A stretch of DNA of 32,000 nucleotides from Lachnospiraceae bacterium. Lineage in GTDB: Bacteria; Bacillota; Clostridia; Lachnospirales; Lachnospiraceae. The position numbers and the translations under genes were made by a program. Shown one piece after another: positions 1 through 32,000 of this stretch. How positions within the stretch are numbered: the first letter of the stretch is position 1; every line of letters begins with the position of its first letter. The notes under the pieces were generated by a model that was not told the DNA's origin, searched no databases, and worked only from the letters and a program-made list of their open reading frames with translations. Location: assembly GCA_015057505.1 (NCBI GenBank), contig SVEG01000002.1:147910-179909 (forward strand), written 5' to 3'.

Positions 1-55
1 TGTGTAACAACTCACCTAACTTAGAAGCACTTAAAAGTTCATCAAATTTCATCAT
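1..55 (-). CDS. 5' end of an unidentified gene that runs off the left edge (MMKFDELLSASKLGELLH...)
   Basis: ATG at 55 on the complement strand, 5 nt downstream of an AAGGAAGGGG Shine-Dalgarno-like run (61-70). The frame is open to the window edge, and only ~18 codons are visible. Confidence 0.3.
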   Translation of the reverse strand, partial: MMKFDELLSASKLGELLH

Positions 56-209
56 GAACACCCCTTCCTTAATTTCTACGTATAGTATATCATGTATTTT
101 CAAATTTTACTATATCTTTTTGCTTGGCTTTGCATTTTTCTTTTGCGCCGTCAGGTCCGTGTCTGCATAAGCCGCATGTAAGGCACAGTGCGGTAAAATG
201 CGAAACAAG

Positions 210-283
210 AAAAAATTAGATTTGACGCGCTCACAGAAAAAGGAAGCGACTTCGAAGCAGGCATTTACTTTTTCTGGCGCGTC
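210..283 (-). terminator. Candidate intrinsic terminator for the nucleotidyltransferase/pcrA transcript (the long hairpin of repeat copy A read on the minus strand)
   Basis: On the minus strand the 224-283 hairpin is followed by AAATCTAATTTTTT (223-210). The U-run is separated from the stem by about 8 nt, so this is not a textbook terminator. Confidence 0.4.
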
Positions 284-377
284 ACTGACAGAACCACAAG
301 TAGCACAACGTGCTACGACAGACGTGTGAGCGGCTGGGTTCTGGAAGTGTACCTTTTGCTCGACAACTTGGAATTTG
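224..377 (+). repeat. Copy A of a ~150-nt hairpin-rich repeat, in inverted orientation relative to copy B at 1037-1181
   Basis: It aligns by eye along its whole length with the reverse complement of 1037-1181. It contains a long hairpin GACGCGC...GCGCGTC (224-283), a short hairpin AGCAC-AAC-GTGCT (302-314), a CAGACG..GCGGCTG hairpin (~320-336) and a shared AACTTGGAATTTG tail. Confidence 0.75.
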
Positions 378-387
378 TTTACTTGCT

Positions 388-1017
388 TCACGGACAATTT
401 ACTTCGTCCAACTTCTCTATCAATTCACACAAAATAGCGAAGTATTCTAATGGTAATTGATACTGTTCATTAAAGACTTTCAAAAGGTCAACAATGCTAT
501 TCCTATAACTTGCTTTATCAATAAAGATATTACAATTATTAAATATAGCCACCTCGTTTGCTACGCTTACACCTATATCCTGTTTGCCCGATAAGAACTT
601 AATCAAACTCCGATGAAACAAACGAGATATTTGATAGTGCATATCGTCTCTTAAAGAAAAATCTTTACATAGTTTTTCATTTCTACTGTAATGGTATAAC
701 TTAATATCATCAGTATGGAAGAATTCACTATCTGTAATATCTATTTTTTCGATTATTTCCAAATCTACAGCTACGCCATCTTCATAGATAACGATAAGTA
801 TGCCCAACGGTTTATGTGTAAATGATATATACACAGGTTTTCCATAACCATAAATCAGTTCTTTCAAACTTTCAATGTTACAAAAAGCACTTATATCTAC
901 ATCAGAAAACACTGTAGCAGTTCCATTCAAAAACGAACCACTTAACCAAATGTGGCTTTTATTTTCTTCCGCAAATCGCTTAACATATTCAATATACTTT
1001 TGCTGATTGCTCTTCAT
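388..1017 (-). CDS. Pol-beta superfamily nucleotidyltransferase-domain protein, 209 aa. The two-domain architecture resembles KNTase/Lnu/ANT-type nucleotidyltransferases.
   Basis: N-terminal motif LSGSFLNGTATVFSDVDISAF matches G[SG]-x(9-13)-DxD, followed by a helical C-terminal half. GAGGT lies 12 nt upstream of the ATG. The substrate cannot be assigned from sequence alone. Confidence 0.7.
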   Translation of the reverse strand: MKSNQQKYIEYVKRFAEENKSHIWLSGSFLNGTATVFSDVDISAFCNIESLKELIYGYGKPVYISFTHKPLGILIVIYEDGVAVDLEIIEKIDITDSEFFHTDDIKLYHYSRNEKLCKDFSLRDDMHYQISRLFHRSLIKFLSGKQDIGVSVANEVAIFNNCNIFIDKASYRNSIVDLLKVFNEQYQLPLEYFAILCELIEKLDEVNCP

Positions 1018-1036
1018 ATGATAATTTTTACCTCGT

Positions 1037-1181
1037 CAAATTCAAGTTTATCTACCTCTTTCACCTCCAAAATCCAGCCGCTTCGCGTCTGCCGTGCTCC
1101 GCACTTTTGATTTTGTCGGTATCGCGCCAGGAAAAGTAAATACTTGCTTCGCAAGTGCTTCCTTTTCCCTTGAGCGCGATA
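1037..1181 (-). repeat. Copy B of the ~150-nt hairpin-rich repeat. It starts 3 nt after the pcrA stop and forms the 5' UTR of the nucleotidyltransferase gene.
   Basis: Long hairpin TATCGCGC...GCGCGATA (1120-1181) with an inner ACTTGC-GAA-GCAAGT. Short hairpin GTGC-GGA-GCAC (1094-1104, minus-strand sense). CAGACGC-GAA-GCGGCTG hairpin. Tail AACTTGAATTTG. Confidence 0.75.
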
Positions 1182-1183
1182 TA

Positions 1184-3448
1184 CTATAGTTTTTTTAGCT
1201 TTGCAAATGACGCAAATAATTTCTTCACGCCAGCGGTATCGAAATTCACGGTTACCTCGTAATCCCTGCCGCCTTCTACAATAGCTGTTACCATTCCGAC
1301 ACCGAACTTGACGTGGCTTACTGTATCGCCGACCTCATAATCAAGTGCAGCGGCTTTTGTAACAGTAAACTGCTTGGTTTCGTAGGGCTTTCTGTAAAAT
1401 GCATTACGAGCCTCGTTACCGATTGGTGCTGTGGATTCTCCCACAGAACCCGATAATATAAATTTGTCAGTATAACCCCTGTTCTCGGCAGATGCCTGTG
1501 GTCGCTTAGTAATCTTCTCCTCTGCATCTGTAAGATGCGCCGGAACCTCACGAAGGAAACGTGACATCATGTTAAATCTTGTCTCGCCCCTAAGTATTCT
1601 CTGCTTAGCATATGACAGTGTCAAATGCTCTTGTGCACGCGTAATTCCCACATAGCAAAGTCTTCTCTCTTCCTCAATTTCCGCTGTCGCATCTTCTGCA
1701 TTTATTGACATGGAGCTGGGAAACAGCCCTTCTTCAAGACCGCACAGATATACGCAAGGGAATTCAAGTCCTTTGGCACTGTGAAGTGTCATAAGAGTAA
1801 CTCTGTTCTCGGAATCTTCCAGACTATCTATATCAGCAATTAACGATACTTCTTCAAGGAACCCGAACAATGTCGGTTCCTCTGCAGTCTCCTCGTATTC
1901 TTTTATCTTGGTTATCAATTCGTCGATATTCTCGATACGTGCCTCTGCCTCATCACTCATATCAGCCTGAAGCTCGATAAGATATCCTGACTCTTCAACA
2001 ATCGCTTTTGCAAGCTCAGTAAGCGACAAGCTCGCTTTCCTCGCTTTGATTCCCTCTATAAGCTCCACAAAAGGCTTAAGCTTCGCTGCCGCCTTCTTTA
2101 ACGTATCAATCTGTTCTGCCTCTCTAAGCGCCTCATAAAAACTGATATCATGTCGGACCGCATAATCCTGCACTCGTTCTATCGTCGTAGCACCAATGCC
2201 ACGTTTGGGCACATTGATAATACGCCTTACCGCCAAATCATCCCTGCCGCCGTCAACCGTCTTAAGGTATGCGAGAATATCCTTGATTTCTTTACGCTGA
2301 TAGAAGTTAACACCACCGACAAGCTTGTACGGCAGATTCGCCCTTACACACTGCTCCTCTATCGTACGTGACTGTGCATTGGTTCTGTAAAGCACCGCAA
2401 AATCACTGTACGGTCTGAGTTCCTCTCGCACATATTTTTTAATATCGTTAACGATTCGCTCTGCTTCCTCGTATCCATTATTACATGTAAAAATCGCCAG
2501 CTTGTCGCCGTCTTCCTTCTCCGTCCAAAGCGTCTTATCCTTTCTGCCGGAATTATTACGGATAACGCCGTTGGCAGCATTAAGAATATTGGCGGTTGAA
2601 CGGTAATTCTGCTCAAGTCTTATTACCTTTGCGCCCGGATAAGCCTTCTCGAAGTCAAGAATATTGCGGATGTTAGCGCCTCTGAATTTGTAAATTGACT
2701 GGTCATCGTCACCTACCACGCAGAGGTTCTTATATTTTCTGGCAAGGAGCTCAATAAGCTTAAACTGCACTGTATTCGTATCCTGGTACTCGTCAACCAT
2801 TATGTACTTAAAACGATCCTGATAATAGTCAAGCACATCCTCATTATGCAAAAACAAATCCACAGTCTTACAAATCAAATCGTCAAAATCCATGGCATTG
2901 TTTTTCTTAAGTTGCTTCTGATATTCCCTGTAAACCTCCGCAACTTTACGCTTGATAAAATCACCGCCGGCATTTATCTCAAACTCATCCGGCATAATCA
3001 TCTCATCCTTAGCTTTGGAAATCATACCGAGAATAGCTTTCTCACTTAAATGCTTGGTATCAATCTCCATACGCTTACAGATATCCTTCATAAGTGACTT
3101 CTGATCGTCCGTATCATAAATCGTAAAGTTTGTATCAAAACCGAGTCTGTCCGCATATCTTCTTAAAATCCTTACACAGCTTGAATGGAACGTACTTACC
3201 CAGATACTCTCCGCGCCAAAGCTAACAAGTCTGTCAACACGGTCGCGCATCTCGCCTGCAGCCTTATTGGTAAAAGTAATCGCCATGATGTTCCACGGAT
3301 TTACACCCATTTCTTCAATCAAATACGTGATTCTATATGTTAAAACTCGGGTTTTCCCCGAGCCTGCCCCTGCCAGTATCAGAAGCGGCCCTTCTGTATG
3401 AAGGACCGCAGCTTTTTGCATGGCATTCAATTGTTCATAAATGCTCAT
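1184..3448 (-). CDS. pcrA: ATP-dependent DNA helicase PcrA (UvrD/Rep superfamily 1A)
   Basis: Walker A AGAGSGKTRVLT, motif II VDEYQDTN, and TFHS, QNYRS and TLMTLHSAKGLEF motifs. The C-terminal Tudor-like tail (GDTVSHVKFGVGMV) is typical of PcrA. 754 aa. AGGAAG RBS 8 nt upstream. Confidence 0.95.
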   Translation of the reverse strand: MSIYEQLNAMQKAAVLHTEGPLLILAGAGSGKTRVLTYRITYLIEEMGVNPWNIMAITFTNKAAGEMRDRVDRLVSFGAESIWVSTFHSSCVRILRRYADRLGFDTNFTIYDTDDQKSLMKDICKRMEIDTKHLSEKAILGMISKAKDEMIMPDEFEINAGGDFIKRKVAEVYREYQKQLKKNNAMDFDDLICKTVDLFLHNEDVLDYYQDRFKYIMVDEYQDTNTVQFKLIELLARKYKNLCVVGDDDQSIYKFRGANIRNILDFEKAYPGAKVIRLEQNYRSTANILNAANGVIRNNSGRKDKTLWTEKEDGDKLAIFTCNNGYEEAERIVNDIKKYVREELRPYSDFAVLYRTNAQSRTIEEQCVRANLPYKLVGGVNFYQRKEIKDILAYLKTVDGGRDDLAVRRIINVPKRGIGATTIERVQDYAVRHDISFYEALREAEQIDTLKKAAAKLKPFVELIEGIKARKASLSLTELAKAIVEESGYLIELQADMSDEAEARIENIDELITKIKEYEETAEEPTLFGFLEEVSLIADIDSLEDSENRVTLMTLHSAKGLEFPCVYLCGLEEGLFPSSMSINAEDATAEIEEERRLCYVGITRAQEHLTLSYAKQRILRGETRFNMMSRFLREVPAHLTDAEEKITKRPQASAENRGYTDKFILSGSVGESTAPIGNEARNAFYRKPYETKQFTVTKAAALDYEVGDTVSHVKFGVGMVTAIVEGGRDYEVTVNFDTAGVKKLFASFAKLKKL

Positions 3449-3466
3449 ATAATATTCTTCCTAACT

Positions 3467-4444
3467 TTAAACTAATTTGTTACCGCAGTTCGGGCAGAAA
3501 TTAGCCCCTGTAGTCTTGGTTCCGCAATTCGGACAGAAATTAGGCATTGTGCCTGTTGTTCCCTGCTGCGCTACGCCTGCATTCTGGTTGCCTGACATCT
3601 GATTAACCATCTGCTGACCCATCATCATACCCATCTGCATACCTGCCATATTCTGCGCCATGTTGCCCATGGAGGAATTGCCACCCTGAGCTGTCATGGA
3701 ATCAATCATGGAAACATTCTGATAAAGGTTCATATCACCCACCATACTGTGTGAAGCAACCTTCTTAATCATAGCCTGAATCTCTGCCGGATAGCTTGCG
3801 TTCTGGATTGTAAAATCAGTAATTGTAATACCAATCTTGGTCATCTCCATATCAAGGTCTTCTCTGATACCCTTGGCAATCTCGTCAGAGTTAGCCATGA
3901 TATTGGCAAGGTCCTTACCTTCCTTAACAATCCACTTCATAAGGAGCTGGTCAACCTTGGCCATAACTCTCTCTTTAACATCATCTACTGTAAATGTGCT
4001 CTTAATTCCTGCAATCTTATCAATAAGTGTCTGATGATCACCAATCTTACAACTGAATGTACCAAAAGCTCTTAAAGGAAGTCCTCCCGGAAGATTAAGC
4101 TGCGGTGCCGGAATGTTAATCTCATTCTTGGTTCCCCACTTAATCGTAACTTCCTTAGTATTAACAAAGAGAACCTCTGCTCTCATACCGCTGTTAAAAC
4201 CGAATTTAAAACCCTTAAGTGTTGAAAGGAAAGGAATAATATCTGACTCAATATCAAAATTACCTTCCTCACGGAACACACCTTCAACCTTGCCGTTATA
4301 CATAAAAATTGCATCCTGTCCGGCACGGATAATAAGGCGGCTACCCTTCTTAATCTCGTCGTTATTCCACTTCCAGAATAATATGTCGTCGCGGTATTCT
4401 TCCCACTCTACCACATTTGAAAACTGATTACTGAAAAATCCCAT
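3467..4444 (-). CDS. ydjI: SPFH-domain protein of the B. subtilis YdjI type, with a Met/Gln/Gly-rich linker and a C-terminal double zinc ribbon
   Basis: The N-terminus NVVEWEEYRDDILFWKWNNDEIKKGSRLIIRAGQDAIF and the segment LSTLKGFKFGFNSGMRAEVLFVNTKE match my recollection of YdjI. The C-terminus is FCPNCGTKTTGANFCPNCGNKL. GGAGG RBS 9 nt upstream. Confidence 0.8.
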   Translation of the reverse strand: MGFFSNQFSNVVEWEEYRDDILFWKWNNDEIKKGSRLIIRAGQDAIFMYNGKVEGVFREEGNFDIESDIIPFLSTLKGFKFGFNSGMRAEVLFVNTKEVTIKWGTKNEINIPAPQLNLPGGLPLRAFGTFSCKIGDHQTLIDKIAGIKSTFTVDDVKERVMAKVDQLLMKWIVKEGKDLANIMANSDEIAKGIREDLDMEMTKIGITITDFTIQNASYPAEIQAMIKKVASHSMVGDMNLYQNVSMIDSMTAQGGNSSMGNMAQNMAGMQMGMMMGQQMVNQMSGNQNAGVAQQGTTGTMPNFCPNCGTKTTGANFCPNCGNKLV

Positions 4445-4467
4445 AATTTAATTCCTCCTCGTTGTAT

Positions 4468-4854
4468 TTATAATTGTGCTTCAAGCTCCTGTATTTCATT
4501 AAGGAGCCCTTCTTTTTCTTTGCTAAGGTTTTCGGCCTTCAAAGCTGCCTGCTCATATTCCTGCTGCAAACGTTTAAGCTTCTCCTCAAGAGCAAACTTC
4601 TTGGCAAGATACTCTCTCGCATCATCATCGGCTTTTGCAAGAACGGCCTTCTCGGCATACCTCTGAAGCTTCTCTAGCTCATTGGTACATTCAACAAGCT
4701 CTCTTTGCTTTCTGCCTGCCATGGCTGCCATAGCCTCTGCATTGGCGCTGACCTCGCTCAAATATTTCTTAGTGTTGCGCAGATACTTCTCCTGTGCCTT
4801 CTTAAGTTCGACACTTCCGTTAAGTCTGCTTATAAGATTGGCAAAAAAGCCCAT
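4468..4854 (-). CDS. Short PspA/IM30-family coiled-coil protein, 128 aa (about half the usual length)
   Basis: It starts MGFFANLISRLNG, like PspA MGIFSRF. Heptad-rich sequence includes AKADDDAREYLAKKFALEEKLKRLQQEY, resembling the PspA REDLARAAL..K segment. I chose the ATG at 4854 (GGAGA 8 nt upstream) over the GTG at 4860. Confidence 0.65.
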   Translation of the reverse strand: MGFFANLISRLNGSVELKKAQEKYLRNTKKYLSEVSANAEAMAAMAGRKQRELVECTNELEKLQRYAEKAVLAKADDDAREYLAKKFALEEKLKRLQQEYEQAALKAENLSKEKEGLLNEIQELEAQL

Positions 4855-4890
4855 ATCCACATCTCCTTTTCTAAGAAATACTCATTTATA

Positions 4891-4930
4891 CATTATAAAA
4901 CATCGCGTAACAAAAGTCACGCGATTTTTA
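4891..4930 (-). terminator. Intrinsic terminator, usable in both directions, downstream of the 109-aa gene
   Basis: Hairpin ATCGCGT...ACGCGAT (4902-4925), flanked by an A-run (4897-4900) and a T-run (4926-4930). Confidence 0.6.
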
Positions 4931-4961
4931 TATTATTATTCAATTATGCCTACACTTCATG

Positions 4962-5291
4962 CTATGCACAGCTTCTTCCGCTCATGCGGTAACGTGGTCC
5001 CCGATTGTAATAGGTCTGACGTTGTTTTTTATTATCAATAAGCTCCTCTATCTTTTCCGAGTACTCTTTTGTATGCTGTCCACTGTTTATCCTCAACAAT
5101 GAAATAAGCAGATAAAGAGACAAATCCCTTGGTATCCGCTTATCTAAAGAATACTGTATTAATAATTTGGCCTGCTTCACACTTTTAAGGTGAGTATGAG
5201 CCTGTGAAAAGTCATAAAGAGAATTGTGGAGGATTATTCCGTCATCCGCCTTATAAATTTTGAAATGTTTACGTTGGTAAATCTGATACAT
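4962..5291 (-). CDS. Hypothetical small basic protein, 109 aa
   Basis: ORF with a GGGAGTG RBS 7-8 nt upstream of the ATG, followed by its own terminator. I recognised no motif. Confidence 0.55.
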   Translation of the reverse strand: MYQIYQRKHFKIYKADDGIILHNSLYDFSQAHTHLKSVKQAKLLIQYSLDKRIPRDLSLYLLISLLRINSGQHTKEYSEKIEELIDNKKQRQTYYNRGPRYRMSGRSCA

Positions 5292-5539
5292 CTAATCACA
5301 CTCCCGAGACATTATTCATTTCACTATTATCATACCCAATTTTCAACAAAATTGCAACTAATATTCATGGTATTATCGTACTATTTTCTGTATTTTCTTA
5401 TTATTCTCCGTATTTATTCGAATATATTTTTGTGATTATTTGAACTTTTTGTATATTTTATATTCATTTGTTATTTCATCTCTGCACAAAAAAATATCTG
5501 CTCCATATATTATAACTGTATATTATTCCGGAGGTTATT

Positions 5540-6550
5540 ATGAAACGCAGATTATTTGTATTATGTTTGATTTCATGCTTCTTACTTTCATTTTTTCTTA
5601 CAGGCTGTAAAAAAGACGAGGACGGTCTTACAGCCGTAACCTTAAACGAGGTGGCACATTCTATTTTTTATGCACCCCAGTATGTTGCCATCGAACTTGG
5701 TTACTTTGAAGAAGAAGGTATCGATATTACTCTTGTAAACGGTGGCGGTGCAGACAAGGTTATGACCGCCCTTATTTCAGGTGATGCACAGATAGGTTTT
5801 ATGGGCTCTGAAGCTTCTATTTATGTATATGCCGAAGGCTCCGCAGACTATGCAGTTAACTTCGCACAGCTTACCCAACGTGCAGGCAACTTCCTCGTAG
5901 GTAGAACACCTGTTAACGATTTTAAATGGACTGACCTGAAAGGTACAACGGTGCTTGGCGGCCGTGCAGGCGGAATGCCTCAAATGGTATTTGAATATAT
6001 CCTTAAGAAAAACGGTATTGATCCTGCCAAAGACCTCACCATTATTCAAAACATCAACTTTGGTCTTACCGCCGGTGCTTTTTCGGCAGGTCAGGGTGAC
6101 TACTCCGTAGAATTTGAGCCATTTGCAACCTCTCTTGAATCAGAGGGCAAGGGCCATGTTATAGCTTCTCTCGGTGTTGACAGCGGTTATGTTCCGTACA
6201 CTGCATACTGTGCAAAGAAAAGCTATCTTGAAAAAAATCCTGATATCATTCAGAACTTTACCGATGCCATCCAAAAGGGTATAAATTACGTAAACTCTCA
6301 CACATCCGAAGAGATTGCAAAAGTAATTTCTCCACAGTTCGCAGAGACCTCCCTTGAAAACCTGACAACGATTATTGATCGCTACAAAGTGCAGGATACA
6401 TGGAAGGAAGACACTATCTTTGAAGAAGCAAGTTTTGACTTATTGCAAGATATTTTGATTGAAGCAGGTGAACTTGAAAAAAAAGTACCGTATTCTGAGC
6501 TTGTAATCACAAAATATTCTCAAAAAGCTCTTTCTTCCGAAGTTAAATAG
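5540..6550 (+). CDS. ABC-transporter substrate-binding lipoprotein, NMT1/THI5 (SsuA/TauA-like) family
   Basis: Signal peptide plus lipobox LTGC. The sequence LNEVAHSIFYAPQYVAIELGYFEEEGIDI is typical of the NMT1/THI5-like solute-binding fold. GGAGG RBS. Confidence 0.8.
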   Translation: MKRRLFVLCLISCFLLSFFLTGCKKDEDGLTAVTLNEVAHSIFYAPQYVAIELGYFEEEGIDITLVNGGGADKVMTALISGDAQIGFMGSEASIYVYAEGSADYAVNFAQLTQRAGNFLVGRTPVNDFKWTDLKGTTVLGGRAGGMPQMVFEYILKKNGIDPAKDLTIIQNINFGLTAGAFSAGQGDYSVEFEPFATSLESEGKGHVIASLGVDSGYVPYTAYCAKKSYLEKNPDIIQNFTDAIQKGINYVNSHTSEEIAKVISPQFAETSLENLTTIIDRYKVQDTWKEDTIFEEASFDLLQDILIEAGELEKKVPYSELVITKYSQKALSSEVK

Positions 6551-6604
6551 TGATATAATAATTAATAAAGTTATACAATATTCAGATTTATCGAGGTACG
6601 TAGG

Positions 6605-8923
6605 ATGACTGATTTTTTTGTTGAACCTAATCTTGTATCAAAAACTAAAGGAAGCTTTATTTATTTGAGCAATCAACCCGTGACGGAACTATCTTTGCTG
6701 ATGTCCGGTAAGGTAACCGTAGTCCGTGGTAATACGTCATTCGAAGCAAAGCCCGGAGAAATCATCGGTCTGTATGACATTATGGCTGACAAATACGATT
6801 ATACCTACATTGCTGCCGAAAACTGCATTTTAATGACATTATCCGGCACAAACATCGGCGCGCTTGAGAAGGACCTTACTATGTATCCCAATATACGTGG
6901 TGCACTTGTATCTTCCATGGGTAAGCTCGCAGTGTATCTTTCCACACAGTATAATAAATATATGCGCCAGACAGAATCTCTGTGCACGTTTCTCAACACC
7001 AAGTTCGAAAGCTATAAAGCACTGTGCAATGATAATTTGATATCCCTTCCTGAACTTTCAGATATGTCAGAAGATTTCTCTCTACTGTCGAATGACTTAG
7101 AGTCAGATTCTTCTGATTACATAAATTATTATAACGAACTGCTTAAAATGGAATCATCAATCTGCAACACTTTCTATGAAGCAAGTGAATACATTGCTCT
7201 TACCCATTTTAAAGAGGCTTTTGAACTTTGTGAAGACTATTCCCAACATCTTAAGGATGTTCTTGCAAGGCTAAAGAAGGCCGGCATGCATATTATCGGT
7301 ACTGACAGTAACTGCCTTTTCGGAATGTATTGCGAGCTTCAGTCTGAGCTTCTAAAATCCGGACGTAATACTGCTCTTACTTATCGAAATATTACGGAGA
7401 TGTTTTCACATGCTCAGCTTATCGGCATCAACAAGACTTTACTTGCCAATGCCTCTGCCTTGGTTAACGAGATTTCTAAAAATACTGCTGATGCGCTTGC
7501 AAAAGGCGACTCCTCACAAAAGGAAATATCCACAGATGATTTGGAGAAAATCAAACAAACTGCCACAGGAATGCTTGATAAGCTTCTTGCCTACTCCAAT
7601 CTACCCTCAGACGCACTCATTCCCTTTAAAGATGCTGTCCTTGCGTTTCGCAATCTCAAAGACAAGAGTGATACGAGTGAAACTACTACCACCATTCGCA
7701 AGACAATTGCAAAACATTTTTATCCTATATATGAAGCAATCTTTTTTAAATATGTGGAAACCGGTGCCAGAAATAAGCTCGTGGAGTTGTTTCTTAACAC
7801 CTGCCTTATTGACGAAAATCTTGTATCGGAGAGCCAATTGCAGGAGCTCTTCACAATGAATATTGATTCTGTCAAGGATATTAACGGTTTTCAGATATAT
7901 ACAATGTACGAATGGCTACTTGAGATATTTAGGGGCAATCAGGAACCTTCACGTAACGAATTTGATCAGGACTATGCGGCGACAATTCGTGATCGTAAAC
8001 GAACTGAGAAGCTTACGGACACACAGGTAACCACAATGATGATGGACAAAAAAGCGAAGACCAAATTTGAAATTCAGAATTTCTTCCGTTCCTCACACAG
8101 AATTACCTGCGGTCAGATTCTTGGATTTTGTCCTATTTTGTACAGTGACTATCATGATGAGCAGTTCTCTTCTCTTTTTGTTTCAAAGAAAAGAGTAACC
8201 GATACTTTTGCAAAATACAGAGCGCTTGATTTTTCAATTTTTTATAGAACTGTCCCCTACGAAATCAACCGATTCGGTCTTGAGAAGGAAATCCTTCAAA
8301 AAGAAGTTCTTCCTTGTATTATCCTTAATCCGATAATCGGCCAAAAAGGTATTATGTGGCAGGAGCTTGCCGGTGCAAAAAAAGATACACCCGCCCGCTT
8401 CTCCTTCCCTATCTTATTCAGGGGTGACTTTAACACTTGTGTTCTCCGCTCCTTCGGTCAATTCCGTTGGGAATTATGCAAGAACATTGAAGGTCCGCAC
8501 TGGAGCGACATACGCCAGAAATCCCTTACTTCGGAGTACTTTGATTACATCTCTTACTACAAGAAGAACCATGAGATTTCAACTGAAGCCAAGGAGAAAA
8601 TCAAGACAGTACTCACTAAATATCACAATAATTTTAAAGAAGTATTTACCAACGATTACTTAGCATACATGACCTACGAATCCGGCGGAGCATCACGCCT
8701 TAACAAGGTTGCACGTGCAATACTCTTCCGCTACTGCCCGTTTAGTATAGAAACACGTAAGTCACTGCTTTCCAGTCCGGTATATACCGACTTAATCGCT
8801 TATCACGATAAAAACTGTGCTGCAAAGCTTCGCCGAATCGGCGGTGTTCTTGCCACCATCACCAATAACGGCGGCGACATCACACCTGAACTTGAAGTTA
8901 ATCGTAACTTCTACACATTATAA
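6605..8923 (+). CDS. Large cytoplasmic protein of unknown function, 772 aa, with an N-terminal cNMP-binding/cupin-like beta-barrel segment
   Basis: The long ORF starts 54 nt after the SBP gene, with a GAGGT RBS. The N-terminal ~110 aa (KVTVVRGNTSFEAKPGEIIGLYDI...AAENCILMTL) resemble a Crp/cNMP-binding barrel. The rest is helical with no TM segment and no motif I recognise. Confidence 0.6.
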   Translation: MTDFFVEPNLVSKTKGSFIYLSNQPVTELSLLMSGKVTVVRGNTSFEAKPGEIIGLYDIMADKYDYTYIAAENCILMTLSGTNIGALEKDLTMYPNIRGALVSSMGKLAVYLSTQYNKYMRQTESLCTFLNTKFESYKALCNDNLISLPELSDMSEDFSLLSNDLESDSSDYINYYNELLKMESSICNTFYEASEYIALTHFKEAFELCEDYSQHLKDVLARLKKAGMHIIGTDSNCLFGMYCELQSELLKSGRNTALTYRNITEMFSHAQLIGINKTLLANASALVNEISKNTADALAKGDSSQKEISTDDLEKIKQTATGMLDKLLAYSNLPSDALIPFKDAVLAFRNLKDKSDTSETTTTIRKTIAKHFYPIYEAIFFKYVETGARNKLVELFLNTCLIDENLVSESQLQELFTMNIDSVKDINGFQIYTMYEWLLEIFRGNQEPSRNEFDQDYAATIRDRKRTEKLTDTQVTTMMMDKKAKTKFEIQNFFRSSHRITCGQILGFCPILYSDYHDEQFSSLFVSKKRVTDTFAKYRALDFSIFYRTVPYEINRFGLEKEILQKEVLPCIILNPIIGQKGIMWQELAGAKKDTPARFSFPILFRGDFNTCVLRSFGQFRWELCKNIEGPHWSDIRQKSLTSEYFDYISYYKKNHEISTEAKEKIKTVLTKYHNNFKEVFTNDYLAYMTYESGGASRLNKVARAILFRYCPFSIETRKSLLSSPVYTDLIAYHDKNCAAKLRRIGGVLATITNNGGDITPELEVNRNFYTL

Positions 8924-8945
8924 TCAAAATCAACAGAAACTATGC

Positions 8946-8974
8946 TTGACACTTTTAGCTATTTTGATTATAAT
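8946..8974 (+). promoter_or_regulatory. Sigma-A type promoter for the T-box leader
   Basis: TTGACA (8946-8951), a 17-nt spacer, then TATAAT (8969-8974). Both hexamers match consensus perfectly. Confidence 0.8.
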
Positions 8975-8996
8975 ATTGAAAATGCTAATAAATAAA

Positions 8997-9267
8997 GACA
9001 ATGAAGAGAAGAGTATTCTTGTTGCGCATCCACAGAGAGTTCCCGTAAGCTGAGAGGGAATGGTTCGGGCAGGAAGAAACAAGCCTCGGAGTCGCATACG
9101 GATCTTATTTTTATAAGTGATGCTATGACGCATGGTTCACGTTACGAATCGGAGTGTGTAATGCACTTACTGAGGTTCATACAGTGATGTATGAATGCAC
9201 CGGGTGGCACCGCGATATATGTTTATATTCGCCCCTGTGGAAATCTCCACAGGGGTATTTTTATTTT
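8997..9267 (+). promoter_or_regulatory. T-box riboswitch leader (tRNA-sensing transcription attenuator)
   Basis: Stem I spans 8997-9093. It has K-turn halves GAC-A-AUGA and GGA-GUC, an AGUA box (GAGTA, 9011-9015), an AG bulge AGAGAG (9034-9039) and a distal loop GTAAGCTGAGA (9045-9055). An F-box-like CGTTA lies at ~9140. The T-box sequence is AATGCACCGGGTGGCACCGCG (9194-9214). The antiterminator (GGG-UGGCACC-GCG...CGC-CCC) competes with the terminator at 9232-9267. Confidence 0.9.
9232..9267 (+). terminator. T-box leader intrinsic terminator
   Basis: CCCCTGTGG (9232-9240), loop AAATCT, CCACAGGGG (9247-9255), then TATTTTTATTTT. Confidence 0.9.
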
Positions 9268-9283
9268 CAAAGGAGAGACTCAC

Positions 9284-11278
9284 ATGATTAACAGACGAAT
9301 CAGACCGGACGAGCGTCCGATTTTCCCCAAAAGAGCCGTTGTTACGGCAGGTATGCCCTACGGCAACAAAACACTTCACTTCGGCCATGTAGGCGGAATG
9401 TTCCTTCACGCTGACACATTTGCACGTTTCCTTCGTGACAGAATAGGCAAGGAAAATGTTATCTTCGTTTCAGGTACGGACTGCTATGGTTCACCTATCG
9501 TAGAAGCTTACCGCAAGCTCGTTGAACAAGGATTTGACGGAACTATTGAAGATTATGTAATGGGCAATCACGAAAAGCAGAAACAGACTCTTGAGGATTA
9601 CGAAATCGGCCTTAACCTTTACGGTGCATCCGCTTTCGGCGATACAGGTAAAATGCATACAGAAGTTTCTGACTTTGTTTTTGAACGTTTATATGAGAAC
9701 GGCTGGCTTGAAAAGCTTTCCACACCACAGTTTTTTGACCCTGACAAAGAAGTGTTCTTAAACGGTCGTCAGGTTGTAGGAAAATGCCCCATCGAGGGTT
9801 GTTGCTCTGAAAAAGCTTACGCTGACGAATGTGCACTCGGTCATCAGTACATGCCTACTGATTTGATTGACCCGATCAGTACTCTTTCCGGCAAAAAGCC
9901 TTTAATCAAGAATGTTACCAACTGGTATTTTAAGTTAGAAGAATGCACGGAGCTTATGACAGAATACATCCAGTCACTTCGTGCAAACACCAACACACGT
10001 AAATATCAGTTAAATACAATAGAGGAATTTTTAAAACCTCCGTACATCTATGTACAGAGAAAGAACATCGAAGATCTTGCCGCGCTCGAAGCAGAGTTTC
10101 CTGAGCATGAGACAATTGATGAAGAAAAGAAGCCTTCCATTACTTTTGTTTTTCGCAATCTTGACGGACGTGACAAGGCCCGTGCAGTGCTTGACGCCAA
10201 GTCCATCCGCTACAGAACAGGTAAGACTCTCGTTCCTTTCCGTCTTTCAGGTAATATCAAATGGGGCGTTCCCGTTCCCGACAAGGAAGACATGAAGGAT
10301 ATGACATTCTGGGTATGGCCCGAGTCATTGTGGGCACCGATTTCCTTCTCCCGTACTTTCCTCGCAAAACAGGGTACAGACGAGAACGAATGGAAAAAAT
10401 GGTGGGATGACGATGATGCTTGTGTTTACCAGTTCATCGGTGAAGACAATATTTACTTCTACGGTATCGCAGAGATGGCTATGGCCGTTGCTCTTAAAAA
10501 CAAATACTACGATACACCGGATTTGAGCAAGGTTCATTTTCCTCACTTAATCGCAAATAACCACGTTTTATTCATGGATAAAAAAGCAAGCAGCAGCTCA
10601 GAGATTAAGCCTCCGATGGCAGACGAGCTTTTGGAATTCTACACAGCAGAGCAGCTCAGAATGCATTTCTTAAGCCTCGGTCTTTCAACCAAGAGCGTTG
10701 GTTTCAAGCCGCAGGTTTACATGCCTGAAAATGAGCGTCAAGGTCAGGATACGGTACTTAAGGAAGGTAACCTTCTTACGAACGTATTTAACCGACTTAT
10801 CCGCTCCTGCTTCTACTCAATCCAGTCATATTATGACTGCAAGATACCGGAAGGAACTGTTGATGAGAAGATTCTCACACTTGCAAAAGATGCAGTACTT
10901 GAATATGAGCATCACATGTACAACCATGATTTCCATAGAATCACTTATGTACTTGACAGCTTTATCCGCGAAATCAACAAGCACTGGGTAAATAACATTA
11001 AGGTTGCAGAAAAAGAAGAAAACGACGCACTTCGTCGCCAGATTTTAGTAGATTGCTTCTACGGAATCAAGGTAATTTCTACTCTCCTTCATCCTATCGC
11101 ACCTGTAGGTTGTGAAATGGTTAGAGAGTACCTCAATGTAGATGAACGTCTCTGGAGCTGGGATTATATCCTTGAGCCGCTTGCAGCACTTATGAGCGAC
11201 AATCATGAATTCAAGTTCCTTGAGCCGAAGGTTGATTTCTTTAAGAAATTAGATTGCCAGTTTGGTGCTAATGAATAA
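9284..11278 (+). CDS. Class I aminoacyl-tRNA ligase of the methionyl-tRNA synthetase family, 664 aa. Divergent: the KMSKS loop reads KASSS, and there is no C-terminal tRNA-binding domain.
   Basis: HIGH motif as MPYGNKTLHFGH, GTDCYG (vs GTDEHG) and a zinc-knuckle region GKCPIEGCCSEKAYADEC. The block YMPTDLIDPISTLSGKKP...NWYFKL is collinear with E. coli MetG as I recall it. Start moved to the ATG at 9284 (AAGGAGAG RBS) because the ORF-track start at 9191 lies inside the T-box leader. Confidence 0.8.
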   Translation: MINRRIRPDERPIFPKRAVVTAGMPYGNKTLHFGHVGGMFLHADTFARFLRDRIGKENVIFVSGTDCYGSPIVEAYRKLVEQGFDGTIEDYVMGNHEKQKQTLEDYEIGLNLYGASAFGDTGKMHTEVSDFVFERLYENGWLEKLSTPQFFDPDKEVFLNGRQVVGKCPIEGCCSEKAYADECALGHQYMPTDLIDPISTLSGKKPLIKNVTNWYFKLEECTELMTEYIQSLRANTNTRKYQLNTIEEFLKPPYIYVQRKNIEDLAALEAEFPEHETIDEEKKPSITFVFRNLDGRDKARAVLDAKSIRYRTGKTLVPFRLSGNIKWGVPVPDKEDMKDMTFWVWPESLWAPISFSRTFLAKQGTDENEWKKWWDDDDACVYQFIGEDNIYFYGIAEMAMAVALKNKYYDTPDLSKVHFPHLIANNHVLFMDKKASSSSEIKPPMADELLEFYTAEQLRMHFLSLGLSTKSVGFKPQVYMPENERQGQDTVLKEGNLLTNVFNRLIRSCFYSIQSYYDCKIPEGTVDEKILTLAKDAVLEYEHHMYNHDFHRITYVLDSFIREINKHWVNNIKVAEKEENDALRRQILVDCFYGIKVISTLLHPIAPVGCEMVREYLNVDERLWSWDYILEPLAALMSDNHEFKFLEPKVDFFKKLDCQFGANE

Positions 11279-11284
11279 TTTCTA

Positions 11285-11487
11285 AAATAATTGCGACAAA
11301 CGCAGATAAAAACTCGGGCAAATTTGTTCTTCAAAAACCAGATATGCCAAACATTCCAATGAGCCCTTAAACTCAAAAATGTTTCAGCAAAGGCTTCAAC
11401 ATTTTTAAGGTCTCATTTCCATGGCATATAAAGGTTTTCTCAAGACAAATTTGCCCGAGTTTTATATCTGCAGTTTCGCAATTATTT
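11285..11487. repeat. ~200-bp imperfect palindrome between the convergent MetRS-like and flavodiiron genes. It is probably a bidirectional terminator, and possibly a miniature repeat element.
   Basis: Outer arms AAATAATTGCGA..AAAACTCGGGCAAATTTGT (11285-11327) and ACAAATTTGCCCGAGTTTT..TCGCAATTATTT (11445-11487). Inner pairings are AAAACC/GGTTTT, ATATGCCA/TGGCATAT, AATGAG/CTCATT and AAAAATGTT/AACATTTTT, around a 14-nt loop at ~11384-11397. Confidence 0.8.
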
Positions 11488-11552
11488 ACTATATACTTCG
11501 CAGATTACAAAGAAGGCTACCACATAATTATAATATGCAATAGCCTTGTGCT

Positions 11553-12704
11553 TTAAATCAATGTACTTGCAAGTACCTCTAACTGCACCTTATTCTCCTC
11601 TGCAAGCGCCGACTTAACGGTTACCGTATTTTCAATAAAATCAATTTCCTTGCTGTTCTCAAGCATCTTCTTCATAACCTTAGCCGCTGTCGGTGCCCAT
11701 GAACCATTCTCGATAAATGCCACCGTACGCTTCTGGTAGTTACGCTCTGTAAGGTGATTTATGAACTCCTTCATGTGCGGAAATACATCTCCGTTATAAG
11801 TAACTGATGCAAGTACAAGCTTGCCATAGCGGAAAGCATCCTCAACTGCCTCTGCCATATCTTCTCTTGCGAGGTCGCATACAACAACCTTCGGGCAACC
11901 CTTGGCTGTAAGAAGCTTCTCAAGCTCAAGTACCGCCTCCTTGGTGTGTCCGTATATTGATGAGTAGGCAATCATAACGCCTTCGCTCTCAACTTTGTAA
12001 GAAGACCAAATATCGTACAAATTGATATAATATCCGAGATTCTCGGTAAGTACCGGGCCGTGGAGCGGGCAGATTGTCTGAATGTCAAGTGTTGCCGCTT
12101 TTTTAAGAAGTGCCTGCACCTGTGCCCCGTATTTACCAACGATTCCGATATAGTAACGGCGAGCCTCACATGCCCAGTCCTCTTCCACGTCAAGTGCACC
12201 GAATTTGCCAAAGCCATCTGCAGAAAAAAGTACCTTATCAGCAGAATCATAAGTAACCATAACCTCGGGCCAGTGTACCATCGGTGCCATCACAAATGTA
12301 AGTGTATGCTTACCGAGCGAAAGTGTATCGCCCTCTCCTACAACCACTCTTCTGTCTGCAAAATCAGTTCCGAAAAACTGCTTCATCATCGTAAAAGCTT
12401 TTGACGAAGCAACAACTGTTGCACCAACATACTTGTCCATAAACTTCTTAATATTGGCAGAATGATCCGGTTCCATATGCTGAACGATTAAATAATCAGG
12501 AGTTTTTCCGGCAAGTACGCTCTCAATATTAGCAAGCCACTCCTCACCAAAATTTGCATCAACCGAATCCATAACCGCTATCTTCTTGTCCATAATCACA
12601 TAAGAATTATATGCCATGCCGTTCTCTACGACATACTGTCCCTCGAATAAATCTACCTTATGGTCATTAACACCAACATACTTGATATCATCTGTAATAA
12701 ACAT
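11553..12704 (-). CDS. Flavodiiron protein (FprA-type O2/NO reductase): metallo-beta-lactamase-like domain plus flavodoxin-like domain
   Basis: Di-iron motif HMEPDHS (H-x-E-x-D-H). The flavodoxin-like C-terminal half includes VMIAYSSIYGHTKEAV. 383 aa. AAAGGAGAG RBS. Confidence 0.85.
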   Translation of the reverse strand: MFITDDIKYVGVNDHKVDLFEGQYVVENGMAYNSYVIMDKKIAVMDSVDANFGEEWLANIESVLAGKTPDYLIVQHMEPDHSANIKKFMDKYVGATVVASSKAFTMMKQFFGTDFADRRVVVGEGDTLSLGKHTLTFVMAPMVHWPEVMVTYDSADKVLFSADGFGKFGALDVEEDWACEARRYYIGIVGKYGAQVQALLKKAATLDIQTICPLHGPVLTENLGYYINLYDIWSSYKVESEGVMIAYSSIYGHTKEAVLELEKLLTAKGCPKVVVCDLAREDMAEAVEDAFRYGKLVLASVTYNGDVFPHMKEFINHLTERNYQKRTVAFIENGSWAPTAAKVMKKMLENSKEIDFIENTVTVKSALAEENKVQLEVLASTLI

Positions 12705-12878
12705 TTTATCTCTCCTTTAAAATTCATGTACTTAGGATCATACTCGCAAACCTGCATCTCGTGTTTATTGTCTGCTTAGCAGACGGTTTGCATTGCTCAC
12801 ATTATATCATGTCACAAACACTTTGAAAAGTAGATAAATATAGCAGATTTGTTGCAAACCATTCAGTCTGTAAACGAC

Positions 12879-13418
12879 CTATCCATTCTCTGTTTTATCG
12901 TCTTTTTTGAAGCTATAGCCAACTCTGTAAACCACATATCCCACAATCATTAAAACTATTGAAGTAAAAAGTAAAACTTTCGCATAGCCTAAGTAACTGT
13001 TTAAATAGCTTAATCCGGCAACATTATCGCCGATAGTAACCGCAGAAGACGAATCTCTTTGTCGTTCAAAAATAATAGTGTTTAGCCAGATTGTAGCCTT
13101 GTATGAAACAAATATATCAATAACAAAATACGTTATGTATGTATATGCCGCCACAGCAATATCTGTAATTACATTCAACTTCTTCTGCGTATTCATCATT
13201 ATGAATAACCACACGAAAACCAATCCGAATAAAACCACTCTTGCTAACGCCCCACCAAACCGAATGCTGTCAAACGGCAGGTCGTATCCGCCCGAATGTC
13301 CGCACAAAAACAGCACTATGCTCGGGCATTTTAAAATTACTACTGCACTCAAAAAATAAATAATCTGCATTATTGCTGCTATTACTAAAAATATTTTTGC
13401 TGTTTTACTTGTATTCAT
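12879..13418 (-). CDS. Hypothetical polytopic membrane protein, 179 aa
   Basis: Five or so hydrophobic helices. It starts 12 nt after the HAD gene stop, with a GGAGGAG RBS. No recognisable motif. Confidence 0.6.
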   Translation of the reverse strand: MNTSKTAKIFLVIAAIMQIIYFLSAVVILKCPSIVLFLCGHSGGYDLPFDSIRFGGALARVVLFGLVFVWLFIMMNTQKKLNVITDIAVAAYTYITYFVIDIFVSYKATIWLNTIIFERQRDSSSAVTIGDNVAGLSYLNSYLGYAKVLLFTSIVLMIVGYVVYRVGYSFKKDDKTENG

Positions 13419-13430
13419 TACTTCTCCTCC

Positions 13431-14159
13431 TTACTCACTAAACAAGTCCATTAACTCTTTCCAATTCTCTATTGTAAGAACATCTTGCCTTGGCTCATAC
13501 TTCATATCAATTGCCCCGATATACCAAACCGGAAATATGCCTGCCTCTCTTGCCCCAACAATATCACACTGATACTGATCTCCGATATACCACACCTCTT
13601 CCGGTAGCAGTCCGGCCTTTTCCAATGCCAATTCAAATATACGTTTATTGGGTTTACGATATAAATATTCACTGGTTGCAATAATAAACTCAAAATCATT
13701 ATCAGGAATACAACTATTAATCCTTTTAGCAACAGCATTTCCGCAATATGAAATATTACTGATTACACCTGTACGAACATGGTTCTCTTTTAAAAATGTC
13801 AGAAACTCCTTAATTTCCTCGGTCGGTTTACCAGGGGCAGCCACATCCCAAAACACACTGTCAATTTCTTCCGAACTCAATGCAATTTCAATTCCTTGCG
13901 ATTCATACAAATATTTTGTAAACATATGATTAGGGACTTCTACTTGAAACAGGTGTCTCTTTTCTGGATCAAAACGTCCCAACTCCCGATTCAATTCGTT
14001 TGCATAAGCTTGCACTTCCTCAGCAGATTTATTGTACTTATTTTTTGTGGCATATTTAAGAACAGCCTCTGTTCCCTTTACACCATCAAACGACTGTTCA
14101 TTTACCAAAGTTTGTCCATAATCAAACAAAATCATCTTAGGCTTTTTCATTTCTGTCAC
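13431..14159 (-). CDS. HAD-superfamily hydrolase, subfamily IA-like, with an atypical motif I
   Basis: Motif I reads ILFDYGQTL (D-x-G-x-T instead of D-x-D-x-T). Motif II is GVISN, and motif IV is YIGDQYQCDIVGAREAG. Confidence 0.7.
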   Translation of the reverse strand: MTEMKKPKMILFDYGQTLVNEQSFDGVKGTEAVLKYATKNKYNKSAEEVQAYANELNRELGRFDPEKRHLFQVEVPNHMFTKYLYESQGIEIALSSEEIDSVFWDVAAPGKPTEEIKEFLTFLKENHVRTGVISNISYCGNAVAKRINSCIPDNDFEFIIATSEYLYRKPNKRIFELALEKAGLLPEEVWYIGDQYQCDIVGAREAGIFPVWYIGAIDMKYEPRQDVLTIENWKELMDLFSE

Positions 14160-14180
14160 ATCCTTACTTTATTACTTATT

Positions 14181-15233
14181 TCATTTTATAAAAAAATCTA
14201 CAACCTCATTTTTATAAAAGTCCTCAAATGACGCATATTTCCACCTCAAGTCAAATAAAGACATTACCTCTTCTATATAACAATAGCCAAGCCTTGTCTT
14301 GTGCCACTCTATCATAGATTCAATATCCTTGGGATTTAAATATTTCTTTCCCAAATAAAACTGTACCGCCCTAACCATGTATTCATTAATCAATACAATC
14401 GGATTGTTATAACATGAATCTAATCCATTTTCGATTGCATTCTTAAAAAAAGCAGTTAAATCTACATTCTCAAAATATTTTTCCCCAAGTGGATTTAAAT
14501 AAGGATGAGAAAATTCATGGAGACAAGTGATGACACAACTACTTGGCTTCATCATAATGTGTTTTTCATCATTTCCCACATTACGAAATCCTTGAAGGTT
14601 TACGATTAATTCTTTGTTTTGCATACCGTAACCTCCATGTGCAAAGTTATACAGAATAACCTTGTATTTCCCCAAACTATATCCATAGAACTCGGAAAAA
14701 ATCTGTTCGTCAAACTCAGCTTTGGAACAAAGTGCAACCCTATAAGCTTCTATAGCTTCAGCCAATAAACCCTTCTTTTCATCAAAAAAGCCATCAAAAT
14801 CAGCCTTCTTTACAAACTCACATAGTTCTTTTTGTAAAAAACTTTTATTAAATCGCGGATTCCTACTTTCTATATACACAATTTCTTTTGTATCGCCAAT
14901 ATGATAAAATTTATCTAGTGAAAAGGCAATCTCTATTGTTCTGTTGTATGTATCCAGACCACCTTCCGCAATATACTCTACAAATTCCTCAGATGCCGCC
15001 TTTTTGTATAGTTCATAAAATGCCTCACAATAAGATGGCAAAGTATCACAAAAAAAGTTTCCATCCGGATATAATATATTCGGCCTATCACGCTCTACAC
15101 AAAACTGAAGTCCTAACAACAATTCAACTCTCTTATCAAATGAAATATCCACTCTTTTCTCCTTTATTTCATCATTGCTTTTCTTCCCCACATTATATGT
15201 ATATATTATACTGATTTTTTTACCCAAACTCAA
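14181..15233 (-). CDS. Hypothetical protein with an HExxH zinc-metallopeptidase-like motif (possibly DUF4932-like), 350 aa
   Basis: CLHEFSHPYLNP contains HEFSH. No signal peptide. The family assignment is from memory only. Confidence 0.5.
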   Translation of the reverse strand: MSLGKKISIIYTYNVGKKSNDEIKEKRVDISFDKRVELLLGLQFCVERDRPNILYPDGNFFCDTLPSYCEAFYELYKKAASEEFVEYIAEGGLDTYNRTIEIAFSLDKFYHIGDTKEIVYIESRNPRFNKSFLQKELCEFVKKADFDGFFDEKKGLLAEAIEAYRVALCSKAEFDEQIFSEFYGYSLGKYKVILYNFAHGGYGMQNKELIVNLQGFRNVGNDEKHIMMKPSSCVITCLHEFSHPYLNPLGEKYFENVDLTAFFKNAIENGLDSCYNNPIVLINEYMVRAVQFYLGKKYLNPKDIESMIEWHKTRLGYCYIEEVMSLFDLRWKYASFEDFYKNEVVDFFIK

Positions 15234-15397
15234 TATTTTTTGATTTGATATTTTGCATATAATACCTAGTTTGTGAAATACTAATTTTATAATTTACCCA
15301 CAATTTCATTACTATTTTAAGGGAATATTTGCCTTAACTATTGACTTTTCCCTTATTTTATATTACTATTCAAGGGAAAGAGAGGTGTCATAAGGGA

Positions 15398-16444
15398 ATG
15401 AGACCATTTAACTATTCAGATTTAAAAGAACAAAAGTGGGATTCTGATATCCTCAGGCTTATCGCTGCTATCTATAAAGAAGCCGGAAAACAGGAAATGT
15501 ATTTGAAACAAAGACCTGAAGAATCAGAAAAGCTTGTAGAAATAGCAAAAATTCAAAGTACCGAAGCTTCCAATGCCATTGAAGGTATTGTTACTACCAG
15601 TACCCGAATCAGGCAGCTTGTGGAAGAAAAGACTACACCGAAAAACCGTGATGAACAGGAAATTGCCGGCTACCGTGATGTACTTAACATCATCCATGAG
15701 AATTTCGATGCAATTCCTTTGTCGCAAAATTATATCTTGCAATTTCACAAGATTATGTACAGCCATATGAATAACCCGATGGCAGGACGTACTAAAAATA
15801 CACAAAACTACATCACAGCCAAATATTCGGACGGACATGTGGAAACCATTTTTACACCACTTGCTCCTTACGAAACACCGGAAGCACTAAACAGAATCTG
15901 CGAAGAATATAATCGTGTCATCGGAAACATGGAAGTAGAACCGCTCATTGCCATTCCTATCTTTATTCATGATTTTCTCTGCATACACCCATTCAATGAT
16001 GGCAACGGCAGAATGAGCAGGCTACTTACTACACTGCTCTTATATCGAAATGGTTTTTACGTAGGGAAATATATATCGTTGGAAGCAAAGATTGCTAAGA
16101 ATAAAGATCTTTACTATGATGCTCTTAACCGCTCACAAGACAAATGGCACGAAGGATGCGAAGATGCACTTCCCTTCGTTAAATATTTTCTTGGAATTGT
16201 ACTTGCTGCATATAAGGATTTTGAAGACAGATTTGCCATTGTAGAAAAAAAGCTCCCTGCCATAGAAATGGTACGCAAAGCTACATTAAATAAGATAGGC
16301 AGATTTACCAAGCAGGATATCCGAGAATTATGTCCTTCTTTAAGCATCAGCTCCATTGAAGGCTCACTTCGTAAAATGGTGGCAGCCGGAGAACTGAAAC
16401 GTGAGGGGTCCGGAAAATCCACTTACTATTTTCGACTAAAATAA
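15398..16444 (+). CDS. Fic-family protein (AMPylase-type) with an N-terminal inhibitory helix motif and a C-terminal winged-helix-like tail
   Basis: Fic motif HPFNDGNGRMSR. Inhibitory motif SNAIEG, matching (S/T)xxxE(G/N). I preferred the ATG at 15398 (GAGAGGTG upstream) over the TTG at 15341. Confidence 0.9.
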   Translation: MRPFNYSDLKEQKWDSDILRLIAAIYKEAGKQEMYLKQRPEESEKLVEIAKIQSTEASNAIEGIVTTSTRIRQLVEEKTTPKNRDEQEIAGYRDVLNIIHENFDAIPLSQNYILQFHKIMYSHMNNPMAGRTKNTQNYITAKYSDGHVETIFTPLAPYETPEALNRICEEYNRVIGNMEVEPLIAIPIFIHDFLCIHPFNDGNGRMSRLLTTLLLYRNGFYVGKYISLEAKIAKNKDLYYDALNRSQDKWHEGCEDALPFVKYFLGIVLAAYKDFEDRFAIVEKKLPAIEMVRKATLNKIGRFTKQDIRELCPSLSISSIEGSLRKMVAAGELKREGSGKSTYYFRLK

Positions 16445-16452
16445 CCTTAAGC

Positions 16453-16500
16453 AAAAACCGTTCACTTAAATTTATCACAGTTTTAAGGGAACGGTTTTTT
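16453..16500 (+). terminator. Intrinsic terminator after the Fic gene
   Basis: AAAAACCGTTCACTTAAA...TTTAAGGGAACGGTTTTTT stem-loop followed by a T-run. Confidence 0.75.
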
Positions 16501-16512
16501 GTTATCTGGTCG

Positions 16513-16542
16513 TAATAAGAAAAACTACTAATAAGAAAAACT
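16513..16542 (+). repeat. Perfect 14-nt direct repeat TAATAAGAAAAACT, two copies spaced 16 nt start to start, upstream of the sigma factor gene
   Basis: Copies at 16513-16526 and 16529-16542, read directly from the sequence. Confidence 0.7.
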
Positions 16543-16622
16543 TTTTAAAAAAATTTAAGATTTCGAGTTCAAATGTTGTGTATATAAGTGAAAGGCTCAA
16601 AACGAAAGCGAGGTGAAACCCG

Positions 16623-17183
16623 ATGGAGGACGCAAAAATAGTCCAGTTATACTGGAGCAGAGATGAGCAGGCAATTTCTGCCACGGCAGACAAATATGGC
16701 AACTACTGTACCTTTATTGCCGGAAACATACTTGGAAACAACGAGGATGCAGAAGAATGTGTCAACGATACATATCTTCACGCATGGAACTCCATGCCAC
16801 CACATAGGCCAAATATTCTGTCTACATTTCTTGGAAAAATCACAAGGAACTTATCAATAAACAGATACAAGCATAACACTGCAGACAAACGAGGTGGCGG
16901 TGAGCTGCCTATGGTTTTGGATGAAATCTCGGAACTTGTATCTGATATGGATGACGTTGAAAACGAGATAGAATATAAGGAGCTTATAGATGCCATTGAT
17001 ACATTTCTTGGTACATTATCTGTCAAAATGAGAGGTATCTTCGTTAGACGATACTGGTACTTTGACAACATTTCATATATTGCTTCGCGCTTTGGCATGA
17101 CAGAAAATAATATATCTGTCACGCTTAACCACATACGCCTAAAATTACACAACTACCTTTTAGAGAGGGGATTTGAACTATGA
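16623..17183 (+). CDS. Sigma-70 family (ECF-like, group 4) RNA polymerase sigma factor
   Basis: Region 2 DAEECVNDTYLHAWNSMP. Region 4 HTH ISYIASRFGMTENNISVTLNHIRLKL. GAGGTG RBS. Confidence 0.85.
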   Translation: MEDAKIVQLYWSRDEQAISATADKYGNYCTFIAGNILGNNEDAEECVNDTYLHAWNSMPPHRPNILSTFLGKITRNLSINRYKHNTADKRGGGELPMVLDEISELVSDMDDVENEIEYKELIDAIDTFLGTLSVKMRGIFVRRYWYFDNISYIASRFGMTENNISVTLNHIRLKLHNYLLERGFEL

Positions 17184-18340
17184 AAAAAGAAAAATTTGTT
17201 GAACTTCTCGGCAACATCAATGAAAACTATATAAAAGAAGCCGAGACAATTGAAACCACCAAAAAGCCCGTTTGGCTAAAATGGGGTGCCATAGCAGCCT
17301 GCCTTGCAATTATTGTATATGCCGGCGTAAGGCTTTTTCCAAAAGGCGCGGAAACACCAAGGGTTTTACCTGATTTACCCTTGATTACTATTGAAAATAA
17401 CGGAGTCTCAGGAATGGGTTTTGAAGGATATCTTGCTCATGATATATCAGAGCTTGTAAGTGCCAATCCTTGGAATAAGTCATTAAAAATTGACGCACTG
17501 CCTGTCTATCGCAATGCCTTAACCTACGATAAAAATCATCTTGAATCTTCACCGGATGCTGATCCTGATAAAATGCAGGAGCTTTTACTGGAAGTTGCAG
17601 ACAGCCTTGGACTTGACACAAATAATGTGACCATTGAGCAGGAATTTCTTGTTGAAAACGCTCCGCCTACTTACTTGAGAATTAATACAGAGGAATTTAG
17701 AATTGAAGTTGACCAATCGTTAGTCGCAACAATACACTTTAAAACGAACATTCCCCTTCCTGAAGAATATAATTATTACTATGCGCCCTATGATGATATA
17801 GCCGCCGTTGCCGAATACCTGAAAAAACAATACAGTAATTTTATAATCCTTAACAATCCGCAAGCTAATATTCATGGCGGAGATTACGACATTCGAGGAC
17901 GGCAAATATATGACCTTAAGTTTTTTGAAGGAAGCGAAAACAAAATCGAGCAGATTATAAATTACAACTTTAACAAAGTGGAATTTGGTTGCGTTAATGA
18001 CGAGTTATTTCTGATAAGAATATATAAACCTGATTTGTCTGAGAAAGTTGGCGACTATCCGATTATCACTCCCGATGAAGCATATGAGCTGTTAGCAGAC
18101 GGACAATATGCATCCTCTTCTCCCTACGAGCTTCCTGGATTAAAATATGTCAAAAAGGTGGAGCTTGTCTATCGTACCGGCAAATACGAAAGCTACTATA
18201 TGCCATACTATCGCTTTTATGTTGAATTACCCGAGGAACAACACGAACATGGATTAACAACCTATGGAGCGTATTATGTGCCCGCGGTAGTAGGCTCGTA
18301 TATTACCAACATGCCGACATATGATGGCAGATTTAACTAA
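17180..18340 (+). CDS. Putative single-pass membrane anti-sigma factor or sigma-associated protein, 386 aa
   Basis: 4-nt ATGA overlap with the sigma gene. The N-terminus LLGNINENYIKEAE is typical of partners of clostridial ECF-like sigmas. One TM segment (WLKWGAIAACLAIIVYAGV) and a large extracytoplasmic domain. Confidence 0.6.
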   Translation: MKKEKFVELLGNINENYIKEAETIETTKKPVWLKWGAIAACLAIIVYAGVRLFPKGAETPRVLPDLPLITIENNGVSGMGFEGYLAHDISELVSANPWNKSLKIDALPVYRNALTYDKNHLESSPDADPDKMQELLLEVADSLGLDTNNVTIEQEFLVENAPPTYLRINTEEFRIEVDQSLVATIHFKTNIPLPEEYNYYYAPYDDIAAVAEYLKKQYSNFIILNNPQANIHGGDYDIRGRQIYDLKFFEGSENKIEQIINYNFNKVEFGCVNDELFLIRIYKPDLSEKVGDYPIITPDEAYELLADGQYASSSPYELPGLKYVKKVELVYRTGKYESYYMPYYRFYVELPEEQHEHGLTTYGAYYVPAVVGSYITNMPTYDGRFN

Positions 18341-18350
18341 AAACAAAATG

Positions 18351-18394
18351 AAAAAGGGGCTGTGCAAATATTTCAATTGCATGCCCCTATTTTG
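18351..18394. terminator. Bidirectional intrinsic terminator between convergent genes
   Basis: AAAAAGGGGCTGTGCAA...TTGCATGCCCCTATTTT, with an A-run on the left and a T-run on the right. Confidence 0.75.
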
Positions 18395-18439
18395 TCAATT
18401 ACAGCAGTCTTATCTCTCCCGTTATTGTACGAACTCTTA

Positions 18440-19120
18440 TTATTTTACCTTATAACTCTCCACAATACTATCCGCCAGTCTCTCAACTGTCTCAAGGTCT
18501 TCATTCACCTCAACCGCAAATGAACTGTACTCTCCATCATCCTCTGTAAAATAAACAATCCACTGCTCATTTACATCGTCACCGGATATTCCCTTTACAG
18601 TAATCTCGTACTGCGCTTTTACAAACTCCTTACTTCCGTCCTCGGTAGCAATAGTTGCGGTCGCAACAAGCTCTATCTCATTAGGAAGCTTATCTCCCAT
18701 GCTCTTCCACAAAATTCTTCTACCGTTCTGTGTGGTGTCCGATACCCACTTTGGCATATCTGCAATATCTTCCGGAAGCTCATACCCCTCATACAAACTT
18801 TGCAAATCATTGCGTATGTACCATGAGTACATCTGATATGTATAAGTTGAAGCCATCGGCTGCCCAACTGTTCTTATCTCACCGTTTTTGCCGAAATCCT
18901 GCCAGCCGTCATACTTGCCGAATTCATTTTCCTGCAGATAGCACACAGGATTCTCTTCTGTGTAATTCGGAAAAGCCATGTTATTATAATCTGCCGTGTC
19001 TACCGTTGTTTTTTCATTACATGCGCAAAGTAAAAACACGCACAAAATTGACACTAAAGCCAAAAACAATACTCTAGCTAATCCGAATCCTACCGCTATA
19101 CTACACTTGCTACTTCTCAT
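18440..19120 (-). CDS. Hypothetical lipoprotein, 226 aa
   Basis: Signal peptide ending in the lipobox-like LLCAC, then NEKTT. No recognisable domain. Confidence 0.6.
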   Translation of the reverse strand: MRSSKCSIAVGFGLARVLFLALVSILCVFLLCACNEKTTVDTADYNNMAFPNYTEENPVCYLQENEFGKYDGWQDFGKNGEIRTVGQPMASTYTYQMYSWYIRNDLQSLYEGYELPEDIADMPKWVSDTTQNGRRILWKSMGDKLPNEIELVATATIATEDGSKEFVKAQYEITVKGISGDDVNEQWIVYFTEDDGEYSSFAVEVNEDLETVERLADSIVESYKVK

Positions 19121-19226
19121 AATATATTATTCCTCCGCTCTTATTCCAAAACTAGCTTTTCTAACAAATTACTGTTACATAAAATATACGTAAGCAGTCA
19201 TATATTTTTATGGCATTTCTCGTTTT

Positions 19227-20171
19227 TTATATTCCTTCCCCATCAAACTCAGGTATAAAGCTCTCCTTCGCGGTCTCGCCCTCCTGGATAAAACCGTTCT
19301 CAACGCCAAGCTCTATAGCATAATCAACAAGCTCATCATACTCTGCTTCTGTCACGAGCCTGTTAAGTTCCGAATACTTCTCAAACTTCTTCATAGGCGT
19401 ATATTGGTTCATTATACTTATATAAATCTCATCACCATAAGTCTCATACAAATATTTTATTATTTTCTTGGAATCTTCAAGACCTCCCGGCAACAAAAGA
19501 TGCCTTACAATCACACCTTTTAGCATTATTCCGTCTTCAACAATTCCGTCACCGATTAAGCCTTGTATGCCACTATCGCCCGCAAACACAGCGTCTTTAC
19601 ACTGCCTTACCATCTCACTGATTGCGGCAGTTGCCACTTTAAAATAGTCAGATGCGTTGGAATATCTTTGGGCCATATTGCTGTCATAATACTTAAGATC
19701 CGGCAAATATACCTGCACATGGCCTTCAAGACTTCTTATAGTCTCGACATGCTCATAGCTTCCTGTATTATACACGACGGGCAATTTTAGCCCGTCTGCC
19801 CTTGCACCTTTAAGTGCATCAATAATCTGTGGCACAAAATGTGTCGGTGTCACAAGATTTATATTATTGGCCTTCTTATCTTGTAATTCCAGAAAAATCT
19901 CAGACAGCCTCTGCGTAGATATTCGCTTGCCTGATTTGCCGATGGCAATGGAATGATTCTGGCAGAATACGCACCTAAGCGGACAGCCTGAAAAAAACAC
20001 TGTGCCCGAGCCTCTCTCACCCGAAATACAAGGCTCTTCCCACATATGAAGCGCAGCGCGGGCAGCACTTATTTCATAAGGCTGCCCGCAATATCCTATT
20101 TCTCCAATTTTTCTGTTAACATTACAATTTCTCGGGCATAAATTGCATTTATTTGTTAATATATCTTTCAC
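19227..20171 (-). CDS. Radical SAM protein of the PflX type (COG1313, homolog of pyruvate formate-lyase activase), 314 aa
   Basis: N-terminal CNLCPRNCNVNR...GYCG motif and radical SAM cluster CPLRCVFCQN. Start set at the GTG at 20171 (AGGAG 7 nt upstream). The ORF-track N-terminal extension is Arg-rich and overlaps the upstream gene. Confidence 0.8.
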   Translation of the reverse strand: MKDILTNKCNLCPRNCNVNRKIGEIGYCGQPYEISAARAALHMWEEPCISGERGSGTVFFSGCPLRCVFCQNHSIAIGKSGKRISTQRLSEIFLELQDKKANNINLVTPTHFVPQIIDALKGARADGLKLPVVYNTGSYEHVETIRSLEGHVQVYLPDLKYYDSNMAQRYSNASDYFKVATAAISEMVRQCKDAVFAGDSGIQGLIGDGIVEDGIMLKGVIVRHLLLPGGLEDSKKIIKYLYETYGDEIYISIMNQYTPMKKFEKYSELNRLVTEAEYDELVDYAIELGVENGFIQEGETAKESFIPEFDGEGI

Positions 20172-20196
20172 AACTCTGCTCCTGATATTGTCTAAA

Positions 20197-22236
20197 TTAC
20201 TTCTTAATCTCCATATAAGCATGCTTCTCCGGACTCTTCTCATAAACAGCAGGCACAACCTTCTCACCCTCTGTATTAACCGTATAAATCTCCGGCACCG
20301 GAACCTTTGTTGTCTCCGCTCCAAAATAGAAACTTGTATTGGCAGGCTGGTTATAATGATTATTCTGCCATACAATTGCCTCTCTGTAAGTCACATCATG
20401 CATAAGTGTCGGCATTCTGTACTCTGTTGGGATATTAGTGCTGTAAATACGCATCTCAGTATTGTCAGCGGCACGAACAATAACCTCATCTCGCCAGTCA
20501 CCGAGAAAATCCGCTGTAAGACAGTTTTGCCCCTTACTTCCGCCGTTAGAAGCACTGCCGCTTGCAGTAAGAACCGTATTCATAACTTTTTCTTCCCAGT
20601 CCCATTTATAAATCGTTATCTCACTCTTAGCATCATGGTCAAGAAGTTCTGCAAGCAAATCTCCATCCCAGTACATCTTCATATTCATGGATGAAGGACA
20701 AGCCTCGTTAAGCACCTCACCGGAAAAAGCCATAAGTGGTGTACCCGTGGAACCCCACATCTCCCAACCTCTGCTTGTCGGATCAATATCTGCGGCACGT
20801 GAACGTCCCGTATCCTTAGGCTTTGTCTCACCAAAAATAATCTCACCAGTGAGTGCACTATGTAAGCCGATGTTTACCGGAAGATTCGCAGTCTCCCTGC
20901 ACGCCCACGTAAAATACTCATATGTATCCGGACTCATAACAGCCACATCATACGCATCACCGTGTCCAAGCTTAATCTCTGTTCCATCCTCTTTTACACC
21001 CTTAACAATATACATTATACTTCCATCATCATCTATCGCTGCTGCACCTGTGATAATCTCATCCTTGCCGTCATAGTCCACATCAGCAACCGCTATACTG
21101 TGATAGCCTGTGTTAAACAAATTCTCCAAAGAATTCTTATTCTCGCAGTCAACTGTCCAGCCAACTTCAAACTCACCATCTTTTATATTCCATGTTGCAA
21201 CCTTACAAGCTGCCCAACAACCACGGAAATGCACAATACTTGGTGTCTCTCCGTTAAGATATGCCACACAAAATCCATAATGGCTAGCTCTTTTTGTTGT
21301 TTTACCTGTATCATAAGAATTAAGCCATGATTCAAGTGGGTCTCTTGACGGTAAAAGTTCAGTTCTTGCTACTTCTTCTCCTGTCTCACCGTCATACATT
21401 GATAAAAATTCAGGACCTTGGCTCAGATACTGTCTATCTTTCATTATTACAAGTGCACTTCCACGCTTACTGTAATCAGTTACACCGTCGCCATCCATGT
21501 CTCCAATCTTATTACCTACACCATCAACCGTCCCTTCAAACGAACGCATTACCACCTCTGATTTACCATCGCCATCCAAATCATAAACAATAAAATTAAT
21601 ATCTATTGTATTAATCTCATTCGGACCTATATCAATGGTCCACATGTGTGTTCCGTCAAGCTCATACGCCTCTAAAAGCGGATACACATCCCTACTGACC
21701 ACATTCATATTTGCCGGATTACGACGCACAACTATCTCATACTGTCCGTCACCATCCAAATCACCTACGGACGCATCATCTATATTATAATCTCCAATTT
21801 CATACTGTTTAACCGGAACCGACAGATACTCTCTGCTAAAATTAATGGCTGTCTCTGTCTTATCAGTCTGCTCCGCCTTCTTTACAACAGGAACAAGTGT
21901 GTACACAGCATTAGCATCTTTAGTAGCATCATAAGAAGTATCCGTATAATTGGTTAAGCTCTCAATAGGCTTCTTGTTAAGAAGCGTACCGTCCTTGTAC
22001 ACGTTAAACTTAAGCTCTGTTGAATCGGTTCCCAAAAAACGCCAGCTTAAAAACATACCTTCCTCCGAAGGTATCGCCACAAATCCTCTGTCAAGCTCCT
22101 CCATCTGCTTAAGAGACACCGGACGATTCTCATACATTAAGTCCATCTCCGTCTTCGGTTTTTCTTCCTTACAGCCCATAGCACATACAAGCATTGTTGT
22201 AGCAAGTGTCAAACAGCATAAACGTCGTAATTTCAT
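20197..22236 (-). CDS. Polysaccharide lyase family 11 rhamnogalacturonan lyase-like beta-propeller lipoprotein (YesW/YesX-like)
   Basis: KQMEELDRGFVAIPSEEGMFLSWRFLGT, DDASVGDLDGDGQYEIV, YWDGDLLAELLD, and LTADFLGDWRDEVIVR...MRIYSTNIPTEYRMPTLMHD..YREAIVWQNNHYNQP are collinear with B. subtilis YesW as I recall it. Lipobox AMGC. ATG at 22236 with a GGAGG RBS. Confidence 0.8.
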   Translation of the reverse strand: MKLRRLCCLTLATTMLVCAMGCKEEKPKTEMDLMYENRPVSLKQMEELDRGFVAIPSEEGMFLSWRFLGTDSTELKFNVYKDGTLLNKKPIESLTNYTDTSYDATKDANAVYTLVPVVKKAEQTDKTETAINFSREYLSVPVKQYEIGDYNIDDASVGDLDGDGQYEIVVRRNPANMNVVSRDVYPLLEAYELDGTHMWTIDIGPNEINTIDINFIVYDLDGDGKSEVVMRSFEGTVDGVGNKIGDMDGDGVTDYSKRGSALVIMKDRQYLSQGPEFLSMYDGETGEEVARTELLPSRDPLESWLNSYDTGKTTKRASHYGFCVAYLNGETPSIVHFRGCWAACKVATWNIKDGEFEVGWTVDCENKNSLENLFNTGYHSIAVADVDYDGKDEIITGAAAIDDDGSIMYIVKGVKEDGTEIKLGHGDAYDVAVMSPDTYEYFTWACRETANLPVNIGLHSALTGEIIFGETKPKDTGRSRAADIDPTSRGWEMWGSTGTPLMAFSGEVLNEACPSSMNMKMYWDGDLLAELLDHDAKSEITIYKWDWEEKVMNTVLTASGSASNGGSKGQNCLTADFLGDWRDEVIVRAADNTEMRIYSTNIPTEYRMPTLMHDVTYREAIVWQNNHYNQPANTSFYFGAETTKVPVPEIYTVNTEGEKVVPAVYEKSPEKHAYMEIKK

Positions 22237-22250
22237 AAAAGCCTCCAAAA

Positions 22251-25055
22251 TTATTTTTTCATTCGGTTGAGAAGCTGGGAGGTATCAAGTCTCTCCTGTG
22301 TGGGTTCTTTCTTCGCCGCCTTCTTCTCTTTCTTATCAGTTTTTTCCGAAGAACTCTTCTTACTCTTTGCAAAACCTGTCTCCGCCTTATCGGCAGTAAT
22401 CATATCCACTGCCGGAGCAGTTTTCTTAGAATTCTTACCTGACTTGGCCGCACTCTCTGCCTTCTTCTCTGCTCTCGCCTGAGCCCATGCCTTAAGCTTT
22501 GCTATCGGCAGATACTCAAGCAGATTGATGCGGAAACGTCTGATTGCTATGTCCGCGATAAAAAGTATCGCCGCCAGAACAAGTAGAAACGTTCCAAGCT
22601 CTGTTCTCTGTTTAACCATATCAAGTTCTTCATCAAAAACTTCATTTGCGACGGTAATCATATTACCGCCGACCGCTTTTGTATATTCCTCCAGAACTGT
22701 GGTTTCCTCATAAAAACGATACTCAAGCGAATACTGCATCATCGTTGCAGTATTAATGCTTCCGATAGTCTCGCCGTTCTCCTTCTGCTGAAGATTGATG
22801 CTGTAAACTCCCGTACCCTCCATCTCAAAGTCCGTCGTATATACGCCGGGCGTTACAGGGTCAAGCGTTACAACCTTGGACTGACCGTTATCATCGTAAA
22901 TTGTAGCCTGAACGCTAGTTGATGCGTTAAAATCTTCCGTCACAAATTTTATCGTGGCAGTCTTGCCGTTTTGCTCAACCTCGGCATACGCACCGTCCAT
23001 TCCCATGTCTGTAGTTATATACTGTATAAGATTATACCACAATCTTGATGTTTTGTCCCATCCTGCCCAGTTGGCAGACCAATTATTTTTTACATCGGAG
23101 GTCCATGCAACAGTTTTACCAAGTCCGTACTGCCAACAGCACAAAAGCGGATCACCTTCAGAGGACTGCAAAAGCTGCGTGGCCCTTGCTTTTCTCGTCG
23201 TCGCCACATATCCAAAAAGTGACGGCAGACCGTTTTCTGCCACAGAGCTTATCATTTCGTCATTAGATGTTACAATCGGTACAAAATTACCGTCCACAAG
23301 ATAAGAGTTAACCGACAAAAATACCTCCTGCGCAAAAATACGCGGGATATCCGAATCTATATCCGTATAATAAAAACGTCCGCCGCATTCCTCGGCAAGC
23401 ATGTTAAGAAGTGTCTGGTTACATCCCTGTCCTACCGCTACCGTTGAAAGTGTAATCTGACCGTTATTAATTCTGTTAATAACCTTGGGATAATTATTAT
23501 ATGTGTCCTGTCCGTCGGTAAGCAAAATAATATGCTTTACCTTGGCAGGATTTTTCTCAAGTGAAACTGTTGCCGCTTCAAGTGCCGGATATATCGAAGT
23601 TCCGCCACCAAGCTCTATTGAATATATTGCATCCTCGATTGCCCCACGGTCAGATGCCTTTTGAAGCTTAACTATCTCCTGATAACCGTCATCAAATGCC
23701 ACTACACCTATATAATCCGTATCTCTTAAGTTATCAAGTGCCGCTGCCGCCGCCTGCTTTGCAAGGTCGAGATTCGTTATTACACCATTGCCGTCCGACA
23801 TACTTCCCGACTTATCAATTACCATCATAATCGCCATCGTCGGAATCTCGTTTTCGCCCTGAAGGTCCATATCTACGGGAAGCACTGTTTCAAGTGCCGT
23901 ATCCTTATAATTACCGAGTGCATAACTGTTGTTACCTCCCGTAGTTATAAAGCCTCCGCCGTAATCCTTTACATAGGCCTCAATATTCTCCATAAAGCCT
24001 TCTCGCAAATCATCGGCATATACATTTACAAAAACAATTCCAGCGTACTGGTTCATCTCTGAAAGGCTTCCCGGAGCCGTCACCGGCTGTACAACCTGAT
24101 AGCGCACCTGAATACTGTCCAGCACCTTTACAAATTCCGAAGACTCTCCTGCCGTTCCTTCTACAATAAGAATCGGCTTACGTGTAGAAATATTGGTATA
24201 CGCGAGATACTCATTATTGGCAGTTATTGTATCTTCCTCTGCATCCACCTGTACACGATATGTCTTTAAGCCTTCCTCCGACTGAGTATCCTTAAATACA
24301 AAAGTATTAACGCCCTTTTGCAGATTTACCTTCTGCTGTCCTTTAAGGGTTCTTCCTGAATACAAGCTGACTGTTGCCGGACTTGCCACGTTACTTTCAA
24401 TCTTAACCGTAATTGTAAAGTTCTCACCTGTTCCGACACTGTCAGGAACGGAAATATCGCTTACACACACTTCGGCACTGCTTCCCGTCTCCATTTTTAC
24501 TACCTCGACAAGACATTTGGAAGTTGCAACCGAAGAAATCGTATTTTTAAGATTGCCTTCATTCTCAACACCGTCCGTCAAAAGCACGATACGTTTTGCC
24601 GAATCCTCCGGCATCATCGCAAGTGCCATCGTAACCGCACCTTCAAGATTGGTCGCGGTCTTCGTGACATCAGTCTGAAATTCTGAAAAGGTTATCTCTT
24701 CAGACACAAACTGCTCTACCTTTGCATCGCTTCCGAACGCCACAACACCGATGCTGTCATCGCCCGATTTTTCCTTAATTGCATCATTTACAAAGTGAAG
24801 CAGTTCGTCTCCGTTTTCCTTCATGCTGTCCGATATATCAAGCAGGAAAACTGTAGATACTGCACTGCCTTTCCACTTCATGCTTACACCGCTGAGCGCC
24901 AAAATAAGAAGCATAGCAATAAGTGCACGCACACTAATCTGCAAAACTCTGTGTGCCTTGTTTTTAACAAACATATATTTTGCAGAGAATATTAACAAAC
25001 CGATAACTATCGGTATTCCTATCAAAACTAAAGGTCTGGAAAATTCTATGTTCAT
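22251..25055 (-). CDS. Large membrane-anchored protein with two von Willebrand factor A domains, a GATase1-like middle domain and a Lys-rich C-terminal tail (BatB-like), 934 aa
   Basis: N-terminal TM pair like the BatA N-terminal domain. MIDAS motifs VFLLDISDSM and MMVIDKSGSM. The middle segment ILIVEGTAGES...GGGFITTGG resembles the DUF1355/class-I amidotransferase-like fold. A C-terminal TM is followed by a KKxxKK-rich tail. Confidence 0.75.
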   Translation of the reverse strand: MNIEFSRPLVLIGIPIVIGLLIFSAKYMFVKNKAHRVLQISVRALIAMLLILALSGVSMKWKGSAVSTVFLLDISDSMKENGDELLHFVNDAIKEKSGDDSIGVVAFGSDAKVEQFVSEEITFSEFQTDVTKTATNLEGAVTMALAMMPEDSAKRIVLLTDGVENEGNLKNTISSVATSKCLVEVVKMETGSSAEVCVSDISVPDSVGTGENFTITVKIESNVASPATVSLYSGRTLKGQQKVNLQKGVNTFVFKDTQSEEGLKTYRVQVDAEEDTITANNEYLAYTNISTRKPILIVEGTAGESSEFVKVLDSIQVRYQVVQPVTAPGSLSEMNQYAGIVFVNVYADDLREGFMENIEAYVKDYGGGFITTGGNNSYALGNYKDTALETVLPVDMDLQGENEIPTMAIMMVIDKSGSMSDGNGVITNLDLAKQAAAAALDNLRDTDYIGVVAFDDGYQEIVKLQKASDRGAIEDAIYSIELGGGTSIYPALEAATVSLEKNPAKVKHIILLTDGQDTYNNYPKVINRINNGQITLSTVAVGQGCNQTLLNMLAEECGGRFYYTDIDSDIPRIFAQEVFLSVNSYLVDGNFVPIVTSNDEMISSVAENGLPSLFGYVATTRKARATQLLQSSEGDPLLCCWQYGLGKTVAWTSDVKNNWSANWAGWDKTSRLWYNLIQYITTDMGMDGAYAEVEQNGKTATIKFVTEDFNASTSVQATIYDDNGQSKVVTLDPVTPGVYTTDFEMEGTGVYSINLQQKENGETIGSINTATMMQYSLEYRFYEETTVLEEYTKAVGGNMITVANEVFDEELDMVKQRTELGTFLLVLAAILFIADIAIRRFRINLLEYLPIAKLKAWAQARAEKKAESAAKSGKNSKKTAPAVDMITADKAETGFAKSKKSSSEKTDKKEKKAAKKEPTQERLDTSQLLNRMKK

Positions 25056-25074
25056 ACCCTTCTCTTTTCCGGCA

Positions 25075-26886
25075 TTATCTTCTGATGTACACTATCCATT
25101 CAATGCACAAAAGAATCAGTGCCAATATAATTATTACATTACGCAAGTTAAGCGATGAGTTAACCGTAGCCTGCACAACCGATGTCCCTGCCTCCAAGCT
25201 GCCACCCGGAGTGTTCTGTATGAAGCTTTCGTTTTTAGGGAAATTAACCGCAAAAACTTCCGAAAGCTTCTCACCGTCCGCATTCTGCTCCACCTCATAC
25301 ACACCGGTTTCATTAGTACCTGTATAATTTACTATCGTTCCGACAAGCTCCTCATTCTTGCCGTCAGGACGCTCTATAACAGGTTTTGCCCCGTCTATCT
25401 TACCGCTTACCTTTATTGCACTTCCGGCATTTACAACAGAGGCTGAAAGCATACCTGTGCTAACGCACTCATTCATAATATTGTAAATAAGTATCGGGAA
25501 TTCTGATTTAAGCGGAAGCTCCGTATCATGAAAATCCATACCGAGCACACATACCTGCTGTGTCCCGTAAGTTCCGATAAAGCCCGCACTGAAATTACCT
25601 GCCGTAAGGAAGCTGTCAGCCCAGCCCGGGACTTCCATGGCCTTGACCTTGCTTGCGCCAAAGCTGTAATCCTCAAGATACTTTGTAACCTTGCTGTCCT
25701 TAACCTTTAAAAGTATTCCTTCCAGTGTGTCCGCAACCGTATAAAGCTCCGGACATTCACAGTTTATAAATAGCATACTGCCATTCTTCGGAAGCTCCGC
25801 AGGAACCATTCCGTCAAAAACATACAAGTCATACTCCTGACTCAAAAAATCTTTAAATCCGTCTATGTCATTGGACTTGGTAACTTTTACCCCATCCATA
25901 AGCGCCATCGCTTTTTCAAGATAAAGGTTCTGCTCCGTCATAAGAAGCACGTTACACTCGGATGCCTCTGTAATTACATCATAGCATCCGTTATCAAGAG
26001 TAAGTGCGTCCTTCACGTCATGAAGCTCTGCATAAATAACCTTACCGTCAAATGCAAGATTTTCAAAATATACTATCTCACTGTCGCCCGAAGGAATCGT
26101 AACCTCCTTAACGGCAAGCATCTCATCATCACCGTAAAGATTGATATCCGTCTTAAGCTCCTTACTTCCAAAGTTAGAAACCTTCGCAAGAACCGTAAGC
26201 ATTCCCTCGCTGTCCGTACCGTGACCGACATACTCCACCACAGCATTATCCTGCTCTGAGTAAACATCAACGATATAACCGCCCGTAGTTTTACAGGATA
26301 CATATGTATCCGTAAAATATACTACCTCTGCCGACTCCCACTGCGCTATCATGGACTCTGCCATTTCCATACCAAACGAGCAGTCACCCATGTAGTTTGT
26401 GGCCTCTATCGCATTTAAACGCCTTTTTGCGAGACTTTTATCAACAGAGTCTGTAAGTACAAGCACCGCCTCTTTATCGCTCGTAATAATCGAAATCGAC
26501 GTATCTCCGGGCAATTTATCAACATAATCAATTGCCTCTGACACCGCAACTTCCATCCTTGTATGTCCGTCGTCATATTTTGTATTCATACTGCCGCTCG
26601 TATCAAGCACAAGCACAACATGTCCCGCACTCGTTGTCTCCGACTTGATATACGGCGACATAAGCGCAAAAATAAGTATAAGTACCGTTGCAATTTGCAA
26701 ATACATAAGGAGATTTTTCTTGAGCTTCTCCCAAGGAGTATTTGCCTGCATGTTCTTATACATTTCCTTCCACAAGAAAAGCGACGAAAACGGATGGTCC
26801 ACCGCTTTTTGCTTAAGAAGGTACATTATTATGATAATAGGTATTAAAACCAGCAATGCCAAAGGCCATAAATATAAAAATTTCAT
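25075..26886 (-). CDS. BatA-like membrane protein with a VWA domain, 603 aa
   Basis: Aerotolerance-regulator-type N-terminus MKFLYLWPLALLVLIPIIIIMYLL...PFSSLFLW. MIDAS motif VLVLDTSGSM. C-terminal TM. AGGAGAA RBS. Confidence 0.75.
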   Translation of the reverse strand: MKFLYLWPLALLVLIPIIIIMYLLKQKAVDHPFSSLFLWKEMYKNMQANTPWEKLKKNLLMYLQIATVLILIFALMSPYIKSETTSAGHVVLVLDTSGSMNTKYDDGHTRMEVAVSEAIDYVDKLPGDTSISIITSDKEAVLVLTDSVDKSLAKRRLNAIEATNYMGDCSFGMEMAESMIAQWESAEVVYFTDTYVSCKTTGGYIVDVYSEQDNAVVEYVGHGTDSEGMLTVLAKVSNFGSKELKTDINLYGDDEMLAVKEVTIPSGDSEIVYFENLAFDGKVIYAELHDVKDALTLDNGCYDVITEASECNVLLMTEQNLYLEKAMALMDGVKVTKSNDIDGFKDFLSQEYDLYVFDGMVPAELPKNGSMLFINCECPELYTVADTLEGILLKVKDSKVTKYLEDYSFGASKVKAMEVPGWADSFLTAGNFSAGFIGTYGTQQVCVLGMDFHDTELPLKSEFPILIYNIMNECVSTGMLSASVVNAGSAIKVSGKIDGAKPVIERPDGKNEELVGTIVNYTGTNETGVYEVEQNADGEKLSEVFAVNFPKNESFIQNTPGGSLEAGTSVVQATVNSSLNLRNVIIILALILLCIEWIVYIRR

Positions 26887-26900
26887 GGTTTTCTCCTATC

Positions 26901-27767
26901 CTATGCCAATCTTGAAAGTGTTCCGAAGAATATACTGTCGAGGCTTTCATCCGACATTACGCGAAGATAAGACGCCGCATATTTTCTCGAAACCGTATCA
27001 ATATGATTTATGAAATCATTGTAGTTACTCTTGTATTCCTTATCAAGCGCACTGCTCATAGTTATCCGCATACCGGCATTTGTCTCGCTGTCGAGAAGAT
27101 TAAGAGTTCCTTCAAGTCCCGGATTTACCTCCTCGGGCGAAAGCACCTGTATTAGAATAACCTCCTGCTTACTGAAGGTCAGGTATTTTAAAATGTCTTC
27201 AAGATTTTCGGTATAAAAATCTGAAATAACTATCGAAACGCCGCGCTGCTTGATATTGCTTCTTTTGATGCATGAAAGCAAATCTGCCTCACCATCAAAA
27301 TTAATCTGTTCGAGTCTCTCTATCGTCTTCGCAAAGGCCTGACGTCCCGTCACTCCCTTATGTACGGTAAGTCCGTTCCCCTGCATTATATTAAGAATAA
27401 GACGATCCGAGTTCTCAAGCACACAATATGAAAGTGCCGCGGCAATTCTCTGTGCGCATACTGATTTGGCCTTTTCACCGAAATCCATGGACTTGCTTCC
27501 GTCCACGAATATCCTGAAAACGCCTTCTTTTTCCTCCATAAAAAGCTTTACAAAAAGCCTGTCAAATCTGCCATAAGCATTCCAGTCAATTCTTCTGATA
27601 TCGTCACCGAGTATGTACTCGCGAAAATCCGAAAACTCTACGGAATTACCCTTGGCATTGGACTTCCTTCCGCCATTCATACCTGCGGCAAGACGCATCT
27701 TCATGGACATTCTGAAGGTATTTAATTTGTGATAAAACTCAGCATTAAAAATCTTTTCGTCTGCCAT
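26901..27767 (-). CDS. DUF58-family protein (MoxR-associated)
   Basis: Signature FREYILGDDIRRIDWNAYGRFDRLFVKLFMEEKE. 288 aa. AGGAG RBS. Confidence 0.85.
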   Translation of the reverse strand: MADEKIFNAEFYHKLNTFRMSMKMRLAAGMNGGRKSNAKGNSVEFSDFREYILGDDIRRIDWNAYGRFDRLFVKLFMEEKEGVFRIFVDGSKSMDFGEKAKSVCAQRIAAALSYCVLENSDRLILNIMQGNGLTVHKGVTGRQAFAKTIERLEQINFDGEADLLSCIKRSNIKQRGVSIVISDFYTENLEDILKYLTFSKQEVILIQVLSPEEVNPGLEGTLNLLDSETNAGMRITMSSALDKEYKSNYNDFINHIDTVSRKYAASYLRVMSDESLDSIFFGTLSRLA

Positions 27768-27836
27768 ATAACTACTACTCCTGCTCTTTTTGTACTGTCA
27801 GTGTTTACTACTGTACAGTACATAACATATTTTATC

Positions 27837-28817
27837 TTACATTTCGATGCTCTCGATTATCTTGGTGATAATCTCGTCCGTCGTAATTCCGTCAGCAAGC
27901 GCTTCAAAGCCCGGCATTATACGATGTCTGAGTGCCGGATATGCCACTGCCTTGATATCCTCGAATGCTACATTGGCTCTGCCTTCGATAAGCGCACGCG
28001 CTTTTGCCGTCTGGAAAATAGCCTGTGCAGCTCTGGGGCTCGCACCGCAGGAAACGTACTTTTTAACATAGTCGGTAGCTGTCGCAAGCTCGGGATGTGT
28101 TGCCACAACAAGCTTAAGCGCATACTCCTGTACCGCATCTGCGATAGGCATGTCTCTTATCACATTACGCATGCGGATAATATCCTCGCCGTTAATTATT
28201 GCGTTAATCTCTGTCTTTTTATTCGTTACCGTAATATCCATGATTTCCTTAAGCTCTTCAAGTGTAGGGAAATCCACATGAATCTTAAAAATAAAACGGT
28301 CAAGCTGTGCCTCAGGCAGAGGATATGTTCCCTCATTCTCGATAGGGTTCTGTGTTGCAAGAACCATGTAAGGTTCGGGCATCGGATAAGTCTGCTTTCC
28401 GACCGTAACTGTCTTCTCCTGCATCGCCTCAAGAAGCGCAGACTGTGTCTTCGGAGTCGCACGGTTAATCTCGTCCGCAAGTACGATATTTGCAAACACG
28501 GGACCGGGCTCAAACTTAAATACGTTCTGTCCGTCTTCCTTTACGATAAGGTTCGTACCTGTAACGTCCGCAGGCATAAGGTCAGGCGTAAACTGAATTC
28601 TTGAAAACTGAATATCAAAAACCTTCGCTATTGTTTTTACAAGCTGTGTCTTACCAAGACCGGGCACACCTTCAAGGAGTACGTTACCATTGGTAAGCAT
28701 CGCAAGAATAACCTGTCTTATTACATCCTTCTGACCGATAATCGCCTTTCCGATTTCAGCCTCGCAGGCTTTAACTTTCTCTATTATTTCCCTTAAATCA
28801 TTTTCGTTCTGTATCAT
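27837..28817 (-). CDS. MoxR-family AAA+ ATPase
   Basis: Walker A LLEGVPGLGKT, Walker B IVLADEINRATPKTQSALLEAMQE, and ATQNPIE..GTYPLPEAQLDRF. I preferred the ATG at 28817 (AGAGGA 7 nt upstream) over the GTG at 28844. Confidence 0.9.
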   Translation of the reverse strand: MIQNENDLREIIEKVKACEAEIGKAIIGQKDVIRQVILAMLTNGNVLLEGVPGLGKTQLVKTIAKVFDIQFSRIQFTPDLMPADVTGTNLIVKEDGQNVFKFEPGPVFANIVLADEINRATPKTQSALLEAMQEKTVTVGKQTYPMPEPYMVLATQNPIENEGTYPLPEAQLDRFIFKIHVDFPTLEELKEIMDITVTNKKTEINAIINGEDIIRMRNVIRDMPIADAVQEYALKLVVATHPELATATDYVKKYVSCGASPRAAQAIFQTAKARALIEGRANVAFEDIKAVAYPALRHRIMPGFEALADGITTDEIITKIIESIEM

Positions 28818-28909
28818 TACATATCCTCTCTTTCTATACTTCACATAAGTGTTTACAAAATCTACGGCTGTGCACCGATTAATATGTTATAATTTAAATC
28901 CTCAAATTA

Positions 28910-29965
28910 CTATACTCTTTTACATTTTATACTTTTGCTTGGTATAACTTTATAATACATAAAAAGCTCAACAGCCAAACTCTCCGCGTAATCTGCGGGA
29001 ACTGCCTCCAGCGCGCAAGCCCTGTTCCGAAGGCCCATCGGACCGACCTTCTTATCGGAAGAAAACATCATTATCGTACTGCTGTTACTGCTTTCATGTT
29101 TTCGTCTCAGATAATCACTTGCATAAAACTGTACCTGATAATCCTTGTTACTTTCATATTCAATAAGCGGAATCACATAACCCTTGGGGCATGTCGCCTC
29201 CAGTGCTTTAAGATGCATCTCCTTCATATCCCGAAGCTGTTCCTCGCTAAACTGCTTATATCTCGGGTCATCAAAGCGTGTCTTTTCCTGCTCCCACGCA
29301 TCATAAAGTGTTACTCCGCTAATATAAATCTCTGCACCTTCATCTCCCGGAAGTGTCACGGTTCTTAGCTTCTTATATTCGCCAAGCTTCAAGGTCAGAC
29401 GCTTATGCACCGGTATCGGTATATGCTGTACATCAATACGTACCGTTACCTCGATATTCTCCTTTTCTGTCGGAAAACTCCAGCGAAATTCCGGTTCTTT
29501 ATCGTCATAAGGCCCACCGTTTTCCTTCTCGTATAACTCATATTCATTAATGCAAAGCCTCTCAAAAGATACATGCTCCAGTTCTCCGAGCATCACTCCC
29601 TTTTGCAAAAGATAGAAAAGCAATACCTTCCTATCATCATTCCAGTTCTCGTCGACACGTGAGCCTGTTGCCGAAGATGTACATAGTTCCTGGCCGTCAA
29701 TTACTATTTCCCTGATAAACTTAGGCGCTCTGCCTTTAAAGCTTTCCTTATGCATCTCTCTGTTAGTACGGTTTATGCGGAATCGTCGCCTTTTATGCTC
29801 GTCCTCTTCCTCTGAAACTGCCGAAATCTCCCACATATAAAGCTTGCCCTTTTTTCGCGCAATCATTGCAAGTACATGGTAATCTTTGTCTGTTCCGTAG
29901 CTGACGTTTAAAATCAGTTCCTCTTCTAACTTCGGCAGGTATTTTCTAAATAATGCTGCGTTCAT
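28910..29965 (-). CDS. Hypothetical protein, 351 aa, translationally coupled to the upstream radical SAM gene
   Basis: The ATG at 29965 lies 1 nt after the radical SAM stop (TAAAATG), with GAGGGGAAG just upstream. No motif recognised. The ORF-track start at 30049 would overlap the radical SAM gene by 83 nt. Confidence 0.6.
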   Translation of the reverse strand: MNAALFRKYLPKLEEELILNVSYGTDKDYHVLAMIARKKGKLYMWEISAVSEEEDEHKRRRFRINRTNREMHKESFKGRAPKFIREIVIDGQELCTSSATGSRVDENWNDDRKVLLFYLLQKGVMLGELEHVSFERLCINEYELYEKENGGPYDDKEPEFRWSFPTEKENIEVTVRIDVQHIPIPVHKRLTLKLGEYKKLRTVTLPGDEGAEIYISGVTLYDAWEQEKTRFDDPRYKQFSEEQLRDMKEMHLKALEATCPKGYVIPLIEYESNKDYQVQFYASDYLRRKHESSNSSTIMMFSSDKKVGPMGLRNRACALEAVPADYAESLAVELFMYYKVIPSKSIKCKRV

Positions 29966-29966
29966 T

Positions 29967-30722
29967 TTACTTCCCCTCGTACTTTTCAATAATATCCAAA
30001 ATATCTTCCCTGCATATATTACCCTGCAAAACATCACCGTTTGGTTCAACAGATATTGCCCTTACATCCTCCGGGTCCTCTTCATAGGGATTTAAATACT
30101 CCTTATCCGGATCAAAATACTCTTTCAAAAACTTTAGTGCATTGCCGCTCGGGAAAATCACATTACCCTCCGCGACCTCTATGCCTATATCCTCAAACAT
30201 CTTTGTAAGCTCTTTTGTTCTGCAGTTAAAAGGGTTATCTGCATCCTCGCTTACAAGCCACGCGGGATTCAGTCTAACAGGAACACCCGTGGCTTTAACA
30301 GCCTTTGCAAAGGTAAGCACCGGCTCTACCGGTATCGTCTCCTGATGAAAAGCATCCACCGACAAAAGCAGATTATTTACTCCGCTGTCCGCAAGCCTTG
30401 TAGCAACGTCCCGGATAACTTTTTCGTCCTTACTAAAAAAACCGTTCGTTATAAGCTGTCGTTTCGGAATGTTCATTTCTTTCGCTGCACTATGTATCTT
30501 ACATACCGCGTCCGGGTACAAAAGCGGTTCACCGCCAAAAGTCATCAGCGAATCCATCTTGTACTGCCCCGCAAGCCTCTTCACCGCCTGCGCCGCTACG
30601 TCGCCGTCAATGTGCTCACTAAAGCCTGTATGCTCGCCCTCCGAACAATGCTTACACTTGCCCGTGCAGGCAAGTGTAACTACGAATTCTATTCTGTTTA
30701 AGTTCTTAATGTACTTATTCAA
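29967..30722 (-). CDS. Small radical SAM enzyme, 251 aa, subfamily not assignable
   Basis: CxxxCxxC as CTGKCKHC near the N-terminus. GGEPLL motif (TFGGEPLLYP) and ITNG. No SPASM-type C-terminal Cys cluster. Confidence 0.75.
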   Translation of the reverse strand: MNKYIKNLNRIEFVVTLACTGKCKHCSEGEHTGFSEHIDGDVAAQAVKRLAGQYKMDSLMTFGGEPLLYPDAVCKIHSAAKEMNIPKRQLITNGFFSKDEKVIRDVATRLADSGVNNLLLSVDAFHQETIPVEPVLTFAKAVKATGVPVRLNPAWLVSEDADNPFNCRTKELTKMFEDIGIEVAEGNVIFPSGNALKFLKEYFDPDKEYLNPYEEDPEDVRAISVEPNGDVLQGNICREDILDIIEKYEGK

Positions 30723-30746
30723 ATTATTATCCTCTTATGTGTTATG

Positions 30747-31253
30747 TTAACAATTTACTTTTCCGAGAACACATACCTTGTCTTTTTGCTCGTCGTAGAG
30801 AATTTTTACTCTTTTGTTATCGTAATCGCGCTTATCAAATACCGGAAATACTCCGTCAGACCATAATGCCCTCGTCTTGGTTGTAATCGTTTGATTATTC
30901 TTTGTTGTAAAGGTTACTATGTAGCGATAAGCACGTCCGCCTCTTCCGCCCTGAAACTTTACCCACTTGGGTGTATCCAAAACCACTTCATATACATCAT
31001 AATTTTTATAATTGTTAACTATACTTCTGTACTTGCAAAAACAGCATATACACGGTATAGCAAAAAATATCAAAAACATCACACCCGGAACTGTCGCAGA
31101 AATAAAGCCCTTCATGATATTTTCCCGATACTGTATCATAATTGAAATATACGTGAACAACTCAGCTATCGCAAGAAAAATCAATCCAACCTTAATAGTC
31201 TTTCTTATAAACACACAGTCCAATGTCTTTTTTACATCTTCCTTAGTAACCAT
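30747..31253 (-). CDS. Hypothetical membrane protein, 168 aa (two TM helices plus a beta-rich C-terminal domain, DUF3592-like shape)
   Basis: Hydrophobic helices VGLIFLAIAELFTYISIMI and GVMFLIFFAIPCICCFC. GGAGGGGGAG RBS. 24 nt upstream of the radical SAM gene. Confidence 0.55.
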   Translation of the reverse strand: MVTKEDVKKTLDCVFIRKTIKVGLIFLAIAELFTYISIMIQYRENIMKGFISATVPGVMFLIFFAIPCICCFCKYRSIVNNYKNYDVYEVVLDTPKWVKFQGGRGGRAYRYIVTFTTKNNQTITTKTRALWSDGVFPVFDKRDYDNKRVKILYDEQKDKVCVLGKVNC

Positions 31254-31371
31254 TACTCTCCCCCTCCGAGAAACTTATTACTTAATTCTCCTCATTTTTC
31301 TTTTTAAAACGAGCAATACAGGCAATTACACTACTTACATAATAGAATGTTATAGAATAAGAAACTCCAAT

Positions 31372-32000
31372 TTATTCAAGCATCTCTATTTCAACCTGTT
31401 CCTTTATCACATTTCCATTATCATTCTTTATGATATAAACACTTGAAGCCTCATTACATTTTATGTATTTAATCACACCATTTTGTTCTACAAATGCAGT
31501 ATCTGCTTCCATCGCAAGTCCGTCTACAGACTTCTCCAGTATCATTTTATCAAAGCTTTCTACCCGTTCCTCATAATGTGGACAATATGCATAAGGATGG
31601 AAATTTAACAACTCTTCAACCCAACCGTATCCAATAACACCATTCACCCAAAATACTTCACTATCACTGTGTCCGCAGTTAAACCAACACATAGCACCGG
31701 CGCTTATTCCTGTTAAAATTGCAGTATCTTTTAAGTAGATTTCTTTCAACTTACCATCAAGTCCATATTTTCTCCAGACTTCCATCATATAAAAGGTATT
31801 TCCGCCACCTACATAAATAATGTCAGCCCACTCTAATAATTCATCAATCTCTTTTTCCTCATAATTCTTTGTTGCTAAACACAAGGCTTTCACACAACAA
31901 TTCATCTTTTCAAAAGTAATTTTAATATTATCAATATAGCCCTCTGCATCTTTGCTAGCTGTCCCAATAAACAACAAATTATGAATACTTTTATTATCCA
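31372..32000 (-). CDS. Peptidase family S51 (dipeptidase E/cyanophycinase-like). The N-terminus runs off the right edge.
   Basis: GGGNTFYMM and the nucleophile motif GISAGAMCW. The frame stays open upstream of the TTG at 31977 to the window end. Confidence 0.75.
   Translation of the reverse strand, partial: DNKSIHNLLFIGTASKDAEGYIDNIKITFEKMNCCVKALCLATKNYEEKEIDELLEWADIIYVGGGNTFYMMEVWRKYGLDGKLKEIYLKDTAILTGISAGAMCWFNCGHSDSEVFWVNGVIGYGWVEELLNFHPYAYCPHYEERVESFDKMILEKSVDGLAMEADTAFVEQNGVIKYIKCNEASSVYIIKNDNGNVIKEQVEIEMLE

Follow-up and report, generated by a model that had tools for sequence, protein, structure and literature searches.

A 1,067-bp insertion behind pcrA in a Lachnospiraceae genome joins a nucleotidyltransferase gene to two inverted, structured repeat units

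Directly downstream of pcrA in a Lachnospiraceae genome, a nucleotidyltransferase (NTase) gene lies between two diverged, hairpin-rich repeats in inverted orientation. The locus raises the question of whether the gene and its repeats arrived as a mobile cassette, form an invertible segment or an mRNA with complementary ends, or arose by local duplication of the end of pcrA. It was analysed within a stretch of 32,000 nucleotides (32 kb), referred to here as the window, and by comparison with related and metagenomic loci.

The repeat pair was assessed by local alignment of 195–385(+) against the reverse complement of 1030–1212, which matched 199–377(+) to the reverse complement of 1037–1205 with 72% identity (131 matches in 182 columns) and a score of 69. 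Control scores were well below this value, with a mean of 10.6 and a maximum of 17 for 300 shuffles, a maximum of 17 for 400 random window segments, and 14 for the direct orientation. The inverted pair that the initial annotation had placed at 224–377 and 1037–1181 is therefore real, with outer limits that were drawn too narrowly, as similarity reaches 199 and 1205. Of the blocks listed as shared, GGAAAAGGAAGC is exact in copy B only, the block common to both copies being AAAAGGAAGC, and copy B lies 2 nt, rather than 3 nt, from the pcrA stop codon (1184–1186). The described contrast in base composition is borne out: G+C is 0.50–0.53 for the units, 0.316 for the NTase ORF and 0.407 for the whole window (by part, 0.32 in the gene and approximately 0.50 in the units, against a genome value of 0.41).

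Relatives reveal that the downstream region of pcrA is polymorphic in presence and absence, filled in the window and empty in a sister lineage (L033/L034), in which pcrA is followed by 54 nt and an 80-aa gene, with a single TATAGTA. The sister lineage and the window share pcrA products that are 98% identical in amino acid sequence and flanks that are approximately 92–94% identical in nucleotides; the outgroups L035–L037 likewise have no insertion. Comparison of these sequences identifies 115–1181, a segment of 1,067 bp, as an insertion relative to the sister lineage and the outgroups. The 7-bp sequence TACTATA, a direct repeat, flanks it at 108–114 and 1182–1188, the second copy overlapping the pcrA stop codon. 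A target-site duplication had been reported as not found; it is present, outside the left boundary that had been assumed. The features of the cassette and its flanks are as follows.

1–57 (minus strand): start of the host 80-aa gene, from gene calls in L029/L033, which directly follows pcrA in the empty-site lineage; the host flank comprises position 107 and below.
108–114: direct-repeat copy 1, TACTATA (TATAGTA on the gene strand), the attR-side core, from comparison with the empty site of L033/L034.
115–138 (minus strand): tail, the distal part of the copy B 5′ extension, AAAATGCAAAGCCAAGCAAAAAGA on the minus strand, matching 195–223 in the circular-junction alignment and the repeat search.
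139–194: 56-nt spacer, the predicted loop between head-to-head arms in a circularised form, from the circular-junction alignment and fold.
195–223 (plus strand): 5′ extension of copy A, ending in the A/T-rich core-like motif AAATTAGATTTGA, from alignments.
224–352 (plus strand): copy A of the structured unit, with P1 at approximately 224–283 and a three-way junction at approximately 284–348, from R1 score, fold and covariation.
353–383 (plus strand): linker and core motif AACTTGGAATTTG; the same stretch forms the conserved 3′ flank of the NTase module (minus strand: CAAATTCCAAGTT).
388–1017 (minus strand): NTase gene, 209 aa, a pol-beta-fold nucleotidyltransferase with a helical C-terminal domain, from PF01909, the motif and AlphaFold2.
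1018–1052 (minus strand): 5′ flank of the NTase gene, comprising the core AAACTTGAATTTGAC, a GAGG ribosome-binding site and a spacer, which travels with the gene between genomes.
1059–1181 (minus strand): copy B of the structured unit, with P1 at approximately 1180–1121 and a three-way junction at approximately 1120–1063, from R1 score, fold and boundary.
1182–1188: direct-repeat copy 2, TACTATA, the attL-side core, containing the pcrA stop codon at 1184–1186.
1184–3448 (minus strand): pcrA, 754 aa, the host gene with its 3′ end as insertion target, from the ORF and Pfam families.

The cassette comprises three parts that differ in G+C content and have separate histories: the NTase gene, the two inverted units that are approximately 25% diverged, and a 109-bp spacer plus tail. 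The outer end of copy B coincides exactly with the insertion end at 1181, and copy A begins 109 bp inside the left boundary (80 bp with its extension); the sequences at the termini, 115 and 1181, show no inverted-repeat relation to each other. The BLAST segments of the two junctions overlap by 14 nt, reflecting imperfect similarity beyond the 7-mer, and the tail at 115–138 resembles the last codons of pcrA. The spacer at 139–194 on its own has no significant structure. The NTase gene is the sole credible ORF inside the insertion, and no recombinase or transposase genes were detected in the 32-kb window. Of the proposed passenger cassette bounded by long terminal inverted repeats, the moved cassette with a direct repeat, an empty site and no transposase holds; the mobile insertion cassette (MIC) with long terminal repeats does not, because copy A is 109 bp internal, the ends are not inverted repeats and the NTase gene moves without the repeats. 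The cassette resembles MICs and cis-mobilizable elements (CIMEs), but it does not have the long repeats as termini.

The unit comprises approximately 125 nt, or approximately 185 nt with its 5′ extension. Three shared hairpins had been proposed; the likeness of the two copies stands, the common form being a long P1 hairpin followed by a three-way junction with two small hairpins. The middle hairpin retains pairing with different stem sequences, as described (GTAGCAC/GTGCTAC at 300–316 and GTGC/GCAC at 1094–1104). Predicted folding energies are −51.1 kcal/mol for copy A (z −2.6) and −50.7 kcal/mol for copy B (z −4.9), and the sense strands of A and B fold at −51 and −50.7 kcal/mol versus −40 and −44 kcal/mol for the antisense strands. 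The covariance model R1 scores copy A at 118.5 bits and copy B at 141.1 bits; the apex of P1 is partly broken in copy A. Covariation across the family, whose absence had been listed as a refuting outcome, is present: among 43 consensus pairs, with 97.7% of cells paired, 14 carry double (compensatory) changes, compared with 5.8 ± 1.6 in shuffles and 0–2 in slid controls. On one strand the G·U pairs do not vary, with three such positions in P1, and single-sided changes pass through G·U. Within the unit, nucleotide conservation is highest in the stems, above that of junctions and loops.

The unit has copies beyond this locus, all in unrelated metagenomic contexts: L038, L041/L057 and a remnant in L040. 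With these copies, the presence/absence polymorphism and the covariation, none of the refuting outcomes named in the initial annotation applies. One metagenome scan with a 19-nt pattern returned eight matches, of which five are attributable to chance and three places are genuine; the 32-kb window contributes two copies and approximately 70 related loci contribute none, and the known family amounts to four full-length units and one remnant. Copies elsewhere reach 90% identity. L041 and L057 share one sequence up to the end of the unit, and immediately beyond it they diverge. In four of the five copies the orientation is that of the upstream gene; one copy is antisense to all nearby genes. The unit stands immediately before a cargo ORF here (NTase) and in L038 (GNAT), and between a stop codon and a terminator in L041; in L038 an IS630-family transposase gene lies approximately 210 nt upstream of the unit, which is outside the IS630-like gene. 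Rfam 15 gave no match in the whole window at gathering thresholds, nothing for both units at E ≤ 10, and nothing for L038, L040, L041 and L057 at E ≤ 0.1. BLASTN of the units against 28 NTase loci returned chance matches only, six viral-contig scans that included the predicted circle junction gave no match, and the unit was unmatched in plasmid and phage collections. The repeats belong to a family of folded DNA/RNA elements that is small, had not been described before and occurs at the junctions of mobile DNA in gut Clostridia.

The NTase belongs to Pfam PF01909, with a catalytic-type motif, G-S...D-x-D, that is invariant in 21 homologues, and its AlphaFold2 model has a pLDDT of 92. The best fold matches in the PDB are LinB, ANT(6), CD-NTase and poly(A) polymerases, all of low TM-score, with LinB as the top Foldseek match (TM-score 0.3–0.4). 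NCBIfam assigned no Lnu or ANT family, and a PDB profile search returned ANT alone, at E = 0.09; both the sequence (NCBIfam) and the fold (TM-score 0.3–0.4) place the protein outside the characterised Lnu/ANT families. PADLOC matched it to no defence system. Two unrelated contexts contain close relatives, one with NTase DNA that is 98% identical (L001) and one with an identical protein (L053), and in both the similarity is confined to approximately 354/368–1052 of the window and no unit is present. An identical NTase is also carried by 14 blocks of contigs shorter than 2 kb. Judging from these alignments, the NTase gene moves between genomes without the repeats. R1 scans found the structured unit absent from approximately 70 other loci with NTase homologues, and the unit is therefore not a general regulator of the NTase gene. 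Homologues occur in tight same-strand arrays with junctions of 12–60 nt. A promoter-like TTGAAT-16-TATCAT in the 5′ flank was rejected as the NTase promoter; it cannot serve this ORF because it abuts the ATG.

How the parts came together is suggested by circular permutation. When the insertion ends are joined, the tail, TATAGTA and unit B align through the junction with 195–377, and the permuted 430 nt are predicted to fold into one long hairpin; the arm restored in this way is continuous, which suggests that a circle integrated at the 7-bp core. We see an even chance that the whole model holds, with the diverged inverted units and a promiscuous NTase module forming a 1,067-bp non-autonomous mobile cassette that integrated as a circle. 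The cassette would once have been a circle of approximately 1.07 kb, with its two units head to head around the 56-nt spacer. Integration would have occurred by conservative site-specific recombination between the 7-bp core TATAGTA in the 5′ extension of unit B and a look-alike at the end of pcrA, with the recombinase supplied in trans. The predicted circle junction is AAGCAAAAAGA-TATAGTA-TATCGCGCTC, and excision would restore the empty site as CTATAGTAAAATTT. The inverted arrangement may have arisen because the NTase gene carries a quasi-palindromic core at both ends in opposite orientation, and the NTase would be expressed by read-through from pcrA across unit B. Contig scans found neither the circular junction nor a second insertion site of the whole cassette. 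Against the circle model, the 32-kb window contains no recombinase or transposase, the family is so far very small, the 7-bp direct repeat would equally be left by a DDE transposase, and the strand-specific G·U folding and the co-orientation of four of the five copies fit RNA at least as well as single-stranded DNA.

In the same model, the units and the core motifs AAAYTTGAATTTG flanking each module would act in cis as junction or recombination structures for joining modules. Breakpoints between modules fall in this A/T-rich motif, which is strong around the NTase gene and the units, and weak or absent before many other array genes; as a general junction signal of arrays it is consequently borne out in part only. 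It is not enriched in the window and overlaps ribosome-binding regions, which, with its A/T-richness, counts against the model.

The strand preference of the fold bears on the reading that the unit works mainly at the RNA level, as a folded cis-acting leader, intercistronic element or 3′ UTR element. In that role it would govern how the mRNA of neighbouring cargo genes is processed, translated or kept stable, and would hitch-hike with those genes, copy A being incidental or a decaying antisense copy. The insertion is real under this reading as well. We regard this reading as possible, although on the unlikely side. It accounts for the better folding of the sense strand, the three invariant G·U positions of P1 with single-sided changes through G·U, the shared orientation of four of the five copies with the upstream gene, the location directly before cargo ORFs or, in L041, between stop codon and terminator, and the lower R1 score (118 versus 141 bits) and partly broken P1 apex of copy A. 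However, no Rfam family appears even at E ≤ 10, conservation peaks in the stems rather than in junctions and loops, the unit ends are DNA breakpoints, the unit is missing from 70-odd other NTase-homologue loci, and one copy is antisense to every nearby gene. A classic MIC- or MITE-like element is improbable; in that case a DDE transposase supplied in trans would recognise either the long inverted repeats or short sequences at the termini, and its action would leave the 7-bp duplication. The direct repeat with its empty site, the cargo between inverted repeats without an internal transposase and the IS630-family gene near the unit in L038 would fit such an element, but IS630-type elements duplicate TA rather than 7 bp, the true termini are not inverted repeats, copy A is 109 bp internal, and the arms are approximately 25% diverged. 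The resemblance of the tail to the end of pcrA beyond the 7-mer and the continuity of the arm over the circular junction are also unexpected for cut-and-paste transposition.

Two roles for the arms as a pair had been proposed, long-range pairing of the 5′ and 3′ UTRs of the NTase mRNA, with double-stranded RNA/RNase III control, and a DNA inversion switch between the arms; we consider both very improbable as the selected feature. The inter-arm duplex, predicted at −180 kcal/mol versus −104 kcal/mol for the arms folded separately, is still thermodynamically possible, but the arms, which are approximately 72–75% identical, differ at approximately 25–28% of positions, the differences being compensated inside each arm and not between arms, and outside this locus the unit is found as a single copy. 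Nine contigs assembled from different samples match one another with 0 mismatches, and all have one orientation, which argues against an invertible segment. The loose likeness of the outward flank of copy A (195–223) to the end of pcrA might have suggested a neutral inverted duplication, made locally from the terminator or 3′ region native to pcrA; this reading is refuted, with practically no probability left to it. Neither copy is present in the outgroups or in the empty-site lineage, which shows that copy B is no native part of the pcrA 3′ sequence; copies of 90% identity occur in unrelated contexts, and the flank of copy A is closer to the tail of the element than to pcrA. Three further candidates were set aside: a bridge RNA of the IS110-like type, as the internal loops of the unit are too small for guide segments and the only ORF is the NTase; single-stranded DNA transposition of the IS200/IS605 or REP-RAYT type, which fits the strand bias but leaves no target duplication, whereas one is present here, and is not preferred; and an origin of the spacer and tail from an NTase neighbour gene in L005/L003, where a 16-nt exact match (128–143) has no extension in DNA or protein and was taken as chance.

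Integration of a circle, the preferred reading, can be set beside known systems. MICs carry a passenger gene without a transposase, surrounded by inverted repeats and a target-site duplication (PMC3913671), features that the cassette has in common with MIC231 of Bacillus cereus and mic-qnrD. Their repeats are approximately 24–50 bp, terminal and common with the parent IS, whereas here they are approximately 150–185 nt and folded, with one lying 109 bp from the end, and a search of the 32-kb window for a parent IS gave none. CIMEs, considered here together with other att-flanked non-autonomous integrative elements of Firmicutes, are defined by the lack of integration and transfer genes and by directly repeated att-like cores as flanks (PMC6323972). 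The cassette resembles them in both respects, in the empty attB of its relatives, in integration at the 3′ end of a conserved housekeeping gene that is left intact, and in the likeness of the element side of the core to the target. Unlike CIMEs, it is only 1.07 kb with one cargo gene, and most of its non-coding DNA consists of a pair of long inverted units with internal structure, a feature not known from CIMEs. No cognate ICE, IME or integrase is known for a site at the end of pcrA.

With integron cassettes the element shares a putative circle of approximately 1 kb and a single promoterless resistance-like ORF. As in attC, the site is an imperfect palindrome in which structure and strand, not sequence alone, appear conserved, and integration would split the palindrome near the hairpin base (230–108 in the circular form). 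By inspection, however, there are no GTTRRRY/RYYYAAC boxes at 108–230 or at the circular junction, where ATCTAAT and ATATAGT occur without GTT; the target is the 3′ end of a gene; and the same-strand NTase arrays, although similar to integron arrays, have junctions of 12–60 nt, too short for attC. No IntI/attI counterpart was evident, with no tyrosine recombinase in the window or among the genes called in NTase arrays. Integrons are said to have been reported absent from Firmicutes by Cury et al. in 2016. A bolder proposal, which we consider improbable, is that AAAYTTGAATTTG and the unit are the cis sites of an unrecognised cassette-exchange system of gut and rumen Clostridia, a functional analogue of integron attC/attI recombination. 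Small circles, each with a single-gene module (NTase, GNAT, APH, methyltransferases and others), would be cut out and would enter arrays or sites behind housekeeping stop codons, with the folded single strand of the unit as substrate. REP/REPIN, BOX, RUP and Correia elements are similar to the unit as short non-coding, hairpin-rich sequences just past stop codons, single or in inverted doublets, conserved across unrelated loci and probably co-transcribed into mRNAs. These families have tens to hundreds of copies per genome, compared with two in 32 kb and a handful in metagenomes here, and the unit is larger, has a three-way junction and has no identified RAYT or IS partner.

The locus provides a dated, base-resolved case of a resistance-like modification gene joined to the essential pcrA operon in uncultured rumen and hindgut Lachnospiraceae, with filled site, empty site and junctions known. 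The structured element is new, its covariation is real, and it marks DNA junctions. The R1 model and the junction sequence can be used as probes for genome-wide and read-level surveys. If the unit is an RNA, it would be a new cis-acting motif tied to mobile cargo; if it is a recombination substrate, it would point to a mechanism for shuffling cassettes in Firmicutes, a phylum with no known integrons.

ORF calling on the minus strand of the window gave pcrA (1184–3448) and a 209-amino-acid nucleotidyltransferase (NTase). The elements of the locus, in window coordinates, are:

108–114 and 1182–1188: 7-bp direct repeat (core), TACTATA on the plus strand; the pcrA stop codon lies inside the second copy
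115–138: tail
139–194: 56-nt spacer
224–352, plus strand: copy A of the structured unit
388–1017, minus strand: NTase gene
1059–1181, minus strand: copy B of the structured unit

Sequence comparison of filled and empty sites shows that a non-autonomous cassette of 1,067 bp has entered at the stop codon of pcrA and is flanked by the 7-bp repeat. All contigs with an identical pcrA also have the block, and the nine of these that were compared are identical base for base, in a single orientation. In two Logan contigs (L033 and L034), with PcrA 98% identical and flanking DNA 92–94% identical to the window, the pcrA stop is followed by 54 nt and then directly by an 80-amino-acid gene whose start corresponds to window position 57. 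The more distant loci L035–L037 (PcrA 71–73% identical) also lack the block, and the filled state is therefore derived. The junctions place the insertion at window positions 115–1181:

Empty site (L033 and L034): ...AAAAAAAC-TATAGTA-AAATTTAAAAATAC...
Window, pcrA side: ...AAAAAAAC-TATAGTA-TATCGCGCTC...
Window, far side: ...AAGCAAAAAGA-TATAGTA-AAATTTGAAAATAC...

The initial annotation had found no target-site duplication, as the interval that it reported stops 95 bp short of the left boundary. The empty site refutes the null explanation, a local duplication of the pcrA terminator. No recombinase, transposase or phage genes were found in the 32-kb window, the rest of which (for example, 15341–16444, plus strand, and 22251–28844, minus strand) is ordinary chromosome, including genes for a Fic/DOC protein, a sigma-70 family protein and a rhamnogalacturonan lyase, and a BatA/VWA/DUF58/MoxR operon. 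A second small indel lies close to the pcrA locus: relative to contig L029 (9108–9116), the empty-site lineage has approximately 715 bp of extra DNA (L033 4335–5049), which is absent from the lineage of the window, lies past an RNA methyltransferase gene and encodes a 109-residue HTH_3 protein and a 101-residue ORF.

The inverted repeat noted earlier was recovered by local alignment of 199–377 (plus strand) with the reverse complement of 1037–1205 (131 of 182 columns matching, score 69), with controls reaching at most 17 in 300 shuffles, at most 17 in 400 random window segments and 14 in direct orientation. Both copies share one architecture, in which P1, a long hairpin, leads into a three-way junction that carries two small hairpins, and the strand that folds more stably is plus for copy A and minus for copy B (−51.1 and −50.7 kcal/mol; complements −40.3 and −43.9 kcal/mol). 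The G+C contrast likewise holds (units approximately 50%, NTase ORF 31.6%, window 40.7%). The 32-kb window contains only these two copies, and an Rfam search of the units returned no family match. The middle hairpin of copy A (300–316) exceeds that of copy B by 6 nt; read along the NTase (minus) strand, it precedes a T-rich run, TTGTGGTTCT, and the gene has no other terminator-like site downstream. A 95-amino-acid ORF at 110–397 (minus strand), annotated in public assemblies (for example, L029 7052–7339), crosses copy A and the tail in antisense orientation, has no family match and is probably spurious.

The unit also occurs at DNA junctions other than the cassette. A single scan of metagenomes, for which the query was a 19-nt block, yielded three true relatives:

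L038: full unit, approximately 90% identical to copy B, between an IS630-like transposase gene with its terminator and a GNAT gene
L041: unit whose start falls inside an SDR gene's stop codon, with an intrinsic terminator behind it
L040: remnant with an internal deletion, downstream of a pepF terminator

The L038 unit is in sense orientation relative to both neighbours; AAAAACTTGAATTTGG and a ribosome-binding site come after it. Relatives of the SDR gene at 88% identity lack the unit. Of the five copies, four have the same orientation as the gene upstream. A second assembly of the SDR locus, L057, is identical to L041 through the unit and diverges immediately past it, the split (L041 3019–3050 versus L057 2395–2424) falling exactly after ...GAGCATAAG. 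The L057 sequence beyond, GTGCGACGGGC, of which just 31 nt are available, looks like a group II intron 5′ end and has no Rfam match; a class-C-type insertion behind a stem-loop is one possibility.

Five members of the family are known, four of them full-length units and the fifth a remnant. The RNAalifold consensus of the full units has 43 pairs, with 97.7% of pair cells paired and both-sided changes in 14 pairs (5.8 ± 1.6 in column shuffles; 0–2 with slid partners). Covariation is seen at the P1 base (GA...TC versus AT...AT) and apex (CTTGC/GCAAG versus CGCC/GGCG), and at three P1 positions every one of the four sequences has G·U. Together, the covariation and invariant G·U pairs suggest that the fold is selected, on one strand, although statistics from just four sequences are indicative rather than definitive.

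The gene between the units has a separate history. The repeat is absent from 28 genome loci and further metagenome loci encoding NTase homologues, and DNA similarity of homologue loci to the window is limited to approximately 354/368–1052, that is, the ORF with about 30 nt on each side, reaching 98% identity in L001. The conserved flanks, 5′ AAAYTTGAATTTGACGAGG...ATG and 3′ ...GTAAACAAATTCCAAKTT, are inverted look-alikes of each other. The shared ends of the module (1031–1052 and 359–383; L001, L053 and L005) carry an inverted repeat of 7 perfect bp, GAATTTG...CAAATTC, nested in an imperfect one of 12–13 bp, and breakpoints of between-locus similarity cluster there. A third context, L053, encodes an identical NTase protein with its own terminator; upstream of the gene (2140–2335) are two GC-rich REP-like hairpin repeats, GTAGGGGCG...CGCCCCTAC. 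Sequence comparison thus shows the cassette to be an independently mobile NTase module plus two diverged inverted copies of the unit.

The usual NTase setting is a tight same-strand array with GNAT, APH, methyltransferase and kinase-like genes. These arrays (L005 1–6833; L001; L003; L046–L050; L063–L074) have intergenic gaps of 12–60 nt, encode small modification enzymes (methyltransferases, GNAT, APH, P-loop kinase-like, GyrI-like, DUF218) and vary in gene content among otherwise near-identical contigs; they look cassette-like, but they lack spacers of attC size and none of their called genes encodes an integrase. The NTase has the invariant G-S...D-x-D motif of pol-β-fold NTases and a confident structure model (pLDDT 92), whose closest solved folds are LinB, ANT(6), CD-NTases and poly(A) polymerases, at TM-scores of only 0.3–0.4. 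A defence-system search gave no match. The NTase is an active-looking enzyme of the small-molecule-modifying type. It has no usable promoter of its own, and its transcription therefore probably reads through unit B from pcrA.

The true ends of the insertion (115 and 1181) are not inverted repeats. When they are joined, tail (138 to 115), TATAGTA and copy B align across the junction with 195–377:

AAAATGC-AAAGCCAAGCAAAAAGATATAGTATAT / AAAATGCGAAA--CAAG-AAAAA-AT-TAG-ATTTGA

Circular permutation sets the units head to head around the 56-nt spacer, and the permuted 430 nt are predicted to fold as one long imperfect hairpin (−192 kcal/mol). The core falls within the 5′ extension of unit B, and the element-side sequence beside it (GCAAAGCCAAGCAAAAAGA) resembles the last pcrA codons (GCAAAGCTAAAAAAAC), which produces a 14-nt overlap between two BLAST segments. 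This pattern is to be expected of conservative site-specific recombination between attP and a look-alike attB, and less so of cut-and-paste transposition. A search of a viral collection did not find the free circle junction.

The passenger cassette proposed initially stands as to mobility, but its architecture does not: the termini are not formed by the long repeats, and the cargo travels independently of them. An invertible segment is not supported, with no orientation polymorphism in nine contigs and arms too low in identity. A duplex between the two UTRs is predicted to be thermodynamically possible; however, where the arms differ, the compensating change lies within the same arm, and the unit also occurs singly elsewhere, so that intra-unit structure is the conserved feature. 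We consider it about evenly balanced whether, as a whole, the following account holds: the cassette would have moved as a circle, with a site-specific recombinase supplied in trans; the units and their flanking A/T-rich cores would be cis-acting junction structures; and a quasi-palindromic core at both ends of the NTase gene would explain the inverted arrangement. The main rival, that the selected function of the unit is as RNA, seems rather unlikely to us; the two accounts are not mutually exclusive.

Among known systems, a CIME or other att-flanked hitch-hiker is closest in working to the cassette (PMC6323972). MICs are partly alike in working (PMC3913671), but the cassette lacks their terminal inverted repeats, and it differs from integrons in that GTTRRRY boxes and IntI are both absent. 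In position and form the unit is like structured repeats of the REP/REPIN/BOX type, but, on the two copies in the 32-kb window and the three further places in the metagenome scan, it does not match them in copy number. The structured unit represents an undescribed family.

Follow-up and report, generated by a model that had tools for sequence, protein, structure and literature searches.

Known T-box systems and MetRS paralogues

In T-box leaders, pairing with an uncharged tRNA stabilizes the antiterminator and permits read-through, and the genes that T-boxes induce are those by which the sensed tRNA becomes charged again. The canonical T-boxes, represented by Rfam family RF00230 and by the leaders of B. 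subtilis tyrS and glyQS and O. iheyensis glyQ, have all of their modules in common with a leader present in the DNA analysed in the current study, a stretch of 32,000 nt from a Lachnospiraceae bacterium (contig SVEG01000002.1, positions 147,910–179,909 of the forward strand), referred to below as the window. This leader differs from them in its specifier, which appears to be a Gln codon; in the 3′ strand of its specifier loop, which is 9 rather than 7 nt long and places the codon one base farther from the GAA; in the purine that follows the codon, which is G instead of the usual A; and in the gene that it regulates, the aminoacyl-tRNA synthetase (aaRS) family of which is not that of the tRNA apparently sensed. 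Gln is among the rarest T-box specificities recorded in TBDB (bioRxiv 10.1101/2020.06.17.157016), and the RegPrecise tables contain no entry for a Gln T-box regulon.

In the Asn T-boxes on aspS2-gatCAB of clostridia and streptococci, it is likewise the sensed tRNA, and not the name of the gene family, that defines the pathway, in that case the formation of amide aminoacyl-tRNA (RegPrecise tables). The genes under those T-boxes have known roles, encoding a non-discriminating AspRS and an amidotransferase, whereas the gene in the window encodes an uncharacterized MetRS paralogue and its leader probably senses tRNA-Gln.

The encoded protein is predicted to have the same full-length fold as the MetRS of P. 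abyssi (1RQG) and E. coli (1QQT), with a TM score of about 0.8 over the whole length, but it is only 15–24% identical to them, has changes in the amino acid pocket and carries an insertion of ~70 aa. Unlike MetRS, the paralogue, where regulated, appears to be under tRNA-Gln control. The GlnRS and GluRS2/GatCAB routes would share with it the need that they serve, the supply of charged tRNA-Gln, and the linkage of the paralogue's gene to that of a GluRS-family enzyme is a further likeness to the GluRS2/GatCAB route. The paralogue has no homology to the GlnRS/GluRS catalytic domains, however; if it charges tRNA with Gln, it would be an analogue of GlnRS from outside that family. Repurposed MetRS paralogues are also represented by the MetRS-like domain of hydrazine synthetases and by the paralogue of Aravind (PMC2922099), but these belong to a different, cupin-linked family, whereas the present family stands alone or adjoins housekeeping aaRS genes (gltX, ileS, leuS). 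A literature search found no account of the paralogue, nor of a Gln T-box ahead of a MetRS-like gene; in TBDB, these leaders may already figure as Gln T-boxes.

A T-box leader upstream of a MetRS-like gene

When positions 8850–9350 of the window were scanned in E-value mode, RF00230 matched 8992–9239 on the + strand, on which all features described here lie, over its full length (model positions 1–219 of 219; 87.1 bits, E 1.2e-19). The score is 5.9 bits short of the gathering cutoff, which is 93 bits in the Rfam release used, and for this reason a default Rfam scan of the whole window at the gathering threshold reported no match. The leader is a genuine T-box RNA switch. An earlier inspection of the letters alone (the sequence-only reading) had claimed that every canonical T-box element is present, and each element that it named was found at the coordinates stated.

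Stem I extends from 8997 to 9093, as delimited by the Rfam alignment and by covariation among 29 leaders. At its base is a K-turn, in which GAC-AAUGA (8997–9004) faces GGA-GUC (9088–9093) and 8997–8999 pairs with 9091–9093 as the K-turn stem, followed by a lower helix of GAG (9006–9008) with CUC (9085–9087). The 5′ strand of the specifier loop, AAGAGUA (9009–9015), contains the AGUA box (9012–9015), and above the loop UUCUUG (9016–9021) pairs with CAGGAA (9070–9075) to form the upper helix. The AG bulge (AGAGA) is located at 9034–9038 and the distal loop at 9045–9055. According to the Rfam alignment, Stem II occupies 9094–9127 and the Stem IIA/B region continues up to 9145, with the F-box ACGUUA at 9139–9144. 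The same alignment places the Stem III hairpin at 9175–9196, where it is also seen in the predicted fold of 9170–9275 (z = -4.2), and the antiterminator at 9202–9235, comprising the T-box sequence GGGUGGCACCGCG (9202–9214) and a 3′ strand at 9229–9235. The antiterminator bulge is UGGC (9205–9208), as the sequence-only reading had it and as the Rfam alignment also gives it; its expected partner is a tRNA 3′ end GCCA.

A terminator scan identified an intrinsic terminator at 9231–9267, consisting of an 11-bp hairpin (9231–9256) followed by a U-run, and this is also the minimum-free-energy hairpin of the predicted fold. Its 5′ arm, from 9231, overlaps the 3′ strand of the antiterminator (9229–9235), which is the classic T-box switch. 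The gene downstream (9284–11278) is preceded by a ribosome-binding site, GGAG (9272–9275), and encodes a 664-aa MetRS-family paralogue (Pfam PF09334, tRNA-synt_1g, E 1e-63). Upstream of the leader there is a sigma-70-type promoter that matches the consensus at 12 of 12 positions (TTGACA, a 17-nt spacer and TATAAT; 8946–8974). It would put the start of the transcript about 10 nt ahead of the T-box match.

Orthologous leaders and the specifier codon

Eighty loci were fetched from relatives of the regulated gene and searched for leaders with a profile built from leaders. A T-box lies directly upstream of the paralogue in 29 of them, which with the window gives 30 leaders, from Lachnospiraceae, Clostridium, Herbinix, Fusibacter, Vallitaleaceae and Peptostreptococcales. 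Seventeen of the 18 orthologous leaders that were scanned exceed the RF00230 cutoff, at 96.6–121.4 bits. Column counts were taken from an alignment of Stem I of 29 distinct leaders (alignment A3).

Covariation of Stem I was scored against the Rfam-derived structure. In the 29 leaders 88.8% of cells are paired, compared with 71.4% in shuffles; double changes are found in 18 of the 21 pairs, a covariation value reached by none of 500 shuffles, and registers slid from the predicted one pair only 39–46% of cells. In the helix above the specifier loop each of the six pairs covaries, and the helix below the loop is 97.7% paired. Because the helices on both of its sides covary, the 3′ strand of the loop is fixed at 9076–9084. 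It reads GAAACAAGC, which comprises the GAA of the S-turn, an A as spacer, CAA (9080–9082) as the probable specifier, a G as the purine and a C that is unpaired opposite A9009. The sequence-only reading had started this strand at 9073; the part from 9076 to 9084 stands, but the GAA at 9073–9075 is the 3′ end of the upper helix. It had also maintained that the specifier loop lacks an AUG and that the AUG at 9060–9062 sits within the distal helix. Both statements hold: there is no AUG in 9076–9084, nor in the specifier loop as defined by the full-length RF00230 alignment, and 9060–9062 is indeed helical.

The loop is atypical in that it has two extra bases, one separating the GAA from the codon and the other just ahead of the helix. 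ACA and AAC, like CAA, can be read from it, and 25 of the 29 leaders in the alignment have them as well; a single sequence therefore does not fix the reading frame. When the candidate triplets were compared among the orthologous leaders, CA(A/G) alone proved synonymous. None of the 29 aligned leaders departs from its first two bases, and the third is A in 24 and G in five, giving 24 CAA and five CAG; in the full set of 30 leaders, too, no triplet but CAA/CAG remains synonymous. The base after this triplet is G in 28 of the 29, and the last base of the loop strand, opposite the unpaired A, varies freely (C/G/A/U). Three distant leaders, L076, L077 and L080, have a 3′ strand of the canonical 7 nt, which reads GAA-CAG-R. 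In addition, TBDB defines the specifier as nt 2–4 counted from the 3′ end of the Infernal-defined bulge (bioRxiv 10.1101/2020.06.17.157016), and this rule, applied in the +0 frame to the Rfam structure of the window leader, gives CAA. From the synonymy of CA(A/G), the CAG of the canonical-length loops and the outcome of the TBDB rule, the specifier is judged to be a Gln codon, CAA/CAG, with a UUG anticodon as its predicted partner. CAA had been listed by the sequence-only reading as an alternative and is now the favoured triplet.

A Met-specific T-box would be expected to combine an AUG specifier with UGGU opposite A73. In the window the bulge reads UGGC, and AUG is found at the specifier columns in none of the 30 leaders. 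The possibility that orthologous leaders would show AUG together with UGGU had been raised as a counter-argument to the sequence-only reading; UGGU does occur, in 12 of the 30, but AUG does not. The proposal that the leader senses a tRNA other than tRNA-Met is thus upheld, both by the specifier columns and by the protein encoded downstream, which is no canonical MetRS. We estimate a probability of about 0.8 that the leader works as a T-box riboswitch that attenuates transcription and is specific for tRNA-Gln.

In such a switch, transcription of the leader would start from the promoter at 8946–8974, and Stem I would capture tRNA-Gln(UUG) by pairing of its anticodon with CAA at 9080–9082. The 3′ end of uncharged tRNA-Gln, GCCA with G73, would pair with UGGC at 9205–9208 and so stabilize the antiterminator (9202–9235), allowing RNA polymerase to read into the gene. 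With charged tRNA-Gln, the terminator (9231–9256) would form instead. If the enzyme charges tRNA-Gln with Gln, it would be induced when uncharged tRNA-Gln builds up.

The discriminator base

The sequence-only reading had argued from UGGC that the sensed tRNA carries G73, and this reasoning was judged sound. Of the 30 leaders, 18 have C and 12 have U as the variable base of UGGN, and none has A or G. G:U wobble at this position is documented by TBDB for Trp T-boxes (bioRxiv 10.1101/2020.06.17.157016), and a mixture of C and U is therefore the pattern expected opposite G73; the UGGU of the 12 leaders is, taken by itself, equally compatible with A73. tRNA-Gln(UUG) has G73, and hence ends G-CCA, in Bacillus. 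It also has G73 in a C. difficile element and in Monoglobus pectinilyticus, a member of the Clostridia, where the sequence record with this tRNA gene includes an orthologue of the regulated gene as well. The tRNA-Lys of Monoglobus has A73. Neither the window nor the 10 kb flanking it on each side in the source contig contains a tRNA gene, and the 80 related loci contain only one tRNA-Leu gene and one tRNA-Thr gene.

The regulated protein

Pfam detects PF09334 and a weak PF08264 in the 664-aa protein, and PF00749, the GlnRS/GluRS catalytic domain, was not found. The whole-length match to MetRS was obtained with an AF2 model (pLDDT 79, pTM 0.83), the top 50 PDB matches of which are all MetRS. 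The protein has the features of a class I aaRS of subclass Ia, namely a Rossmann catalytic domain with HFGH at residues 32–35 in the position of HIGH and, as its KMSKS-type motif, KASSS at 434–438, which resembles the KFSTS of P. abyssi MetRS, and a complete helical anticodon-binding domain. Besides the HIGH motif, Y15, D52, W253 and A256/P257 of E. coli MetRS are kept, and a Zn-knuckle region is present. A family-specific insertion of ~70 aa spans residues 251–321.

In the methionine pocket, mapping by sequence alignment gives the changes L13M, Y260F, I297N, H301Y and W305E (E. coli numbering), so that none of these five residues is retained; in the window protein they correspond to M24, F355, N389, Y393 and E397. 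M24, F355, N389 and Y393 are invariant in all 16 sequences of a protein alignment (A1), and all five residues are identical in four further Bacillota orthologues. A Collinsella orthologue departs at three of the positions (E24, Y355, Q397). Y260 and H301 are presumably among the positions used in re-engineering the specificity of MetRS. L13 and I297 are mutated in engineered E. coli MetRS, according to the titles of PDB entries 8bru and 8brw, and the title of 3h97 describes a MetRS mutant with modified specificity. The polar pocket formed by N389, Y393 and E397 would, we infer, suit a carboxamide better than a thioether.

N391 and R395 of E. coli MetRS, which we take to be anticodon-contact residues, are conserved in the paralogue, and the PW anticodon motif is unrecognizable. 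W568 was considered as the equivalent of the anticodon-stacking W461 and was set aside, because Ruminococcus has Met at this position and the alignments are not in agreement.

Among species-representative genomes, a scan detected relatives of the protein in at least 595 species. Searching all fetched loci with tblastn revealed neither a GlnRS nor a canonical MetRS. A search of PLSDB for GlnRS, with queries from E. coli and Acetoanaerobium, lists mostly plasmid-borne copies of glnS from E. coli and Salmonella (~100).

Gene neighbourhood and possible function

In the window the paralogue gene is monocistronic, and across the family the genes downstream of it are heterogeneous, with no conserved partner among them. 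The same-strand upstream neighbours are enriched in aaRS genes, including ileS in two loci (L020, L021) and leuS in one (L074). On the same strand, a GluRS-family gene precedes the paralogue by 15–61 nt in L054, L066, L068, L072 and L096, in Monoglobus pectinilyticus (gap 47 nt) and in a Ruminococcus flavefaciens metagenome-assembled genome (MAG). The pairs in the R. flavefaciens MAG and in another Ruminococcus-like contig, with gaps of 15–18 nt, were reached from the GluRS-like protein of Ruminococcus albus; in R. albus 7 itself the GluRS-family gene is two genes upstream, with one small ORF between. The two R. albus 7 genes are carried by the replicon pRUMAL02, next to lepA. The genes flanking the GluRS/paralogue pair differ from locus to locus. 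With 55% identity to the window protein and identical pocket residues, the GluRS-linked copies are true orthologues of it. No T-box was found upstream of the linked GluRS genes, and none of the GluRS-linked loci scanned, which do not include L096, has this T-box. An arginine at position 358, the signature of a 'discriminating GluRS', was considered as a guide to the specificity of the linked enzymes but is uninformative here, since it occurs both in the L072 GluRS and in that of Borrelia.

The tRNA-Gln T-box is distributed among Lachnospirales, Clostridiales and Peptostreptococcales, and the GluRS gene pair among Oscillospirales and Monoglobales. The family is thus linked to Glx-tRNA metabolism by two unrelated contexts. 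Few features of a sequence report as directly as a T-box specifier which tRNA a gene product is meant to serve, and the CAA/CAG specifier provides a conserved and uncharacterized class I synthetase paralogue with a testable substrate hypothesis, tRNA-Gln, to which the linkage with GluRS lends independent support. Given that T-boxes induce genes restoring charging of the tRNA that they sense, the MetRS-derived enzyme probably acts on tRNA-Gln, most likely by charging it with Gln. The leader itself would be expected to bind tRNA-Gln. We tentatively suggest, at less than even odds, that the family is a GlnRS derived from MetRS, which would constitute a third, previously unrecognized route to Gln-tRNA-Gln beside those of GlnRS and GluRS/GatCAB. 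Such an enzyme would represent a new origin of an aaRS specificity and would be common among the Clostridia of gut and rumen; its gene would be paired with that of a GluRS-family enzyme in Oscillospirales, and in Lachnospirales and Clostridiales it would be autoregulated by a tRNA-Gln T-box. The synthesis of Gln-tRNA-Gln in major gut and rumen taxa would then need to be reconstructed anew.

The leader could also sense tRNA-Gln while the enzyme does something other than charge that tRNA with Gln. It might attach Glu to tRNA-Gln before amidation, take as its substrate the Glu-tRNA-Gln that the adjacent GluRS-family enzyme has made, or ligate an amino acid to an acceptor other than tRNA. The tight operon with a GluRS-family gene, with gaps as short as 15–18 nt, suggests a two-enzyme pathway, and MetRS-like domains with non-tRNA acceptors are known, as in the hydrazine synthetases (PMC2922099, PMC12376268). 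Set against this, the anticodon-binding domain is kept complete, the cupin or monooxygenase partner is absent, and the pocket, being polar and acidic (N389, Y393, E397), seems a poor match for the side chain of Glu. An activity of this kind is considered rather unlikely, though it deserves to be kept in view.

Annotation as MetRS

Current pipelines label the paralogue as MetRS or as a 'class I tRNA ligase family protein'. The second name is given to family members by PGAP, because the MetRS equivalogs score far below their cutoffs. For the window protein, the metG equivalogs NF001100 and TIGR00398 reach 236.4 and 190.8 bits, respectively, against cutoffs of 587 and 336, and all MetRS equivalogs fail. 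Together with the pocket residues, this leads us to regard the protein, on its sequence, as having the fold of MetRS without being a MetRS.

It could be argued that the gene is nevertheless a divergent housekeeping or back-up MetRS, with a leader that is a drifted Met T-box or has become cross-wired to another tRNA without any bearing on what the enzyme does. Fold and domain order are those of MetRS, N391 and R395 are retained, and in older annotations, perhaps also in RegPrecise, such genes appear as metS, metS2 or metS3 with Met T-boxes. This explanation is improbable, however. It would have to accommodate the absence of a specifier AUG from every leader and the selection on CA(A/G) across distant lineages, as well as equivalog scores of 236 bits against 587, or worse, and the replacement of five Met-pocket residues by others that do not vary among the Bacillota orthologues. 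Moreover, the conserved partner is a GluRS-family gene, and no methionine gene takes that place. Even if the enzyme does not charge tRNA-Gln, the labelling of these genes as MetRS and of their leaders as Met T-boxes would be wrong, and whatever its role, the Rfam cutoff misses the window copy of the T-box.

Other registers of the specifier loop

The sequence-only reading had preferred AAC (9078–9080) as the specifier, which would make the leader an Asn-specific T-box, with UGGC pairing to the G73 that tRNA-Asn carries (PMC9976931). The window leader has AAC, as do 25 of the 29 leaders in the alignment, and Asn T-boxes do control genes other than AsnRS, such as aspS-gatCAB in clostridia (RegPrecise tables). 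This preference did not survive the comparison of leaders, in which AAC becomes AGC (Ser) in L013, L031, L052 and L063. The first A of AAC is, in addition, the last base of the invariant S-turn GAA, and in the short-loop leaders L076, L077 and L080 the overlap is such that AAC falls wholly inside GAA-C. The frame itself is unfavourable, as A-A-G would separate AAC from the helix, two bases too far for the usual arrangement. A specificity for Asn is accordingly very improbable.

An equally poor candidate is Thr, read from ACA (9079–9081), a register to which a count from the S-turn of the Rfam alignment leads and which resembles a canonical GAA-NNN-A strand in that ACA directly follows GAA and precedes a purine A: ACA, although present in 25 of the 29 leaders, is GCA (Ala) in the same four in which AAC is lost, the triplet after GAA is CAG in all three leaders with a canonical 7-nt strand, and at L061, whose leader reads UGGC, the local tRNA-Thr has U73, with which C cannot pair, that gene being the CGU isoacceptor where ACA needs UGU.

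AUG does occur at the junction of the upper helix and the S-turn in 18 of the 29 leaders, where it is composed of the last two bases of the helix and the G of the S-turn; it is not conserved and is absent from the window. AAG was also tried as a specifier and rejected, as it is unconserved, reading AGG or AGU in six leaders.

Gene neighbourhood and distribution of the MetRS-like paralogue

A GluRS-family gene followed directly by the gene for the MetRS-like paralogue forms a conserved pair in eight loci (L054, L066, L068, L072, L089, L090, L094 and L096), with one small ORF between the two in L090, and the flanks of the pair vary among loci. It lies at 131–4468 in L090 (Ruminococcus albus 7 pRUMAL02, NC_014825.1), 2286–6007 in L089, 5001–8665 in L094 and 5001–8657 in L096. 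The GluRS-family partner is 544–558 aa long, and the gltX cutoff is often only equalled or missed. In R. albus 7, lepA adjoins the pair, and the replicon, pRUMAL02, was typed as a conjugative megaplasmid.

Relative to the MetRS of Pyrococcus abyssi and Escherichia coli, the 664-aa MetRS-like protein carries a family-specific insertion of ~70 aa (residues 251–321, encoded at 10034–10246 of the window), which is predicted to form a small alpha/beta subdomain (pLDDT 80–90). An orthologue with ~45–48 % identity, retaining N389 and Y393, is present in Collinsella aerofaciens, an actinobacterium of the Coriobacteriia (L091, 3980–6130), which suggests that the paralogue has spread beyond the Bacillota. 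The queuosine genes queA and queH adjoin this orthologue.

Detection of the T-box leader

The leader at 8992–9239 of the window scored 87.1 bits (E 1e-19), below the Rfam 15 T-box gathering score of 93 bits. It is clearly genuine despite this shortfall, and similar copies will therefore be missed by gathering-level annotation. In L040, the paralogue adjoins an unrelated T-box that scores strongly (126.7 bits) and lies on the other strand (2627–2860, minus strand); L014 contains a cobalamin riboswitch (1727–1877, minus strand).

Other plasmid-borne and window genes

In PLSDB, ~100 plasmids of ~90 kb from E. coli and Salmonella carry a glnS gene whose product shares ~99 % identity with the chromosomally encoded GlnRS of E. 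coli (for example, NZ_CP029365.1, 84390–86048). The Clostridioides difficile plasmid NZ_CP033217.1 (L088) carries a tRNA cluster (Tyr, Gln, Lys, Ser, Ser) with a CUA-anticodon tRNA at 210–284, called as tRNA-Pyl by ARAGORN, which could be an amber suppressor.

The window also holds a cluster of BatA/VWA, DUF58 and MoxR-type AAA genes adjoining an RGI-lyase-like gene (20197–28844, minus strand) and, at other places, a gene with a Fic domain and one for a sigma-70-family factor, the latter preceding an uncharacterized 386-aa ORF. All of these are unremarkable genes for the chromosome of a Lachnospiraceae-like bacterium.

Follow-up and report, generated by a model that had tools for sequence, protein, structure and literature searches.

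A methionyl-tRNA synthetase paralogue of Clostridia encoded behind T-box leaders with glutamine specifiers

The transcription unit and its leader

The window, which is the whole stretch of 32,000 nt that was analysed, contains a gene for a 664-aa synthetase paralogue of the methionyl-tRNA synthetase (MetRS) fold. According to the sequence data the gene forms a stand-alone unit, in which a promoter is followed by a Gln-specific T-box, a terminator/antiterminator, a ribosome-binding site and the open reading frame. No other synthetase or tRNA genes were found within the 32,000-nt window. The elements of the unit are as follows:

8946..8974, forward strand: sigma-70-type promoter, TTGACA, 17-nt spacer, TATAAT (12/12 match)
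8992..9239, forward strand: T-box leader RF00230 (87.1 bits, E=2e-19, model positions 1-219/219)
9076..9084, forward strand: 3' side of the Stem I specifier loop, GAA-A-CAA-G-C, from the Rfam model alignment
9080-9082, forward strand: specifier codon CAA (Gln), aligned by the Rfam model to the consensus codon slot
9202..9214, forward strand: T-box sequence GGGUGGCACCGCG, with the antiterminator bulge UGGC at 9205-9208, which fits a tRNA 3' end G73-CCA
9231..9266, forward strand: intrinsic terminator of the leader, an 11-bp hairpin (9231-9256) with 7 GC pairs, then a T-run
9269..9277, forward strand: ribosome-binding site AAAGGAGAG, preceding the ATG at 9284
9284..11278, forward strand: CDS of the MetRS-fold class Ia synthetase paralogue (group A), 664 aa

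The T-box match starts 18 nt downstream of the promoter, and the ATG at 9284 was taken as the right start codon because a longer reading frame from 9191 would cross the leader terminator. The leader had been described from the letters as a T-box that did not look Met-specific, and both parts of this description hold: it contains a Stem I with a K-turn, an AGUA/GAA S-turn specifier loop and a distal AGAGA motif, as well as the T-box sequence with its UGGN bulge and an overlapping terminator, and its specifier is CAA. Since its score is 6 bits under the Rfam gathering score of 93 for RF00230, default annotation misses it. The leaders of orthologous genes score 86.4-100.2 bits against the same model.

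All 38 T-boxes identified upstream of orthologues, which represent two subclades, have a glutamine specifier (29 CAA and 9 CAG), and none has AUG. The 32 leaders of the window subclade read GAA-N-CA(A/G)-G, while the six leaders of the second subclade, whose proteins are 53-56% identical to the window protein, read GAA-CAG. Across 31 distinct leaders, CAA/CAG is the sole codon that is kept, the preceding base varies between A, G and C, and the helices flanking the specifier loop are paired in 100%, 100% and 77.5% with compensatory changes. An Asn (AAC) or Thr (ACA) specifier fits the window sequence GAAACAAG but fails in orthologues with GAAGCAAG, GAACCAAG or GAACCAGG, and for a Lys or Arg specifier (AAG/AGG) the leaders disagree among themselves. 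Most Gln T-boxes in TBDB likewise contain CAA (215 CAA versus 11 CAG). The uniform glutamine specifier speaks against a second, divergent methionyl-tRNA synthetase, such as an inhibitor-resistant or stress isoform. Many orthologues, including relatives of the window protein with 70-87% identity, have no T-box, which counts against the glutamine reading.

The antiterminator bulge points in the same direction as the specifier. The discriminator base of tRNA-Gln is a G in the tRNA-Gln(CUG) of contig L049, which ends in ...CCGGCA-G-CCA. This tRNA gene lies beside the synthetase gene, a proximity that we attribute to chance because the two are convergent and the case is single; it was used for the discriminator base only. 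The discriminator of tRNA-Met is A73, with which the UGGC bulge would mismatch, as it should not in the leader of a divergent MetRS.

Two related contigs, L048 and L068, have no T-box in front of the gene. They contain instead a perfect promoter and a leader reading frame of 31 codons, in which conservation extends to eight Gln codons but not to the Met codons, again contrary to what a second MetRS would suggest. The 5' arm of the terminator can pair with the end of this reading frame, consistent with a leader-peptide attenuator. As the codons are placed in a conserved hairpin, RNA structure may add to their conservation. The attenuator is confined to these two contigs, and no convincing Gln-rich leader peptides were identified at the other loci that lack a T-box.

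Among the 99 flanking genes scanned, no conserved operon was recovered and gltX alone recurs. In three lineages (L051; L071 and L078; L075, L076 and L079), this GluRS-type gene precedes the synthetase gene on the same strand at a distance of 35-40 nt, and no T-box was found ahead of the gltX-led operons. The pairing fits with an enzyme that would put glutamate on tRNA-Gln, as the tRNA-Gln-specific GluRS2 of Helicobacter does, after which GatCAB would amidate Glu-tRNA-Gln. The logic of the T-box and the leader peptide fits such an enzyme equally well, and GlnRS is missing from most Firmicutes, which rely on the amidotransferase route instead (Wels et al. 2008). Regulation is the decisive evidence, and it points to tRNA-Gln. 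With uncharged tRNA-Gln rather than tRNA-Met as the switch, the protein may therefore be an enzyme for charging tRNA-Gln.

Descent of the protein and its altered residues

The window protein has a complete class Ia synthetase architecture and is of MetRS descent. It matches Pfam tRNA-synt_1g (PF09334) in two stretches with E=1e-63 and Anticodon_1 (PF08264) weakly, while neither the GlnRS/GluRS catalytic domain (PF00749) nor the anticodon-binding beta-barrels (PF03950) gave a match. The AF2 model of the 664-aa protein has a pLDDT of 90.9 and a pTM of 0.90, and the best structures in a fold search were MetRS, with TM scores of 0.79-0.88 relative to target. The preliminary description was thus right to call the protein collinear with zinc-knuckle (E. 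coli-type) MetRS and to place its end directly after the anticodon-binding helices: the fold and the order of domains are the same, a Pfam search of the 664-aa protein returned no tRNA_bind domain, and the profile alignment and the AF2 model agree on where the protein ends.

The HMM and phylogenetic placement against MetRS that had been proposed set the protein apart. It scores 236.4 bits against the metG equivalog NF001100 (cut-off 587), 190.8 bits against TIGR00398 (cut-off 336.35) and at most 70 bits against the remaining metG models in NCBIfam. Other members from Clostridia (group A) and those from Bdellovibrionota (group B) are likewise below the curated MetRS cut-offs, and the two groups form a single monophyletic clade (100/100) on a long branch in the neighbour-joining bootstrap tree. 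The family is large and widespread in Clostridia, and no curated model for it was found. Complete genomes with the gene include those of Anaerocolumna sp. AGMB13025 (NZ_CP121445), Anaeromicropila herbilytica TB5 (NZ_AP024169), Herbinix hemicellulosilytica, Clostridium subterminale JCM 1417, Inconstantimicrobium spp. and Lachnospiraceae KM106-2 and XBB1006. Fold and best sequence matches favour a divergent MetRS, as does the name methionine--tRNA ligase, which is given in many database records, and resistant MetRS paralogues are documented (PMC5388404); the low scores against the curated models argue otherwise. In a search of the full-text literature, no paper was found that links a MetRS paralogue to tRNA-Gln; subscription journals may contain one.

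Individual residues were compared in an alignment of 53 orthologues with E. coli MetRS and in a profile-profile alignment (hhalign). The regions concerned are the following, with replaced residues in E. coli numbering:

9353..9388, forward strand: MPYGNKTLHFGH with the HIGH motif HFGH (aa 32-35); HFGH invariant, L13 replaced by Met
9785..9844, forward strand: single zinc knuckle CPIEGC...EC..GH; C168, C173, C183 and H187 invariant, aligned with E. coli C145/C148/C158/C161
10037..10246, forward strand: family-specific insertion, aa ~252-321 (70 aa), separating the CP domain from the second Rossmann half
10310..10348, forward strand: pocket loop WVWPESLWAPISF; W253 kept, then a PES insertion, Y260 replaced by Phe
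10433..10477, forward strand: FIGEDNIYFYGIAEM, aa 384-398; H301 replaced by Tyr, F304 by Ala, W305 by Glu, P306 by Met
10577..10621, forward strand: KMSKS-equivalent loop D-K-K-A-S-S-S-S-E-I-K-P-P-M-A; K434 and K442 invariant, Ser at position 437
10751..11158, forward strand: alpha-helical anticodon-binding domain, helices at aa 490-617 in the AF2 model

The residues L13, Y260, H301 and W305 of E. coli MetRS are those of the methionine pocket, and the first three are the positions that engineers have mutated to retarget the enzyme. The title of PDB entry 3h97 refers to a MetRS mutant with modified specificity. L13M, Y260F and H301Y are invariant across the orthologues, and W305 corresponds to Glu in 52 of 53, with Gln in some members. 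The two replacements in FIGEDNIYFYGIAEM that had been read by eye, Tyr for H301 (53/53) and Glu for W305 (52/53), were accordingly found throughout the alignment. Asp52 is invariant, and WPESL is common to groups A and B. The replacement I297N was dismissed as a specificity change, as Asn is the norm in MetRS outside E. coli. From the alignment, the determinants of methionine specificity at L13, Y260 and H301 appear to be replaced and that at W305 changed too, and these, together with the loss of Trp461, would be the diagnostic changes of the family. The argument from the pocket would weaken if group B proteins were the sole MetRS of their hosts. With L13, Y260, H301, W305 and W461 all replaced, in addition to the specifiers, leader peptides, bulge and model scores, we consider a divergent MetRS very unlikely.

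The pocket also bears on glutamate as the substrate. In place of W305 the pocket appears to have acquired the acidic Glu397 (in some members Gln), and no new invariant basic residue is seen there. Because of this gain, an amide side chain would be favoured and a carboxylate disfavoured. The MetRS-like domain PyrN does bind a glutamyl-adenylate analogue; all in all, the charging of tRNA-Gln with glutamate seems distinctly unlikely.

The KMSKS position reads DKKASSSSE (aa 432-440), with the first Lys in 53/53 and the second replaced by Ser in 53/53. The missing lysine had been reported earlier and is real, whereas its reading as a sign of degeneration was not sustained. Many genuine MetRS lack the second Lys too, with K-F-S-T-S as their loop: it is KKFSTSRN in P. 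abyssi MetRS and K[FIL]STS in many canonical representatives, which a divergent MetRS would also accommodate. The loop therefore speaks neither for nor against a methionine--tRNA ligase. Nor does the loop indicate an inactive enzyme, as bona fide MetRS have KFSTS and group A has compensating invariant K29 and K442. Lys29 is specific to group A and found wherever the second KMSKS Lys is absent, while ANG stands at this site in group B and in canonical MetRS.

The extra 60-70 residues noted before the WGVPVP block correspond to the insertion at aa ~252-321. Every member of groups A and B has it and canonical MetRS do not; the PDB and Pfam alignments split there. It ends in an invariant GKTLVPFRLSGN, which replaces the canonical R-x-I-T-R-D, and it is confidently modelled as a beta-alpha-beta-beta-alpha fold (AF2, pLDDT ~90).

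In the anticodon-binding domain, the counterparts of MetRS N391 and R395 are still Asn and Arg, which counts against the glutamine reading. Trp461 falls within a two-residue gap in the hhalign alignment; with MAFFT, the site is P-W in canonical MetRS (invariant in 17 sequences), P-H in group B and K-x in group A. Judging from these alignments, the Trp that stacks on the CAU anticodon has been lost in group A.

The family-specific insertion is one of the features that would suit an amino-acid ligase or tRNA-Gln-binding protein outside ordinary aminoacylation, which might for example load tRNA-Gln with a non-standard amino acid, acylate a different acceptor in the manner of the MetRS-like domains of hydrazine synthetases, or act in proofreading. 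MetRS-like domains with many amino-acid specificities have been recruited to secondary metabolism (PMC12376268, PMC8664883). Furthermore, the copy in a C. simiarum isolate is frameshifted and the L051 copy contains an in-frame TAG, which suggests that the gene can be dispensable. However, no cupin or other fused domain was recovered in the Pfam search, the 99 neighbouring genes include no conserved biosynthetic neighbourhood, with gltX alone recurring, and the full anticodon-binding domain is kept. Control by a T-box or an attenuator is also typical of genes that restore tRNA charging, and in L078 the gene is located near ribosomal protein operons. A role outside ordinary aminoacylation is therefore unlikely.

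A candidate route to Gln-tRNA-Gln

The preliminary description had suggested a paralogue with a changed amino-acid or tRNA specificity that might not be the housekeeping MetRS, and the glutamine leaders, the pairing with gltX and the lost determinants lend support to this view. We give about even chances to a MetRS-derived synthetase that serves tRNA-Gln and probably charges it directly with glutamine. When Gln-tRNA-Gln is in short supply, the UUG anticodon of uncharged tRNA-Gln would pair with the CAA specifier and its free G73-CCA end with the UGGC bulge. The antiterminator would then replace the hairpin at 9231-9256 and the enzyme would be made, raising the pool of charged tRNA-Gln. Most likely, glutamine would be activated, its side chain being nearly isosteric with that of methionine, in a pocket predicted from the alignment to be made polar by Tyr393 and Glu397, and then transferred to tRNA-Gln. 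The MetRS fold can be retargeted, as the hydrazine synthetases with specificities for Glu, Gly, Ala, Tyr, Ser and Thr illustrate (PMC12376268; PDB 9l8v).

It is somewhat short of an even bet that the family represents a third natural route to Gln-tRNA-Gln, namely a class Ia GlnRS that arose from MetRS by retargeting of the pocket and the anticodon-binding domain, with the sister clade in the predatory Bdellovibrionota perhaps doing likewise. Glutamine is regarded as a latecomer to the code, for which cells use either a GlnRS of eukaryotic origin or the indirect GatCAB pathway. To our knowledge there are few exceptions to the rule of one synthetase family per amino acid, with the class I and class II LysRS as the classic case. 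If the proposal is correct, a MetRS-derived enzyme for tRNA-Gln would be a solution that bacteria reached independently, a new type of synthetase for a standard amino acid and a natural case of a synthetase that changed both its amino-acid and its tRNA specificity, and genetic-code engineering would gain a new orthogonal scaffold. In databases, thousands of entries for this family carry the name "methionine--tRNA ligase" or "class I tRNA ligase family protein", which makes it a matter for annotation as well. Even if the substrate is glutamate or another compound, a large synthetase family that had gone unrecognised has come to light through the specifiers of cis-regulatory leaders.

Comparison with known systems

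Canonical zinc-knuckle MetRS (E. coli/P. abyssi, MetRS2) and the window protein have a common fold with collinear domains (TM 0.79-0.88 relative to target). They share the HIGH motif, the Asp that binds the amino group of the substrate, W253, the first KMSKS Lys and one zinc knuckle, and the KASSS loop is similar to KFSTS in archaeal-type MetRS. However, the sequences are only 18-24% identical and the window protein is under all curated cut-offs. It differs by the 70-aa insertion, the PES insertion in the pocket loop, L13M, Y260F, H301Y, W305E and the loss of Trp461; it lacks a C-terminal tRNA-binding or dimerisation domain, and its control is apparently by tRNA-Gln rather than tRNA-Met.

The group B proteins (Halobacteriovorax, Bacteriovorax and Oligoflexus; Bdellovibrionota and Oligoflexia) are 28-32% identical to the window protein and score nearer to the MetRS cut-offs, although still below them. 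Like group A, they contain the insertion, the WPESL-APISF motif, L13M, H301Y and a replaced Trp461 (P-H), and they have Gln at 305. Unlike group A, they keep the canonical KMSKS, GTDDHG, PYANG and the CxxC...CxxC knuckle. They have no T-box, as expected for Gram-negative hosts, and their neighbourhood in Halobacteriovorax is uninformative.

Canonical GlnRS (class Ib, GluRS-derived, PF00749/PF03950) is similar in being class I and in the proposed product, Gln-tRNA-Gln. There is no family-level homology. The window protein falls within the MetRS branch of class Ia, and the resemblance is in proposed function only; a GlnRS of MetRS ancestry would, we infer, have no shared descent with the canonical enzyme. 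The indirect pathway of GluRS2 and GatCAB is comparable in that a dedicated tRNA-Gln synthetase stands beside a separate GluRS, as in the gltX pairing of three lineages. GluRS2 is, however, a paralogue of GluRS, whereas the window protein is a paralogue of MetRS.

The MetRS-like domains of hydrazine synthetases (Spb40, PyrN) also represent a MetRS fold retargeted beyond methionine, including to Glu (PMC12376268), and PDB 9l8v was rank 32 in the fold search. These proteins are fused to cupins, are encoded in biosynthetic gene clusters and acylate a hydroxylamine instead of tRNA. The window protein has a similarity of E~1e-5 to them, lacks a cupin and has unrelated, variable neighbouring genes.

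Finally, the class I and class II LysRS provide a precedent for two unrelated synthetases for one amino acid, of which glutamine would be the second case if the proposal is correct. In contrast to the LysRS pair, both glutamine enzymes would belong to class I, though to different subclasses. The class I lysK gene of B. cereus is likewise reported to encode an extra enzyme under T-box control (PMC2916919).

Gene assignment and residue comparison

The single long ORF at 9284-11278 (+) encodes a 664-aa product matched by Pfam tRNA-synt_1g (MetRS catalytic domain, E=1e-63) in two stretches with a gap between them. The Anticodon_1 match is weak and the Pfam search found no C-terminal tRNA_bind domain; the protein does stop after the anticodon-binding helices, as the preliminary description had it. 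All NCBIfam metG models match, but far under their curated cut-offs (236 vs 587 and 191 vs 336 bits). The closest solved structure is P. abyssi MetRS (1rqg, E=3e-45), with the alignment interrupted at query residues 251 to 322, and the top Foldseek matches to the AlphaFold2 model (50-sequence alignment; pLDDT 90.9, pTM 0.90) are MetRS structures only, with TM 0.79-0.88 relative to the target. No description of this MetRS-like family was found in the openly searchable literature.

We compared residues in 53 full-length orthologues aligned with E. coli MetRS, and in a separate profile-profile alignment. The E. coli reference sequence was consistent with the E. coli fragments in the structure-database alignment. 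The adenylate chemistry residues (HIGH, Asp52 and the first KMSKS Lys) are invariant, and on this ground the protein looks like an active ligase, predicted to be of changed specificity, rather than a decayed enzyme. The second KMSKS Lys is indeed missing (K-A-S-S-S, with Ser in 53/53), but this is not unusual, since canonical MetRS without it exist: the aligned stretch of P. abyssi MetRS is KKFSTSRN, and a K[FIL]STS loop is found in many canonical representatives. K29 (the Lys in PYGNK) is present exactly in the sequences without the second Lys, and K442, just after the loop, is an invariant Lys; both may compensate catalytically for the absent residue.

The replacements noticed in the pocket hold in the alignment, H301 being Tyr in 53/53 orthologues and W305 being Glu in 52/53, with Gln at position 305 in some deep members. 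L13 to Met, Y260 to Phe and H301 to Tyr are all invariant, and these are the three sites altered when E. coli MetRS is engineered to accept other amino acids. The structure matches include PDB 3h97, “mutant MetRS with modified specificity”. I297N is the norm in MetRS outside E. coli. In the pocket loop, PES is inserted after W253, giving the motif WPESLWAPISF, and the extra segment before the WGVP block proved to be an insertion of ~70 residues, modelled as a compact beta-alpha-beta-beta-alpha module. Canonical MetRS invariably carry a P-W motif, whose Trp461 stacks on anticodon base C34; in the window's family this Trp is gapped or substituted, and the equivalents of N391 and R395 are retained. 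Judged by its sequence, the ligase has the MetRS fold and its catalytic motifs are intact, and its determinants for Met and CAU are replaced. It is very improbable that it is still a MetRS.

Full-length, single-stretch relatives reach down to 28% identity among 1.84 billion representatives searched; canonical MetRS come next, at ~150 bits, matching in two stretches. Group A, to which the window protein belongs and which has KASSS, occurs in Clostridia, and its sister clade, group B, in Bdellovibrionota and Oligoflexia, where the canonical KMSKS is retained. Like group A, group B has the insertion, WPESL, L13M and H301Y; its residue 305 is Gln, and it likewise lacks Trp461, with P-H in its place. 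Neighbour-joining without the insertion columns recovered both groups and their union (A+B 100/100, A 100, B 100), with group A on a long branch. Both fall below the curated MetRS cut-offs, and NCBIfam holds no dedicated model for them.

Specifier of the T-box leaders

At the gathering threshold, Rfam gave no match anywhere in the window; a sensitive scan detected a full-length T-box (E=2e-19; 87.1 bits, where the gathering score is 93).

Elements preceding the synthetase gene
8946-8974 (+), perfect promoter TTGACA-17-TATAAT, 18 nt upstream of the T-box match
8992-9239 (+), full-length T-box
9231-9266 (+), terminator of the leader, 11-bp hairpin and T-run
9269-9277 (+), good RBS AAAGGAGAG, preceding ATG 9284

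On its 3' side, the specifier loop has the sequence GAAACAAG, in which the covariance model assigns CAA to the codon slot. On its own, this leader is also compatible with an AAC (Asn) or ACA (Thr) specifier. A one-genome-per-species scan yielded 65 related loci (53-96% identity) from Lachnospiraceae, Anaerocolumna, Herbinix, Inconstantimicrobium, Clostridium subterminale, C. simiarum, Halanaerobiales, Oscillospiraceae and Caldicoprobacterales, 31 of them with a T-box directly upstream. In these leaders and the window's, the loop is always GAA-N-CA(A/G)-G; since N can be A, G or C, and the codon ends in A in 29 leaders and in G in 3, conservation is confined to Gln codons. The Asn and Thr specifiers were ruled out, as only CAA/CAG is conserved across the 32 leaders. 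Pairing reaches 100% in both stems below the loop and 77.5% in the one above, with compensatory changes throughout, and the structure outscores all shuffles and all slid controls.

A second subclade, 53-56% identical to the window protein (>5,400 90%-identity clusters at E<=1e-50 to its query), was sampled via contigs encoding its members. Six sampled contigs carry T-boxes of 86-100 bits, with a loop one base shorter, GAA-CAG. The suspicion that the T-box is not of the Met type is thus borne out by a Gln specifier in 38/38 leaders from two subclades. Independently of these leaders, TBDB records 226 Gln T-boxes, in which CAA is likewise commoner than CAG. The antiterminators have a UGGC or UGGU bulge, and a tRNA-Gln(CUG) gene in a Halanaerobiales locus has a discriminator G that pairs with the UGGC of the window. 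This gene (L049, 4969-5042 (-)) lies convergently ~240 nt downstream of the orthologue, a single case and probably a coincidence, and it served here for its discriminator base only.

About half of the orthologues have no recognisable leader. The closest relatives, L001 and L047 (85-87% protein identity), have the same upstream neighbour as the window, a ~760-aa protein with a weak cNMP-binding domain, followed by only a ~80-nt promoter spacer upstream of position 3001, whereas the window (8924-9283) and L002 have a 340-nt T-box leader; the leader was therefore very recently lost or gained in one Lachnospiraceae lineage. In Anaerocolumna-like genomes (L023 at ~2600-3000, L052 and the long spacer in L019), 300-450 A-rich nt with several tandem copies of a ~40-nt unit (…GAAATTAATTAGAAGGACAAAATGA(C/T)AATCT…) separate the T-box terminator from the start codon. 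A c-di-AMP riboswitch (L072, 2291-2425 (-), 74.9 bits) precedes an NlpC/P60 cell-wall hydrolase gene, a known association, divergent from the T-box-controlled gene.

Leader peptides, neighbours and damaged copies

Two loci without a T-box, L048 and L068, are 80% identical to each other. Their leader has a 12/12 promoter, a 31-codon ORF (MQIMFKVQRNKDQQGLQNQQMQAFISYSLIS and MQNLHNIQLHKVQQCLQNQQKQALIRCSLIR, respectively) and a strong hairpin with a T-run (z = -4.5). The ORF conserves its eight Gln codons but not its internal Met codons, and the ORF end (UUCUCUUAUU) is complementary to the hairpin 5' arm. The arrangement matches a ribosome-mediated attenuator, which would sense Gln-tRNA-Gln. From the leader sequences, expression is predicted to be coupled to the tRNA-Gln charging state via two different cis-regulatory mechanisms, and we infer that the ligase supplies charged tRNA-Gln.

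Besides the attenuator, gene order is a second tie to glutamine that is independent of the T-boxes: in three lineages (L051, L071/L078 and L075/L076/L079), a GluRS-type gene (PF00749 + Anticodon_2) on the same strand precedes the orthologue by 35-40 nt; no further conserved neighbourhood was found among the orthologue loci. In the metagenome contig L078 (15983-22028), gltX and the MetRS-like gene are found together ~4 kb upstream of rpsL-rpsG-fusA-S10 ribosomal protein operons. The window's own upstream neighbour at 6605-8923 (+) is 772 aa long, its sole Pfam match being a weak cyclic-nucleotide-binding one at the N-terminus, and it is kept in L001, L002 and L047. Elsewhere, the window encodes a Fic-domain protein (15341-16444 (+)); a sigma-70 family (ECF-like) factor followed by a 386-aa ORF without Pfam match, possibly an anti-sigma factor (16623-18340 (+) for the two); a family 11 rhamnogalacturonan lyase (20197-22248 (-)), consistent with a plant-fibre-degrading Lachnospiraceae host; and a BatA/VWA/DUF58 cluster of the aerotolerance (Bat) operon type (22251-27767 (-), probably on to ~28844), including a 934-aa VWA protein with a GATase1-like region.

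Two copies are damaged. In the isolate Clostridium simiarum MSJ-4 (L060, ~3819-3822), a frameshift at residue ~282 splits the gene, whose T-box leader is intact; in its close relative C. subterminale (L061), the gene is intact. An Oscillospiraceae MAG (L051, 3754-3756) has one in-frame TAG within the insertion module (…IYIKKD*LELWEQ…), in a frame otherwise intact and conserved on both sides; a sequencing error, a pseudogene and a recoded stop are the candidate explanations. These cases suggest that the gene can be dispensable, which fits an accessory or redundant route.

Candidate substrate

Roles of pocket residues were taken from the alignment to E. coli MetRS and from its structures. Glutamine resembles methionine in size and shape, and Tyr393 and Glu397 of the window protein could read an amide. 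With the acidic pocket residue, these features lead us to prefer direct glutaminylation of tRNA-Gln by a MetRS-derived enzyme, to which we give an even chance. The same acidic residue argues against glutamate as substrate, and a GluRS2-like role is accordingly judged quite unlikely; a non-canonical ligase role is about as unlikely.

The MetRS-like domains of hydrazine synthetases accept Glu, Gly, Ala, Tyr, Ser and Thr (PMC12376268, PMC8664883), and one of them (PDB 9l8v) is among the fold matches of our model. With six amino acids, these enzymes show that the MetRS fold is demonstrably retargetable. Hydrazine synthetases are cupin fusions within biosynthetic clusters, and the window protein is neither.
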